A stretch of 64,000 nucleotides of DNA from Blasia pusilla (taxonomy: Eukaryota), in contig CM114271.1 of the NCBI GenBank assembly GCA_050084515.1, forward strand, positions 10,788,001 to 10,852,000, written 5' to 3'. Below the pieces are notes generated by a model. It was not told where the DNA came from and made no database searches. It saw only the letters and a list, made by a program, of their open reading frames with translations. Both the position numbers and the translations under genes were made by a program. Shown one piece after another: positions 1 to 64,000 of the stretch. How positions within the stretch are numbered: position 1 is the first letter of the stretch; every line of letters begins with the position of its first letter.

Positions 1-230
1 AACTCAGGATACCTCCGCATCAATCGACCAATATGTCGGGATGAGACTCTCGGGCCGTCTCATCTCGCTCCACATACACGTATCTCTCCGCACAAATACC
101 GCCCGCAACATCTGTGCCAAACCAAAGTGCTAATCCCACCAAAGAGATCTAACACACAAATGCCCTCCGGCGGATATCGCCATACAATGGGTGTAGTATC
201 CAAAGGAGATAACCTAATGGGCAGAAGTAG
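1..230 (-). pseudogene. N-terminal part of retrotransposon-embedded C5 cytosine methyltransferase (copy 1)
   Basis: TPIVWRYPPEGICVLDLFGGIST then, after a frameshift, YVYVERDETAR; same order as copy 2 at 14600-14800. Confidence 0.75.
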
Positions 231-599
231 GAGTCCGCCGTGGGGCCTCCTCTTCCTCGTGAGGTATAATGACCTCACACCAAGCCTCTGCACTAGGCGA
301 TCAGCCTCTTGCCGTAGTGCACCGCTTTGAACTCCAAAGTGGCACATCCAACGATGAGGATGCCATTGCTGCAAAAATAGGGACCTGCTCTACCTCCTCA
401 TGCGCAAGAGAATCCATAGCAGAAACATTACCCTCCAAAAAGTCTCTGGCCAAGTGACTACTCCACTAAAACCAGCCACAGATGCTAACATCTTGTTGGG
501 GAAGACCCTCCTGGTCGAGCCCCGTAAATAAATCTCACAGAACTTGGCTCATACGTCCATCCCGGATCGCCAACCAGGTAAGTAGAAGACGCTGTCTCA

Positions 600-3010
600 C
601 CCAATAATCCATCTGAAAACCCATCGGGTACAATCGCTCCTCCAACTAGTACATCATACGACTCGGTGATGTGACTACCGCAGATACTCCCAACCGGGAG
701 TTATCGCATGATCCGGTCTCAACTATACAGAAAACTTTTCCCGTGTCATGAATTGAGACTTATCATTGGCTCCTCCAAGTGATGTTTGAACTGGAATGGG
801 CAAGGCTCAAGCTCGACCTCCGAATACCCAAACCAATACATGCCGCTTTCCCAACATCAAAGGTTGGGCACCGTGGTCTAACAAGACTCTATCGGTCTAT
901 ACACTGTCTGTCAGAGGACTCACCAATCGGAAGATCCCACCGGTTGTCCAACATACATACACCAGGTGTAAGCCTCTCACGATCAATGGCTGGCCGGGCC
1001 GGTAATGCATCCATCTTCGCCGCCGCTCGCCAAGTAGCACCGGGTACTCAATGCTACTCTCGACATAGAGGGTCGCTCCACCGCAACACCCTCATCCACC
1101 TCAACACGTAGCAAGAATACACCCCACGTTCACACAACGTGGTCGCTAATCAAATACAGGAGCTAAGTCAACTCCTAAAGCCATCGCCTCCGTGGCCGAA
1201 AACAATAGGGATCCTAACACCGGTTGCCATCCCACATCGCATTGATGCCGCATCCGTGTCTACTACACGCGATGTAGATGCCTCGCCCCCCACTGCCGGC
1301 TCAATAGGCTGCGAGGAACCATGGATGGAGTCCTAAGCACCTCAGACAACAAGAATGACTGGGAAGCCTAGCTCGCCTCCCCCTCACCCCTCTATGGGTC
1401 CAACTCCACAGAGCACCACGTGGCTCGACGCCGAGTGGCTCCTCTCAGAATCGCGGTGATGCCTCAACCTCGGTCGCACTCGCCATATAAGAGAGATCAT
1501 CCCTCCATAAGAGGTGGAAGCCCCGCTCCCGAACTCCGATCTATCTTTGGATACCGACCATAGTAGCCAACTCGCTCCAACTACTCAATCTTGGCGACCA
1601 TAGTCGACTCTGTCAGTAGTGGTAGGGGTAGCCACCGTAGGCTCTCCAACCACCGGTCCACCTCTACCACCCCTACCACCTCTACCACCTCGGCCTCTGA
1701 GCTACTCCACCACGGCCACGGCCCGATCTCAACTCGGGATGGAGATCAAAGCAACGCTCTCGAGGATGACCTAGTCTCCCGCAATGATCACACCGAGTTG
1801 GGGCCGACGAGGCCCATCCTCCAAAGTCCGTCTCCCATCCTCTTGGGGACAAAACTTCCTAACATGATCACCTCCACATGTCCAACATGATCGCCCCTTG
1901 CTGCGGGGCAGCAAATGAAGGCAATGGTCTCTGCACAAATGTCCCTCTAGGACTTGACTGAGGTCGCGTGTACCCCCCACGACTCCCACTACTACTACCA
2001 CCACCACCACCACTACTACGAGACTGTGAGGTGGGCGGCCTGAACACGAGAAGTAGTAGTTGTATCCCCTCTTGAATGCGGATGTCACCACTCTCTCCTT
2101 CACCATGTTAAGCTCAATCTTCTCAGATAGAGCAAACACATGGATCAATGTGGGTGAATCATCACTCATAAGAGTAGCATCACGCACCCTACGGCGCAAA
2201 TCTCGTCCAAGATCCCATACCAAAATCGGGATCATCGATCCTCGGTCACACCTGGGTAATCTGAAATCAAGCATCGCATATGCGTGTATGCCTCACAAAG
2301 ACTCTCACCGTCTCTTTCGCTCAAAGTCCTTAAGATTCCTCAACTTCTCCGTCTTCACTCCTTGATAGTTCTTCTTCAACCTCTTGAAGAACTCTACAAC
2401 CGGCTAAACGATGGTGGGGCACTAGTACCTCCACTAGTACCCCCCCACTGGTACCTCCACTGGTACCCCACTCCGGCTCGTACTGCACCACTCGTCCGGG
2501 CCGGGTCGGGCATAGTAGGAGCACTACTACCAATACCACCATGGGTGATAGACACATAGCCTGGAGACCAATATTGTCTCCATGCCTCAATCTCAACAAC
2601 ATGGTCCTTCCTAAACTCATGGTAATCATCCATGGGTGGTCCTTCCAAGTCTTTGAAACAACCCTTCCAAGCCAAGAAGGGTGTAAACAACGTATGCGTT
2701 CCGCAACATCTGCATATCACACCACGTATCAAACTCCCGCATGAAGTCCTCCAACTCAATGGTACCCACCGCACCGAGTATCGCCGTGGGCCCTTCATGG
2801 CCCCATATCCACCGTCCATGTCCCAAATCAATGGAGCCGCAACACTCGATAACAACGAGAAGACTCGGTGTTTGGAACACCTCGCCCTCCTCTTCATCAA
2901 CCGTCGGAAGTGGAAAAGGTAGCCGATACCTAAATCCACTCCGTGTGAAACCACCACTGTCCGCACCACGGTCCCCAACCAGACCACCCGACAACTCCGT
3001 GATGACCAAC
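600..3010 (-). pseudogene. gag and aspartic protease remnants of Gypsy copy 1
   Basis: IELEDFMREFDTWCDMQML and AWKGCFKDLEGPPMDDY gag segments, CX2CX4HX4C knuckle, protease motif; many stops and frameshifts. Confidence 0.75.
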
Positions 3011-5965
3011 GCCGATGCCGCACCACCACCAAATTACCCAAAAGACGTCGATGTCGCTCTACTATTGTAGCTCTACTAGCTATGGGTGTAGGCAATCTAA
3101 CCTCTCATCACTACAAGAAGCCTCCCACGGTCTACTAGTCATCACTCCAGCCTCACTACCGGTAGCACACAGGAGTAACACTACTCTGGAAATCAGCGTC
3201 AACCCTAACAATGGGCGCGTAAGCAAGAAGCACGATGGAGGGGATCCAAACACAGGAAGTCCAATGACAACCCTCCAACCGCAAATGGAAATCAAGGTAA
3301 CACAATCCGCCAAACGTGGTGCCCCCTGAATCCACAAAACCCACCACACAATTCTAACGCAATAGCTACTCCGCCGTGGGTCGATGACGTACTAGTCGAA
3401 CTCGTAGCACCTGAAAATATCACCTGCATGGAGAGGCTACACCGTACTATGCGCTAGAGGTACATCAACTAAAAACCTGAGATGCATAAAGCGCCTAACA
3501 CATCTCCGAACAGCACCAAATGAGCTACAACAGTCTGTACACTGGCCTAGTTAAGAACTCAGCAGTTAAGCGTCCTCCAGGCAGAATAGCCCAAAGATGG
3601 GTGACCAGTTATGCAAAACTCAAATCCCAAATCCTGAAAAAATTGCCTCACGCCCAAGCAAGCAAGCTTGCTTGCTTGCTCTTTGCTCCTTACTCCGCCT
3701 CTCACGCCCACTCGCCCCGAGCTACCACGAGTTGCCTCGAAGCCTCAAGCATGTCTCGAGCATTTCTCGGCCCTCGAGCCGAGAAATGCTCGAGACATGC
3801 CACGCTTCGCCATGCTTCGCTATGGAGAGAGGTCCAACCAGGGCGCCCCCAACGGGATAGGCATCTCCAACAATGAACGAGTCACCAACCAACCAGCCCC
3901 TCCGATCCGCTGTCCACCATAGCCAGACCTTGAGCTAGTCCGCAAAATTTCGATCAAAAATTACTTCACAAATACGTGACCAAAGTCAAATCTGTTTCAA
4001 TCAGAATTCAATTGACCACCATAGCTATCTCCCCACAAAAACTCAGCTAAAACCGAGCTCCGTACTCCGAGCTAAAAATCAGACAAACTTGCTGTCCATA
4101 CACCTCTAGAACCAAGAACTCGATAGCGCTTCCGCCAAGTTTCATGCACGCAGAAATCCGCAACGCTCCACGCACTCGAGCAAATAGCTTCACATGAGAT
4201 CACAATACAAGTAGCAATAGGAACCTCTCACCCGATCTGAATGAACTTCAACAGAGCTTCCGACTCCAAGCTCTCCACATCGTAAAAACGCATCGAACAT
4301 GAACCGAGAATCTTCAATGCTTGATAACTTCCAACTCCCTTGACGAAATCCGCGATCTACAGCGCGTTGGAAAGCTCTCAGCAAGGCGCTTCTTTCCCAA
4401 CCAACCACGCACCTGATTCACACCTCCAACATAGGCAACAAGCCCCGAACATCCACGGCTGAGTACACAATAAGCCCTAACCAGATCCTACTGATCTACA
4501 ATCGAAGCTACCATCGATCTACTCCAGTTCTTTGAGTGAAATCCATGAAAGACCTACTGTCATAAAACACGTTTACAATCACATACAATCGAGCCAAACC
4601 CACTCCACGATGGAAGAATCCAGGTCGAAGCTTGCGGGAAACACCATAGCCAAGAGCTCTACTCACTACCAAGGCTAACTCCCAACGCAACAGGCTCAAC
4701 TCAAAGAACTGAGTGTTCTTTGAGTGCACTCCACCTTATATCCTCCAACCTAAGAGCGGGCCCTATTGGGAAACTCACCCCCAACTGAGTAACCTCCAAC
4801 CCTATGTATGGAACCGCATCTCTTCCAAGCCACTACGGTCCTACATGAGGAATGACCTCTACTAGCACACTATACTCTACGACATAATCCGTATGGTCAT
4901 GACATATATTCAAGCTCACGAGACACTTGAACTGCTACATTTGGTACTCGCACTGAGTAGGGAAGCTTAATCTTGGTTAGCCAGTTAAACGCGATTATCT
5001 TAACTATGGTTAGTTAATCACAGTGAGTCTAACTCTAGAATATGGTTAAGATTAAGGTTAAGATTTCTTGTACATACCCTATATAATTGAGAAGGGGACC
5101 AGCCTCCACTCATTCTCTCATTGCAAAATTTTGTTCTCCATGGTGATGTGCGAGTGTGTGAGCCGTTTTCCACCAATTATGCTTCTTTAGCAATTTTGTA
5201 CACATGCTATCTCAAGTTCCTCCGACCCATCACTCTTTGGTGCAAATGTCTCGCTCCACGTGGTCATCGTCCAAGTGTCAAAACTCCTCACTCGAGCCCC
5301 ACAACGGCACATCTCTTTCATCGTCGTTGATTTTGATTTTGACTTTTGGGATGATAGGTTACCAAGAAGAGTGTAACCTGGTACGGAGAAGTTGATTGAG
5401 CTTTGTGAACTAGAAGGGAAGGTCTTTGTGATTGAAGATCGATCATCTATGCCTGGGAAGGTGACATAAGTGCCTTCCCACTCTTCTACTATTGCTATGT
5501 CAACCATAGCAGACTCATTGGAAGAGTATGTTGCTATAGATAATACTCAATCTGGTCTTGTTCGGGACAACTAGCCCCTTCCCTTGAGAGGGCTTCATTT
5601 GAGTCGGTTCTAATATGTGCAGCGGCTGATAAACAGTGGAAAGATGAATGGAGGAGATTTCAGAAGCGCGTAGAGAAGGAGGGATATAATGACCATAGTT
5701 GGAAAGTCAGAACATAGGATAAGGGGACTAAGATCTTTGGACATTTGGACGGGTTCCAAGTGTGATTCGCAACCCTCTGCTTCCCAAATCCGGTAAAATA
5801 TTGCAACAGAATTGAATGTGTTACAGAATTGGATCCATTGTGTCAGACAATATCACCCACCGAATTCATCTTGTCAGTAAAAATCTGTCAGGAGTATCTG
5901 TTTTCCTATTCACTATAAATTAAAAATTCTCATTCTCATTCTCCTCCCGTTGGAATCTTCTTGGA

Positions 5966-8900
5966 ATGGATAATTATGTTAAGCTCACTTGTGGCAGTCA
6001 TCTGGCGGCCCTTCCTCAATCAGAAATCATTCGACCCCAAGCTCGTGAGTCTTTCATAGCAGTGGATGAAAATTTTCTGTCTGTTCGATTTCTTCTCCAA
6101 ATTGAAACCATCTTTGTATCCAAAGATGTTAGGGTGGATGGTACGGAAGACATAATAGGTGAGACGGTCCAGCCAGTGATCTCAGACCGTAAAGTATGGA
6201 ATCTCCTATCTCTAGCAAATGGTCAATACAGAGTTTACGACCTGCCCCTGAATTCGTCTGTTTCCCAAGTAGACGGTCTAGAATTTCCTAGTGCTCCGAG
6301 CTCTACGTTTGCAACTCCAAGCTCTGCAGATCCGGCGTCGACTCCAACTTCGCACGCTCGTAATAATGTTGTTCATCCTGAAGAGATCCCGGATGTTATC
6401 AACCTCAATGGATCTGTCGGACACCAATCGGGCCCTCTGTCCGCCTACTCATTCCTCTTGCGAGTATCAGGCAATAGTTTGCTTTCGTCTCTGGCCTTGA
6501 AAATGTTCAAGCACATTCTTGTCGACAAGCTGCCGCCCACATACGATGGTAATTGCATTTTTGAGTTGCCTCCACTTGTTGCTCCTGCTCAAAAGAAGGA
6601 TGGAGGACGCCTGAAGGGTATGGACAGAAAGTCTGATTGTCATCGATGGTGCAGGCTTCAACGGACCAGTGCTTCCATTCCAGATGGTCCTTGGATTGTC
6701 TCCCACCGCCAATGCGTGGGAGCCTTGGAGTATAGAAGTCCAGCATGCTCGTATCTAGAGCGCAACGGGCGAGTCAATACGTCGCAATTCCCTCCCAAGA
6801 ATGCAGAAACTCCATACGAGGTTGGTGCCACCATACCGCCGGGAGGCCATCGATGTCCTCATTGTGAGGCATCGCCCTTCTGCGTTGGAGCGTGTCTTGC
6901 ATACATATTTTTCATTGTCCACGACTTGGGCTCCACGCCGAGTATACAAGGTGGCGGTTCATGTTGGCTCCCACACTCATCCTGTGACCGATGCAATTCA
7001 AAGACACATCAAGGAGGATGTGGCGAAGAAAGTAGCCGAGGTCTACAGAAACTCTCCGGGTTCAAAGCGCGGAGTGATCAAGCTCACAACGGCATCACAA
7101 ATTTGTGAACAATTGCTTGGAATCCCTGGACAGAGCGAGATCACGGCGGTTGAGGAGAAACAACTCTGGGAAAATCTCGCATTTCTCGATGATCCTGAAT
7201 GCTTCTGGAATTTGCTGCGTCAAATACGAGTTCTGGATGGAAAGATGGCCGAAATGGATGCCATCGCCAGAATCAAGGCCAACTCCAGATTTCCATTCAT
7301 TCAGAGGCGAGGGATCCAGGGCCTATGTCTTCAAAATCTCAACCATAGGTCCGTCGAGTTGCCTCGATCTTATAGATTGAATGAGGGAAGGGGAAGATCT
7401 TTACGGGAGCTGGGTAAGCTTTGATATTTGCTACAGAGTGCTGAACGGATGGTTGACGATGGGTGCTCACGTTTATGACCATGTGGAGAAGGGACTCAAA
7501 ACTATATTTGTCTGTGAAGTAAAGCAGAAGACGTTGGCAGTTTGAAGATGTGCTGGTTACTCTTATTGGAGGTGGTGAAGGAAAACAAAAGGCCACCTCC
7601 GGAAATTTATGGGTTCATGGCGGACAATGCATAACCTGGGTGGATTGCTATCCGGGAAGTGTTATGGGGTGGAGAGGTTCCACCGGAGAGGGAAAGGTCG
7701 GATGCTTTCCATTGGCATTGGATCAGTGACCCAGTACACCAAATCTTGCATCAAGGAGAATAAGAGGACAGAGCATGTCACTCTACTCCAACGCTGCAAG
7801 GACAGCAAAACCTTGAAGCAGGCCATGGAATGCCAGGAAGAACTTCATGGGTGGTGGAGGAAGCATGCGATTTAGGGGAAGTACAAAGAGTTGTGCTCTT
7901 GGTTGAGTTGGTGGACTGTACGTATGAGACAATGGGGAAACTTCATGCGGCAGGTGAGTTCACTATTTTGTCTTGTGAAGCTCACGTTGAGAATTGTTTG
8001 TAAAGATGTAGCTCAGGGTGAGAAGCGTGGGAACTATATGGATTTCAAACCCAAGAAACCAAGCAAGCTGTCGGATGCGACGGGTTGCCCGAGTGTGCAA
8101 CCCGACGGAAACTGACGGGTTGCCCGAGTGTGCAACCCGACGGAAACCGACGGGTTGCCCGAGGGTGCAACCCTATGGAAATCAACGGGTTGCATCCAGA
8201 TTTTTGGTGCAACCCGAGTGTGCAACCCGTCGGGACCCGACGGAAACCGACGGGTTGCCCGAGGGTGCAACCCTATGGAAACCAACGGGTTGCATCCAGA
8301 TTTTTTGTGCAACCCGAGTGTGCAACCCGTCGGGACCCGACGGGTCACAGAGTTGTTCATGGGATGCCTCGGCCTTGCAACCCGTCGGGTACTGACGGGT
8401 TGTAGTAGGTGGGTTTAAGGTTACAACACGTCGGTACCCGACGGGTCGCAGAGTCGTTCATGGGATGCCTCGGGCCTGCAACTCGTCTAGTTTCGACAGG
8501 TCGCTTATTTCTTTGACTCCTGAGTTATTTTCGTTCCCTTCTAACATTGCCGTCGTTGCAGGGATTGAACGTTCATGAAAATGCCCTTTGCCCCAACACA
8601 AGTGGAGTAGAAAGTGTTCATTCCTCCTGGAGGTCGTCACAAGCATGCCAACGAATTTCACTTGTGGAGGCATGCCAAAAAGACCAGGCAAGAGCAATGC
8701 TACAGTCTGCAGCATCCCATATCTTCCTCACAAAAGGCATAACAAAAGGAAAGGGGTCGTCGATCTACGAGCTCTATGTTCGGGCGGCTGTGAGATCTGG
8801 TGATGAAAAAATGTATGTGGAAGCCTTCAACCGGTGCGTAGCTCGAACTCCACTCGAGCAAGACGTACACATTGGTGGGGATATTCGTGGGCGGGTTTCA

Positions 8901-10051
8901 AGACGTCCCATACAGATGGTGGTAGAGCAGTCCGAGCGAGACTCTTGGAGACCAGATAAGTATCTTGACTTCAGGCAGGTGAAGAGGCAACATCGGTGAT
9001 TGATTTGGATGAGGAAATTACGCCGCCCAGGTATTCGGGGACCCCGGACCCGTCCCAAATCCGTGATGGAGTTACTTCTCCAAAATCAGTGAATGTTTTA
9101 TTTCAAAAGCCCTCCGTCGCTGGAAGTTCGCAACATCCTGTCACTGGGGTGGTTCAACAATATGGGATTCTGGTAATGGAGGTGGATTGCAACCTAAAAC
9201 GGTGGCATATATCTCGGAGCAACCCAGGACGTGGACCCACCTGCAGGGCAGAATCTGATGGCATTAGGAGAGCATGCGGAACTTTCCTAAATAAGAACTG
9301 TACAAGGATTGGACGACCACTGCTTGGGTTTTGGGGACTCAAAACCTTTGATCGTTTCACGAGGACCGGGGATCAATTGAAGTACTTCTTCTGCCCAAAT
9401 GAATCTTGCGCTTTCCGGAAGTCTTATCCGGCTGCCATTGGAGCTCCCGAGAATACCCCCACGATTTGGCCCATCGCCGCAGGTACGAACTGCACTCAAG
9501 ACGAAGTGGACAATCTCACAAGTTCCAGTTTCAGACTCGTACACGGGGGAAGTTCGGAGCATGTTCGCATTACACAGACCTTCACATTTCGTATTCAACC
9601 CAAGATTGATGTCAACATGTACCCGGAGAAGGTGGATGATCTCAATCCATTATTTTTGTTTGAGTCTAGAAATGGGGTGAAGAGAAACAGAATGTGCAGG
9701 CCAACGGTGGAGAGAGCAAAGCAAATTGCATCAGCTCGGGAGGGAAAAATGGAGATCATCGCCACGAAAGATGTCTTGAGTGGCAATGGAATAGGAAGGA
9801 TGTATTGGGTCAGGAACAACACTGTAAATTCAAGTGTCACAAGGGTGTATGTGGTGCACATCTGTTGGTTTCCCACATGTTCACGTGATGACTTTGTCCA
9901 AAGAGAGACAAGTGGCAAAAGGTATTTCCCTTGTAAGCACATGTACTATGTGTTGCTGGTAGTTTTAAGAGAGTCGGAGGTAGGAGTAGGAATCCACCAA
10001 CCAATTCTGTCCCTCAAAGAAGTTCGAAGTATTTTAAACAAACCACTTTGA
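5966..10051 (+). pseudogene. Mutator-family DDE transposase with N-terminal Cys/His zinc region and C-terminal SWIM finger; one intron (7954-8561); frameshifted
   Basis: WVSFDICYRV (D1), GFMAD (D2), DAFHW, NTSGVESVH (E), SWIM-like C..DDF..PCKHM; CAG|GTGAGT donor at 7954 and TTGCAG acceptor ending 8561. Confidence 0.8.
8075..8490. repeat. Intronic cluster of GCAACCCGTCGG / CCGACGGGTTGC palindrome units
   Basis: e.g. TGCAACCCGTCGGGACCCGACGGG at 8321 and TGCAACCCGTCGGGTACTGACGGGTTG at 8376, inside the transposase intron. Confidence 0.9.
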
Positions 10052-10532
10052 GGATGCAAAATGAGGTTTTAGATTGTACTTTTATTTTTTTCTCAACCTT
10101 CACTTTGATCTTGAACTCTATTCAGCCCCGGGCAAATGAAAGATTTTTTCCAGACCTTGGATGGAAAAAGTGATTGGTTCCACACTTATGATTCCACTGA
10201 TTTTTCAGTTTTCTAAATTTTGTGCAATTTGCAACTCGTCGGACTCAGAGGGGTTGCCAAAATATGGAAGAGGAAAAAAAAACTGTGGGACTGCTTAATA
10301 TATGAACAAAAAAGTGCAAAAAAATTTAAACAAAAATTTTCCTCTCTTCAACCCAACGGAAACTCTGTTCAAAAAAAATATCTATTGCGGTTGAAGGTAG
10401 TTTCCTCTCTCCTCTCTCCTCTCTTCCTCTCCTCTTACTGCACCTCGTTGGATCCCCCTAACTCTAGATAGAAAATATCACATCTCCTTGACAAAACCTA
10501 CTACCCTATACATATCCATCGTCCGATGGGAA

Positions 10533-11900
10533 CTATATCAAGAGGGGGGGGGGGGGAAGAGGGGTCAGACATGACATATGCCACCCTCGAGAACAACCAT
10601 CACATACCAACATGGTGGCTCCACCCCTCGTAGATTCGCACAACATACACTCAAGCCTGCACGTACCACTACTAAGCTCGGATCCAGTGTCCCATCCATG
10701 TTTGGAAGATGATATGGTGCACAATTGCGCACATGATCCTTCCAAACCATACCATCCCGTCCCTCCAACATGAGGACTCCGATCGGTAATACCTCACTCA
10801 CACGTAGGATCGTGCGCCTTGCAGTGACATCTAGCGTCGTGGGTGCCGCTTGCTGTAAATACACGTAATCTCCAAGATGAAACCTCCTCATCCCTGGACG
10901 ATAACCTCCTCCACGAATGGTTTCGTACCTCAATGTATCTCTATGTTGAGCAATAGCTAAGTTCTCAATGGCCATAGGCATTACTCTACGAAAAATCTCT
11001 GCCCTCTGAGAACATGCTTGTACCCACACATCTGGATCATCAAGATCTAACAGCTTCGCCATGCCACGTCCAATAGTTGTAGGTAAATTTGGCTCTCTCC
11101 CAAAGAGCAAAAAGTATGGTGAAAATGACGCCAAGGATGCCTGCCGACTAAAGCGATAATCCATAGCCAAACATGGCAAATGTAGGTCCCACTCCCTCAA
11201 CTATCCTCGCTGCAAGTCATACTTGCGCAATCCTCTCTTCACCGTATGTACTACTTTCTCCGCCGACCCATCCGCCTCAGGATGATCTCTGGATGTGGTG
11301 GGGTGATCTATCAACGCCTGATCACACAAGGCCTGAAACTCTCCCTTGAACTTGCTACCTTGGTCAGTCAACACCTCCGCCGGTGCACCAAAGTGACTAA
11401 GCACACGATCTAGAAATGCATAAGCTATTCCCTCGCTCGCCTTGTCCGGTAGTGCCACCAACTCTATCCACTTGGAGAAATGCTCCACCATGACCAACAC
11501 ATACATGTGATGACGCCTCGTCAATGGCAAAGGTCCCGCGAAGTCTAAACTCCACCAATAACCTAAGCCCATAATCGGCAAAGCATGTAACTGCAGAGTG
11601 GGAGCATTGAAGGATGCTCGCACTCTATCACATACCATACATCTCGCCACAAATTTTTGTACCCCAGTTTGCATGCCGCGCCACCATTACTGAATCTGGA
11701 GTAAGCTGTAAGTACGCTTTACTCCAAAAGGCCCAACTCCTCATGGGCATGTCGCACTACACGTGCTCACTGGGAAGGATGAGGTACCACTCATATCCTA
11801 CCATCTCCCCATACTCGCAAAATGTGAATCCCCTCCCACCTAAACCTCCTGGCTCTCTGTAGGATCCGATCCGGCTCCCTAGCACTCACTGTGCTCGCTA
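10533..11900 (-). pseudogene. Gypsy integrase with C-terminal PHD finger
   Basis: CMVC, WSLDFAGPLP, LTDQGSKF, HPEADGSAEK core; then CMLCESTRGGATMLVCDGCSRGWHMSCLTPL (PHD, C4HC3 start). Confidence 0.88.
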
Positions 11901-12149
11901 TGAAACCAGTGGGCAAGAACTCCACAACCTCCACGTCATCATGGATATCACAACCGCCTGTCGCCTTCTCACTAATCTCCAGATCGAAAGACTCCTCATC
12001 TCACCCCACCACTAGAGTCATCACCTGCGGCTGACCTACCATAGTCAACGAACAAAGATAGGCAGATGCATGCCAACCGGGCACTATCTCCTCATCATTC
12101 TCTCCGTGCCATCGAGCTCATGTGTCGTCTCTTTGACTCGGACATGGGT

Positions 12150-13600
12150 TACGACCCAACCCATCCGCACCCTGGTTCAGCCAAGCTGGCCCGTGAACCA
12201 CCTCAAACTCATACTCCTATGGTAATATAGCCCACCTGGCAAGCTTTCCCGCAAGCTTGTCGGACTCCATCAACCACCTCAATGGCTGATGATCAATGAT
12301 AAGTGTGAAAGGGTTGCCAAATAAATAGCACCTGAAAGATGCCATGTCCCACACTGTAGCCAAGGACTCTCCCTGGTAGGAGTTGTACTTTTCCTCTACA
12401 ATGTTGTTCGATTAGCTCGCGTAAGCAACAACCAACTCCTTCTCCTCGTGTTCCCTCTGAGTAAGCACTGCTCCTAGACCCAACATGCTCCAATCCGTAT
12501 TTAACTGGAATAGGCGACCCCTAACCGGTCTCTGTAAAATGGGTGAGGATGTCAACATGTCCTTGAGCTCCTGAAATGCTCACTCATGATCATCTCCCCA
12601 CAATCAAACCTGATCAAGTCTTATCAACAAGGTCAAAGACTTCAGGATCGCACTAAAACCCTTGACATACCGTCGATAGAAGTTTGCTAGTCCAAGAAAC
12701 GCTCGGGCTCAACTCACATCTATAGAGCGTGGAATCCGTGCAATAGCCTCCACCTTTGTTTGCTAAACACCTAACCCATTCGGGTATATGGTGTATCCCA
12801 AGTACTCAATCTGCTCCTGAAAGAATCTGCACTTGCCTGGATGTAACTTCAATCCATGTAACTACAATCGCTGAAACACCTCCTCTAGATGTTGCTCATG
12901 CTCCTCAACAGTGGAACTGAAGATAAGAATATCATCTATGTAACATTGTACAAATTCAAAGCTAGCCAAAATCCTATCCATCACTCTCTGAAACTGCGCA
13001 GGCGCGTTCTTCAACCCAAATGGTAAGAACCGCCACTGATACAAGCAATTTCTCCCAAACCAATCTATCCCCCAAAATGCTATCTTCTCCCTGTCCTCCA
13101 ACCTGATAGAAAGCTAATGATAGCCACCATGGAGATCTAAAGTATTGAAGATCTTTGCATGCCCTACCGCATCAAAGATCTCCTCAGGAGTAGGCATGGC
13201 GTATCGATCTAACATCGTTTTTCGATTCATAGGAGGGTAATCTCCACACATCCGCCTATCCGTCCAATTGCCATACATATCCTTCTTCGCCAACATGACT
13301 GTGGCAGATGCATACTCCCCATGTGATAACTCCACAAGTCATGCCTCCAACAAGTCCTGACTATTCTCTGAATCAAGGCTCGCTCCATATTATAATACCT
13401 GTAGGGTCGACAAAAGATCGGCATATCACTAGCCAACTCAATCCGTATCCCAGGACCCTTCAATATACCCAAGTCTTTCATACTGAAGGAAAAACAACTG
13501 ACGTGCCATCTCAAAAGCCTATGAACTCGCCGTTGCTCTCCTCTTATCAACTTGAGACCTATCACAGGCTCCCAAGTCTCCATCGTGACCTCACTCGGAG
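12150..13600 (-). pseudogene. Gypsy reverse transcriptase and RNase H
   Basis: RRMCGDY, TLDLHGGYH, WRFLPFGLKNAPAQFQRVMD, CYIDDILIFS; RNase H-like segment at ~12200-12520. Confidence 0.92.
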
Positions 13601-13829
13601 AGGACGCAACGCCCAGCGTTGATCGCTATGTAGCAATCCTAGCCACCTTCACAACAACCACTCCACTTTGACCTCCTACACCATGCTTCACTTCCAAAAA
13701 TTGAACATGTGGTGCTCTGGCTGCCTTCACACTCTCCGTTCGAACGACATCCCAAGAAGTCTACAGACCCTATAGGCAATGCTCCAACTGGTGGACATGA
13801 CAGCATGGATGACACTCGCATCCATCCCT

Positions 13830-14800
13830 GCTTAGCTATACGTAGGCTGACTATCCATGTGAGGCAGTTGAGGTCCATCGCCTGCCCCAACACGTGTCTC
13901 CGGGATGCCTCAGTCATACCTGGCACCGCCATAGTACTCGTAGCGAATCCCATGGCGCGCTCACGCTCATCTGCTGTAGGCTCCTCCAATGCTCGGATCA
14001 CCTCATCCCAAATCATGCTTGGCCCTCCCTGACAAAAGGCATGGGATGCTGGGAAGCTCACCAACGTAGGTAAGGCTTCCCTCAACTCCCCCATCCTATT
14101 GGCCATCGCCAACGGTGGTCTATCATCCTGTGTTATCACCTAAGATCGATGCCCTAAGCCCAAAATAGCATCCACTGTGAGATGTGGTGCTCTCTAGACT
14201 TCATCGTATGCTCGACTCAGTACCTCTGATGGTATCTGGTTCATCCACCACAGTTGTGGAGGATGGGCGCATGATCCAACTCTCGCTGCATCTAACAACA
14301 CAACAAGTCCCAACTAGAACCTCACTTGATGCACACTTGTCATCACATGTGCATGAGTCTCTTCCAAAAATGGAGAACGTGTCTGATGCTCTTGCAAGTA
14401 TCATACTACTTGTAGCATCTCCCAAAACATCCATGACCTTGGGTCCTGAAATCCAAACCCTCGGCCAGCTCATGAATGACCCTGACATGGCCATCCAACA
14501 ATCACCAAATGAATGGTCCCAACTCTATCCACATCGTGCGCCCCCACCAAAGAGATGTCGGCGGGTAGTGTATGTTGATATCCACGTACTGCTGATACCA
14601 AAAACAACTCAGGATACCTCTGGACCAATTTCGCCACGTGAAGTAATGATACTCATCGTGCGGTCTCATCTCTCTCTCCACATAAAGGTATTGATGCACC
14701 CATATGCCCGCCTACAATACTGCAGCCAATCCGGTGCTAATCCCTCCAAAGAGATCTAACACCCTAACACCCTCCTCTGGACACTGCCACACAATGGGTG
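13830..14800 (-). pseudogene. DNMT3-like C5 cytosine DNA methyltransferase domain embedded in pol between protease and RT
   Basis: Manual translation: motif I VLDLFGGIST, II YLYVER, IV LVIVGWPCQGHS*AG (PC at 14490-14485), V DPRSWMFWE, VIII LLDAARVGSCAHPPQLWW, IX ERERAMGF, X RRHVLGQAMDL. Motif VI (ENV) not seen. Confidence 0.88.
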
Positions 14801-15146
14801 TGATATCCAATGGGGTCAACCTCTCCACTCCAGAAGCCCAATCACCACCTGACTCTTGCTGCTCTGGGATAAAGGCATGACTCCACGCGTGCCTCACGAG
14901 GTCGTCGACACTCCTCTATAGCTCTCGAGTCGTATCCCACAATGGTGAAGAGATCTCGCCAATATGGGAAGAGACACCCGCCATGGCCTGTCTCTCCGTG
15001 GGACTATCTGCTATTGGGACATCCTCCGCATGTGCGTTCCCCTCCAACAACTCTCCTGGCTAGCTAACACTACTTGTGAAAGCTGCCAACTTGGTCACAG
15101 ACTCATCTCGTACTTGACCACCTCCTCCCGTAAACTGCACGGGTAA

Positions 15147-15650
15147 CTATCTCATCCGCCCGTCACCAGACTGCCATCCTGGCCAATAAGCAACGGTCTC
15201 CTCCCAGAAGTCAAGGATGAATCCTAGGGGATATAACACTATACTCCCCACCAACACATCATACGACTCAACTGATGTCGTGATCACAGGTGTGCGTACC
15301 ATAGCACTATCCATTGCATGCTCTGGCTGGATTCTGACAACTATCTCTTGTCGAGTCATATACTACGTGGGTGACATGCCCCCAATCGAGATTTGTATCT
15401 AGAAGGGACAAGGCTCAATGTCGGCCTTCCGTAACCCCAACGCTAAACACGCCGCCTTCCCTAACATCAAGGGCTGCACTCCCGAATCAAGTAGGACGCA
15501 CTATGGGTGGTATACTGTCCCCGTCGGACTAACCAAGCGAAATACTCCAGCTTGGTTATCGAGTAACACTACGCCAGGTGTTATCACTACTCGCTTTATG
15601 GTTGGGCGAGCTGGCATATTTACCAACTTCGCCGCTGCTACATGCCATGA
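15147..15650 (-). pseudogene. Gypsy aspartic protease
   Basis: CVLLDSGVQPLMLGKAAC at ~15500-15447; SYDVLVGSIVLYPLGFILDFWEE. Confidence 0.8.
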
Positions 15651-16299
15651 CTATGTGGGGGACATCCCGAGCACCTGCTCCGAGGGCAACTCCACCACCT
15701 CCTCAACTACCTCTCAACAAGAGGCAGTCACCTCTCCACGGTCACACAACGTGGCGGCCAGCTGGAACACCTCAACAGGTCCAACTCCCAACGTCTCCAA
15801 CTCTATGGCGGAAAATAGTGGAGTCTGGCTTACTCTGGTGGCCACCTCCAACACTATGGTTGACACTGACTCCACTTGAGCCGGCATAGGAGTTATCACT
15901 CCAACTCCTCGTGACGTCGACGCACTTGCCTCACTTGTAGGCACCGCTGATCGTCAAGGCACCATTAATGGTGTGTGTAGTGCCTCCGACAATACCAATG
16001 ATTGTGGAACCCTGGCCTGCTGCCCATTAATCCCCTCTAGTGGGTCAATCTCAACTCCACCTCTCGATCGCTCAGTGCCTCTTGTAGCACCCTGAGTCAC
16101 CACTTGAGCAGCCTCAACCTGAGCTGCACTATACATAAACCCCATACTAGCAAGACCCTCATCCGGGTCAGGGTAAGAGGTAGAAGCTGGGGCCACACTA
16201 GCTGCTCGTGGATCCGTGCCTTCCCTGAGGTACATCATCGTCATGGCAACAATCCTCTACTCCAACTGATCGATGCGTGAGAGAAGTGCCGGCTCTAGT

Positions 16300-18900
16300 G
16301 CTCCTACTCCATCTCCTCTGGTTGGTGGTGGTCCTCTACCACCATGTCCAGGAATAACTCCCCGACCTCTTCAGGACGACCGCCTCCACGCCCTTGGCTT
16401 GGCTCTGGACGTGCCTCTCGACGAAGGTCAAAACATCTATTCCCAGTGTGACCATATCTGTGGCAATAGTAACACTGGTACTATGGTGGGGCCATCCTCT
16501 ATGGCTTTTGAGCAATCGAAGGTGCTCGTGGTCCTTCCCCATGTTGTGCGCAGTCTCTCTGCCTATGGGCCCCTCCACACGTCCAAAAAGACAACATCGA
16601 TCCCTGTTGGGCAACATATGTAGGTACGGGTCGTTGCCTCATAGGCTCATGGTACCCACCCGGGTCTCTGGGCACACTAGCCCGCTCCCATGGTATTGGT
16701 GCTTGCTGTGGCACTTGTAGGGTCACCGTCACTCGTAGACCCGTTGACTCTCGAGAAGATCGAGCGGTCACTACGTGCTCCTCACTCATGTTGAGCTCAA
16801 TATGCTCAGACAACTCGAAGACCACCTTCAATGTGGGCTTCGCTGTGTGAATCAACACCGCATCTCGGACTCTCCTCCATAGTTCTCGGTCCAGAACCCC
16901 GTACCAATATTGGTCTAACTGCGCCTTAGTCACTCCAGAAGTAGCAATGATAACCCTCCTCATGCGCACAAATGCCTCTCTCAGACTCTCACCTGATGGT
17001 CGCTAAAAATCCTGTAGACTCTTCAACTTTTCGGTGCGTATGCCTTGGTAGCTCTTCCCCAAATGTCGGAAGAACTCCACTATGGTACTAAAGTTGGGTG
17101 GCCCTCTACCACCAGAGGTCTCTGCCACATCACCTGTCTCTCTGCCCTCCTCTCCATCTAGTCTCTGGGCTGATGGTGTGCGTGATACCCAAAATTTTGT
17201 ACTTTTAGAGATTTATACATTTTGATTCAAGGAATACAGATTCTATGAAGTGAAGATTGTACATATAAGATTTTTTTAGATATTATGTTTGTGAATTGGA
17301 AGAATAAGTAATATTGAAATGGATCACAAAGCTCCTAGGATAATACAGAGAGGTGAAAAATCAAGGATTTTCCTTAGAGGAGATGGAAATACAGAAACGA
17401 AGTCTAAAGACTAAGAGCGACGCTTGAAAAAGACAACGAAGCCTTATTAAGAACTTGTTAATGGAGTGATTCACTCTTGAACGAAGCATAATGAAGACGA
17501 AGAGGAAGAAGTACTTTGCTCTTCAGCAAAGCAGGAAGAACGAATCACTTGGAACAAGAGCAAAGAATGCAGCGCTTTGTCCTCAGGAAGAGCTTCGTCC
17601 TCAAGGGAAGAAGAAGAAGTCTACACTTAGCAACGAAGCGAAGCTAAGACTCAAAGTGATTTCAAGCGGCACACTGTTAGAGTAGTTAGGTTAGGAAGAG
17701 GCATGACTTTTTGGACCAGATAGGAAGTTAGGACCGTTACGCCCAACGGATTCATAGTGATCATAGGAAAAGATAAGAGAACCGAAGATCAAGGTAGTTA
17801 CAAAATCTCAATAGACAATAGATTCGTAAGAGACGCTTCAGATCTTTGGACCTACTAATGCCTTGGAAGATATTTAAGAAGCATGAAAGTAGCTATCCTC
17901 ATCATTCTTTCACGAAGTCCTTATGTTGTAGGAATGGTTCGAGCAAGGGAGTAGTACCCTCTCGAGCTTGTATAACACTTTGAAGCTTTCTGATTCTTGA
18001 TGGAGTAGTAAAGCACTCATTTCTTCATTCCGATGTGCGATGCATATGTTTGAGAATTCTTATTGGGTCTGCAGAGTGAAGAGTGAATCAGGAGAACACT
18101 TTCATCATTAGAATAATCAACATTGAGTCGTAAGAAATCTGTTCGACAGAGAGTAACCTGCCCAGACGGATTGAGTTCCGAAAGTAGGAGAAGCCAGCTT
18201 CTTGTTGAGGTCTCTTTGAGGTTCTTTGATGTTGAGTGAAGATCTACCTGAGCGTGAATTCGATTCCATTGGAGAGAATCGAGGAAAGAAATCTTGGTAC
18301 TAAGAGAAAGGAGAATACACTGATAAGTGATTGAATCCGAATTGTAAACACTTAACTACAACTATTGCAAGATAAATGCCATCTTGAACTCTCTTTCCAC
18401 ATAATCGTGATCCTCGTGGGGATTGAACTTATTAAATTAATGTAAAAAGATCAATTCGTAAAATTCTTATACATTACACGGTGGGTCTCTCTCCTCTCAC
18501 GATCCCATCATATGCCTCGTGACCACTAGTGAATACATACTCTGGAGCCCAATACATCCTCCAGGCATCGATCTCTACTGAATACAATGATCGAAACTCC
18601 ATATAGTCATCCATCGGAGGACCCTCCAAGTGTTGGAACAACCCCTTTCATGCCATGAAAGGGTTGAACTGTGTCGGGGTCCGTATCTCTTGGAAGTCGC
18701 ACCACATGTCAAACTTCGGGATAAAATCATCTAAGTCGATAGTGCCCAGTGCACCCTAGAAATGACGCATACCCCAATGGCCCATATCGTCCATCTCTTG
18801 ACAAGTGACATTGCCTCCGTCTGCGATCTCGTCACCAGACCCAGTGTCTAGTGATGACGATCTAGCCACGGATGGATGTCGAGGTAGGTCCTCACTCATA
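16300..18900 (-). pseudogene. Gypsy gag, split by a solo LTR
   Basis: Homologous to copy-1 gag; SFWTCGGAHRQRDC degenerate knuckle in ORF 16499-16969. Confidence 0.75.
17181..18478 (+). mobile_element. Solo LTR (~1.3 kb) inserted in Gypsy gag; same family as 29080-30373
   Basis: (C/T)GTGATAC...CATTACA ends; long similarity to 29080-30373; imperfect TSD TGGTG/CGGTG if the start is 17179. Strand arbitrary. Confidence 0.8.
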
Positions 18901-21299
18901 ACCCCTCGGTATCTCACTCCACTCCATGTCACACCACTACTACTGCTCGCACTACCCCATTCGTCCGAACCCTAGAAGAATGCCGTGATGACAACCCTCT
19001 CTCACCCGCTCAAGCACTCAGACTCACCAAGAGTCTCCCACACTCCTCACTAGCTCACAGACGCTAATGGTAATCCCGTGACAACACACTTGGCCTCACG
19101 CACACTCAACACTCACCATGAGCCTCCCAACTAACTCACCTAAACCACTGACACTCTTGAGTCATACATGTGACCCGTGCTCGGAAACCGCCGTATATTC
19201 ACAGACATGCTACACATGCATGGAGACTACACTTGTCACCATTACTACATCCATCTAGCACCAACAACTACCCGACACCTAGCACTCTCAATCACATAAG
19301 ACAAGTGCGGGAAAAGGGACTTGAATGGGTTACCTGATCACGCCCTACAACCTACGACACTGTCGACATCCACTCCTCCATGTGATATGACAACCTTCGC
19401 CACACGTCACCCTTCTCGACCAACACGTCAAACCTCCCGTCAGCATTGGCGTGTATGTCTCCATCAAAATCCTTGCAAACACAATCGATGACGGACTACC
19501 AAGTCGGCCCCCAATCGACCCGCAATAACTGCCAAACTCTCATTGTGAATCCCACCATGCTCGCCAAACACCAAGTCTCACAAACTCTACCACTACGTAA
19601 CTCAACTCAACCATGTCCAACCCCCTCAACCTGGTAAACTGACCTGACCAAGTGTGGATCCACTCCTACCACATTTGTCTGTGCTCTACCCCTTCCGCCC
19701 ATGCCTGTACCGTGTCGGCCCTACCACGTTCCCATCCAACCTAAACTCTTGCACGCTGCCCTATGCACCCAAGGGTCCTTAAATGCGTGGGGGGGGGGCA
19801 TGGAGGGCCCGCGCCCCAATGCCCTCAACCCGTCCTTTCCTCCTTCTCTCCCATTCGCACCCTGCGGCGACCCTACATCTGGGCTCCCCACTCCTGCTCT
19901 TGCGGCTCCGACTCCCGCTCCCGCGGCTCCAAATCCTGGCTCTCGACTTGCTAGCGACCTAAAATTATTGGCTACACCCTAGCATTGTCGCGACCCTCAT
20001 AACCAAACAACACCAAATACGCGCCAAGCGAAACATCAGAACTCAAAGGAACTCACTCCGCGAGGTTTGCGCTTTGGAGAGGCGTTTGGAAGAGTCTCTT
20101 GGAAAAGTCTAAGAGACGAAACGTGGAACAGAGTTGTGCGTTTCATGCGTTAGTGGTCGCGACCAGGAAACCTAGACCAAACGCGAGCTGAGACTTGAGA
20201 TGAGTTGAGTCTCGGAGGTTGGTTGCCAAAGAGGTGAGAACCAGTTTGGAACACGGCTAGCGTTTGGGAGAATCTGACTGTGTTTAGGACCATAACGTTG
20301 AGCTCCGAGATGCGTTCGGGACAAGTAAGGGCGCGTTGGAAAGCTGATCTTGAGACGCTTCCAACGCACCAAAGATCTCAGCAAACGCATAAGTACAGGC
20401 TGAGATATTGGCCGAAAACGATTCAGAGAGCAATCGGGTTGAGGGCCATGGAGGGGCCCGGGTGTCTTTCCCTAAATGTAGGGGGCCCCCGGAGATCCCC
20501 AGAAGTACTAGTAAGGGGAGTACCTTCTCTGAGATGTCTCGGGAAACGAAACCCCACTTTGGGCGCCAAACGGCGTTTCAGAGGCACGGGATGAAACGGG
20601 AGTTTGGCGCGGAAACCCGAAATCCAAACCTGATCCAAGGGAGTGGACTTTGTGTGCCACACTTGATTCCAACCCGAGATTCACCGATGCGAGTCTTGGT
20701 GAGGAACTCATTGGATGTTCATCGGACAGCTTGGAACCGCTAGGCGCGAGACGCCGCTTTCAGGTTCCCGAACCGACGAAAGAAAGTCTCGGTCCCAAGT
20801 CTTTCGAGACTTGCCCGTGTTGGAAACCGCGAAACTAGGAAGGTTGAGCTTGAAGAGAGAGTCCGAGACGAGAACTCGGAAAGTAATCCCGCTGATTGAT
20901 CCAAGACCCGACTAACCGGCGCGTGTTTGGATGCAGATCAGCGTTGAGAGCGTGACTCATCAACGCGACGCTCGCGAACAAACAAGATTAACGTTCAAGG
21001 AGAGTAGGTGCACGACAAGCATGGTCGCCCTCACGGCGGCTGTGGTGCATTTCCCGATCAAGCTCTCATTCTGCTTTCCTGATACACCTGTTCATGAACT
21101 CCCAACGTCACACTTCCCACTACACTCTGCCGTTCTCTCTCATCGGTTTGCACCAGCAAAGTCCATGAAAAATGGCCTGCGCTTTGGCGCACGGCCTTCC
21201 GAACATAAAAATGACTAAAAAATGCTAACCAGCATCTCCAGGGGCTCCCCACCAAGGCAGCTCGCTTGCCTACCTACAAAAAAAAAAATTTCCACCATC

Positions 21300-21800
21300 C
21301 CCCTGACATCTTTCTCATGTAAAAATAAAGAGTAGTAAAAATGGCACACCCGCCCTAAAACTCCACTCCTCAATCTACATCGGCATATCGAGCCTCATCC
21401 ACCTTGCGCTATCAAGGAATCGGAACGCTAGCACCCTGGTACTATCTCACACACATACAAGAGAGGTGCTCCAAGTGCCCAACATGAGAAAGATGGCTTG
21501 GGAAAGCCATCTTCCTCCCTTATGTGGGGTTGGGAAGAGCCAAAAGGCTCTTCCCCTAAAAATAGCTATCCTCCTGGTTACCTGCACGCACAGGTTACCA
21601 GGGGCGGATGACCTGCTCAACAAGTCACCTGGCTGTGAAAGACCCCAACAAGAAAGTTGTCAAAATTGACGTTCCCGACACAATGGACCTATCTTCAACC
21701 TCGTCCGACACCGCGGGAAAAAGTTACACTCAAGACAGTCCGTTGGCTCTTATGTCGTATCCACGATAGTTCTCGGCCTATCGGCTACTCAGATGTGACA
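21300..21800 (-). repeat. 5' LTR of Gypsy copy 2 (~0.5 kb)
   Basis: Reverse complement aligns by eye with 23447-23730 and 24431-24590; inner boundary approximate. Confidence 0.7.
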
Positions 21801-23446
21801 ATAGTCCAACGGTTGAATGTGGATGTGGGGGATGACAACTCAGTCTTCTCTATTGTACCATCTCCTAGTACTTCTAAGTATGCAAATAAGTCATTCCTAT
21901 TTGGGGTAAGATGGACAATGTGTGGGAATTTGCACACTAAGTTGTGTCCTAGAAAGCTCACTTTGGAGCATAATTTGAGGACACACTTGGTCAGCCGTGA
22001 TCATTTGGCGCATTAGAGACCAAAGAGATATCTAAGGATATTTTGGTGAGGTCTGGTAAATGAGGAAGGCCTAGGAAACTTAATCCAAGGGACCAACATT
22101 CCTTGAAATTTTCAATTTTGAAATTCTTCAAGGAGGATGGGTACCAAGCAGGGAGCAGTATATGGAGAGGTGGGTTGGTAGAGATTGATCCTGGCCATAG
22201 CCTGGTTTGTTGGGGCTTATGGGATGAAAAGTTCAAGTGGAAAGGAGTAGAAATGAATGTTAAGGGCATGTTGGATGATCAGCGTGGTGGCAATGCGTGG
22301 GATTGTGAGCTAACCACTATTGTGCAGGTTTTTGATCCATCTACAAATATTGTGGTAAGTATACGAGGTTGTTTTAGACACAAATTGTGTTGTAGGTTAT
22401 CGCTTAATGGAATAGGCTTTACGAATATGACATGCACTAAGTCTCATTCTATTAAGCGTGAGGATGATTTTCATGGCCAAATCTACGGGGAAACATAAGC
22501 TTCAGTGCATAGAGGGGAGAGGGATACAAAAAGTGGATTGAGATTGGATTATTTGACCAACCATCAGCTCAAGGAACAAGTCCACCATCTGAACTCAACA
22601 TAGAGAAAAGAACATTGGCTTCTTGCACAACAAGCTCAAAAAGTGTGTGCCTTGAGTACTAGAAAACAAAAATTAAAAGAATTGTTAGGAGTAGCTGCAA
22701 ATAGGAAGGATTTGAAACCCTTTCTTAGGAATGTAGTGAATGGGCAAAAGAATGGTGCTTTCGATAGGAAGCAGATATTGTGGGATTTTCTCCAAGATGT
22801 AGCTCGTAACTTACAAAGATATGCTAAGGGTGCCCATTACAGCAAGCGAACAAAGGCCATAGCTCACGCAATGCTACATTTTGGTGGTCGACAAGTGGCT
22901 CATTGTTTTACTAGGAACTTAGTTGGGCGAGGCTTTAAGACCCTTAAATGTGACAGGGCTAAACTCCCTCCTTTTTTTGTTGGGCTAAGATGTGCAATTT
23001 TCAAGGAAGTAGTCAGAGTATTAGCTGAATCAAAGTGAGTCCTTGGTATTGAGAGAGATGTACCAATCATGTTTGCCGAAGATGAATCTCGAATCAAAGA
23101 AAGGCCATGATGAGTGCAACTGTGGAATGCTATATCTTTTCATTGTGCATATGTATGATTGAGTTAAACATTAAAATTGAATTAAAAATCTACATATTCA
23201 CAATCATGAGACTAAATATCATTTTTTTCTGTTGATATCAGATGGGAGGCCAAATATGACAGTTTGATTGGTTTTTGTGGGCTAGTAGAACATCAAAAAT
23301 GCTCATTTGGACTTGAAGTACTTGTTGGGGATGGTAATGATGGCTATGAAATGATCGTAAGTACTTTTGGGGAGTACACAAAGGGGCAATATGCTAGAGT
23401 AATCATTGTGAATCATTTATATGAATCTATGTCCAAATTGGCACTA

Positions 23447-24744
23447 TGCTACATCTAAGTAGCTGATAGGTAGGGATCTATCACGGTGACAACATAGAGA
23501 GCCAACGGACTATCTTGAGTGTAACTTCGTCCTAAGGTGTTGGATGGGGTTGAAGATAGTTTCGTTGAGTTAGGAACGTCATTTCCGATGACTGTCCTAT
23601 TGGGGTCTTTCACATTCGGATGACTTGTTCAGCAGGTCACCCGCCTTTCGTAACATGTCCGCGCAGGTTATCAGGAGGGTTTTCATTTTTAGGAGAAAAG
23701 CCTTTTGGCTCTAACCACACCTATATATAGGAGAGAGATCAAGGTTGCACGTAAATAGACAAGTCCGGACATGTCCTCGGACATGCCAAGCCCGCACCCA
23801 AGCCCACCTCGGAGCCTGCCTTGGAGCCCGCCACCTAGATCCAAGCTGATAGAGCCCGCACCCGTTGTGTGGCCCATAGAACGGACAGGTGCGGGCTATG
23901 GCGGGCTCAAGGCGGGTTGGGCGCGGGCTCCAATCGGGTAGACACGGGCTCAAAGCGGACAGACACGGGCTCAAAGCGGGCAGGCGGGCGGGCTCGAGGC
24001 AGGCAGGTGGTGAGCGGACACGTGCGGGCTTGAGGTAGACTGATTGGGCGCGAGCTTTGGACGGACACGTGTGGGCTACCAATGGGTAGACACGGGCTCA
24101 AGGTGGGCAGGGTGGGGGCTCCAAGCGGGTAGCCACGGGCTCAAGGGCCTGAAAAATTTGGTCCCTTTGACCAAGATTTGGTTCGGCAGACCAAATTTTT
24201 TGCACATGCGGGCTCAAGGCAGGTCTCAAGCCCTCACCGAGGGCTCGCAAGGCGGGTTCGAGGCCTGCATCGAGCCCGCCCCAAGCCGGGCTGCGGGACA
24301 CGCAACAACTACGGGCGGGCTCGGATGGGGGCTCGGGTGCGGGCCCTGGGTACCCAAGCCCGCACGGACATGTTTGTCCATAGGATGGAGATAATTCTGC
24401 GGACACAGATTTTGTCCATGTGCAACCTTGAGAGGGATGGCTTTCTCAAGCCATCTTTCTCATGTTGGGCTGTTGCAACACCATTCTTGTTTGTGTGTGT
24501 GAGTTAGGACCACGGTGTTAGCGTCCGAATTCCCTAACAGCACAGGGTGGACGAGGCTAGATATGTCGATGTAGATTAAGGAGTGACATTTTTAATCTTA
24601 TTTTTGTTGTGTGATCTCAATGTATATGTGTGAGTTGATTTTTGTACTTGTGTGGATCTACCCGTGTGTTGGGGAAGATCGAGGTTGTGTGATGTGGATG
24701 TGACCAGCGATATGTATTGTGTAGCCATGTGTATGCACACATCA
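23447..24744 (+). mobile_element. Solo LTR related to the Gypsy copy 2 LTR
   Basis: TG...CA ends, ACTA(TG) duplicated at 23443 and 24745, TATA-like CCTATATATAGG at ~23720; removal restores the host frame. Confidence 0.8.
23740..24430. mobile_element. hAT-type non-autonomous element/MITE (691 bp) with GGGCTC/GAGCCC repeats
   Basis: Perfect 11-bp TIR CAAGGTTGCAC...GTGCAACCTTG; 8-bp TSD AGAGAGAT/AGAGGGAT; absent from the related LTR at 21300-21800. Confidence 0.85.
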
Positions 24745-26040
24745 ACTATGTGTTACTGCAACCTGTAAGAAGTTCACTGCCGATTGGATTTGAGAGCATT
24801 GGGAAGAGTGTAAAGTTATATGGGATGAGTATTGTCGAGCTACTTTTGGTCCTATCTTGGGATATGGAAGCGATGGTGATGCCTCTTGTAGAAAGTTGAT
24901 GTTCCAGGATTACAGAGGAGAATATGGCTCTTATCCTAGGTATGGAGTTGGGTGGGAAGGTTGGCAATACTGTATCTCAATTCTTCCAAATGGTGATTTG
25001 TATGGATTTGGAGATCAAGATCAACCACACAATGGAAAGAAATTGGTAAATCCCATGGATAGAGTTTATTCCCTACCGGTTTTGGGACCTCAACATATAG
25101 GATTGTCTTATATATGTGACGAAAGTTATAACCATTACCCTATTCATGAACATGCACTAGTAGAAAATGGGCCATTTTAAACCCATATGTTTGTGACTCG
25201 TGTTACTAAGAGTCCTAGAAATTACACCTAGTTACTCCCAAACGGATTAAATAACTCCCGAATTACTTATAAAATGATGGAGTCGCATTTTGTTACTAAA
25301 TGAAACTTAGAGAGGGTGAAGATTTTAGTTCACTTAAGATTGCCCAAATCATAAGAACTATGCTTACTTGCAATGTACTTGTAACTCAAAGTAAAAAAAT
25401 TGGTGTGTATTAGGGTTGAAAAAAAACACTATGATCATTTATTATAATTACAAATAATGAAACTCTTTAGTGATACCCTATAAGTTAACTCTAAGTAAAA
25501 CCTAAACCCGCGAGATGGCTTTCAAGCATGTTGTCGTCCACAAAGGCGGGAAATCATGTATGGTGCATATTCGGCTTTGGCGTAGTCACTCGTGCTCCAA
25601 TTTGAGTTCCTTTGGTGTTTGAGTTCCTTGAGTTGATTGTCATTGCTATCACTTTTTCTACTCGATCTCATCAGTTTGCAAGAAACTAAGAGCATGAATA
25701 GAAGGTTAGTGGAAGCCGAAACCCGATTGTGGAAACTATCTCAAGGTTGGAGGCTGGAGAGGACTCGACCACGTGGAGCTCAATTTTTCTTCTTTGAAGC
25801 ACGTGGAGAAGCCGCACTACTCTATTTCAAGGTTTAGTTGTTAGGGGGCACCAGATAGAAGGCTAGAGAGGACCTGACCACGTGGAGCTTCAAGTGTTTC
25901 TTCTTGGAAGTGCACGGAGAAGCCACTCTACTCTATTGCGCGCCATTGTTGTTGTGAAGGTGAAAATCTACCTTTCTCTTCTTCTCCTTGGATTTTCATG
26001 ACTTATTTCAAAGACTGTATCCTCAGCATTTTCAGTGTGA

Positions 26041-27544
<1,504 letters not shown>

Positions 27545-28122
27545 GTGAGTGCTGACCATAAAGTGTTGGTGAAGAGATTCAAGTGTTATAATCGTTGGTG
27601 GCTGGTAGAGATTTGAAGGAGTCAGAGCATATAGTAAGCAGGTATAAAAATCTGGAAGCTACATTTTCCCTGGACGCGGTTAAAAAGGTATGAAATCTGA
27701 TTGAAATTCATGGGATTTTTTTGTAGGAACTTATTGGATATCTTAATGGACATGTGCGTCATATAGTGCAATAACAAAAATCTCCCGTAAAAAATCAATC
27801 CCTCCTCAATATCAGAGATCCTCTGTACCAATCCATGAAAAGATCCATAGGTGGATACTTGAGGGAGAGGTGGACGATCTGTATGGTGACTTCTTTGTAT
27901 AGTTTGTTTTGAACTACTCTTTTTTACTTTAGTAAATATTTAGGGTATTCACTTGAATGGAGAGAGAAGTTTTGTTGTCATTAAATACCGGGCACTTGTA
28001 GCCTTGTGCACCATGGAGAGAGAAGTCTACAGAATGTAACATCCTTCATGTCTCTGGATGGCATCAGAGTGATGGCAGGTATTTCGTTTCAACCATTGGT
28101 ATAAAATGACTCAGGGTACTTT

Positions 28123-28680
28123 TTGTCCAGATTAAGGAGCCTTCCTTTTGAAGTAAAGGTCAAGATCTTTACCATGAGCAGGCCTACTAGTCTCTTGGAC
28201 TATATCCTTGCCCTCCCTAAATCTGCAAGGGCAAACATTTGTTACTTTCATGCTTACTCTGACCGTTATTGTACCCCAAATAGGCGACAAAGGCAGACTA
28301 GGAATTGGCTTTTCCGCTTAGAAGATTGCCACGTGTATGTGCAATTTGTAGACATTGTTATGTGGAGGGAGGATAGAGGAGCACTATTAGCATGGCTAAT
28401 GCTTGGGGTCACCCGCAAAGTCACTCTTCATATCTGTCAGGATGCAGGAGGGATTCTCCCTGGGGAGGATCATCCCATTGTTAGGAAGGCACGAGCCATC
28501 ATTGAATATGCGCGTTCTATTGGTGGCCACATGGTAGAGGTTATTCTTGAGTATTGTAATACTTGGGAAGTTGTAATCTCGGGGGACTTAGTATGCATTC
28601 GCTCAAGTCGTAGAACAATTTCAGGGAAAGTTTGCATATGTTGCCTAAAGATATGCCGTGATGCTGTAGTATGGCAATGA
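28123..28680 (+). CDS. CACTA cargo ORF (185 aa), weak F-box-like N-terminus, function unknown
   Basis: Open frame in AT-rich surroundings; LRSLPFEVKVKIF resembles the start of an F-box. The called start is TTG; an in-frame ATG lies just upstream at ~28106 only if frameshifted. Confidence 0.35.
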   Translation: MSRLRSLPFEVKVKIFTMSRPTSLLDYILALPKSARANICYFHAYSDRYCTPNRRQRQTRNWLFRLEDCHVYVQFVDIVMWREDRGALLAWLMLGVTRKVTLHICQDAGGILPGEDHPIVRKARAIIEYARSIGGHMVEVILEYCNTWEVVISGDLVCIRSSRRTISGKVCICCLKICRDAVVWQ

Positions 28681-29079
28681 TTCAGATTTGTAGCCTAACT
28701 TGAGGCCCTTCATATGGCAAACAGATAATATTTGTAATTGTAAACAATAAGACAATAAGAGGATCCATTTTTTCCAATCATTGATTGAGTCACCGTTATT
28801 TTTCTTCATTGATGGAATTGGGGGAATTTTGAGGGGGCATGGTGTGTGTACACTCTTGACCTTCGACGATAAAAGACGCTATTACGGGGATGTATACAAC
28901 CAAATAATTAATAAGAAGTAATGATTTATGTAGAAACAATTGCTTCTTATGCTACTTAACTTCAACTTGTTCTATGTATAGGTACCAAAGGATTGACTAT
29001 TGGAAATCCGAGTATCGTGAAGGCTATAGGTAACCTCCACATCCACTAACATCCATTTTAAAGTTCTTTTTTCCATGCT

Positions 29080-30373
29080 TGTGATACTCACAATTTTTTA
29101 CTTTTAAAGATTTACATCTTTTTATTCAAAGAAGACTTGTATATACACTATGATTTTGATATTATGGTTATTATTATATATTATTATGGAGAAGAATGAG
29201 TAAGATTAAAGTGAATCACGAAGCTCCAAGGACAAGGCAGAGAGATAGAAAATCAAGGATTTTCTTGAGAGGAGAGGAGAATAAAATAACGAAGTCTAAA
29301 GACCCAGCAAGAATCTTCGAAAGGACAACGAAGCTCTATTAAGAACTTTTCTATGAAGTGCTTCGCTCCTGAACGAAGCATGAAGCATAAAGAAGAAGAG
29401 AAAGAAGTACTTTGCTTATGAACAAAGCACGAAGAACGAAGCACCTAGAACAAGAACAAAGAATGGAGCGCTTCGTCTTCAGATCAGGAGAAAGAGCTTC
29501 GTCCTCAAGCGAAGCGAAAGAGGTCCAGACTTAGCAGCGAAGCGAAGCTAAGATTGATAGTGATTTCAAGCGACACATAGTTAGAACAGTTAGAATAGGA
29601 AAAGGCGCAACTCTTTGTATCAGATAGGTAGTTATGACAGTTTTGTTTTGCGGATTCATAGGGATCTTAGGAAAAGAGAAGAGTACCATAGATCTAGGTA
29701 GTTACAAATGTTGAAGAGACACCTGCTTCATCAAGAACGCTTCGAATCTTTGAAACACTCCTACTTCAGAGAGTATTTAAGAAACATGAAAGTAGCTATC
29801 ATCATCATTCTTTCACGAAGTCCTTCTGCTGTAGGAATGGTCCGAGCAAGGGAGTAGTACCCTCTTGAGCTTGTATAACACTTTGAAGCTTTCTCATTCT
29901 TGATGGAGTAGTAAAGCACTCATTCCTTCATTCTGATGTGCGATGCTTATGTCTGAGTATTCTTTTTGGGTCTGTAGAGTGAAGAGTGAATCAGACAAAC
30001 CTTCCTCATCAATGGAATAATCAACATGGAGTTGTAGGAAATCTGTTTGACAGAGAGTAGCCTGCCGAGACGGATTGAGTTCCGACAGTAGGAGAAGCCA
30101 ACTTTCTTGTTGAGATCTCTGTGAGGTTTCTTGATGTCGAGAGGAAATTTAGCTGAGCGTGCTATCAACTCCACTAGAGAGAATTGAGAAAAGAAACCTT
30201 GGTACTAAGAAAGATCCGAAGATATTGATAAGATATTGAATCTAAATTATTCACACCTAAATACAACTATTACAACAGAATTATAATTTGGAACTCTCTT
30301 TTCATCAAACAATGATCCTCTTGGGGATCGAACTCAGTAAACGACTGCAAAATTGAAACTCTTATACATTACA
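29080..30373 (+). mobile_element. Solo LTR (1294 bp) inside the CACTA element
   Basis: TGTGAT...ATTACA ends, TSD ATGCT/ATGCC, paralogous to 17181-18478. Strand arbitrary. Confidence 0.88.
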
Positions 30374-30472
30374 ATGCCTGAATCATGGACATTCAATATC
30401 CATTGAATTTCTACAATAATAATTATCTTATTGTCTTTTGTCTCGAAATGTAGGAGTAACCAACGTACAAGG

Positions 30473-31128
30473 ATGGCGCGCCCGAAATACCAGGTCAAGA
30501 AAATCCCCGAGGTGAGCACTTATGTGCCATATAGTGCACTCCATGTTCTGCAGAAGGCAGCCCACATTTGTGCAATCTGTGATGATGGGGAAGACCTGGT
30601 TGTTTGCGACGGGCCTTGTGCCAGACACTTCCACGCAATTGCAGAATCAGTGGGGGCTATAGAGAACTCTTGTCCAAGGGTCAACCTCCCATCAAACCAC
30701 GAGGGGAGCTGGTTGTGCCAGAATTGTGAGAAGCAAATTGCCAGGTGTGCCAAGTGTGGCCTAGAGGGGAGTTTTGCAGAGAGCGAGGATTCTGGGGTTC
30801 GTGTGAGAAAGTGCCTAGATACCTTTTGTGTGAGTTTTTTTGCTTTACTTGTTTGCCTACTGGAGTGGAGTCTTGCCCCATGCATTATTGCCAAGAATGC
30901 CATAAGCATGATGAGGAGTTGTGGGAGGACATGGTCTTTTGTCCTAGGTGCCCCACTACATGGCATTGGACTTGCTTAAAGAAGGCTATTTGCAAGGGTT
31001 ATGCATGTGATCGGATTATATTTGACCATGGTGCATGTGGTAAGGATAGGTGGTGGTTCTATTGCCTCCAGCACAAAGTTGATCTCACACTTTAGACTCC
31101 TTTGAGAGATCATATTTCATGGATTTGA
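30473..31128 (+). pseudogene. EDM2-like composite PHD-finger gene fragment carried by the CACTA element
   Basis: CAICDDGEDLVVCDGPCARHFHA...WLCQNCEKQIARCAKCG...CPMHYCQEC...FCPRCPTTWHWTCL...FYCLQHKVDLTL*TPLRDHISW; one frameshift (~30830) and one stop. Confidence 0.75.
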
Positions 31129-31553
31129 TTTTCAAGTAGGCGGATGAGAGATTCGTGTCTGAACAGATTTCCGTGGCATTTTGGTAGAGAGTGCAGGGTA
31201 GCCACTTCTGATGTAAAGAGGGTTGATGCTCTAAACATGCTTATTAGGTAGGTGGTATGACTTTGTATAGAGACTCGTCATTACCTACCCTCTGATTTTG
31301 AGGGTTCTAATCTTTTGAAATTTTGATCGAATGGCCATAATTGCAAAACTATATAATATCAGGTTTTGTATCAACATTATGCAGTTATTTTTGTTAAGGA
31401 AGAATGAAATGTAATCGTGGTGGTTTCTAAAAGACTCTTGTGATTAGTCTATTGATTAGGATGTGTCTGGTTGTAGGTGGAATTCTATATTCATTCGTCA
31501 TCCATTGCCATATCCAATCATGCAAGTATAGCTTTAGAGCTGGGTAGTCCATC

Positions 31554-32513
31554 ATGGAAAACCATTGGCAACACAATACCCAAATGAGAATTGTTGAGCT
31601 TCTCCCACTCCCAAGTGGCGGCCTCTCTAAAGTGTTCATGTATCATGAGACCTCACCCGGATGCACATCGGGTACGATGCCAACCTCTCTTTTTGCACGG
31701 ATTGTAGCATGCATCATGGCCTCCCTTGAATTGCCCCATGATGAATGGTGCCGGCTTAAGAAAAACTTTGTGAAATTGGGTGGGAGAGAGACTGATTGTC
31801 TCCGTGACGCCACACATGGCATTTCTGGGAATTGGGTAAGAGTTTTGGAGAATTTCAGATGGACCATCCTGAATTCCCAGAGGAATGAACGAGGTGTTAA
31901 ATATGTCCACATAGATTGGTTTTCCTTGTCCATCCAAGATGGAAGATTGCATGACCCTGATGACCATGATCTATTCCAGAGTAAATCAAGCTCACTGGCT
32001 ATTATGAGGGAAAATAAATTTTATTGGAAGAATGTGAGGGAAGGGAAACCACTCCCAACTGGTCCGCCACCCACTCCACATCCAACCATGTTTGGTCGAG
32101 TGAGGGTAGTATTTGTCCCTCAAAATATATCTCAATGGAGGTTGACATGGATGAAGAGAAAAATTCTAGAATGTGGTGGGCATGTGGATGACACGGTGGA
32201 TAGGAATACCACCCACTTGATTTGCCGATCCTTTTCCAAAGCCTGTAGACATCATGGAAAGACATTGATTCATTTGTGGGTCTCATCTCAAGGTCTGTAT
32301 GTGCTTCATTACAAGTGTGTCAAAGAATCCATTGAATTGGGGCACTTGGTAGAAAGTAGTCTACATGACTTGATTGGAAACAAGCTAGTGAAACAGCCAT
32401 ACCGGATCAACCAAGTCTTAAGAGACATGGAGGAGCTTACAGATGAGTGGCAAACCACAAATGACAAAGAAACACATTCCACCAGTTTGGATAGTTGCAA
32501 AAGTAGTGCATAG
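31554..32513 (+). CDS. CACTA cargo ORF (319 aa) with C-terminal BRCT-like domain
   Basis: MFGRVRVVFV...WMKRKILECGGHVDDTVDRNTTHLIC...LHYKCVKESIELGHLV fits the BRCT pattern (F.G..F, GG, THLI, S.....G). Confidence 0.6.
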   Translation: MENHWQHNTQMRIVELLPLPSGGLSKVFMYHETSPGCTSGTMPTSLFARIVACIMASLELPHDEWCRLKKNFVKLGGRETDCLRDATHGISGNWVRVLENFRWTILNSQRNERGVKYVHIDWFSLSIQDGRLHDPDDHDLFQSKSSSLAIMRENKFYWKNVREGKPLPTGPPPTPHPTMFGRVRVVFVPQNISQWRLTWMKRKILECGGHVDDTVDRNTTHLICRSFSKACRHHGKTLIHLWVSSQGLYVLHYKCVKESIELGHLVESSLHDLIGNKLVKQPYRINQVLRDMEELTDEWQTTNDKETHSTSLDSCKSSA

Positions 32514-32745
32514 ATTGTGTACTTAGACATGTATTTTTTTATTCAATGTGGGTTCCGTCTCATTGATTTTGCCTCTATACCAGGTTGCTCGAATATGTCA
32601 CATGCAGTGACTACATTCCAAGTTGGCCAATCAATTGTATATGGTGGGGAATATCAGCAACCTCGCGCATTTTTGTTACCACCCTATAAATTTATAAACA
32701 AATTTTTTTATGGTTGATAGTGAAGTTTGGTATCTTTAGGGTTTC

Positions 32746-33784
32746 ATGGATGTCCCACCTAACCCTCCCTACTGGGGGAAAAATGCTCATCATCTCGCAC
32801 CCATAGGCAATCCTCCACACAGCTTTGGACCTAGAACAAGCAGGTTACCATTACAACATCCAGAACAGATCAGAGCTCGTGATTCCAAACTTTGGGATCG
32901 GGAGCAAGTCCTTATGGGACATTCTAGAAGTGACCGGATGAGATGTCCTTGTGCAGCTTGCAATGGGTCTCGTACACTGGCCTTGCGGAATGTTTTCACT
33001 CACCTTCAGAAACATGGAAGGCATCCAGAAAAAAGAGTTTTTGGAGTTCTAGGTGATGAGGACTCGTTCAATGAAGAGTGGAGGTCCGCATCGAACATTG
33101 CCAATGTGGCTAGACATGCACAATTTTTGGGACAAGCAATAGGCAACCTTGATGTGCGAGATGGAGGTGAGGCAGGTACCACACACGAGGAGTTTGAAGA
33201 AAATAACCGTGATGATGGGATTGATGCTGAAGGTGATAGTGTTGATCATGGGATTGATGTGCAAAAAATGGTCCGTGACATCTTCCAAGATCTTGATGCA
33301 TTTTATGATGATGTTGAGAGCATGGAAGACCTCACTGATGCAGCCAAAGAGGCTGGAGAGGACGCAGACAATATTGGGCAAGAAGAGGACGAGAAAGCAT
33401 GGATGTTTGGGTCGCATGAAACTGTTGCTGATGCATGCAGGCCTCTGTTCCATGGCTCTAAGTGTACAAAGTTGGCCTTTGTACTCATATTGATGAACAT
33501 CTGTGGGAATCATGGTGTCCCAGCGGTGCTTGTTTCAAGGTTACTTGCATTCTTGAAGACAACAGTCTTTCCTATTGGGAACACGACTCGTGGAAATAAG
33601 TACGAGGCAACTAAATTATTGTCAAGTCTTGGATTGAATTACAATTCCATTCATGCTTTCCATGATGGCCATGTGCTCTTCAGAGGAGAGCATGCAAATT
33701 GATCAAGTTGCGCGGTATGTGGACAACAAAGGTATAGGAATGTGGGCAAGTCCATGTAGCCTACAAAGGTACTTTGACATTTTG
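32746..33784 (+). pseudogene. CACTA transposase, 5' part (transposase-associated Zn domain and start of Tnp2)
   Basis: MRCPCAACNG...FTHLQKHG; ACRPLFHGSKCTKL; LGLNYNSIHAF..GHVLFRGEHAN; ends KVL*HF at the Mutator-like insertion. Confidence 0.85.
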
Positions 33785-34186
33785 GAGGTGCGGTAAGAGG
33801 AGAGAGGAGAGAGGAAACTACCTTCAACCGAAAGAGATACTTTTTTTTAAGAGAGTTTCCTGTGATTTGAAGAGAGTTTCCATTGGGTTGAAGTGAGGAT
33901 ACTTTTTGTGTGAATTTTTTTGCACTTTTGTGCTAAGTTCTTAAGCACTCCCACAGTTTTTTTTTCCTCTTCCATATTTTGGCAACCCCTCTGAGTCCGA
34001 CGAGTTGCAAATTGCACAAAATTTAGAAAACTGAAAAATCAGTGGAATCATAAGTGTGGAACCAATCACTTTTTCCATCCAAGGTCTGGAAAAAATCTAT
34101 CATTTACCCTCGGCTGAATAGAGTTCAAGCTCAAAGTGAAGGTTCTGGAAAAATGAAAGTACAGTCTAAAACCTCATTTTGCATCC

Positions 34187-37100
34187 TCAAAGTGGTTTGT
34201 TTAAAATACTTCGCACTTCTTTGAGGGACAGAATTGGTTGGTGGATTCCTACTCCTACCTCCGACTCTCTTAAAACTACAAGCAACACATAGTACATGTG
34301 CTTACAAGGGAAATTCCTTTTGCCACTTGTCTCTCTTTGGACAAAGTCATCACATGAACATGTGGGAAAGCAATAAATGTGCACCACATACACTCCTGTG
34401 ACACTTGATTTTACAGTGTTGTTCCTGAACCAATACATCCTTCCTATTCCATTGCCACTATGGACATCTTTTGTGGTGATGATCTCCATTTTTGCCTCTT
34501 GAGCTGATGCAATTCGCTTTGCTCTCTCCACCGTTGGCCTACACATTCTGTTTCTCTTCACCCCATTTCTAGACTCAAACATAAATAGTGGATTGAGATC
34601 ATCCACCTTCTCCGGGTACATGTTGACGTCAATCTTGGGTTGAATACAAAATACAAAGGTCTTTGTAAAGCAAACATGCTCTCAACTTCCTCCGTCTACG
34701 AGTCTGAAACCGGAACTTATAAGATTGTCCACTTCGTCTTGAGTGCAATTCGTACGTGCGGCGATGGGCCAAATCGTGGGGGTATTCCCTGGAGCTCCAA
34801 TGGAAACCGGATAAGACTTGCGGAAAGCGCAAGATTCATTTGGGCAAAAGAAGTACTTCAATTGATCCCCGGTCCTCGTGAAACGATCAAAGGTTTTCAG
34901 TCCCCAAAACCCAGGCAGTGGTCGTCCAGTCCTTGCACAGTTCTTATTTAGGAAAGTGCTGCATGCTCTCCTAATGCCATCAGATCATGCCCTGCAAGTA
35001 GGTCCACGTCTCGGGTTGCTCTGAGATATATGCCACCGTTTCAGGTTGCAATCCACCTCCATGACCGGAATCCCATATTGTTGAACCATCCCAGCGACCG
35101 GATGTTGCGAACTTCCAGCAACGGAGGGCTTTTGAAATAAAAAATTCACTGATTTTGGGGAAGTTACTCCATCACGGATTTGGGAGCAGTTCGGTGTCCC
35201 CGAATACCTGGGCGGGATAATTTCCTCATTCGAATCAATCACCGGACTCGTTCCTCGATGCTGCCTCTTCACTTGCCTGAAGTCAAGATACTTATCTGGT
35301 CTCTACGAGTCTCACTCGGACTGCTCTACCACCATCTATATGGGACGTCTTGAAACGCGCCCACAAATATCCCCACCAATGTGTACGTCTTGCTCGAGGG
35401 GAGTTCCTGCTACGCACCAGTTGAAGGCTTCCACATAGAGTTTTTAATCACCAGATCTCACAGCCGCGATGACATAAAGCTCGTAGATCGAAGGCCCCCT
35501 TCCTTTTGTTATGCCTTTTGTGAGGAAGATATGGGATGCTGTAGACTGTAGCATTGCTCTTGTTGGCATGCCTCCACAAGTGAAATTTGTTGGATGCTTG
35601 TGCTTGAGGAATGAACACTTTCTGCTCCACTTGTGTTGGGGCAGAGGGCATTTTCATGAATGTTCAATCCCTACAACGATGGCAATGTGAGAAGGGAACG
35701 AAAATAGCTCACAAGTCAAAAAAATAAGCTACTTGTCAAAACCAGACGGGTTGCAAGGCCAAGGCATGAACGACTCCACGACCCGTCGGGTCCCCACATG
35801 TTGCAACACCCAGGAACCACCTATTGCAACCCGTCTCATTTCGACGGGTGGCAAGAACCTTTGGCCGCTCCAGGCTGGAAGATCCAAGTGCAAGTCATCC
35901 GAAACCCATCCAGATTGAACTATTTGCAGGCCTTGTATACATGCGACTTGCATACTTGTATACGGGTTGTACCAAAATTCTTGATGCAACCCATCTGTTT
36001 CCGACGTGTTGCACACTCGGGAAACCCGTCTGTTTCCGACGGGTTGCACACTCGGGCAACCTGTTGCATCGGACAAGTTGCTTGGTTTCTTCGGTTTGAA
36101 ATCCCTATAGTTCCCACGCTTCTCAACTTGAGCTGCAACTTTTCAAACAATTCTCAGCGTGAGCTGGACAAGACGAAATAGTGAACTCACCTGCCACATG
36201 AAGTTTCCCCATTGTCTCATACGTACAGTCCACCAACTCAGCCAAGAGCACAACTCTTTGTACTTCCCCTCAATCACATGCTTCCTCCACCACCCATGAA
36301 GTTCTTTTGGAATTCCATGGTCTGTTTCAAGGTTTTGTTGTCCTTGCAGTGTTGGAGCAGAGTGACATGCTGTGTCCTCTTATTCTCCTTGATGCAAGAT
36401 TTGGTGTATCGGGTCACACTCTGTTGCCAATGGAAAGCATCCAACCTTTCCCTCTTCGGTTGAACCTCTCCACCCCAGAACACTTCCCTGATAGCAATCC
36501 ACCTAGTTTGTGCATTGTCCGCCATGAACCCATAAATTTTCGGAGGTGGCCTTTTGTTTTCCTTCACCACCTCCAATAAGAGTAACCAACACATCTTCAA
36601 ACTGCCAACGTCTTCTGCTTTTACTTCAAAGACAAATATAGTTTTGTGTCCCTTCTCCACATGGTCATAAACGTGAGCACCCATTGTCAACCATCCGTTC
36701 AGCACTCTGTAGCAAATATCAAAGCTTACCCAGGTGCCGTAAAGATCTGCCCCTTCCCTCATTTGATCTATAAGATCAAGGCCACTCGACGGACCTATTG
36801 TTGACATTTTGAACACATAGGCCCTGGATCCTTCCCCTCCTTGGCCCATGAATTGCCAGCTCTGAATGAATGGAAATCTGGAGTTGGCCTTGATTCTGGC
36901 AATGGCATCCATTCCGGCGGTCTTTCCATCCAGTACCTCTATTTGACGCAGCAAATTCTGGAAGCATTCAAGATCAGCGAGAAATGCGAGATTTTCCCAG
37001 AGTTGTTTCTCCTCAGCAGCCGTGACCTCGCCTTCTATAGGGATTCCAAGAAATTGTTCACAAATTTGTGATGCTGTTGTGAGCTTCATCACTCCGGGCT

Positions 37101-38202
37101 TTGAACCCGGAGAGTTTCTGTAGACCTTGGCCACTTTCTTGGCCACATCCTCCTTGATGTGTCTTTGAATTGCATCGGTCACAGGATGATTGTGGGAGCC
37201 AACATGAACTGCCAGCCTTATGTACTCTGACGTGGAGCCCAAGTCATGGATAATGAAAAATATGTATGCAGGACACGCTCCAACGCAGAAAGGGGATGCT
37301 TGACAATGAGGACATCGATGGCCTCCCGGCGGTATGGTAGCACCGATCTCATATGGAGTTTGTGCATTCTTGGGGGGGAATTGCGACGTATTGACCCGCT
37401 CGTTGCGCTGTAGATACGGGCATGCTAGACTTCTACACTCCAAAGCTCCAATGCATTGGCGGCAGTAGACAATCCAAAGACCATTTGGAATTGAAGCACT
37501 AGTCCGTTGAATCCTGCACCATCGATCACAATCAGACTTTCTGTCCATACCCTTCAAGCGTCCTTCATCTTTCTTTTGAGCAGGAGCAGCAAGTGGAGGC
37601 AACTCAAAAATGCAATTACCATCGTACGTGGGTGGCAGCTTGTCGACAAGAATGTGCTTGAATATTTTCAAGGGCTGAAACGATAGCAAACTATTGCTTG
37701 ATACTCGCAAGAGGAATGAGAAGGCAGACAGAGGGCCCGATTGGTGTCCGACAGATCCACTAAGGTTAACGACATCCGGAATGTCTTCAGAAAGTACAAC
37801 ATTGTTACGAGCATGTGAAGTTGGAGTCGATGCCGGATCTAGTGAGCTAGGAGTTGCAAACATAGAGCTCGTTGCGCTAGGAAATTCTCAACCGTCTATT
37901 TGGGAAACTGAGGAATTCAGAGGCAAGCCGTAAACTCTATATTGACCATTTGCTAGAGGTAGGAGATTCCATACTTTATGGTCTCCAATCACAGGCTGGA
38001 CTATCTTACCTATAATGTCCTCCGTACCGTCCATCCTAACATCCTTGGATACAGAGATAGTTCCAATTTGGAGAAGAAATCGAACTGAGAGAAAATTTCC
38101 ATCCACTGCTATGAAAGACTCACGAGCTTGCGGTCGAACGATTTCTGATTGAGGAAGGGCCGCTAGATGACTACCACAAGTGAGCTTCACATAATTATCC
38201 AT
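34187..38202 (-). pseudogene. Mutator-family DDE/SWIM transposase, copy 2; intron 36190-35671
   Basis: 529-aa ORF with WVSFDICYRV, GFMADNA, LDAFHW; SWIM CSCDDF..PCKHM; paralogous to 5966-10051. Confidence 0.85.
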
Positions 38203-38389
38203 TCCCAGAAGATTCCACCGGGAGGAGACTAAGAATAAGAATGAGGATAAAAATGGGATTGGGAATGAGAATGATAATGAGAATGTTTAATTTATATTGA
38301 ATAGGGACTCGGATTCTCTTGACAAAATTTGACTGACAGGATGAAGTTTGGTAGGTGAGAATGTCTGACATGATGGATTCAATTCTGCT

Positions 38390-39330
38390 GCAACCTGACG
38401 GAGTCCGATGGGTTGCAGGATTTGGGAATCAGAGACGTGGGTTGCGAAGCACCCACTTCTATTTTTTGTTTCCGTGTCCCAATGCAAGTTGGAACCCGTC
38501 GGAGTTCGATGGGTTGGTACCCCCTTCTTGCCAACCAATGGTCTTTTGAGTCGATTTTGCTAGCATCAAACACAAGACATCGCTTGCATTTGCAAAGGAA
38601 ACCAATCGTTGGGGACTTTTGCAGGATTGTCCAACTCAGGGTAGATGTTGTGACCCGTCCGATTGCTAAGGGTTGCCTCGGAACTATGCATTGTCGCATT
38701 GTTACCCGAGGGATAGAAAAGCGTGCAACCTGTCCTGGTACCTCACCTATTACCCCAAGATAAGCGAAGCGTGCAACCCGTCGGCCTCTGACGAGTTGCG
38801 CAGGTACCGCGCCTTCTTGCCCAAAGACAGCGGAGGCGCGCAACCTGTCCGCCTCAGACGAGTTGCGCAAGTGCCTCGACTTGTAACGCTTACATGAAGG
38901 AAGCGTGCAACCCGTCGGCCTCCGACGAGTTGCACGGGTGCCCCGCCTTCTTGCCCAAAGACGGCGGAGGCGCGAAACCCATCGACCTTAGACGGGTTGC
39001 GCAAGTGCCTCGCCTTGTAACGCTTACATGAAGGAAGCGTGCAACCCGTCGGCCTGTGATGAGTTGCGCGGGTGCCCCGCCTTCTTGCCCAAAGACGGCG
39101 GAGGCGCGCAACCCGTCGGCCTCAGACGGGTTGCGCAAGTGCCTCGCCTTGTAATGCTTATATGAAGGAAGCGTGCAACCTGTCGGCCTCCGACGAGTTG
39201 CGTTGGTAGCCCGCGTTCTTGCCTGAAGACAGCGGAGGCGCGCAACCTGTCGGTTTCTGATGGGTTGCCAGGAGGACGGATGCCAGGAACCTGCGGAAAG
39301 TGTGCAACCCGTCGGAGCCGTTGGGTTGGT
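38390..39330. repeat. Intergenic palindrome array including about four 134-bp tandem units with two palindromes each
   Basis: Units recur at 38890, 39024 and 39158; e.g. GTGCAACCCGTCGG-CCT-CCGACGAGTTGCAC at 38905-38935. Confidence 0.9.
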
Positions 39331-40859
39331 GTTTTTCACGTCCAGACTTCCATAATGGCCGAAATGTCGCCGTCGGAATGACGATGCGACCCAACGGTCA
39401 GCCCAACGGCTCGAAAAGTAGAAATAGCCGAGGGTTCGCTCATTTCCGATTTTTTGTTTCGCGATCTCAATTGCTCTTCTATGCAGCGGTTGACCAGATA
39501 CCAAGGGGCGCTTTACACCGCGACTCATTGCGAGACGATTCGAGCAAACGATCGCAAGACGATTCGAGCTACTCATCAAGCCGACTCATCGCGACATTAG
39601 CAAGGGGACTCCTCGAGGCGACTGATCGTGCATAGAAAGCAATTTCCTTGTCCATAGGAGGCATTTTTGGGAACAATGACGAGGAAAAAAACTCAAGCAA
39701 GAAAGGTTGGGAGCTTCACTCCCAAGGGTGGAAGAACTCCTGCGTCACCATCTCCAGGGCCTCGTTTGGCCAATGAGATAAGGCAGCAAGAAATCGAGGA
39801 GTGGGAAAGGGAAGCAGAGATGCACAAGCAGGAGCTTCTTGGAAAACGTATTAAGGAGGCGCTCGAAAAATAGAACGCAGAGGCTGAGGCGTCGAAGTCC
39901 TTGAAGAAAAGGATCGCCGATGAAAAGCGTGAGAAGAAGCATCTGGACGTGTCGATGAGGAGAGCAGAATTGGAAAAAGCTCAAAGGGAAAAAGCGATTG
40001 CCATTGAAGAAAGCCCGGCCCGTCCAACCGAAAGTGTTGAGATGCAGGAAATGTCCCTGATGAAGTCCGGGGACACAATCAATATAGCGAAAACGCACAA
40101 AGTTCAAATGACGGACGATGAGGTCATGAGGACCGCCAGCGTGGAGATGGTGGACATCGCTGAAGAATCAGGAGAGCGGTCTTCCTCGTCTCTTAGCCCG
40201 GCGGAAGAAATCGACCTCTATCGGATCGACGAGTTTCCAGTGGACTTGCCAACTGCTGTCCCAGAGTAGTTGGCTGGCCAAAACACCGACATAATCTTCG
40301 AGCGGGTAAGAAACGATCTTGGATCTTTGAGTTATGTAAAGGGCCATGTTGCAATTCATTGGCAATTCAATGTAGTTTATTGACTTTGTCCCCATTGTGA
40401 TAGGTGGTAAAGCAGATGGCACTGATGGAGGCCAGAACGCCCCGATTGCGGACAATGGAGTACGTCCGCAAAATTCAGTCTGACGAGGATATCACGAAGC
40501 TGAAACAATCGGCAGTGACAACATCCTACGTCAACAGCTTCCCTCCGTTCTATGTTCAGCCTTACAATGAACATGGAACCCAAGCGAAGGAGGACCTGGA
40601 AGCGCTCGACACATTCTGGAGGATGAGAGATCAGGAATTCAGAAGGGCGATTGAGGGGACGGAATTCAGTTGGATGCAGAACCTGTATTTCTTCATCTGG
40701 GATGGAAACCACAGGTTCATGGCGTGGACTCAGTTTGCAGAGGAGCGCCCAAACTCATTGGAGGCGCATTTTTGCGTGAAGGCATTCGTGTTACATCCAT
40801 ACCCTCATCACATGGCGACGGTGGAGATGGCAATGCTTGCCATGAACACGTAAGTTTCC

Positions 40860-41680
40860 TCTTGCCGTCAGACTCCGACAACTTGTTTGACTCGCCACTT
40901 TTTTTGGCATGTTTTTGGCCGAAAGAAACTCGTCGAAGTCCGACGAGTTGCTCGACTGGCCGCTGTTTTAGGATTTTTTTGGCCGAAAGCAACTCGTCGG
41001 AGTCCCACGAGTTGTTCGACTGACCACTGGTTTAGGATGTTTTTGGCCGAAATCAACTCGTCAGAGTCCGACGAATTGCTTGACTGGACGCTGTTTTAGG
41101 ATGTTTTTGGCCGCAAGCAACTTGTCAAATTCCGACGAGTTGTTCGACTGACCATTGGTTTAGGATGTTTTTGGCCGAAAGCAACTCGTCGGAGTCCGAC
41201 GAGTTGCTCGACATGCTGCTATTTTTGGATGTTTTTGGAAGAAAGCAACTCGTCGGAGTCCGAGAGTTGCTTGATTGGCCGCTGTTTTTGGATGTTTTTG
41301 GTCGAAAGCAACTCGTCTGAGTCCGACACGTTGCATTCGCCGACACGGGAAGGTAATCGGAGTAGATGAGTTTGATTTTTGGCGTCAAAATGCAGCTTTA
41401 ATTGAAATTGTGCAACCTATCGGACTCCGATGGGTTGATATGTTCACTTTTCTTGCCGAGACAACTCTCTAAATACAAATTATCTAACAACCCGTTGGAG
41501 TCCGGCGGGTTGAAACCAGACAATCATAAATCTGAATGCAATCCGTTGGACTCCGATGGGTTGCAAGAAAAGTGAACATATCAACCCATCGGAGTCCGAT
41601 AGGTTGCACAGTTTCAATTAAAGCTGCAATTTGACACCAAAAATCAAACTCATCTACTCCGATTACCTTCCCGTGCCGGT
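40860..41680. repeat. Intronic ~65-bp tandem palindrome units followed by a ~115-bp-arm foldback
   Basis: AGCAACTCGTCGG-AGT-CCGACGAGTTGCT at 41180-41208; 41343-41457 is the reverse complement of 41562-41677. Confidence 0.9.
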
Positions 41681-43149
41681 ACACCATCCTCCGTGAATGG
41701 TCATTCTGGGACGCGTTGGGGCTTCTCAGGAAGTCCATGCTCGTGGGTCTCCAAGCGGAGCTGAAAAGAATAGAGCTAGTTCCGGAGGAAGCAAACCTGG
41801 AGAGTGCTGAAGATTTTGAACTTTGGCTGGATGACATGTGGGACAAGCCCATAAAATCTCAGGCTTCAAGACGACGTTCAAGGATCGCATCCTCCCTCAG
41901 GCTGACCTTGATGAAGAAATAGAGGCGAAGAAAAGTGATTTCCCAAAGAAGAAGTGAGATCTTCAGGAGTAGGCGGCCGATGCATCTTGACTAAGAGCTG
42001 CCCAACAGATGGTGTTCAGGTACCTCGTCCATTGTAAGAATGTAGGTACATGGCGAAAAATACTGGCAGCCTGCAAACTGTGGGCTTCTCCGCCTGATGG
42101 AGAGACATTTTCCATGTATGACATGGAGATGGCTCAAAGCATGTCCGACTGGGAGGTGGATAATTGTCCAATCTGGCTGGACTTCAACGACCCTGAGGAC
42201 ATAACCGAGAAAAATCTAGGCTTGCTCTATGATGCAGTGACTGCAAGTAGGGACGACATCCCCAATTTTGTGCAAGCTGAAGACTTTTTCGAAGAAGATG
42301 CGGAGGAGCAAGCCCTCGAGACAGCGGAGTTGGTGTCCAAGGTCATCACCGCCAAGGACAAATCTACAGCGGGTCTCAAAGCCAAGGCGAGGGGATGGAA
42401 GAATTCTGAGGCCGAGTCTTCCCAAAGAGAGGCTGAGAATTCAAGGCAAGAGCTGGAATAGTCCGGGCGAGAGGGGAGAGAGGGTCGGACCAGGTCCTCC
42501 GCAAAAAAACTCGACCAGAGTCTGAGGTAATAGAGACCCCAACAAGCCGATCGCAGACTCGGGAGAAGCGGAAGCGAGAGGCGTCAGGGTTGTCCCAGGG
42601 AGCATACCAGGATGTGGAATACACTCCATCATCCCTGGGAAGACATAGAGAAACAACGACTCGGACAAGCGTCATCATTCAGTGCAGTAATCTTCTGGAT
42701 GAGCTGAAAAGTTTCAGTTCACAAGCGTCAAAACCCGCCATCGAGAAATTGACAACGCTGGGACGGAAGCTTCAATGAAACGGGAATGCTCCTTGGACGG
42801 TCCATGGGGAGATCGAAGAGGTGGTGGTGGATCTCCTCTTCGCTGATTTGCCCTCGGGGTTGCGCTTGTGGGACGAGATCCGTCCGACGGAGTTCCAGAC
42901 TAGAATGTCCCTCTTTCTTATGACCAGATCATGCTCATGTTTTCCTTTGTAGACGCTTATCTCAGTGACAGGGGTTGTTTCTTAGTTTTGACTGGAGGGA
43001 GCGAGGACGAGCTCTTCAACCTCCAGTGCATCAAGAGGTCGCTGAAGTGGAGGACGGCGGAATCGTGGGTCATCAAGAACGAGTACCCACTCCAATCCGC
43101 GATGAGTCAAATCCGGGTAAGTGCTCTAAATCCATATCCAAATTGTCTT

Positions 43150-43480
43150 TCTCCGACGGGTTGCATCTCTGCATGCAACCCGTCGGATTGTTTGAGCTGG
43201 AGACTTCGGTGGTGCAATCCATCTAAAAGCGACGGGTTGCAAATTTACCGTAAGTCTCCATTGGGTGAATGCAACCCGTCGGAACCCGACGGGTTGCAAG
43301 TGCTTATGTTTTTTCCTTGTGTTTCTGGAATGTTGCAACCCGTCTGAAAGCGACGGGTTGCTCTTAGCCAACCATGGGTGCTCTAAGCCAGCAACATGTC
43401 GCCTTCCGACGGGTTGCTCATGGACAAAAAAATCACAAGACACTCGTAAAACAACCCGTCGGACTCTGACAGGTTGCTCC
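43150..43480. repeat. Intronic palindrome cluster
   Basis: Perfect TGCAACCCGTCGG-AAC-CCGACGGGTTGCA at 43270-43298 plus several variants. Confidence 0.9.
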
Positions 43481-45974
43481 AATGTTAGGATTATAACGAA
43501 GTTCTCAGGGGTTAAGCGAAGTTCTTTGGGGACATGTTGCACATTATGTCACCATACTGAGAGTAGACTAGTGGTCAAGTAGCTCTTTCTTGTTGCTGAC
43601 ATTGTTTCCAACGTGCTTCTTTACAGATGGACCACTCCTATGTTTACTGCTTTGTTCGGCCCGAGCACAACTTCCAGGTGTTTAAGATCCTAGATCCTAT
43701 CGATCCATGCTCCAATGGGTACAGCTTAGATAGTTTATACAATTCCCGCCCCCGAGAATTTACATGCAAGACAGTACCCCCTTACTTGGAGGAAGGGAAA
43801 AGTCGCCAGCCTTGATGCAAATGCTCATCGAGCTCTGCTCAAGGCCGGGTGACTTGGTGTTTGACTTAGTGGGCCTTTTAGGGGCGAGTATCAGAGGCGC
43901 CTCACAGAGTGGCAGGAACATTCTCTGCCTTGAGGGAAGGCAGCAACTGTTTGACCTTTGCAAAGAGGCAAAGGCAGATTACGACAGGCTAGTTGGGGCG
44001 TACAACTCTCCTCCGAAGCCGAGAGCTCCGATTCCAGACCCACCATTGGTAGTGACACCATCGTCACTTCCCACGATTCCAAAAATTGGAAGGGCAAGGC
44101 CGACAGTAATTCTGGAAGAGCTCTTGGACGATGACGAGTGAGTTCAAAGAACTCAAGGACCCATTTATTTGATGATGAGGCAAAAGAATTCATAGAATAG
44201 ATCAAATGTACAGTTCCGAGCTTCTTTCAGATGTAATAAAGGACAAGATTTTTTCGAACGATGATGGTGTTTGTAAAAGTTTGTTGAATATCTTTTTTGG
44301 TCTTGTCGAATGTGATCGTCTATGTACTCCGAGGACTTCTATTTTGCAACCCGTCGGATTTCCACGGCTTTCAACTTTTCACTTTTTGACCACTGCACCT
44401 TTTTAACCACTTCTAGGCAACCTGTCGAATTCCGACACGTTGGCTGCGTGAGTGATCAGACTCTTTCCCTATTGGTCCAACTTTAGAGATATTTTTGCGG
44501 GCTTCTTCACTTTGGCACCTTCCCCTAGTATTGTCAAACAAGGCGTAGGCTTCTTCTCTTCTCTAAGACGTGTTGGATTCCTACTACCTGTTGGATTGCC
44601 ATCATGGTATTTCCAAGGGCCGGAGCACATATTGATCTTTGGATGGGTGTCACATTGCAAAGCGTGCACAAGATATCTTGCCAAGGAAGGCGGTGGGACT
44701 CAAATCAGGTTACATGGGGCCGTTATGGTGTACCTAGGGGGTGCAAGGCTCTCCAATTCGCCAACATTTTCGATCCCCGTCTACAATCGACGAGAGGAGC
44801 CACTTGTATCCCAGGACATTCCTGTTGTACAGGAACCTAGGAGAGTTAGGAGTAAATTTGTAGATGACGAGGCTGAAGAAATCATAGACTAGATCAAATG
44901 TACATTTTCGAGCTTCCTTCGAGATGTTTTCAAACGATAATGGTGTTTGTAAAAGTTTGTTGAATATGTTTTTTGGACTTGTCGATTGTGTTTGTCTAGC
45001 TACTCAGAATTTTTATTTTGCAACCCGTCTGATTCTGACGGGTTGCAACTTTTCACTTTTTGACCACTGCAACTTTTCAACCCTTTCCAGGCAAGCTGTC
45101 GGATTGCGACAAGTTGGCTGCTTGAGTGATTGGACTCTTTCCTTGGGAGACCAAATTCTGAGGCATTGTGGTGGGCTTCTTCACTTTTGGCTCCTTCCCC
45201 TAGTATCGTCAAACCAGTCTTAGGCTTCTTTTCTTCTCTAAGACGTGTTGGATTCCTATAACCTGTCGGATTGCCATTTTGGATTCCCAAACAGTTGGAT
45301 TTTCGTGGGTGCAGGGTGGAATGGAATCAAATTCCATTCCACCCTGCACACTTCTCAAAATATTTCCTTTGTTATGGTGAGCTTGCTTGCAAGGGGTGCA
45401 AGCCATCTGATTCCGACAGGTTGCAAGAGTTCGAACCTGTTAAATTCCGACGGGTTGGGAGGGGTGCAGCTTCTCTGTTTATCAGATTTAGGATCTGAAT
45501 GAAGGGACATCAATTCCTCTTTACTCCAGACAGCTAACAATCTTTTGGTTTAATTATCATCTCCTGTGTTCACATTTCACAAAGTTGGTCTTTATTTGAA
45601 CCTTTCATTGAGATGAGATTGCTACTTCTGGTCAAATTATTTGCCAATGGTCCTCCAACAAAAATACCCTTGGGCACAGCTTACTGTAGACTGAGACAAG
45701 CAATTTGAAGAAACTTAGGCTCACATAGAGAGTGATGGAAATTTTTTTGTAGTGGTCTTATGATGTCTACTTGTTTTTCGCCCCCTGGAAAAAGGAGGTT
45801 TCTTTAGGCCCGAATGTGGACCACTACCTACTCTCTTCTAAAGATTTCATGAATTTGAAAGCAAACAAAAATTTCAAATATGTCAAAAAGTTTTGAAGAG
45901 AGGAGGCGGATTTGGCCCTTTTTTTTTAAGAGAGACTCTCCTCTCTTCCTCTCTCCTGCCAGAATACCAACCCC

Positions 45975-48670
45975 GACATTTTGAAATCATTCCTAGATTG
46001 AAACGGATGTACAGGAGCCTAAATATTTCAAAGTTATGACTTGGACAGCCAAGAACAAGAGTATCAATGACCTACAGTGGCACATCGGAGATTCAGAACA
46101 TTGGAGATTCATCAATCAAAGATGGGCAGAGTCTGCAAGAGAGACAAGGAATGTGAGACTTGGCCTCTCAACCGATGGAGTCAATCCATTCGGAGACAAG
46201 AACAATGTATATTCTTGCTGGTCTGTAACCATGCTGAATTACAACCTCCTTCCGTGGTTGACTACTAAGAAGTTTTTTGTCATATTGGTTTTGCTTATCA
46301 CGGGCCCACAATCTGCTCTTTCTACGAATATAGACGTTTGGATAGCTCCTCTTGTGGATGAATTGAAGCGCTTGTGGTACGAGGGCATTTGGATCCATGA
46401 TGTGGTGCAACGGGTTGGGAGACCAAACTCATTCAGTCTAAAAGCCCAATTGGTATTGACTTTGGGAGATTATCCAGCCCACAACATGATTTCCGGTCAG
46501 GCAACAAAGGGGTATTTGGCTTGTACAGCATGTGGCTCCAATTTCACTGGTGAGCATTCCAGACCTTTGAGGAGCATGAAATACATTGGACATCGACGCT
46601 TCCTCCCACTTGATCATCCTTACAGACATAGGGCATTACACTTAGTTCAATTCAACAATGCCCGAGAGCTTCGTGATCCACCTCCACGAGTCACTAAAGA
46701 GCAGATTTTGGATTGGGGACACCAAAAGACCACATACGACATGGAAAGAGGCACACGTGGGGGTTTAGAGGGGGGACCGGAACGCCAATATACAGAAGCT
46801 CCAAATGCTCAATGGGATTCAGGATAGAGATATGGTGTGAAATGGCAACGCATATTGGATGTGGAGTTGGACTACTGGCGGGTAATCTATGTCACCCATC
46901 CGCTCAAACGCAATGTCTACTATTTGCCACACCAGATGCTTTCAAGAATTTAGGCTCGTTTATCATCCATTTGTACTCATGGTTGGCATATGTGGTGTAA
47001 TAGGAGTTTGACCCTAGCAAACATAATCTAGACGTAATACATATTGATAAAAATGTATGTGAGAGCCTATTGAGGATCCTTTATGGGGAGAAGGACATAG
47101 AAATAGTGCGATTGGATCTCCAAGAGAGGAGAATACGTTCTCAATTGTGGTTGAAGGATGATGAGAACAAACCCAATGTGATATTGAAATACCACTCACC
47201 TTATGTTTGCACAGACACAGAGTGGAGAACATTTCTTTCGAGGCTTCAATCTTTGAGAGTTCCAACCGGCTGTGCAAGAAAGCATGTAAAAAACAAGAAA
47301 CTCGATAGTATGAAGACATACAATTATTATGTGCTTATGCAATAGATTCTGCCTGTATGCTTAAGGGGATTGATGCAGAAGCCGGTTCGTAATGCAATAA
47401 TGCAATTGTGCAAGGTGTTTGGTTGTATATGTGTGAAGGTCTTTGATCCAGCAAGCTTTCCCAAGCTCAAAGATGATATGGCAGAATTATTATGCGATTT
47501 GGAGATCCATTTTCCTCCCGTCTTCTTTGATGTCATGACTCATCTCGTTATCCATGTTGTGGAAAAGCTTGGACAGTACGGGTCTGTTTATACGAGGTGG
47601 ATGTTCCCACTAGAGTGTTTTATGAAAGTCTTGAAAGACCACGTCTTGACAAGATACAGGCCTGAGGCCATCATGGCAATGGGTTACATTTCACACGAGA
47701 CCTTGGGATATTTGACAGAGTATATGACCGGGTTTGAACATGTGAAGGCTAGGATATGGCAAGCGGAGGAAGATGAGTGAGCGGTAGGTGAAGTTCTTCA
47801 AGGCAGAGGTTCCCCATTGCAATTGCCGAGGCATATTTGGCTGATGGCTCATGAATATGTGTTGCAAAACACTAGTATAATGCAACCGTGGTGGAGGTAA
47901 GTAAAGGGTTGAATGACTCAAGCCTACGTGTTGTTGCATTTATTTGGCTTCCTTGTTTTTTTTATGTCGTCGCTCACCAGATACCGGTTGGCTAATAATG
48001 GCATGACCTCTACAGGAAATATAATATGGAGAAAAACGCACATATTGGGGGTGGTGCGGGGGGCTTTCCACCATTCTTAGAATGGATTCGATTGGCGATC
48101 CGGGAGCATTCAGCACTACACCCAAATATGGACCAGGATGTCTATCTTCTGTTTGCTCCACCTCGAATGTCCGTCTTAGCTTACAAGAGAATGCAAGCCT
48201 ATGGAAAGCACTTCCGTGTGGTAGATCAAAATGACGATCATTATGTCACATATGATTCAAGGTTGATATGTGTATTCAAGCAAATGAGCAATCACCAAGA
48301 TAGAGGATGGATGAAAATGGGATACATAGGAGAGCTAACTGACATATGGAAATTGGACTATGGGAACACATCCAATCCTGTCATTCTCATGAAAGGGACT
48401 TGGGTGCGACCAGATTGGCGTGGGGCTAGGGCTACAATGAAGGGTGATAGTGATGGATTCTTACTAGCAAACTTCAGGCAAATACAACTTGAATGGTGTG
48501 AACCTTTTGTATTCCCTAGTCAGGTTGAACAGGCTTTCTTCCTAGATGTGGAGGAATCGGCCGGATGGCGAGTAGTGTGCCACAAGCAGGCGAGGAATCA
48601 TAGGGTATCAAGTAATACTTTGGAGTTCAGTTTAGATGGCCACGGGGCTTTGAAGCTCCCAATAAAATGA
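45975..48670 (+). pseudogene. CACTA transposase, 3' part (Tnp2 core, DUF4218/DUF4216-type regions)
   Basis: RNVRLGLSTDGVNPF, TLGDYPA, GYLACTACG, YIGHRRFLPLDHPYR, FPPVFFDVMTHLVIH, RWMFPLECFMKVLK, EPFVFPSQVEQAFF. Confidence 0.92.
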
Positions 48671-49099
48671 TTAAACCTTTCACACATGTCGGAAGTCGGT
48701 ATGTACCAGTGATGAGGGTAGAAGGATGGGAAGGCAACATTGAGATTGCAGAGGAACTTAATGATGCCATGGGTTCTTAAAGAAATGTTTGTGTGGTGTG
48801 TTCTGTCATTGGGCATGGGTTCATGGGACATGCAGGTTGTTTGTTTTTGAAGGTATTTGATGGAAAATGTGAATGAAATGTGTGACCTTGTTGAGGCCCG
48901 CACGGCTTATGTGAACAGACGCCTTAAGGAATTAGCAGAAGAACTCAAACAGAGAGGCGTTGAATTGTAAGCTTTGACATATTGAGCACTCAGGTCTGGG
49001 CCTTTATGAATAAATCATAAGCATTGTGCATAATTCATGTTCTTGAAAAACTTGTCCTCATGTGCAACATGGAGGCTTGTTCTAAGCAAGTACGTGCCC

Positions 49100-50903
49100 C
49101 ACGACCCGCAAAGAGGGAGCCTCTCCATTTTGGACCGAAGCAGAGGAGCTCTTGATTGCTTGGAAAGGTATTGGCAGCGATGGCAGAATCTACTGATGAC
49201 ATTGATGCTCACACTGGAGGTGAAGAATCTCCCACTTGTGATCCAGAGTTTGTTGCAGACTTTGGTGAAGAGGATCAATCAGGCTTAGATGAGCTTCCGG
49301 CTCCTAAGGAGCCCTGTCCATCAACTATTGGGGGAAAGAAGAAGAAAGTAATTTTTCTGATCAATTAGACAAGATGTGTGTCTACAATTGTGTTTCAAGG
49401 TTAGTGGCATTTGAAAGAAATTGTCTCTAATTGGTGGGTTGCATTGCATTGGCAGAAAGGGACAGTTGGGGGGCAAGCTACTTGGGCAAGGGATGTTGCA
49501 CCCGGGCGTGTACCTGAAAGTCATATTCCTCTAAAACAGCAAGTGGGTGTACAATATAGTGGAGAGGGACAGGCAAGCATGTCTCAAGGCAGTAGAGATG
49601 GACCTTATGCACAGAACTCCAAGCCAAGTTTATTATACGGTGGATATTGTCCAACAGGACAAGGGTGGAATAGTACGAATCTATCGATTTGCAATCTCAA
49701 ATTTCTCTTTCATTATACATCATAGGATGATGGTGGGATGATGATAGTACCCTAAACGCTGGGAACATCTGAGCTGACAGAGATCTCTGCCTGATTAAAG
49801 TCTATGGAGGAGTTTTTGCCCGAGTTTGTGACTTACATAATTGATCGCATGGATGCATTCTCCAGCAGCATGGACATGCTAGAGGCAAGCATAAAGACTG
49901 TTGTTGCTAATCAACAAGAGAACTTCACAAAGTTGATGGAATTGATTTCCATGAGCTTGAGAAGGGACCATGAGGACATAAGGGGTTCCAAGGAGAGATC
50001 GGAAAATCCAAGAGTTGTATCCTCTCCTCATGGAGTTAGTGATCAAGACCCTGCTCCTAGTGGAGCACTTGCCTCTATGGCGTTGAGTGTATCCTCTCCT
50101 CACCCAATCACCGGACCACCTTCAAGGGAAAGTGCACCCTCTCCGGAGCTGGTCACTATTGTGCCTTCGCCTCCAGTTCTTCCATAGGTTGCCAAGGGTG
50201 TTCACATACAGATGTTGGCATTGCACCAACAGGTCCAAAGAAATAGGGAGGCACAAGAGAGGTTAATGCTATTGTGTTTGTGGGTGATCCTTTGAGTTCA
50301 GGTATGTGAGTTTAGAGTGATGTTGTGCATTTTACTTTGAAGTTGCTAAAAATCATGATCTATTTGAAAGGGTAGTGAGACGTTCTTTTTTATTGTGATT
50401 GTAGAGACCATAGATGAGGCCCTGGCCGTTGTAGGCAAACGCCAAGTGAGAACATCGCGGAGATGCAATTTGGAGGCCACGGTATTTTCAGAGGAGAATG
50501 AGGATAGTGCAGGGATGTTGGGGAGTGGTGGATCCATGGTGTTGGATCAGTTGGATCTTCTGCAAAAGCCAATGGTGGTGAGAAGAGCGACACTTAGCAA
50601 GAGGACCTGAGAGGCTACCAAGCCGATGTTGAAATTTTTTGTGCCTCTGTTGCAGCAGTTGATATCACGTGAGAACCCCTTTGTGGTTGTAGGTTATGGC
50701 AGCTTGCATGATGGTTGTTCTACTTTCCATGTACGTGATATTCCAGATGGGCATTCTGTTCTCCATTTGAGAGAGGTCTGCAAGAAGAAATATGTACTGC
50801 CATTTCCAAATATGGCTGACGATCCACCATAGATTTATGTTGGAGATGCCATTGATAGTGTAGTGTTATGGCCATCTCATCTTGTTATGCCTTCTCAAAA
50901 ATA
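49100..50903 (+). pseudogene. Second CACTA gene remnant (TnpA/ORF2-like)
   Basis: Fragmented ORFs ending VLPFPNMADDPP*IYVGDAIDSVVLWPSHLV, a pattern typical of CACTA ORF2 C-termini. Confidence 0.5.
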
Positions 50904-51599
50904 GGAGCACCTTCGCTTTGTATGTAGAATTTTTGAGTAAACCTTCCCTTTGACATCCCTCTTGAGTTTGGCAATCTCCATATACTACAAGTATATGGAG
51001 CGAAGGTGCTCCTATTTTTTAGAAGCGAAGGTTTACTCAAAATAGAGGAATTTGATGTTTGTGTTTCAGTTTTGAGTGTGACAATAGAGATGTACTTGGA
51101 TTTTCATGTCTCAATTTTGAGAATATCAGAGAGGGGGGTTTTGCAATAAGAAGAAGATATTGTGTTCTTCCATTAATGACCATCTTTCACTATAATTCAC
51201 TAGGCATTCTTATGACGTAAGAAAATATTCCATTTCAGGGTGTGTGGATACATTTTGTAGCTTTGGACTTATGGCCATAATTGGATGTAAGAAACATTTG
51301 CTAGCTGTATCTTTCAATAGATAAGGATTTTTTATTGTGAAAAAATTGATCTGATCAGATGCTACAAAATGGATGGGTTGGTACATGAGTAATGTGTTTG
51401 TATGTTTTCACACAATGCTGGCAGCATTAGGACTGTACAATAGATACATAATCGCATCTCCATTGCATGGATGTAAGAGAAGTAGTGATAGGTGTAGTGA
51501 GGATAGGTAGGAAGGAGTAATTCATATTCATGGATAAAAAATGGACTAAAATGCCAATTTCATGTACATATTTCTGTCAACAATAAAGAAATCTGTTAT

Positions 51600-52125
51600 A
51601 CATAATGACTGGTATAGTTATTTGGATATTGTCAGTGAATAGGATTGTAAATGATATGGACAAGTCATTTTAATGACTTAGTCATTCTCTTATGACGCAT
51701 GAAGTCGTTATTTATTACTGTGAGCAGTCACTCTTAATGACTCGCCCAATCATTATTAATGACTCGTCTAGTCAATTCTTAATGAATCTAGTCATTCTTA
51801 ATGAAGCGTCTAGTTAATCTTTATGACTCATCCAGTCATTCTTTATTACTCGTCTAGTCATTCTTTATGACTAGACAGGTCATTCTTTATGACTTGTCTA
51901 GTCATTTCTTATGACTTAACCTAGTCATACAAAATGACTAGGTTAAGTCATATTGTGTGACTATGTTGAGTAACAAAAAAGAGACTCAGATATGACTACC
52001 CTCGGTTTTAGTAACAACTTATACGACTAGGAGTAATTTTTATTACTAGAGTCTGGTTAAGTAATTACTTAGTCACACATGCCCGGTTTGAGTAACAGCT
52101 AGTCATTCTTCTAAGTCATCCAGAG
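51600..52125. repeat. CACTA subterminal repeats (AGTCATTCTTTATGACT-like)
   Basis: Dense direct and inverted TGACT/AGTCA units next to the right TIR. Confidence 0.85.
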
Positions 52126-52143
52126 GGGGTTTTTGTACTAGTG

Positions 52144-53800
52144 ATGGCTTGAATTGGGATGATGTGAATAGAACTGATAGAAAAAATTGGGTTGGCCCCC
52201 AATAGATTGCTGCAAGATGAGTACAAGCATGTTTGAACGTGTAGACGTATGTTATGAGAGAAGTTTATAGGGACTCAGTTGTACTTGGAGATTGTTGTAT
52301 ATTACATTGATTTTTTCTTTTCCCCAAGGCATGATTTAAGGGCCCTTGTTATTTTTGCCTTAAAAGTTTCATGGTTTCTTCGTTTGTAGAAGCTTTCGTT
52401 GACATGTGGCGACCACTCTATTGATGGCAATGTTGCAGCTCTCACCGAGAAGAACATGATTTCTACTCAAGCTTTCCATGATGTTAACATGTCTTCTTAT
52501 TTCATTGTGCTGCTAATTTGTGCGTTTCAAGAAAAATTTCCATATTAACAAGTTCCATTTCATTTGTTGGGTTCTGATTGTTGTGAGATATTTTTCAACA
52601 AGGCAGGGGGCATGAGTGGCCATGAGAGAAGCTATGACTTTGGAAGTTTCTTGGATAGTGCTATTGGCTTTAATTGTCCTGCAGGCCTCGAGTGTGGACG
52701 AGAGGGCCTTACGGTTGGCTGATCCCACAAGAAGCAAGACCATGTGTGGGGAAAGATTCATCCTTTGAGTGATCATAAATGTGCACCTAATCTATTAGAT
52801 TATTCTCTAGCATCTTCCAATGAGTTAGTTATCAGTGCTCTTAAGGATGGTTTGGATGCAACTAGAGTTTTTTTGTGCAGGTTACAAATGTCTCCAAGAA
52901 GTTCATTGCCTATAGCGAGAAGGAGGTGGTGGACCTTTCCTTGGGAAGTAGAAGTTGTGATATGGCCTGATAAAAATATTATGCTTGAGGTTGCTGTTGT
53001 TGATGATTCTGAGGAGCAGAGAGAGCATGTAATCACAATAGGGCTACGCCTTGAAGGGGACTTCCATGAATGGGAAGGCCTAGAGGATGATATGAATCCT
53101 GGTCTGAATCGTATAGATGAATGGGTGATGGAGGAAGACACTAATGTTGATGTTGTGATTCAAAATGGAGGTCTTATGGATGATGTAGAGAACTTTGAAA
53201 TTGATGCATCTACAAAGCTCAAAAATTTAGGTCATGAAGTGAGACATATTCTAGCATCTATGATGTCAGAGTTAACTATGAGTGGTTCTCAAAAAGTCGA
53301 TCCAACCATGACATGTGAGGGTAAGATTGTGTACAAATCTACTCTGGTAAGTCAATTAGTAGGCAATCCGGTCTTGTCAAAGGATAGGCTTACGGCCGCT
53401 TACCAGAGTGAAACATGTTTTGTACTATAACATTGGTAAGAGAAAGGAACGCGAAGAGGGCTCTCCTACATGTTTGGTTGATGTTGGTTCAGATTGCGCA
53501 GTTGCTTTTGAGAGAGCAGATAACTGATGTCCTTCAACAAGATCAGTTAGGGCAAAAAGAGTCCTAGGTGAGAAGCGAGGGAGAGGGATATCGATAAGGA
53601 AAGGAATGGAGATAGTAGTTGGGCCAACAATAGGAAAGGAGTTTTGGTTGGGAAGGATTCTTACGATCAGACGAAAGTTTAGTACACATTGGGGCAAGCA
53701 TCAAGCTCCTATTGATTTGTTACACAGGCATGTACTCGCTGTTGGTCAAACAGGTTACGTATGTCAGTTGTTGTTTAGTTGGTTTAAACCCACAAGTAAC
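52144..53800 (+). pseudogene. P-element-like transposase, 3' part
   Basis: GLNWDDVNRTDRKNW continues the frame from 25154; LLGSDCCEIFFNKAGGM (~52564-52614) gives a candidate catalytic E; KIVYKSTLVSQL...SKDRL. End approximate. Confidence 0.6.
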
Positions 53801-55789
53801 AAAATCACAAACAAAGATAACACAACGAGCACATATCACATGAAACAAAGCATTCTATACTTGAGAAAAATTCATAGTGTTGCTATCGCATTCAAGTCCT
53901 TCACATTTTCTTGAACCCATGTCACAAGCAAGTTGCAAAAATCTATGCATTTGCAAGCCGCAATGTGCGAATTTAGCTCCCCGTCATTACCACCATTACT
54001 GAATCAGAAATAAAAAATAGTCATGTCGTGAGCATGGCAACAACTCTCACATGCCATGGAGTAGGAAGATCATATCCATCAAGTCGATCCAAGCTTAATG
54101 AGAGTAACACAACCCGTGAACTAAGAAAATCGAGAAACAAATCCGAAAAGGCACCTGTCACTAAGCTAAGCTACGTTACATAAGGTTCACTTGTCACTTA
54201 GCTGCGTAATGAAGAGTTTACGGTGCTTGTTGTGCTTCTAAAAGACGCCGCAAAGAATTATACTTAGTGGATGTGTGAGAGCACACTCCAGCTAAAGCGT
54301 TATTGCTGCACAACTACTTAAAAAACCTCACTATATTTGGGGACATAAAAGAAATTTGGCTGAAATAAAACATTTTCCCATTTGTATATCATTCCTCTTC
54401 CTCTTGCATATGTGCATCTCAAAGGAACCTTACTAGTGTGAAATGTGCAAGATGTGTCCTCGATCAATTTTGCAATGCTCCTTAATGTACTCTTGGCATG
54501 TACGTACTCATGGAAAACTGCTCTACATTTCAGACTTATGGATCCCACTTTCAAAACCTGGGGTTAGTTTGTACTCGTTGCACACGAGTACAAACTCCCT
54601 CGTAGATTCTTTCTACTTCATGTTTGAATCGGGCTGGCGTGCTCTTCTCTGATGCCAGGACGAGTATAGGAATGAAGTTGAGGAAGTTGTAGAGGGATAG
54701 TACCTTAGGGTGTAGGGCTGAGACCACATATGCTGGATCGAAGAGTTGGTTCTGACGATGCCGGAGGAGGGGAATGCGGGGAAGGAAACTTCCATAACTG
54801 CTAATAAACAAGCCACAGAGATTGTCGTTTCAAATAGAGCTTTGCAAGTGGTAAGAAGAGCTCCTGAGTCATGCCACATATTTCTCTTTCTGCTGCACTG
54901 GAAGTTTAATTTACTCCAAGAGGATTCTCCTCGCTTCCCTCGTCGATCTCACATCTGTGCTTTGAGGTCGAATTTGTATTGCTTGCTTCAGGCCAAGGCC
55001 TGGGTTAGGAATATGACGGGCGGAGCGGACTCCGATTGCCAAGTCGACGACGATTCTGCAGCACGGGAGACGGTAGTACGACCTGCAAGGTGTGTAGCAG
55101 CCCTGCAGGATGGATTTGTCAAATGAATCGTATGGTAGGATGTGAAGTAGAAAGAATCCACGAGGGCTGAGGGATTATTCTCATCCTCAGTGTATCGCAT
55201 CTTCTCTCTTCGTGGTCGTGGGGAAGTGTTCGTGTCCTGAGCTTGAACTTCAGGTGAGTTCCCAACGAAGGGGTGAATCCGGGACGGTAGTTCTTTGCTG
55301 TTTAAGATTTCTTCTACTGCCATGGTTTCTCCCCTCCCCCGTAACTTCCATCTTCCGGATCCTGGATCGGAAGCAATCTCTTTACAGTTTTCATCCATGA
55401 TTTTTCCTGCTTCATTTTTCTTTTCCGTCTCCAGATGGTCTCCTTCAGAGGTTTAGGTTGCCACTTTGTTGGCTCTCACTCCCCTACCGTCCCCTCCTCT
55501 CCGTGCGCCTCCGTTTATGAGACGTTTCTCACCAATCTTTTTGCTATGTCATGAGGATTCAAAGGCAGGTGTACTCGTGCACGTGATAGATATCTTGGTC
55601 TTCAGTGCCAACCTTTGCCCTACTCCTTGCCATTAGTCATCATCAGAACACAGTTCCACACATTTCCCTGGATGCCCCACATGTCACCAGATATTTTTTC
55701 AGAAATGTCATCTCCCGGTGCTTCTCTCCTATTTCTTCCAGGCTGCCAAAACCATTCTCAAGCATTTTAGTAATAATAAAACTCTTGGA

Positions 55790-56450
55790 GCCCTGGGTGC
55801 CCAGTCTGCTGTTCTCCATTACCTCTGGTAAGGAGTTCATTAGAACATTGAAGAGGGTGGGAGAAAGCCAGCAGCCTTCGGCCATTCACTGCTTGATTAA
55901 GATTTAGAAATTCATGCTCTGCTGGTCATTCACGAGGATTGTACTTTTCTTGTTATGGTACTATTTCTGCAACACCCTCCAGATCTTTCCTCTGAGCCCC
56001 TCCTCCACAAGCTATGAAATGGGCTATCTCGTCATACATTGTCATATGCCCGAGGTCCAATGATTAGCAGTAAGTGGGCTTCCCTTCTTTTTTCCCACCC
56101 GGGACAATTTAGCTGTAGATGAAGATTCGATCCTCAGATCCTCTACACTCTTGGAAATCTGCCTGGCCTTTATTGATGATACTATTATCCTCCAGATACA
56201 AGGAGATCCCATTGTCAAGGATTTGGGGCAAAAGCTTCGGAACCACGGCCAACAGGCTATTCCCCCTGTAATTGCAAGGGTCTTCATTTTCGTCTTATAT
56301 GGATTCCCAATGATTCACACTTACTTCCCTCTTGTATGGAATGACTTCGGCCTGCCAACCAGGTGGAACTCTGATGCAACTACCTGCCTTGTAGTTCACA
56401 AGTTCTTCGTCCACCAAATTCCACTGAGTCCCAATAAAATCTGACAACTT
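55790..56450 (-). pseudogene. LINE reverse transcriptase remnant
   Basis: DPCNYRGNSLLAVVPKL, QADFQECRGSEDRIF, EGCWLSPTLFNVLMNSL (LINE RT motifs), heavily decayed. Confidence 0.75.
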
Positions 56451-58131
56451 TCTCAAAGATACGTTCTAGCAGAGACCTTGGATGTGGCTGTCTACTCGTA
56501 GTAGAGGTCTTTGATCGAAGGAGAGATTAAGTAGTGCCTGCTGGAGGGTCGAGACATATAGGTGGGCCAATTGATTAGCTGGTGGATGTATATGTGTGCT
56601 CTTTGCAGATTAGGACTGGGAGCGAAGTATCTAGCTCACTCACAAGTTGCAGGTAGCATGAATCCTATAGAGAAGAAGCTGCGCCGGAAGGTGAATGCTG
56701 CTAAACGGGATGATTCAAATTGCAAGCACAATGGACGAAGTGGTGATCTAGAAAGTGGAAACGAGGAGGACGACGAGATGGAAGACAGCAAAACGTCAAC
56801 TTTTGGACAGAGACAACGAAACAGTGCAACTGATCTTTTCATGCCAACCAGCAGAGGTGGGAAGAGAAAGCGAAACGAAAATAAGTAGTTCGTATAGTAA
56901 GCCGGATACCCACTGGTTCACAACATCTGGGATTATGAAGATTAATTAATATCTTGGCATCAAAAAGCTTCGTGTATGGACAGACTTAGTTTACAGGTGT
57001 GGGACGACTGGAGCAACCATCTAAGCTCTAAGGAAATTATATTAGGCTAATCAGTTTTTGGGTTTTAATGCAAACAAAGAGTTGAACGAAGTCCACAATT
57101 CTCACTCGCCACTGTAGGCAGCTACCAACATACTGCCGTGAAATTGAAATTATCACAGCACAAATGTGAAAAGAAAAATTGTGGTGTGATCCCACAGGGA
57201 CACCTCTCCCAGGTGTGTAATTGTCCACTTTCTTCTTCTAGATCTTTCTCGATGTTGAGAACCATACACCTTAGATGTTATGCTAGTTCCATATCCTTTC
57301 TATATTTTCTTTGCCCTATTTCCCACCTGGTGTTTTCCAGGGAATGTCAGCCGCTGCTGGGGATCTCACCTGCTTTTCAGTGTCATTGCTTAAGCTGAGG
57401 AAAGTACCTCGTATCTCCATCCGGGTGAAACGGTTTCAAAATTCATGCAGGGAGTAAACTGAGAATGTTCACCGACAAGCGTTAAACTCAAGACATGAAT
57501 GCGGCCATAGTTGACCTATTTTACAATACAATTACACGCATAACAGTGCATCATGCAATAAATTTCATAATGCGACTAAATTATTGAGGATGCGCTGGAA
57601 CTTCATTCAACTAATCTGGCCGAAGAACACATGATGTTCGCATGCCACCTGGCAGTCCTTTCGTCATGTTCTTCCCTGTTGAGAAGCTTTGCATTGGAGA
57701 CTCTAATGTGTATACTCTAATATGGAAGCTTTAACCTCCTCCAGAATCCTTCCTCCTAAAGCACAGATCTGTCTTCAGTGGGTATTGGCTAGAAGGACCA
57801 TGCACCTATCCAGCACATCTTACAATTGTGCTTTCCTGACTTGTGATCCTCTGGAACTGAACGTGGATAGGACTGTTTTGAGTGGGTGTGGGTTAGAATG
57901 AGCACACACAAAGGCATTACATCCTACAATGGTGGCATTACATTTTACAACTACGACTTTTGACACTCTGATCCAACGCAACTAAACCCTTGCCGTGGAC
58001 TGCGAATGAGAAGGACCAGATTTGAAGGTAGCTTGACCTAGCTTTCCATGCTTCAGTATTGGAAGTCCTCAACCCCGTAAATGTCTGTATAACCCCAGAA
58101 GGATTGCTGATACCATCGACGCCCGTATAAA

Positions 58132-61010
58132 TTAGAAATATTGCAGCCAAGCCAGCCCAATGATGATGGAGATAAACGTAGCAATCGCAATGCCAAAAAT
58201 TCCCGTGAGAATTGCAGGCACACTAAGCGTTCGCCAACCTTTGGCAGAAGCCATACCTGCAGCGGTGGTGGGACCGCCCACATTAGCGTTGGAAGCCATT
58301 AATAACTCCTTCCGCTTGAAGCCGCAGAGCTTGCCAACCCCAAGTATCAGAGCTAGATGCACAGCAACCTGCACCAATGCAAAAAGGAAGAGTCCCGGTG
58401 CACTGCTGACCACATTGGAGATACTGGCATTTGCACCAATGGTTGCAAAGAATATCTGCATCCATTCAAAGACGAGTTTAAGAGCCATCTTGATCTTGCA
58501 AGTAGTTGCACTTAAACATCTTGGACAAGATTTCCAGATCATTATTTGGACACAACTCGAGCACGAGCACCTCCACCTATATTGCTACATGGAAACAAAC
58601 TAAACTTGTCATGAATGTAAGACTCGTCACTCGAATAAGCAAAGACGATATCACATTAGTAGAAGCACCAGCGCTCGGCGAAAAGAAGCGATGGAGATCT
58701 GAATCATACCTGCAACAGTATAATAGCCAACCCGCTTGCAGAGGTGGAGAGTGATCCAACCAGAGCCGGAAAGACGGTCGCCAAAACCACCACTATCGCA
58801 GTGATACATGGAATGCCACCCCCTTGCAGCTTCAAACTTTGCGCCATCATGTTCCCGAGAGCACAAATTGCTGCAGAAAGTGCAAGGGACATTGCTGCAT
58901 CTTCAACTTTCATACCTGCTCCTCCAAAGCCCTGCACCGCTTTAGCTGCATCAACTGCAAACGCGCAACACACGAGTCCACCAAAGTTCGTCCGGATAAG
59001 CATTATGGTTTCACACTCGGATCAAAGCACTTCTTCATGAACCTCAGCCAGCACAGTCCGTATCTGCCTCGGAATATCTCACGCCATGTGGACAGCCAAC
59101 CTCCATGGACGAAAAATAAGTCCACTTGTTGACAAAATGGAAGGAGCTAACGCACGGAAGAAACGCCAGGGATGGTGAGACTTAGGATACCAGCTTGTGG
59201 AGGATCAGGGGGAATTGTGGCAGCCAGATAGAAAAGCGTTGTGAAGTAAACGGCACATATTAGATTGTCGGCCGCCAATCCTGCAGCAACTATCGATGAT
59301 GATGTTCCTAAAGCCTCGTTCACGGCCACGTAGTTCACGGCTGCAATTTGCCAACCCACCACACGGGAAGTGATTCTGAAAGAGCACAGATGGTTTTGAA
59401 AGACGGGCGGATGGTAAAGTGAACTGTCATATCATGTGCTGTGAAAAAGATCTAAGACACAGACTGTTGGTCTTGCGCTAAGGTTTACGAAGAAAGGACG
59501 AAAGAAAGAAACTCTACATGCTCTACAATATAAAGAGGTCTTGTCTGATACGGTTATCAGAAAATTCCAAATGCATGAAGGACAAAGCTTGCACCAACCT
59601 CCACCAATGTGACGGCTCATAAGAGCTGCGGCAATCTTCCAGCCATCAGATCCCAATGAGCGCAAGGGAACAAGAAGCAGCGCCACTAATGTCCCAATGA
59701 CTGTTGCGACTGCCACAACAATTCATTGGTCCAAATGCACATATGAGAGTTTATTAACATGCTCTGGCGTTAGTTTTAATTCTTACACTGCAGTCATGCC
59801 TAGAATCCAAAGAGATTGATCAGCAAAACCGGGTCAAGAGTAGGAGCTAATGAGGTAATCGAACTCTGATGGTGTGGTGGTAAGTAGTGCTAACTGTCTT
59901 CAAAATCTGTGCAGCAGCTGCTAAAATAGCATGCAATCCATTTTTCAGCGGGGTGAGAAGAGTAAGGTACCAGATCCTATCAGAAAAGCTATGAGAAGAC
60001 GTCCGGTGTCCTTGAGCACTCGTCGCAGATCGGCTCCATACAGCAACAACGGCACCGCCAGTGGCAGTAGATATGTATTGACCACATTGTAAGCGGGGGT
60101 GGAAGACGCGATCAACCCCAAATTGCTGGCCGCTAGCCCGACAAGCGTGCTTACAAGAGCTCCACTCAACATATTTCCCCATTTTGTCTTCTCCGACCTG
60201 ACTCACGCCAATCATGAGCATCTTACTTCCCTTGGATAAATGTACAACGTGCCAAACGTGATTTTGATCCGATATCCTTCATATGACAGAAACCCAAAGG
60301 TACAATGCCCTTCATACAATCACATTACTCTACCAATCTATTCTCAAATGTCCATCAGTTGAAAAGGTTCCACACCTTTACTTTGCAACACTACTTTACT
60401 TCTAATGTAGACGGTTGTTTGGTTTCCGAATTGCCAATCAAGCCAGAAATTCTTTCACTCAAATTGGAAATTGTGACATTCAGACTATGTAATCCACATT
60501 TTCATATTGCAGAGCTTTGAGCACTACCTGCTCCTGCCTTCTGCAAACCTTTTCTCTTACACCTCCCCTGAAATCGGACAAATGCATCGTTCCTCAGCGA
60601 CTCGTGGCTACAGACAGATTACTCATCCACTAGATCCAGAAGGTAATGCAATAGAAAAAGGAAGAGTACCAAGCGGATCACCAGATGCCAAACGCACCCG
60701 CAGCCGCCAGCACTGTCCATGTCCCCCATGTATCTCTAGCAGCAATTAGAGGAGATGCAGGTCCAGCTAGCGCTCTTACACCACCTACTCTGAAGCATCC
60801 GTCTCTCGATACTTTTCCTCCTTGGAACTTCTTAATTTGCTCAAGACACTTGAAGCTTCCAAATCTATGCTTCTCCCCCCCTGTAAGACGACTGAGTCGC
60901 AGGTTCGCCATAATCCTGAGTCGAGAACCACTCAAACCTTCGATTCCTTCTCCACCATTATGAACATGGGTGGGTGTCAGTCCATAGCTTAAGCAGTGGT
61001 GCATCGACAT
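58132..61010 (-). CDS. DUF819-family multi-pass membrane protein, probable plastid transit peptide; exons 61010-60682, 60197-59971, 59709-59599, 59340-59191, 58954-58710, 58455-58132
   Basis: In-frame GT-AG splicing; WSEKTKWG..LSGALVSTLVGLAASNLG, LLPLAVPLLL, HIGGAVNYVAV, ASNANVGGPTTAAGMA..KGW. Confidence 0.92.
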
Positions 61011-62149
61011 CCTAACAGATCGACCGGGCTCCGATGTCCACTACTCACAAAAGCCTCTCTCCGACTCGCACTGCAAGGAGAAGAGCAACAAGATACGATC
61101 CTGCACCAAGACTCAAAATCCGTACGGTCCCGACGAGAATTCACGACGTTCTGCTGATCTGCGACCTCAAATTCCGGCGGATCTGGCAATAGCTACTCTT
61201 CACTGTTGCGTGAAGTTTTCTCGTGGGATGGTATGAGCTCATTGGGCTGCGCCGCTGTCGGATCGCAGTACTTTCGACGAACGCGTGTGTGATTTCTGCT
61301 TCTCATTCTACGTTCATCTCTGGAAGCTTTCCACTGTCCAGTCCACTCAGCTCCACTCCACGAGCTGAGGACGACGCCGACAACATCGGAACGGAGGACG
61401 ATATTTCCAAAGCCCGGAGCCCTTATGGCTCCGGACTCAGGGTTCCACTAATTGGGAATTCCCGAGCACCCTAATCTACCCGCTAATCTCCTCACTTACC
61501 GGCGGCTCCCTAACTAACGGCTACCCCACCAAGGTTACCCCGACGGGCCTTCACCGGCCGGTATGCCTTACTTGTCAGGAGAGATAGTAGGGCGTCTCAA
61601 GTTTTTGGGGCCTCGCAATAGAGAGAGAATACAGGAGAGATTGCTCTTTGTGACCCGTGAGCACGCCGGGTCGGAAATGAGTCGATTGGCCGTGCCGGAA
61701 GAGGGGAGAATGTAAAACATTTTCCCGGCGCCTATTTCCCGTCCGCCCGCTCCGCTATTACTTGGGTCCGGATATCCGCACCAGTTGGGGGTTATTTCAT
61801 GCTCATGATATGACATGAATTTTTTGATCCCATGGCCTGCCCATTGGCATAGATGGCAAGGCCATGTCGAATTTAAAATTCAAATTTTCAGCATATAAGC
61901 GGAGCGGAGGGTGGCCCATGCAAGTAGAGTGCAAGGGGACCCTGGGTGCGGAGGTTGGACAAGAGTTGCGCGGAGCTTTATTCATGCTGCTGCAAATTTG
62001 CACAGAGTCCTTCCTGTGAGCTAGGTTCCATTGTGCTTTCTTTGTGTGAGTAATCTCCACCAAAGCGTATGTTGCTGGATCTGTGTGGTTGCTCCAATGA
62101 TAGAGGCTACGTGTTCCCTGAAGTACTTCTTGATTGAACAAATGTATGT

Positions 62150-63180
62150 GGTTGCCACGATGCGGTCATTGCGACCCCTTTGTCTTGCTCTTCATGTTGG
62201 TTCTCGCTTGAGACCATCCACTATTGTAGATCTTATAGGCGCAGGCGCCATTTCTCTATTGCGGAGCGATGCCAGAATGCTTTTCGATCTAATTAACTGA
62301 GCGAACCACATTGATTCATTGAACAACATGCTAATCTTCGAGAATCCGGGTAGAGATGCCTGTCAAGAAATGTGAAAGTTATATATCTAGAATATATATT
62401 TCAATATGTATGAGTTTAAGATGATCGATGATTCAATAGTAGAGGCCTCAAGGGTAGATTCTGAATCAAGAGCTATCTGTATCATCAATGTGTCCTCCAA
62501 AGGATTTCTTGATTCTACTATTTGTGGCAAATGTATATGCTTGCCTTTATGGACTCATTGCGACCCCTTTGTCTTGCTCTTCATGCTGGTCCCCCCTTGA
62601 GGCCGTCCACCCTTATAGATCGTATTGGCGCAATTTCTTTGTTACGGAGCGATGCCAGAATGCATTCCGATGTAATTAACTGATCGGACGCCACTGATTC
62701 ATTGAACAACATGCTAATCTTCGAGAATCCGGGTAGAGATGCCTGTCAAGAAATGTGAAAGTTATATATCTAGAATATATATTTCAATATGTATGAGTTT
62801 AAGATGATCGATGATTCAATAGTAGAGGCCTCAAGGGTAGATTCTGAATCAAGAGCTATCTGTATCATCAATGTGTCCTCCAAAGGATTTCTTGATTCTA
62901 CTATTTGTGGCAAATGTATATGCTTGCCTTTATGGACTCATTGCGACCCCTTTGTCTTGCTCTTCATGCTGGTCCCCCCTTGAGGCCGTCCACCGTTGTA
63001 GATCGTATTGGCGCAATTTCTTTGTTACGGAGCGATGCCAGAATGCATTCCGATGTAATTAACTGATCGGACGCCACTGATTCATTGAACATCATGCCAA
63101 TCTTCGAGAATCCGGGTAGAGACGTCTGTGAAGAAAGGTGACAGTTGTATATATAGAATATATATTCAATATGTAGGGGC
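62150..63180. repeat. Tandem repeat, 383-bp period, about 2.7 copies (more diverged copy near 63440-63680)
   Basis: Identical ORFs at 62406 and 62789; GCGACCCCTTTGTCTTGCTC at 62171, 62560 and 62943. Confidence 0.92.
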
Positions 63181-64000
63181 TGAGGATTATCAACCCACAT
63201 GCATGAGTTTCTAATTAGCAATTTGATAATTCTGTCATTTTTCAAGGCAAGTGATTGAAATGCACACACTTAATAGTGTGAGTACTGGTTTGATATTGTT
63301 ATGTTGCCTAAAAGCATTGAGTTTCTTATTTTTGCACTTGTGAAGATGTTGGTTATTTTTAAATGCCTCATTGGTCGAGGCTGAATGAACAGTTCTGTGT
63401 GACATCAATGTGCCTTGTTAATCATTTCTTGATTGTACTAGTTGTGGTGAATCTATGTGCTTGCCTTTGTGGAGTCACTGCGATCCCTTTCTCTTGCTCC
63501 GGTATTCCAAATCCTAATGGAACAATTTGTCTACTGTTTAGCGATTCCATAATGCTTGCCGATGGAATGCCTTCATTGAGTAGCATGTTGAGATTAGAGA
63601 ATCTGGTTGGAGACTTTTATCTCAAAATGTGACAATTATAGAAAGTTGAAGAGAATGTGTAGTTCAATATCAAGGTGTTGAGACCCTCAACCCCTTTATT
63701 GCGAGGGGTTAAGATTGATCAACCCTCGTGCATGAGTTTGTAATATAATGATATGCTCGGTTGTCATTTGTGGAGCAAAAGTTAGTGAAATGCATGTACT
63801 TTATACAGAATGCTTACCACGTTAGGATGATAAAAAGCATTCTGTCCATGCCATAGCATTTGTAATTTAGTTCCATTATCATGAGTTTAGATTGCCTTTC
63901 CCTTTTACTTGCTCTAGAGTGATCAAGAAAGTGAATGTAAATCTAACATTTCACTTGGAATGTTTGTCTTTCTTAGACGTGTAGAGGTGCTTAAGTTAAG

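Follow-up and report, generated by a model that had tools for sequence, protein, structure and literature searches.

Why some retrotransposons carry their own copy of a host silencing enzyme is a question that a locus in Blasia pusilla raises in a specific form: does a Gypsy family in this plant encode a DNA cytosine methyltransferase as a standing part of its Pol protein, and what might such an enzyme do for the element? DNMT-bearing retrotransposons are known from dinoflagellates and from one charophyte, as described in the text of de Mendoza et al. (2018, PMC5890265). We analyzed a stretch of 64,000 nucleotides (hereafter the window; contig CM114271.1, positions 10,788,001 to 10,852,000), in which an initial annotation, made from the DNA letters alone, had described a Gypsy retrotransposon with a DNMT3-like C5 methyltransferase between protease and reverse transcriptase. 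The locus is very probably a decayed Ty3/Gypsy copy (copy 1) whose family encodes a Pol protein with a complete, non-permuted DNMT3-type methyltransferase as a family trait.

Stop-to-stop reading frames, Pfam searches of the resulting fragments and tblastn of intact relatives against the window together yield a domain order that runs on the minus strand from about 18773 down to 10533: gag, protease, C5 cytosine methyltransferase, reverse transcriptase, RNase H, integrase and PHD finger. The parts of copy 1 are as follows.

10533-18773, minus strand: coding remnant of copy 1, gag to PHD finger (tblastn with Marchantia, Sphagnum and metagenome polyproteins; read depth)
18492-18773, minus strand: N-terminal part of gag, split off by a nested insertion (P0165 residues 10-104, 60% identity, E 1e-29)
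17178-18480, no strand assigned: A+T-rich nested insertion of 1.3 kb within gag (genomic reads skipping 1303 bases)
16382-17158, minus strand: gag, its CCHC knuckle degenerate at the first Cys (P0165 residues 108-371)
about 15248-15503, minus strand: aspartic protease region, defined by homology only (tblastn to P0178, whose residues 774-859 correspond to Pfam Asp_protease_2)
13843-14759, minus strand: DNMT3-type C5 cytosine methyltransferase domain, motifs I to X (PF00145; P0165 tblastn)
12862-13356, minus strand: reverse transcriptase (RVT_1, E 9e-17, at 13113-12862; YIDD at 12942-12931; P0171 tblastn)
12003-12600, minus strand: RNase H region, approximate limits (tblastn to P0171, residues 974-1098 of which correspond to RT_RNaseH)
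10691-11734, minus strand: integrase, zinc-binding part and DDE core (rve, E 1.4e-14; Integrase_H2C2, E 7e-4)
10536-10649, minus strand: PHD finger, after the integrase (PF00628, E 1.9e-7)

The succession of protease, reverse transcriptase, RNase H and integrase, with RT_RNaseH and Integrase_H2C2 modules, identifies the element as Ty3/Gypsy; RVT_1, rve and Integrase_H2C2 were matched in the window itself, and RT_RNaseH in relatives aligned to it. The methyltransferase is flanked by the protease homology (about 15503-15248) on one side and the reverse transcriptase match (13113-12862) on the other, and Pfam, tblastn and the intact relatives thus bear out both the Gypsy identity and the position between protease and reverse transcriptase that the initial annotation had proposed. 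Individual domains of copy 1 are preserved to different degrees. The integrase retains 53% identity to residues 1078-1425 of relative P0192 (tblastn), and a regular-expression search found no D[ST]G active-site motif in the protease region. Compared with the PHD fingers of relatives, that of copy 1 keeps the first six zinc ligands and has lost the last Cys pair. In gag, a second copy in the window (copy 2, below) has the CCHC zinc knuckle CWTCGGDHVRKFC, and the corresponding site of copy 1 has another residue in place of the first Cys; Pfam calls zf-CCHC in relative P0178 and on neither gag fragment of the window.

The limits of copy 1 are those of a truncated element. Its 3' end is cut at about 10564-10423, a different repeat of 4.6 kb starts at 10422, and RNA reads from other family copies diverge from the window sequence below 10564; on the other side, family read depth extends beyond the coding remnant, to at least about 19190. 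Neither blastn self-comparison nor a repeat finder revealed LTRs or inverted repeats flanking this truncated copy, and sensitive blastn of 18480-24000 against 2800-10700 gave no terminal repeats. A tRNA-Met-type pattern for the primer-binding site had 6 matches against 5.3 expected, none of them in place, and Rfam and tRNA scans of the window returned no matches. The sequence of the nested insertion recurs at 29081-30373 with 78.7% identity. The window also encodes a plant-type CACTA transposase, which together with the nearest relatives of the element is indicative of a plant host, probably at the bryophyte grade.

Within copy 1, the methyltransferase motifs lie where the initial annotation had put them, on the minus strand, its interval of 13830-14800 covering the domain almost exactly.

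14730-14759, minus strand: motif I, LDLFGGISTG, SAM-binding loop
14473-14496, minus strand: motif IV, GWPCQGHS, with the catalytic Cys and a stop codon directly after (the Pfam match spans P0001 residues 46-84)
14347-14376, minus strand: position of the motif VI loss, where ENV of relatives falls in an 8-codon gap (alignments with relatives including P0259)
14239-14298, minus strand: motif VIII region, LLDAARVGSCAHPPQLWWMN, with Pro and Gln at the Arg positions of RxR
13867-13974, minus strand: motif IX, ERERAMGF (13974-13945), and motif X, LGQAMDLN (13893-13867)

Motifs I and II share one reading frame, and motifs IV to X lie in another with five internal stops; over the whole domain there are 6 in-frame stops, and the frame breaks once, near 14670. 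The deletion of motif VI that had been suspected from the letters proved real, as an 8-codon gap relative to the closest intact relatives. Copy 1 therefore has an incomplete catalytic set, in which the Cys is kept, ENV is gone and RxR reads PxQ. With motif VI lost, the remaining motifs I, IV, VIII, IX and X stand in unpermuted order in the window, and intact relatives hold the full set in that order, unlike DRM.

The type of the enzyme is visible only through the intact relatives and a profile built on them, since the window's own read-through translation (P0001, 14652-13639 translated with X at in-frame stops) matched only M.HhaI among solved structures, with an E value of 0.012. Searched in the same way, the Marchantia polyprotein P0165, to residues 911-1223 of which the methyltransferase of copy 1 is 58% identical by tblastn, had DNMT3A as its best match (1.7e-8), with M.HaeIII at 1e-3 and DRM (4onj) at 2.6e-3; DNMT3A, 3B or 3C made up 25 of its 27 structure matches. 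Profile A1, built from 20 domains, gave DNMT3A at 2.7e-18 (69 bits) and DNMT3C and 3B at about 1e-17, followed after a gap by DRM at 4e-9 (39 bits) and M.HhaI at 5e-9 (38.6 bits). An AlphaFold2 model of P0259, the closest intact relative, was predicted from a 37-row alignment with pLDDT 90.9 and pTM 0.89; compared by Foldseek with the PDB, it returned DNMT3A, 3B or 3C throughout the matches listed, down to rank 48, the best of those listed being 6w89_A (E 4.6e-19, TM 0.84 normalized by target length). A search of the ESM Atlas found generic methylase clusters only. Profile for the family and predicted fold for an intact relative both support the DNMT3-likeness first suggested from motifs and, among solved structures, with which alone the comparison was made, point to a family domain of DNMT3 type.

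The residues on which catalysis would depend are retained across the family. Counting filled cells among 270 domain rows, 249 of 251 have the catalytic Cys and 265 of 269 the Glu of motif VI; over the same rows, the two Arg of motif VIII are kept in 260 of 269 and 257 of 267. These values are similar in the two architecture classes defined below (A and B). Such near-invariance speaks for a working enzyme in the family, whatever its substrate.

What might such an enzyme do? In intact relatives, the DNMT3-like, catalytically conserved domain lies within the Pol polyprotein. A possible, still tentative reading is that in intact copies the methyltransferase would be produced as part of Pol, would be carried along with reverse transcriptase and integrase, and would methylate the element's own new DNA, as double-stranded cDNA, or its insertion site. 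De Mendoza et al. proposed this idea of own-cDNA or insertion methylation for DNMT-bearing elements in general (text of PMC5890265). In the yeast assay reported there, DIRS-borne DNMT3 domains methylated CG, and the Klebsormidium Gypsy-DNMT3 domain, the only one of its kind with a published assay, gave no methylation, a result that the authors call inconclusive because human DNMT3B failed in the same assay.

A competing account accepts that the domain is under selection and supposes that it does not methylate element DNA, acting instead on an RNA substrate, as DNMT2 does on tRNA, or serving as a DNA-binding or tethering module in the preintegration complex. The yeast result just cited for the KnitGypsy-Dnmt3 domain would fit such a role, and RNA methylation has been raised for a LINE-borne DNMT (in the text of PMC5890265). 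However, the residues for covalent catalysis on DNA cytosine are almost invariant over the 270 domains, the nearest solved folds are the DNA enzymes DNMT3A, 3B and 3C rather than DNMT2, and the yeast null is inconclusive in that human DNMT3B failed as well (PMC5890265, published text). We regard this account as improbable.

Chromoviruses are Gypsy elements with a chromodomain on the integrase C-terminus. The present element resembles them in joining a putative histone-reader module to the integrase C-terminus, the reader here being a PHD finger. By this analogy, we infer that the PHD finger may be an integration-targeting reader, which would steer the integrase to a particular state of the histone H3 tail as the chromodomain does in chromoviruses. 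PHD fingers are described as common accessory domains of Chlamydomonas transposons in the text of PMC8557442.

The claim that the methyltransferase is a trait of the family, and not of copy 1, can be examined in the window itself, in which a second copy is cut by the window start.

3-2819, minus strand: copy 2, gag, protease and the start of the methyltransferase with motif I (tblastn with P0165, P0168, P0170 and P0196)

Residues 1-932 of P0165 align to window positions 2819-6 (tblastn), and an open reading frame at 389-60 on the minus strand contains VLDLFGGIST. Over 220 bases, copy 2 is 72.7% identical in DNA to copy 1 (14606-14822); the motif I that had been reported at the same position in a second, diverged copy is therefore present, and within the same layout. 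Beyond the window, we scanned 361 relatives for domain architecture with home-made domain models built from 1-3 seed sequences each. By these models, the methyltransferase follows the protease or precedes the reverse transcriptase in 62 of the 361 (class A, the order of copy 1), follows reverse transcriptase or RNase H or directly precedes the integrase in 120 (class B), and is the sole recognized domain in 176. Single gene models hold successive parts of the class A order: P0178 has CCHC, protease and DNMT; Marchantia MARPO_0091s0058 (P0171) has DNMT, reverse transcriptase and RNase H; and P0192 has DNMT, reverse transcriptase, RNase H and integrase. Summed genomic read depth is about 750-1150 in the methyltransferase bins, about 830-990 over gag and up to about 1670 over reverse transcriptase. 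The methyltransferase is covered about as deeply as gag, and the segment is therefore present in most copies of the family.

These observations bear directly on the alternative that copy 1 acquired its methyltransferase in a single chance event, by the nesting of part of a host DNMT3 gene or of another element. Copy 1 does contain one unrelated nested insertion (17178-18480) and adjoins another repeat at 10422, but copy 2, at 72.7% identity, has the same layout, the order is shared by the 62 relatives including models from Marchantia and Sphagnum fallax, genomic read depth does not drop over the methyltransferase segment, and the methyltransferase tree has only a single change of architecture class (SH-aLRT 99; see below). 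Contradicted by second copy, relatives, depth and tree alike, chance nesting is highly improbable; a methyltransferase absent from other family members, named in the initial annotation as a finding that would overturn its reading, is not what we see. We also considered an assembly artefact, and rejected it. The methyltransferase thus stands as a family trait on the strength of copy 2, the shared order of the relatives and read depth.

Recognition of the domain in the window depends on reading through its lesions. None of four open methyltransferase fragments, taken singly, had a Pfam methylase match, and the N-terminal piece, P0002, had none either. The PF00145 search that had been suggested as a check succeeded on the read-through frame, with P0001 scoring 24.5 bits against a cut-off of 22 (E 2.2e-5). 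In a HMMER search of 1.84 billion representatives, P0001 matched 1146 proteins with E<=1e-3, of which 454 had E<=1e-10 and 66 had E<=1e-30, and bryophyte proteins are 58-60% identical to the methyltransferase of copy 1 over about 300 residues. An accidental likeness of decayed sequence to the methyltransferase motifs, as the empty result for the open fragments might suggest, is contradicted by this score, these matches and this identity, and has next to no probability.

The copy in the window is dead. Over its aligned pieces there are 36 in-frame stops, and the frames of successive pieces run -3, -1, -3, -2, -3, -2, -1, -3, amounting to seven changes, one of them across the nested insertion. 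With these stops and frame breaks, motif VI gone and the RxR of motif VIII changed, copy 1 cannot methylate. Because 569 genomic reads join 17177 to 18481 and so skip the 1.3 kb insertion, the insertion is private to copy 1; of 804 genomic reads at the frame break near 14670, 643 carry a length difference relative to copy 1. Taking as variant any place at which at least 15% of reads differ from the window, we counted 555 places with A/T in the window and G/C in the reads and 326 with the reverse, and transitions account for 881 of 1261 variant places. This A/T excess and share of transitions fit C-to-T decay of copy 1. CpG depletion was considered as a further mark of the element and set aside as not specific, since the observed/expected ratio is 0.61 for the element and, over the window as a whole, 0.65.

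The family as a whole is abundant. Among 12,434,590 genomic records under the same species label, 74,328 (0.60%) match window positions 10000-19500 with a likeness of at least 85%. Of these reads, only 176 are at least 99% alike to copy 1, and 2708 are 95-99% alike; so few near-identical reads imply tens to hundreds of family copy-equivalents per copy of the copy 1 locus. The family is also represented in RNA, with 1578, 1658 and 1656 records in three runs, or about 0.015% of each. These reads are mostly less than 95% alike to the window, and the expression is therefore that of the family rather than of copy 1. In most bins the strand bias exceeds 20:1; nearly all records place their first mate on the plus strand (49 versus 0.9 in one instance), and over the nested insertion the bias is reversed. 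This opposite bias indicates that the libraries are stranded and that the signal is not DNA carry-over. On the assumption of the usual library protocol, the RNA has minus-strand sequence, the sense orientation for the element.

How widely is this kind of element distributed? Named relatives at 50-60% identity come from Marchantia polymorpha, M. paleacea, Riccia sorocarpa, Calypogeia fissa, Sphagnum fallax and S. troendelagicum, with at least 14 gene models carrying the domain in Marchantia polymorpha. A flanking protease, reverse transcriptase or integrase is present on the same gene model in Marchantia and Sphagnum fallax, and the domains of Riccia, Calypogeia and S. troendelagicum fall into the same methyltransferase clade. 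The initial annotation had judged a DNMT to be not standard in land-plant Gypsy lineages. That judgement stands in so far as full-text literature searches found no paper on Gypsy-DNMT3 in bryophytes (supplements, a possible source of such trees, lie outside their scope), but it has to be qualified, since public gene models from four liverwort and two Sphagnum species contain the domain. Among the named matches obtained by word-index searches and cluster look-ups, there were no Klebsormidium relatives and no host DNMT3.

A quick IQ-TREE phylogeny was computed from 77 of the 270 domain rows, comprising the named rows (Marchantia thinned to four) and random picks (24 class A, 30 class B and 8 unclassified), after removal of five long-branch rows. 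The window domain groups with those of Calypogeia, Marchantia and Sphagnum in a 13-row clade (SH-aLRT 98). Class B, in which the order is reverse transcriptase, RNase H, DNMT, integrase and PHD finger, is found in green-algal gene models, its members including Chlamydomonas eustigma, Haematococcus lacustris and Monoraphidium neglectum; full-text literature searches, with the same restriction as to supplements, found no paper describing this order in green algae. The gene model P0252 of Cymbomonas tetramitiformis shows the methyltransferase only and is unclassified as to order, and lies on the class B side of the tree. In the 77-row tree, the two classes occupy the two sides of one branch (SH-aLRT 99) with a single change of label; in a FastTree of all 270 rows, the corresponding branch has SH-like support of 96, with two changes and one of 115 class B rows on the class A side. 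Both trees are unrooted, and the split they record carries no direction as to which architecture arose first. The PHD finger follows the integrase in both classes. The green-algal class B elements resemble the present family in having a related methyltransferase (about 30-37% identity), Gypsy-type reverse transcriptase, RNase H, integrase and a PHD finger, and differ in placing the methyltransferase between RNase H and integrase rather than between protease and reverse transcriptase.

Among described systems, the closest is KnitGypsy-Dnmt3, known from the charophyte Klebsormidium nitens (de Mendoza et al., 2018, PMC5890265). Compared through the published text, it shares with the present family a non-permuted DNMT3-type domain within the Gypsy Pol ORF, with key catalytic residues conserved, and it resides in a streptophyte host in which its copies bear plant-type silencing marks (PMC5890265). 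The two differ in host, a charophyte for KnitGypsy-Dnmt3 versus liverworts and Sphagnum mosses for the relatives found here. The Klebsormidium element is described as having DIRS-like repeats, and repeats of no arrangement were found around the truncated window copy; it is described as being present in 'fewer copies', whereas the family here accounts for about 0.6% of genomic reads (text of PMC5890265 for the former in each case). A bioRxiv preprint (10.64898/2026.05.21.726589) likewise lists 'streptophytes (Gypsy-DNMT3)' in its text.

SymbioDIRS-Dnmt3 of Symbiodinium, as presented in the text of PMC5890265, is similar in carrying a DNMT3-type domain in a retrotransposon Pol and in the coexistence of two domain orders, and methylates CG de novo in yeast. 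It differs in being a DIRS element with a tyrosine recombinase in a dinoflagellate host, where the element here has a DDE integrase, and its authors hold it to be an independent acquisition (PMC5890265). EpiLTRs of Cymbomonas and Euglena are, according to the preprint text (bioRxiv 10.64898/2026.05.21.726589), LTR elements uniting a C5 methyltransferase and a chromatin reader, and are alike in this respect. Their DNMT, however, is reported to be sister to DNMT4 and to lie at the 3' end of pol, and they bear an adenine methyltransferase and a chromodomain (same text); the methyltransferase described here is DNMT3-like and lies upstream of the reverse transcriptase, in an element without an adenine methyltransferase and with a PHD finger in place of the chromodomain.

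Gypsy-DNMT3 elements are thus an already known kind; what may be new is their occurrence in land plants and the existence of two domain orders. They occur in four liverwort and two Sphagnum species, as gene models, and in the host of the window, and such a family can be abundant and transcribed in a land plant and have a sister class of other order in green algae. A broader reading would unite these elements in one old Gypsy superfamily of the green lineage, extending from chlorophytes to bryophytes, with an active DNMT3 writer and a PHD reader, two orders related by one rearrangement, a major share of the genome (about 0.6% of reads) and transcription in at least one land plant, and 5mC placed on its own cDNA or insertion sites; taken as a whole, we find this rather unlikely. 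Genes may also have been exchanged between the host DNMT3 of early land plants and transposon DNMT3, in either direction. Marchantia is transformable and has good methylome tools, and if its elements are intact, the function of a transposon-borne DNMT would be directly testable there. Several of the gene models are annotated simply as 'DNA (cytosine-5)-methyltransferase' or as hypothetical, and can inflate counts of host DNMT3 in bryophyte surveys.

Among the 361 collected proteins related to the element, 120 are class-B Gypsy polyproteins, in which a related methyltransferase is flanked by RNase H and integrase and a PHD finger lies at the C-terminus. The members of this class, among them P0016, P0022, P0028, P0031, P0220 and P0247, come from green algae and metagenomes; a literature search found no published description of such polyproteins. 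One further relative, P0260 (455 residues, named 'DNA cytosine methyltransferase'), is publicly labelled as belonging to a Candidatus Obscuribacterales MAG. In the methyltransferase-domain tree, this protein is placed inside the transposon domains of class A (methyltransferase after protease or before RT), beside the protease-DNMT protein P0185, and its contig probably derives from a transposon of a eukaryote that was mis-binned into a bacterial metagenome bin as a fragment.

Within the window, two repeats touch copy 1, the decayed Gypsy element, and several further features were located:

5824-10422, 4.6 kb repeat, first copy, in opposite orientation to the second
17178-18480, 1.3 kb A+T-rich repeat, nested in gag of copy 1
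29081-30373, 1.3 kb A+T-rich repeat, other copy
31548-32513, open frame of 321 residues, weak PTCB-BRCT match
33796-38387, 4.6 kb repeat, second copy
38737-39268, tandem repeat block, offsets of ~67-134 bases
40866-41334, tandem repeat block, offset of ~64 bases
45997-46827 and 47999-48670, CACTA-type transposase and DUF4216 match (Pfam)
62139-63499, tandem repeat block, offset of ~389 bases

The two copies of the 1.3 kb repeat are 78.7% identical; ~4 bases are shared at the joint of the nested copy, over which RNA reads have the reverse strand orientation to reads from the Gypsy element. The cut 3' end of copy 1 adjoins the first copy of the 4.6 kb repeat, whose two copies are 88-89% identical. 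Its long ORFs (394 and 360 residues, and 537 residues in the second copy) match no Pfam family; one contains a CxC...CxH pattern that may represent a SWIM finger.

Besides Gypsy, the window holds another transposon type, the CACTA-type element, whose transposase matches Transposase_21 at E 7e-59 and is followed by a weak DUF4216 match under the cut-off for that family. This element hints at a plant host. The tandem blocks emerged from a blastn self-comparison of the window. The BRCT-like frame, which scores 23.2 bits against a cut-off of 22, is possibly a host gene fragment.

What the first reader, a model, noticed from the sequence alone, without database searches (positions are those of the whole stretch)
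33785..45974. Candidate new system: Mutator-like transposon with a divergent ParB-methyltransferase gene and its own palindromic site array
Seen: a 12.19-kb unit with an exact 9-bp TSD and only vestigial terminal similarity. It holds a DDE/SWIM transposase (minus) and a ParB-like/amino-MTase-like gene (plus) head-to-head, with one palindrome in three introns, the spacer and both subterminal regions. Known: 9-bp TSDs mark Mutator elements, and Arabidopsis non-TIR VANDAL elements encode VANC proteins that bind element-specific non-coding repeats to counter silencing. Inference: this may be an independent version of that logic built from a prokaryote-type ParB+MTase module that marks or protects its own copies.
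Basis: partly seen in the sequence, partly recalled or inferred. Interest (0 to 1): 0.92.

Follow-up and report, generated by a model that had tools for sequence, protein, structure and literature searches.

The report
Liverwort-type Mutator transposon with ParB-methylase gene
This is a decayed copy of a highly repeated plant Mutator-type transposon that carries, next to its transposase, a second gene joining a ParB-like domain to a DNA-methylase-like domain and is studded with one palindrome, a kind of transposon accessory system recently described in algae but apparently not yet in land plants.

Summary
Window 33785-45974 is a 12.19-kb insertion with an exact 9-bp duplication (GACATTTTG), short imperfect GA-rich inverted ends, a MULE/SWIM-type transposase (minus) and a head-to-head multi-exon gene (plus). 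That gene's N-terminal exon folds as a ParB N-terminal domain (Z 9.2). Its C-terminal part is colinear with Riccia sorocarpa proteins whose model matches beta-class N6A/N4C DNA methylases (Foldseek E 1e-9). A 27-nt palindrome occurs 25 times in the element, 8 times in a second truncated copy (5745-10444) and nowhere else in the window.

Reads from the same species put the transposase half at 16-40 times flank depth and the cargo exons at about a third to two thirds of that. Many copies therefore carry the cargo. This copy is dead: both genes have stops, and the cargo also has frameshifts.

The methylase motif DPPY is replaced by D-L/M-P-S/T-G throughout the family, so canonical catalysis is doubtful.

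[quoted passage not shown] So this is a new member (land plant), not a new kind. Binding of the palindromes by the cargo protein remains inference.

The parts
33776..33784 (.). Left copy of the 9-bp target site duplication GACATTTTG
   Evidence: Sequence read directly
45975..45983 (.). Right copy of the 9-bp target site duplication GACATTTTG
   Evidence: Sequence read directly
33785..33825 (+). Left terminus: imperfect GA-rich terminal inverted repeat (about 40 nt)
   Evidence: Aligned with the reverse complement of the right end and with the terminus of copy 2
45934..45974 (-). Right terminus: imperfect GA-rich terminal inverted repeat
   Evidence: Reads of other copies diverge exactly after 45974, and depth drops there
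34187..38286 (-). MULE/SWIM-type transposase gene, decayed. In-frame stops lie at 37888-37890, 34985-34987 and 34682-34684, where copy 2 reads L, E and E
   Evidence: ORF lists. SWIM PF04434 at 34187-34681. The 537-aa ORF 36274-37887 resembles MULE clusters and one homolog, P0094 (E 3.3e-35)
35745..36061 (.). Palindrome cluster between transposase exons; the same cluster is larger in copy 2 (8063-8504)
38390..39313 (.). Spacer between the 5' ends of the two genes, with 10 palindromes. Eight of them sit in a 67-bp tandem array (134-bp higher order, 38766-39268, 88% matches)
39676..44141 (+). Cargo gene (ParB-like plus beta-class methylase-like), decayed. In-frame TAG at 39871-39873, TGA at 42776-42778 and TAG at 42901-42903; frame changes near 42877 and 43747
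   Evidence: Most family reads carry an extra A after 42877 (148 of 218) and lack 2 nt at 43747 (405 of 662)
40404..40853 (+). Exon encoding the ParB/sulfiredoxin-fold domain (WDGNHR motif)
   Evidence: 76 homologs with E up to 1e-3. AlphaFold model pLDDT 86.2. ParB N-terminal domains score Z 9.2, rmsd 2.2 A, 95 residues
40854..41679 (+). Cargo intron 1 (inferred), with a 64-bp tandem array of palindromes (40866-41334) and a 340-bp hairpin (arms 41340-41456 and 41563-41679, 97% complementary)
41991..42461 (+). Middle region colinear with the Riccia proteins (RAKRxVFRY ... SMY ... DWE..N.PWW block)
   Evidence: By eye. BLAST did not reach it
42845..42859 (+). Motif IV position of the methylase-like domain: DLPSG in place of DPPY
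   Evidence: Translation. Alignment to Riccia D-L/M-P-S/T-G
43117..43626 (+). Cargo intron 2 (GT..AG, phase 0) with 5 palindromes
   Evidence: The exon junction is colinear with the Riccia proteins
43863..43883 (+). Motif I position (SAM loop): DLVGLLG here, DFAGGWG in Riccia
   Evidence: Pfam N6_N4_Mtase E 0.0015 on 43734-44141
44156..45500 (+). About 675-bp tandem duplication holding the acidic C-terminal tail exon and further palindromes (44346, 45020, 45398)
   Evidence: Families D7 and D10-D12
5745..10444 (-). Second copy of the family in opposite orientation. It holds the transposase half only, at 88-89% identity. The left terminus is at 10444. Homology ends in the spacer and the other end is not in the window

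Best explanation
Shown: this is an old, dead copy of a highly repeated Mutator-superfamily DNA transposon. It is inserted in the transposase gene of a CACTA/EnSpm element.

Besides a MULE/SWIM transposase, the family encodes an accessory protein of about 1,100-1,250 aa (length taken from the Riccia homologs). The protein has a ParB N-terminal (ParB/sulfiredoxin) fold near its N-terminus. It has a beta-class (N6A/N4C-type, motif IV before motif I) DNA-methylase fold at its C-terminus.

The element's non-coding parts carry at least 25 copies of one 27-nt palindrome, partly as 64- and 67-bp tandem arrays. One array lies in the divergent promoter region between the two genes.

Inferred mechanism (about 0.4 on its own): the accessory protein recognises the palindromes as parS-like sites and loads there. 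It then alters the element's chromatin or DNA state, or shields it, to favour expression or escape from silencing. This is what has been proposed for ParB/methylase accessory proteins of algal transposons and shown for VANC of VANDAL elements.

The catalytic tetrapeptide is D-L/M-P-S/T-G rather than (D/N/S)PP(Y/F/W). The C-terminal domain may therefore act as a SAM- or DNA-binding module, or on another substrate, rather than as a canonical adenine-N6 or cytosine-N4 methylase.
For: Element borders and TSD.

Mutator features: 9-bp TSD; SWIM finger; MULE look-alike clusters.

High copy number and cargo in many copies (run X15, summed over both directions):
- flanks 31-58;
- transposase exon bins 944-1289;
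- cargo exon bins 431-828;
- right terminal bin 503.

ParB fold: model pLDDT 86.2. The top 12 rows are ParB, Noc, KorB or PadC at Z 7.2-9.2. Foldseek's top 8 are ParB or Noc, probability 0.80-1.00.

Methylase fold: the model of a Riccia homolog matches M1.HpyAVI at E 1e-9, then CcrM, M.BceJIV, MboIIA, RsrI, rotifer N4CMT and PvuII; 45 matches have E up to 1e-3. Four window pieces align colinearly to that domain.

Long-term maintenance: 76 relatives of the ParB exon, with W, N and H invariant and D, G and R nearly invariant in the WDGNHR block. Fourteen Riccia paralogs of the methylase part share the conserved D-x-P-x-G and DFAGGWG motifs.

Most family reads carry the indels that put this copy's broken frames back in register with the Riccia proteins.

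Palindromes are confined to the two family copies.

Family transcripts of both genes are seen at low depth in the sense direction in 3 of 3 RNA runs.

Precedent: PMC12477816 (passages) and 10.1101/2025.02.11.637652 (section 8).
Against: - No experiment or computation here links the protein to the palindrome.
- Only the ParB N-terminal fold was shown. No helix-turn-helix was tested, and Pfam ParBc does not hit.
- Pfam N6_N4_Mtase hits stay below the curated cut-off: 18.9 and 23.7 bits against 26.7. Only 4 of 12 Riccia paralogs hit at E up to 0.01.
- The methylase model is weak overall: mean pLDDT 62.3, and the other four models score 36-43.
- Motif IV lacks the second proline and the aromatic residue.
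- The palindromes also sit in the transposase half and the subterminal region, which fits transposase binding as well.
- Copy 2 says nothing on cargo because it is truncated.
- Whether the Riccia homologs lie in Mutator elements could not be checked.
Confidence: 0.5

Rival explanations
1. The palindromes are cis sites of the transposase (subterminal and internal binding repeats, as in En/Spm or Ac), or simply self-propagating hairpin minisatellites. The ParB-methylase-like protein acts on something else, or is a pseudo-enzyme with a general anti-silencing or DNA-handling role.
For: Palindromes lie about 200 bp from the left end and inside the transposase gene, and they are kept in the transposase-only remnant copy 2. 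Array size differs between copies: 4 palindromes in copy 1 against 7 in copy 2 in the transposase gap. Deletion and rearrangement joints in family reads fall at palindromes, for example 35807 to 43270 (89 reads), 40855 to 41181 and 41208 to 41528. No DNA-reading domain was shown in the cargo protein.
Against: The densest arrays flank and interrupt the cargo gene: 10 palindromes in the spacer and 9 in the two cargo introns, out of 25. The same pairing of a ParB-domain gene with adjacent inverted-repeat arrays is reported across red algal Plavaka families (10.1101/2025.02.11.637652, section 8).
Confidence: 0.3
2. The cargo is a passenger: a host gene captured Pack-MULE fashion, or a separate mobile element nested in the Mutator element, with no role for the transposon.
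For: This copy's cargo is a pseudogene. Some family members lack the cargo (skip of 7462 nt, 89 reads). The cargo bins have lower depth than the transposase bins.
Against: No TSD or inverted ends of its own bound the cargo; the inverted pairs found there are the palindromes themselves. The cargo is full length with its own promoter-side spacer and is colinear over three regions with about 1,200-aa Riccia proteins. It is present at hundreds-fold depth. Its paralogs are multi-copy in Riccia: 14, and 12 named Riccia representatives out of the 19 ParB-exon hits looked up. The same architecture rides on Sola1, Plavaka, Zisupton and Mutator elements in algae (papers above).
Confidence: 0.1

Closest known systems
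ParB-like plus DNA methyltransferase accessory protein of the Ectocarpus Sola1-1_Ec32 transposon (PMC12477816; passages read)
   Same: One protein of about 1,100 aa with a ParB-like domain and an N4C/N6A-type DNA methylase domain. It is encoded on the strand opposite to the transposase in a large DNA transposon. The authors propose that it binds and epigenetically modifies its own element.
   Different: Other superfamily (Sola1 against Mutator) and other host (brown alga against a plant with liverwort homologs). Sequence relatedness could not be tested because no sequence was on hand. No palindrome arrays are mentioned in the passages read. The state of motif IV in the alga is unknown to me.
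PAG2 and PAG3 accessory genes of red algal Plavaka (EnSpm) elements, with homologs in Chondrus crispus Mutator elements (10.1101/2025.02.11.637652; section 8 read)
   Same: A ParB-domain protein with tandem arrays of inverted repeats next to its gene, plus an N6-adenine methylase gene, carried by DNA transposons. Self-binding is proposed and the VANDAL analogy is drawn.
   Different: There the ParB domain is fused to a 2OG oxygenase and the methylase to a SET domain, on two genes. Here ParB and the methylase-like domain are on one protein.
VANC anti-silencing proteins of Arabidopsis VANDAL (Mutator) elements (recalled, and as cited in the Bostrychia preprint)
   Same: A Mutator-superfamily element with weak ends and an accessory protein acting on element-specific non-coding repeats. 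This is a resemblance of logic only.
   Different: VANC has neither ParB nor methylase domains (recalled). No homology was tested or claimed.
Phage and prophage ParB_N plus N6_N4_Mtase fusion proteins
   Same: Same two folds in the same order. Atlas feature search places such phage clusters next after the plant clusters, at scores 0.82-0.83, which is a lead only.
   Different: No BLAST-level similarity to 50,697 phage records. The plant protein is about three times longer, with a large helical middle part, introns, and a changed motif IV.
MpDN4MT1a/b, beta-class cytosine-N4 methylases of Marchantia sperm (10.1101/2021.02.12.428880; abstract and passages read)
   Same: A beta-class amino-methylase fold in a liverwort.
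   Different: These are host genes acting on genic CG sites. No relation to the transposon cargo was tested, because no sequence was on hand.

Membership tests
Mutator superfamily (MULE) | Target site duplication of 9 bp (8-11) | tested here: met
   Exact 9-bp GACATTTTG on both sides
Mutator superfamily (MULE) | MURA/MULE-type DDE transposase (Pfam PF10551) | tested here: inconclusive
   Pfam finds nothing in the 537-aa ORF even at E up to 10. The Atlas feature search gives MULE clusters first (0.95, 178 of 256 features; all ten best hits that carry a family share a family or clan with the best one). One sequence homolog, P0094, carries no Pfam family.
Mutator superfamily (MULE) | C-terminal SWIM-type zinc finger | tested here: met
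   PF04434, 20.0 bits against a cut-off of 19.6, at 34187-34681 on the minus strand
Mutator superfamily (MULE) | Long terminal inverted repeats | tested here: not met
   Only about 40 nt of imperfect GA-rich similarity. This is as in the non-TIR branch of the superfamily (recalled).
ParB/sulfiredoxin superfamily (ParB N-terminal domain) | Fold of the ParB N-terminal domain | tested here: met
   Z 9.2, rmsd 2.2 A over 95 residues to Caulobacter ParB. The top 12 rows are ParB, Noc, KorB or PadC. Foldseek's best E is 0.013, with no match at E up to 0.001.
ParB/sulfiredoxin superfamily (ParB N-terminal domain) | Sequence-profile match (Pfam ParBc/ParB_N) | tested here: not met
   No hit for the window exon or for the Riccia proteins. 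No PDB sequence hit.
ParB/sulfiredoxin superfamily (ParB N-terminal domain) | Conserved G-x-x-R box (GERRxRA in ParB; DGxHR in ParB-like nucleases; both recalled) | tested here: met
   WDGNHR: N and H are invariant, and D, G and R nearly invariant, in 40 sequences. Equating this box with the ParB box is by recall.
Chromosomal/plasmid ParB (parS-binding CTP clamp) | Helix-turn-helix that reads parS, and CTP binding | not tested
   Only the 149-aa exon was folded; the region after it was not modelled.
Beta-class N6A/N4C DNA methyltransferases (Pfam PF01555) | Class I methylase fold with motif IV before motif I | tested here: met
   Tested on the Riccia homolog P0079 (C-terminal 325 aa): Foldseek E 1e-9 to M1.HpyAVI, and 45 matches with E up to 1e-3. 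The window pieces are colinear with it. The model's mean pLDDT is only 62.3.
Beta-class N6A/N4C DNA methyltransferases (Pfam PF01555) | Catalytic motif IV (D/N/S)PP(Y/F/W) | tested here: not met
   DLPSG in the window; DLPTG, DMPSG, DLPSG or DMPTG in all nine aligned Riccia homologs
Beta-class N6A/N4C DNA methyltransferases (Pfam PF01555) | Motif I FxGxG (SAM loop) | tested here: inconclusive
   DFAGGWG in most of the Riccia homologs whose sequence reaches this motif (one reads DFVGEWG, one DFAAGWG). The decayed window copy has the degenerate DLVGLLG.
Beta-class N6A/N4C DNA methyltransferases (Pfam PF01555) | Pfam gathering score | tested here: not met
   18.9 bits (window) and 23.7 bits (P0079) against 26.7. 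Four of 12 Riccia paralogs hit at E up to 0.01. One protein (P0086) carries a precomputed PF01555 label.
Algal transposon ParB/methylase accessory proteins | ParB-like and DNA-methylase domains encoded by a DNA transposon beside its transposase | tested here: met
   for the domains; for the element
Algal transposon ParB/methylase accessory proteins | Sequence homology to the algal proteins | not testable with these tools
   No algal sequence was returned by any search. All named relatives are Riccia sorocarpa.

The most novel reading that the evidence does not exclude
Liverwort-type Mutator elements run a self-recognition system. A ParB-fold protein loads at element-specific palindromes in the element's promoter, introns and subterminal regions. 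Through a non-canonical (D-x-P-x-G) beta-class methylase-like domain it writes or blocks a DNA mark on its own copies. This would help the family reach hundreds of copies. It may also be evolutionarily connected to the beta-class 4mC methylases that liverworts use in sperm.
Probability: 0.2. Interest if true: 0.8.

Novelty: new member of a known kind. Interest (0 to 1): 0.5.

Why it matters
If the accessory protein really targets its own palindromes, this would be a transposon-encoded, sequence-specific self-marking or anti-silencing device in a land plant. It would be built from phage-type parts and would parallel the devices just proposed for brown and red algae, none of which has been tested.

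A family with hundreds of copies, a defined 27-nt candidate site and expressed members gives a concrete binding and modification assay. The conserved replacement of DPPY raises the question whether these proteins methylate at all.

My searches of the held library found no paper that joins ParB, liverwort and transposon on this subject (two papers, both on cyanobacteria). Nor did they find ParB with Mutator-like elements outside the red alga preprint. Supplements of the algal papers, which may list land-plant homologs, could not be seen.

Tried and rejected
- Own genome: none is held, so copies could not be collected. Read laying was used instead.
- No RNA holder was listed among the indexed runs. 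Raw RNA runs were laid, but no RNA joint appeared among the 15 joints listed, and 305 more were not shown. Introns therefore remain inferred.
- Transposase search among longer proteins: none. Among proteins of near length: one unnamed hit.
- PDB by sequence, for the ParB exon and for the Riccia profile: nothing relevant.
- tblastn against phages with the window methylase exon and with P0085: no match.
- Metagenome scan with the exact palindrome: 6 loci, each with one isolated palindrome, four of them with GC 0.61-0.66. There was no similarity to the element beyond the hairpin and no hit to P0079 or P0094. These are chance hairpins.
- The search for related loci with alignment A1 was not run because the alignment has no conserved stretch. 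Viral contigs searched with P0017 and with the window exon: nothing.
- Copy 2 as a test of 'copies without cargo': rejected. It is truncated in the spacer, and its second TSD copy is not in the window.
- Earlier notes of this scan: none for this genome.
- Nested-insertion reading of the cargo: no bounding repeats other than the palindromes.

Full report
**The element.** GACATTTTG lies at 33776-33784 and again at 45975-45983, so the insertion is 33785-45974 (12,190 bp). The left end and the reverse complement of the right end share GxGGTxxGGTA and an 18-19-nt GGAGAGAGG(A)AGAGAGGA core, and little after about 40 nt.

The insertion sits in a CACTA/EnSpm transposase gene:
- Transposase-associated domain upstream (E 0.0011, below cut-off);
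- Transposase_21 downstream (E 7.1e-59);
- DUF4218 (E 6.8e-24) and DUF4216 further on.

Reads confirm the right border independently. RNA reads from another copy leave the window sequence exactly after 45974 (20 reads in X19), and DNA depth falls about 13-fold there.

**A second copy.** Window 5824-10422 matches 33796-38387 in opposite orientation at 87.8% (2,404 nt) and 88.9% (2,085 nt). Its terminus is at 10444 and resembles the left terminus of copy 1. By eye, residual similarity runs on to about 5745 and then stops, in the spacer between the two genes. Its putative 9-bp flank occurs only once in the window. This copy is therefore truncated or interrupted, and it cannot tell whether copies lack the cargo.

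**Transposase (minus strand).**
- The C-terminal ORF has a SWIM finger (PF04434, 20.0 bits, cut-off 19.6).
- The 537-aa ORF has no Pfam family even at E up to 10. Its nearest Atlas clusters are MULE/ZSWIM RNaseH-like families (0.95, 178 of 256 features).
- Only one sequence homolog appeared (P0094, E 3.3e-35, 30% identity).
- Copy 1 has three in-frame stops (37888-37890, 34985-34987, 34682-34684) where copy 2 reads through. Copy 2 changes frame elsewhere (P0094 aligns to it in three frames).
- Between the two copies, third codon positions differ more (0.119) than first and second (0.070, 0.075) in the DDE ORF. There are 47 synonymous and 74 non-synonymous codon differences. This is a weak trace of selection during part of their divergence.

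**Cargo gene (plus strand).** The exon 40404-40853 found 76 proteins at E up to 1e-3 among 1.84 billion representatives (best 3e-18, 34-36% identity). Of 19 representatives looked up, 12 are hypothetical proteins of the liverwort Riccia sorocarpa and 7 are unnamed.

A 40-sequence alignment keeps W72, N102 and H103 invariant. D100, G101 and R104 are nearly so; these residues form the WDGNHR block.

The AlphaFold model (pLDDT 86.2, pTM 0.79) matches ParB N-terminal domains. Foldseek's top 8 are ParB or Noc (best E 0.013, probability 1.00, none at E up to 0.001). VIA-align gives Z 9.2, rmsd 2.2 A over 95 residues to Caulobacter ParB. The first 12 rows are ParB, Noc, KorB or PadC at Z 7.2-9.2, and sulfiredoxins follow at Z 5.4-6.6. 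Pfam's ParB model does not hit.

Full-length Riccia relatives (P0079, 1,207 aa; P0085, 1,244 aa) show the architecture:
- a disordered N-terminus;
- the WDGNHR domain;
- a long middle part;
- then AADCLYLD-L/M-P-S/T-G, LDDRGC and GDIVIDFAGGWGAT.

Four pieces of the window (42782-42898, 42904-43116, 43627-43734, 43734-44141) align to this C-terminal domain in the same order. The ORF 41991-42461 matches the middle block by eye.

A model of the C-terminal 325 aa of P0079 is weak overall but has a core at pLDDT 70-88 (mean pLDDT 62.3, pTM 0.67; the other four models score 36-43). It matches beta-class DNA amino-methylases:
- M1.HpyAVI, E 1e-9;
- CcrM, E 1.9e-8;
- M.BceJIV, MboIIA and RsrI;
- rotifer N4CMT, E 4.1e-7;
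- PvuII, E 9.4e-5;
- 45 matches in all with E up to 1e-3.

Pfam N6_N4_Mtase hits only the motif I end and stays below the cut-off (window 18.9 bits, P0079 23.7 bits, cut-off 26.7). Four of 12 paralogs hit at E up to 0.01.

The catalytic motif is DLPSG in the window (42845-42859) and DLPTG, DMPSG, DLPSG or DMPTG in all nine aligned Riccia homologs. It is therefore a conserved change and not decay of this copy. By recall, loss of the second proline and the aromatic residue argues against canonical N6A/N4C transfer, as in METTL14.

**This copy's cargo is broken.**
- TAG at 39871-39873, in frame with the ATG at 39676.
- TGA at 42776-42778.
- TAG at 42901-42903, where Riccia has W.
- Two frame changes.

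At both frame changes most family reads differ from the window. An extra A follows 42877 in 148 of 218 reads, and 2 nt are absent at 43747 in 405 of 662 reads. Either change puts the frame in register with the Riccia proteins.

**Palindrome.** GCAACCCGTC-N7-GACGGGTTGC, allowing up to 3 mismatches, occurs 33 times in the window: 25 in the element, 8 in copy 2 and none elsewhere.

| Half-site count | Whole window | Element | Copy 2 | Elsewhere | Chance |
|---|---|---|---|---|---|
| Up to 1 mismatch | 68 | 50 | 17 | 1 | 2.55 expected |
| Up to 2 mismatches | 135 | 89 | 25 | 21 (in about 47 kb) | not computed |

The palindromes form a 67-bp array (7.2 units; 134-bp higher order at 88% matches) in the spacer between the two 5' ends. 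They also form a 64-bp array (7.3 units) in cargo intron 1. Departures from the consensus in the element are led by C6>T (19), C7>T (17) and G8>A (14) out of 107. The last two are CpG transitions, as expected for methylated DNA.

**Family size and expression.** Run X15 is a WGS run with the same species label as the best holders. About 1 in 100 of the run was read, and reads at least 88% alike were counted. Depth summed over both directions was:

| Region | Depth |
|---|---|
| Flanks | 31-58 |
| Transposase exon bins | 944-1289 |
| Cargo exon bins | 431-828 |
| Array bins | 167-290 |
| Right end | 503 |

Only 171 of 59,981 laid reads are at least 99% alike. If those come from this very copy, single-copy depth is near 2. 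The family would then have several hundred members, a third to two thirds of them with cargo. This is a rough inference.

A skip from 35807 to 43270 (89 reads, with 15 other letters between) marks a deletion derivative whose two ends lie at palindromes.

In 3 of 3 RNA runs, family reads (mostly 90-95% alike, so from other copies) cover the transposase with the first mate on the plus strand. They cover the cargo 3' part (43500-44999; 4.5-13 deep) with the first mate on the minus strand. This is the sense direction for both genes if the libraries are of the usual stranded kind.

**What is known.**
- Dinatale et al. 2025 (PMC12477816; abstract and passages read) describe a 1,104-aa ParB-like plus DNA-methylase protein. 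It is encoded opposite the transposase of a 21.5-kb Ectocarpus Sola1 element. [quoted passage not shown]
- Petroll et al. 2025 (10.1101/2025.02.11.637652; section 8 and passages read) describe Plavaka accessory genes PAG2 (N6A methylase plus SET) and PAG3 (ParB plus 2OG oxygenase). Tandem inverted-repeat arrays lie beside PAG3, and homologs occur in Chondrus Mutator elements. They make the VANDAL comparison.
- Iyer et al. 2016 (PMC4738411; passages read) note ParB-HTH-fused Dam-type methylases in chlorophytes and chytrids.
- Marchantia has host beta-class 4mC methylases (10.1101/2021.02.12.428880; abstract and passages read). Any relation to this cargo is untested.
- My searches for ParB with liverwort and transposon found two papers, both on cyanobacteria. 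Searches for ParB with Mutator-like, Plavaka or Chlamydomonas returned only the two algal papers.
- Supplements were closed.

**Verdict.** It is best filed as a land-plant, Mutator-borne member of the recently recognised class of transposon ParB/methylase accessory systems, with a conserved non-canonical motif IV. The self-binding mechanism is plausible but untested here.

Noticed in passing
window 5745-10444: Second, truncated copy of the same Mutator family in opposite orientation (88-89% identity). Its palindrome cluster in the transposase gap (8063-8504) is larger than in copy 1: 7 palindromes against 4.
   Followed up: yes
window 41340-41679: A 340-bp hairpin (117-nt arms, 97% complementary, 106-nt loop) inside cargo intron 1, itself carrying palindrome copies. 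It looks like a young foldback insertion or duplication.
   Followed up: partly
window 44156-45500: A tandem duplication of about 675 bp (79-89% identity) that repeats the acidic C-terminal tail exon (FxDDEAxE) of the cargo. Most family DNA reads (332) and RNA reads diverge from this copy after 44150-44163.
   Followed up: partly
window 31548-32513: A 321-aa open frame with a BRCT domain (PF12738, E 6.8e-5; PF00533, E 1.7e-4) just upstream of the CACTA transposase exons. It may be a CACTA accessory gene or a host gene fragment.
   Followed up: no
window 40443-40479: A 36-nt stretch of the ParB exon is covered by 35-49 RNA reads in each of three runs. These reads continue into unrelated sequence on both sides, so an abundant unrelated transcript shares this short stretch.
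   Followed up: no
window 10565-11686 and 1771-2292: Retrotransposon remains on the minus strand: an integrase core (PF00665, E 1.4e-14) next to the terminus of copy 2, and a CCHC-knuckle-like frame near 2000. The whole window is a nest of transposons.
   Followed up: partly
window 1-5000 and 10000-20000: Strong negative GC skew (-0.15 to -0.26 in most 2-kb windows) with GC 0.44-0.54 in the first 5 kb and again at 10-20 kb. It is unexplained.
   Followed up: no
window 35807 and 43270: Family reads join these two points (skipping 7,462 nt, 89 reads, with 15 other letters between). This is a common internally deleted derivative whose breakpoints lie at palindromes.
   Followed up: partly

Follow-up and report, generated by a model that had tools for sequence, protein, structure and literature searches.

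Two-fold symmetric dyads dispersed through the non-coding DNA of a Mutator-like transposon: predicted binding sites for an element-encoded protein

Introduction

Among the closest described counterparts of the element discussed here is VANDAL21 (Hiun) of Arabidopsis, a Mutator-superfamily element with accessory genes. According to the part of the published account drawn on here (PMC5735166), VANC21 binds a 9-base motif concentrated in the intron, intergenic and terminal non-coding DNA of VANDAL21, the motifs often lie in tandem repeats that differ between copies, and both motif binding and loss of methylation were demonstrated, whereas the binding sites here are predicted ones. As far as that account goes, the present locus is alike in being a Mutator-superfamily element with accessory genes, in having a short family-specific motif concentrated in non-coding DNA (here within the window, by which we mean the whole 64-kb stretch of DNA that was analysed) and in motifs that ride on tandem repeats varying between related copies. 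It differs in the motif, a 9-base one arrayed in one orientation there and, at this locus, a two-fold dyad of 27 bp whose gap is fixed, and in the accessory genes, which here encode a ParB-fold protein and an N6/N4 methylase and there VANC; VANC-type domains gave no Pfam match among the ORFs scanned.

A second comparison, made by description, is with the giant Plavaka elements (EnSpm/CACTA) with PAG2 and PAG3. In the portion of the preprint used here (bioRxiv 10.1101/2025.02.11.637652), red-algal Plavaka elements hold tandem inverted-repeat arrays beside ParB-like accessory genes, and the authors propose self-binding and report homologous accessory genes in Chondrus Mutator elements. The same portion gives 7BNR as the best HHpred match of the ParB-like accessory protein; 7BNR is also among the top structure matches of the ParB-fold exon described below. 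On this description the two systems share an accessory protein whose N-terminal domain is ParB-like, an accessory PF01555 methylase and arrays that adjoin the ParB-like gene, here upstream of it (38766-39268) and in its intron (40866-41334). Neither a SET nor a 2OG-oxygenase domain was detected in our element, and, unlike in Plavaka as there described, its dyads occur throughout the non-coding DNA, including a transposase intron, and not only beside the ParB-like gene. Its transposase also differs, being Mutator-like rather than of the Plavaka/EnSpm type, as judged from its SWIM finger and its MULE match in the atlas.

Family-specific short motifs, partly in inverted pairs, are likewise known as the TnpA sites of En/Spm and the sites in Mutator terminal inverted repeats (TIRs), where they are bound by an element-encoded protein and stay within a few hundred bases of the ends. 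Unlike subterminal repeats of the En/Spm, Ac and Mu type, most dyads here are internal (34 of the 41 in the cargo-bearing copy), and the window yielded no TIR. The bacterial and plasmid systems ParB-parS, KorB-OB and Noc-NBS are also built on palindromes that a protein dimer recognises, and in them the N-terminal domain of that protein has the same fold as our cargo exon. To our knowledge the dyad sequence is unrelated to the sites of these systems, and its setting differs from theirs, being a eukaryotic transposon in whose scanned exons no DNA-reading helix-turn-helix was matched.

Architecture of the element

The window holds two copies of the element, delimited by self-BLAST and alignment. 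Copy B (33796-45592) is a Mutator-like transposon with cargo; its left end is the point where homology to copy A stops, and its right end is uncertain, with the last dyad ending at 45458 and a read junction at 45592. Neither a TIR partner nor a target-site duplication was found for copy B in the window. Copy A (5700-10422) is inverted relative to B, lacks the cargo part and is about 90% identical to 33796-38500 of B, and a tblastx search detected the cargo at no other place in the window.

The transposase gene of B (34187-38201, minus strand) encodes an N-terminal zinc-finger-like region, a MULE-like core, for which the top match in the atlas is PF10551 MULE (0.95), and a SWIM finger (20.0 bits, against a Pfam cutoff of 19.6); one homologue was found, at 30% identity. 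A frameshift near 36306 and in-frame stops disrupt the gene, and an extra C at 36306 is present in 379 of 1082 reads.

One cargo exon (40404-40850, plus strand) has, by structure matches, the ParB N-terminal (CTP-binding)/sulfiredoxin fold and carries the motif WDGNHR. It has 76 homologues, and its AF2 model (pLDDT 85.1) finds 6sdk_A as the best Foldseek match (E 4.9e-4), with VIA giving a Z of 9.7 and an rmsd of 1.9-2.1 over 91-95 residues, the match covering the ParB N-terminal domain only. Neither a helix-turn-helix nor a ParB C-terminal dimerisation domain was matched in the downstream exons, the fold of homologue P0022 being poor (pLDDT 52); 2OG-oxygenase gave no Pfam match in the ORFs of the window or in 13 homologues, the P0022 fold being too poor to read for this domain as well, and no SET domain was detected in the element. 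A further cargo exon (43734-44138, plus strand) represents an N6/N4 DNA methylase (PF01555), of which it encodes the C-terminal part with motif I. Its score against PF01555, 18.9 bits (E 0.0015), lies below the Pfam cutoff of 26.7, and 29 of its 30 atlas matches are PF01555, the best at 0.96.

Whole-genome reads reveal a large and old family, most copies of which hold intact dyads where those of B have decayed. Of the reads, 82 link B 35807 to an intact dyad, decayed in B, through 15 letters that equal the copy A linker at 8405-8419, and 106 and 121 reads carry a short ParB-gene intron in which dyads are retained, the form that most copies have. At a likeness of at least 90%, depth is about 1000-1180 over most of the transposase coding sequence versus about 300 on the ParB exon; judging by this read depth, most family copies at that likeness lack the cargo, as copy A does.

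The dyad

The motif, GCAACYCGTCGG-N3-CCGACGRGTTGC, is a 27-base two-fold symmetric dyad. Three copies are exact with respect to the degenerate consensus (38907-38933, 41181-41207 and 43271-43297), against none in 100 shuffles, and 29 near-copies with at most three mismatches occur in the window, again against none in shuffles, so the dispersed palindrome reported in a first-pass annotation of this DNA is real. Seven of the near-copies belong to copy A (8097-8449 and 10231-10257). The annotation had also confined the motif to the two Mutator-like copies, and within the 64-kb window, of which A and B together make up 25%, this restriction is complete: every half-site CCGACGGGTTGC lies inside one of them, whether no mismatch (17/17), at most one (48/48) or at most two (82/82) are allowed, the expectation at the last threshold being a mean of 3.1 in mononucleotide shuffles.

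The spacing of the arms is nearly invariant. Among 39 good pairs, defined as those with at most four mismatches over the 24 arm positions, the gap is 3 nt in 37 and 2 nt in two, with none of 0, 1, 4, 5 or 6 nt; the constant 3-nt spacer claimed earlier thus stands up to spacer-length statistics. The sequence of the gap is free, with 15 different triplets. A looser threshold of at most seven mismatches gives 52 dyads, 41 in copy B and 11 in copy A, two of the latter overlapping each other. CpG transitions account for 52 of the 194 departures from consensus (27%), roughly 2.4 times the 11% expected under uniform change, and the proposed decay of CG to TG or CA through 5mC is therefore visible as an enrichment but explains a minority of the changes.

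Distribution and repeat units

All 41 dyads of copy B lie in non-coding DNA, which makes up about 45% of B as modelled, and they form six separate clusters; as had been claimed, no dyad falls in a modelled exon, and the chance that six clusters would all be non-coding is 0.45^6, or about 0.008. Their density in the element's non-coding DNA is about one per 130 bp. The six compartments are the subterminal region, a transposase intron, the divergent promoter region, an intron of the ParB-fold gene, an intron of the methylase gene and the 3' region.

Beyond the single subterminal dyad, which is taken up below, five dyads (35728-36047) lie in the GT-AG intron of the transposase gene (about 35668-36189), in a region where RNA depth is close to zero (bin 35604-36037). 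Twelve (38390-39330) occupy the divergent intergenic region bounded by the transposase ATG at 38201 (minus strand) and the ATG of the ParB-fold gene at 39677 (plus strand), and eleven (40925-41607) the intron that follows the ParB-fold exon, which also holds a foldback (41340-41679). Six more (43138-43477), among them the perfect copy at 43271-43297, sit in the methylase-gene intron (about 43120-43629), and six decayed dyads (44346-45458) lie in the 3' region past the methylase stop codon (44139-44141), where a 371-bp duplication is present at a spacing of 676 bp (44246-44616 and 44922-45290). In copy A, about ten dyads (8063-8504) are found in the orthologous transposase intron (7956-8561).

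The units in which the dyads are repeated differ from cluster to cluster, as the first-pass annotation had noted: they measure 134/67 bp at 38766-39268 in the divergent region, 64 bp at 40866-41334 in the ParB-gene intron, and 35 and 100 bp at 8078-8343 in copy A. The linkers are unrelated: with the dyads masked, blastn (word 7, E of at most 0.01) no longer matched any of the nine clusters to another. In the 134-bp array the arms are conserved at 90% and the linkers at 72.5%.

Predicted function of the dyads

We interpret the dyads as a family-specific array of predicted binding sites for a dimeric element-encoded protein, and would put the probability of this reading at roughly 0.45. A two-fold site would be read by a dimer of a protein encoded in the element itself, tandem duplication of any dyad-holding unit would renew and multiply the sites, and the arrays would gather the protein on its own family to the exclusion of other DNA. 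The bound protein would then control transcription or the chromatin state of the element, by anti-silencing or by self-marking in which the N6/N4 methylase next to it may take part, and would perhaps aid end recognition. Such an array would act in the manner of the VANC21 motifs of VANDAL21, for which binding has been demonstrated, or of the inverted-repeat arrays that adjoin ParB-like genes in red-algal Plavaka. That a protein binds, that it does so as a dimer, which protein it is and what follows from binding are all inferred. The reading fits the symmetry, the fixed gap with its free sequence, the independence of the arms, the restriction to one family within the window and to non-coding DNA, the occurrence in six compartments with unrelated linkers, the placing of the subterminal dyad in the most conserved non-coding stretch and the presence in most genomic copies. 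We count against it that arms and linkers are equally conserved in the 64-bp array (91% and 90%), that in the transposase intron the dyad arms are less alike between A and B than other intron DNA (69% against 81% identity, in an alignment whose middle part is not orthologous), and that the cargo is missing from copy A and, judging from depth at a likeness of at least 90%, from the majority of copies.

As candidate binder the ParB-fold accessory protein seems to us a little more likely than the N-terminal zinc-finger region of the transposase. The ParB N-terminal (nucleotide-binding) domain alone does not read DNA sequence, according to the part of a recent study consulted here (10.1101/2025.10.10.680097). 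The dimeric element-encoded binder proposed in the first-pass annotation is thus compatible with symmetry, fixed gap and family restriction, but its label of 'parS-like' is an analogy only, because what was found in the cargo is the nucleotide-binding ParB N-terminal fold, no helix-turn-helix being matched in the exons scanned. We regard as improbable a further reading, in which the transposon encodes a eukaryotic nucleotide-switch clamp of ParB type and the dyads serve to load it. Clamp dimers would enter at these sites, spread from there across the element's non-coding DNA and bring or license the neighbouring N6/N4 methylase. If this were true, the family would mark its own DNA in bacterial fashion, with 6mA or 4mC, and this 'self' label would counter 5mC-based silencing.

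It is also conceivable, if somewhat unlikely, that the dyads are transposase-binding sites for transposition itself, acting in end recognition and synapsis as subterminal repeat motifs do in other cut-and-paste elements, and that the internal copies are spill-over from duplication. Such a role would suit the subterminal dyad (33982-34008), which in both copies is found 186 bp in from the left end, has the same sequence in copy A (10231-10257) and falls in the most conserved non-coding stretch, the longest perfect run between A and B (150 bp at 33949-34098, the runner-up being 65 bp); its left arm, however, is asymmetric, making it the least symmetric copy of all, one that would not form a hairpin. 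Six dyads in the last 1.1 kb on the right would also be explained, but the leftmost 1.9 kb of B holds one of the 41 dyads while 34 are in internal introns and the central intergenic region, and the window shows no TIR. In favour of a transposase as binder are its N-terminal zinc-finger-like region, the retention of dyads in cargo-less copy A and the subterminal dyad that a neighbouring CACTA element has of its own. The AtMu1c transposase offers a precedent, since the motifs that it binds lie in its own TIRs as well as in non-autonomous elements related to it, as stated in the part of that work used here (10.64898/2026.08.24.746577).

The dyads might instead have no function and descend from a palindrome-prone minisatellite seed that was spread by slippage, template switching and gene conversion and tolerated outside exons, which we consider unlikely. 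The arrays are indeed unstable: copy number varies between A and B, including in the transposase intron, and between B and most genomic copies. The foldback that adjoins the 64-bp array, with arms of 117 nt and 97% complementarity, points the same way, and the dyads in the dead copies A and B decay at about the neutral rate of the family. What this account leaves unexplained is the recurrence of the same 12-3-12 unit in six compartments with unrelated linkers, the constant length of the gap, and the intact dyads at the same intron positions in most copies.

An action through structure, in which single-stranded DNA or intron RNA would form hairpins or cruciforms (for instance in replication, transposition intermediates, splicing or small-RNA production), appears very improbable. 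Intact dyads do fold as DNA hairpins with a 13-bp stem (-14 to -17 kcal/mol, z -6 to -9), but with the right arms reassigned at random from dyad to dyad the Watson-Crick pairs average 458.6 (sd 5.5), against the 465 of 624 observed, a count reached in 303 of 2000 such shuffles. One-sided changes exceed compensated ones (at pair 7, 17 against 2 double changes), the inner T is A on both arms in six dyads of the 35-bp array of copy A, and the conserved subterminal dyad does not fold. Because the arms vary independently, base-pairing between them is not under selection.

Finally, it is scarcely credible that the dyad is a genuine centromere or partition site of the parS type onto which a canonical ParB clamp loads. 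The cargo does have a ParB N-terminal fold, and the site is a palindrome present in many copies, but neither a helix-turn-helix nor a dimerisation domain was matched in the exons examined, there is no ParA among the ORFs scanned, the exact dyad has no match in 596 billion bases of prokaryotic genomes, in JGI metagenomes or in IMG/VR, and the host of the site is a nuclear transposon with introns, which therefore has no need for partition.

Neighbouring elements

A Transposase_21 ORF at 46036-46827, just outside copy B, is part of a neighbouring element. The CACTA element beside copy B has a dyad of its own, AGTCAT-N5-ATGACT, eight copies of which fall in the 420 bp next to its end at 52143, and at 51726-51962 it displays the classical subterminal form of such motifs.

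A symmetric dyad with a fixed gap

The motif considered here is a 27-base dyad of two-fold symmetry, in which two 12-nt arms are separated by three nucleotides, and which can be written as the degenerate consensus GCAACYCGTCGG-N3-CCGACGRGTTGC. Three copies match it exactly (38907-38933, 41181-41207 and 43271-43297) and 29 copies in the window match with at most three mismatches, against 0 in shuffled sequences at either threshold. Taken singly, the half-site CCGACGGGTTGC occurs on the two strands 17 times without mismatch, 48 times with at most one and 82 times with at most two, where the last threshold yields 3.1 on average in mononucleotide shuffles, and all of these sites lie within 7351-10257 or 33982-45458. 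A partner with at most three mismatches stands at a gap of exactly 3 nt for 66 of the 82, and for most of the remaining 16 the partner at that distance is more decayed. When both arms are scored together, at up to 4 mismatches in 24, there are 37 pairs with a gap of 3, two with a gap of 2 and none with gaps of 0, 1, 4, 5 or 6. The first-pass annotation had described perfect copies at about 41180-41208 and 43270-43298, arms and a 3-nt spacer that persist, and confinement to two Mutator-like copies; these descriptions were borne out, with a third exact copy added, and in the window 82/82 half-sites (at most two mismatches) fall inside those copies.

At up to seven mismatches 52 dyads are found, all within the two inverted copies of the Mutator-like element, 41 of them in copy B and 11, two of which overlap, in copy A. 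The sequence of the gap varies freely, with 15 different triplets and a preferred triplet that differs array by array; of the 104 bases immediately outside an arm, 53 are A, and the consensus is weakly longer by one pair. The inner heptamer, CCGWCGG, is a near-palindrome by itself, and in a 35-bp array of copy A (8097-8293) the left arm has an A in place of its inner T, giving CCGACGG on both arms in the same orientation. No exact match to the dyad was found in collections of metagenomes, prokaryotic genomes and viruses, and a full-text literature search with the four arm 12-mers returned only six papers, all with titles unrelated to transposons; no account of the motif was found.

An arm pair contains four CpGs, and across the 104 arms 194 of 1248 positions depart from the consensus. 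CpG transitions make up 52 of these (27%, against 11% expected under uniform change), and a G/A variant at arm position 7 accounts for 23 more; the earlier view that many variants are CG to TG or CA changes thus holds as an enrichment, in what is a minority of the changes. The observed/expected CpG ratio is 0.78 in copy B and 0.58 outside the element. Arms are more uniform than linkers in the 134-bp array (90% vs 72.5%), the 64-bp array shows no such excess (91% vs 90%), and between the introns of A and B the dyads are 69% identical and their surroundings 81%, in an alignment whose middle is non-orthologous.

The element copies and the placement of the dyads

The window is eukaryotic in content: it has introns of the GT-AG type and transposons of several kinds. 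Self-comparison aligns copy A (~5700-10422) in inverted orientation with the first part of copy B (33796 to ~38500) at ~90% identity; B extends 7 kb further, a part that A lacks and to which no translated similarity was found elsewhere in the window. The transposase gene runs from 38201 to 34187 on the minus strand of B and encodes a cysteine/histidine-rich N-terminal region, a core whose nearest atlas neighbours are PF10551 (MULE) clusters (best 0.95, 178 shared features) and a C-terminal SWIM finger (20.0 bits vs a cutoff of 19.6). A search of 5.8 billion clusters gave it only one sequence relative, at 30% identity. Its single clear intron, GT to AG, lies at ~35668-36189 in B and 7956-8561 in A. 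Copy B is a dead copy, because it carries in-frame stops (39871-39873, 40267-40269 and 42776-42778) and frameshifts, the latter being indels at ~36306 and ~43747 relative to most genomic copies as seen in reads. Neither a TIR nor a target-site duplication was found for B, and in reads the element family continues past 45592 with sequence absent from the window.

The 41 dyads of B form six clusters. One dyad at 33982 is subterminal, 186 bp inside the left end; five (35728-36047) are in the transposase intron; 12 (38390-39330) are in the 1.5 kb separating the two divergent start codons; 11 (40925-41607) are in the intron downstream of an exon with a ParB fold; six (43138-43477) are in the intron of a methylase gene; and six (44346-45458) are past the methylase stop codon. 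With exons as modelled, 0 of 41 are exonic, which confirms the earlier observation that the dyad is dispersed through the non-coding DNA of the element with no full copy in exons. Exons make up ~55% of B, and the chance that all six clusters would be non-coding is ~0.008 if the clusters are taken as independent draws. The dyads themselves amount to roughly one fifth of the non-coding DNA of B. Their carriers are units of 134/67 bp, 64 bp, 35 bp and 100 bp, together with irregular spacings of 56-75 bp, and masking the dyads leaves the nine clusters with no similarity to one another, in keeping with the earlier remark that the flanking repeat units differ. The subterminal dyad, identical in A and B, lies inside the longest perfect run between the copies, a 150-bp subterminal non-coding match (33949-34098 / 10141-10290; the next longest is 65 bp, and the copies are ~90% identical overall), a pattern suggestive of either constraint at the element end or local gene conversion.

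The dyads across the element family

Whole-genome reads, of which about 1 in 100 of the run was sampled, were mapped to 33000-46000 at a likeness of at least 90%, with depths summed over both strand columns. Depth was about 1000-1180 over most of the transposase coding sequence, 680 over the methylase exon, about 300 over the ParB-fold exon, 80-115 over the arrays at 38.6-39.9 kb and 44-70 in the left flank, and 36,933 of 43,377 reads were only 90-95% alike. From these depths and likenesses, the element family is large and old, and the arrays are no separate high-copy satellite.

Most genomic copies retain dyads at the same positions, as three sets of read joints show. In 82 reads, position 35807 of B leads through 15 letters, identical to the copy A linker at 8405-8419, into an intact dyad where that of B has decayed; in 106 reads the intron of the ParB gene starts with 15 other letters followed directly by a dyad; and in 121 reads 14 letters separate the dyad of that intron from the next dyad region, at 41528. 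The joints in the ParB-gene intron therefore mark the long 64-bp array of B and a foldback at 41340-41679 (117-nt arms, 97% complementary, 106 nt apart, in dyad-bearing sequence) as expansions of copy B or of a minority of copies, and suggest that most family copies are without the foldback. The foldback was also considered as a MITE insertion, and no flank duplication was seen on reading the sequence; its appearance is that of an inverted duplication seeded by the palindromes. RNA reads were few (275-381 per run, mostly 90-95% alike); their strand bias is as expected of a minus-strand transposase and a plus-strand methylase, and almost none fall in the intergenic arrays or in bin 35604-36037 of the intron.

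The cargo

The cargo, by which we mean the extra part of copy B, contains two recognisable exons on the plus strand, belonging to one gene or to two. The first (40404-40850) has 76 distant relatives, with no Pfam match among the 13 examined, and its assignment comes from a predicted structure (pLDDT 85.1) that resembles sulfiredoxin as well as the nucleotide-binding N-terminal domain found in ParB, Noc and KorB. Foldseek matched it to 6sdk_A (E 4.9e-4) and VIA gave Z 9.7 with an rmsd of 1.9-2.1 over 91-95 residues; the matched chain ranges end ahead of the helix-turn-helix. A homologue (P0022), folded in search of a helix-turn-helix or oxygenase domain, reached a pLDDT of 52. The second exon (43734-44138) corresponds to the end of an N6/N4 DNA methylase that carries motif I, with a PF01555 match of 18.9 bits that falls below the cutoff and 29 of 30 atlas neighbours in PF01555. 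No longer relatives of either exon were found (weak evidence), a PDB sequence-profile search with alignment A3 gave 0 matches, and a metagenome_contigs search with the smaller alignment A5 found no relative.

Possible functions of the dyads

We favour, at a probability of a little under one half (about 0.45), the reading that the dyads are a family-specific array for a dimeric binder encoded by the element. Such a dimer would dock at the symmetric dyads and could control the element's own transcription or chromatin, and tandem duplication of arbitrary carriers would multiply the sites. We infer this because the site combines length and symmetry with a gap whose length is strict and whose sequence is free, because dyads have been multiplied via arbitrary carriers and tolerated only outside exons, and because they occupy the shared promoter, the introns and the ends and are present in most family copies. 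The first-pass annotation had proposed a parS-like site for a dimeric element-encoded protein, either the cargo protein or the transposase; symmetry, gap and retention in most copies speak for the site, and the binder stands as a candidate only. The ParB-fold protein is attractive in this role, by analogy, since its bacterial relatives occupy palindromes as dimers and since arrays lie both beside and inside its gene. However, the match covers the nucleotide-binding domain only, the same fold is also found in non-DNA-binding proteins according to a preprint (10.1101/2025.10.10.680097), and most copies seem to be without the cargo.

That the transposase itself binds the dyads is somewhat unlikely: the conserved subterminal dyad, the AtMu1c precedent and the presence of dyads in copy A, which has no cargo, would all suit it, but 34 of 41 dyads are internal. 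We regard as unlikely that the dyads are a non-functional palindromic minisatellite, an explanation which fits the instability of the arrays but fits poorly with the same dyad unit in unrelated contexts and with an invariant gap.

A structural role as a hairpin is very improbable, although intact dyads are predicted to form DNA hairpins of -14 to -17 kcal/mol. Paired arm positions number 465/624; random reassignment of right arms to dyads gave 458.6 on average (sd 5.5) and reached the observed value in 303 of 2000 trials, and on this test selection for the hairpin is rejected. The arms vary independently, one-sided changes outnumber compensated ones and the subterminal dyad does not fold, which together argue against hairpin function; independent variation fits two half-sites each held to the consensus, or plain common descent. 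A true partition site is the least credible reading, and we give it next to no weight.

Comparison with known systems

VANDAL21/VANC21 is the closest proven system, and VANDAL/VANC is to our knowledge the only proven case of transposon self-recognition through motif arrays. There, a 9-base family-specific motif occupies introns, non-coding ends and the DNA between genes, in tandem repeats that differ from copy to copy; the accessory protein binds it, and the motif is linked to methylation loss (PMC5735166). The architecture is alike here, whereas the protein and the type of motif differ. The closest description is a preprint on giant Plavaka elements of a red alga, in which a PF01555 methylase also carries SET, a ParB-like protein also has a putative 2OG oxygenase domain, and inverted repeats form tandem arrays next to the gene of the latter; its authors suggest self-binding and report that homologues of the accessory genes occur in Mutator elements of Chondrus (10.1101/2025.02.11.637652). 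Similar ideas of self-recognition are already in print, and in the present case it is we who infer both the function of the dyad and its binder.

Should a protein of the element prove to bind the dyads, the element would be a second and independently evolved example of a transposon able to recognise its own family via non-coding motif arrays, with a toolkit, a ParB-fold protein and an N6/N4 methylase, that would have been taken from bacterial mobile elements. The long, symmetric site with its strict gap is a clean and directly testable candidate for such recognition, and the dyad could serve as a clean marker for annotating this high-copy Mutator-like family.

Neighbouring sequences

Classical subterminal motifs differ from the dyads in being confined to element ends, a form shown by the neighbouring CACTA-type element. 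Copy B was probably inserted into the transposase gene of this element, the right end of which is at 52143, with a reverse-complement terminus that starts CACTAGTAC. A Transpos_assoc ORF (32746-33702) and a Transposase_21 ORF (46036-46827) lie on the same strand on opposite sides of B, weak DUF4216 ORFs accompany them on that strand, and the right-hand ORF stretch spans 46036-48670. Within 51660-52143 the CACTA-type element has its own subterminal dyad, AGTCAT-N5-ATGACT, present eight times at 51726-51962 (0.25 expected), within 420 bp of the terminus and partly as a 22-bp tandem array. Just upstream of the Transpos_assoc ORF, an ORF at 31554-32513 has weak BRCT-domain matches (E 6.7e-5). Elsewhere there are an integrase-core ORF on the minus strand (11201-11674), a perfect (CT)53 microsatellite (27435-27541), a 383-bp tandem repeat (62166-63175) of 2.6 copies with 93% matches, and a direct repeat of ~1.26 kb (17182-18436 / 29081-30341), 80% identical over a separation of 11.9 kb, that may represent the LTRs of an old retrotransposon.
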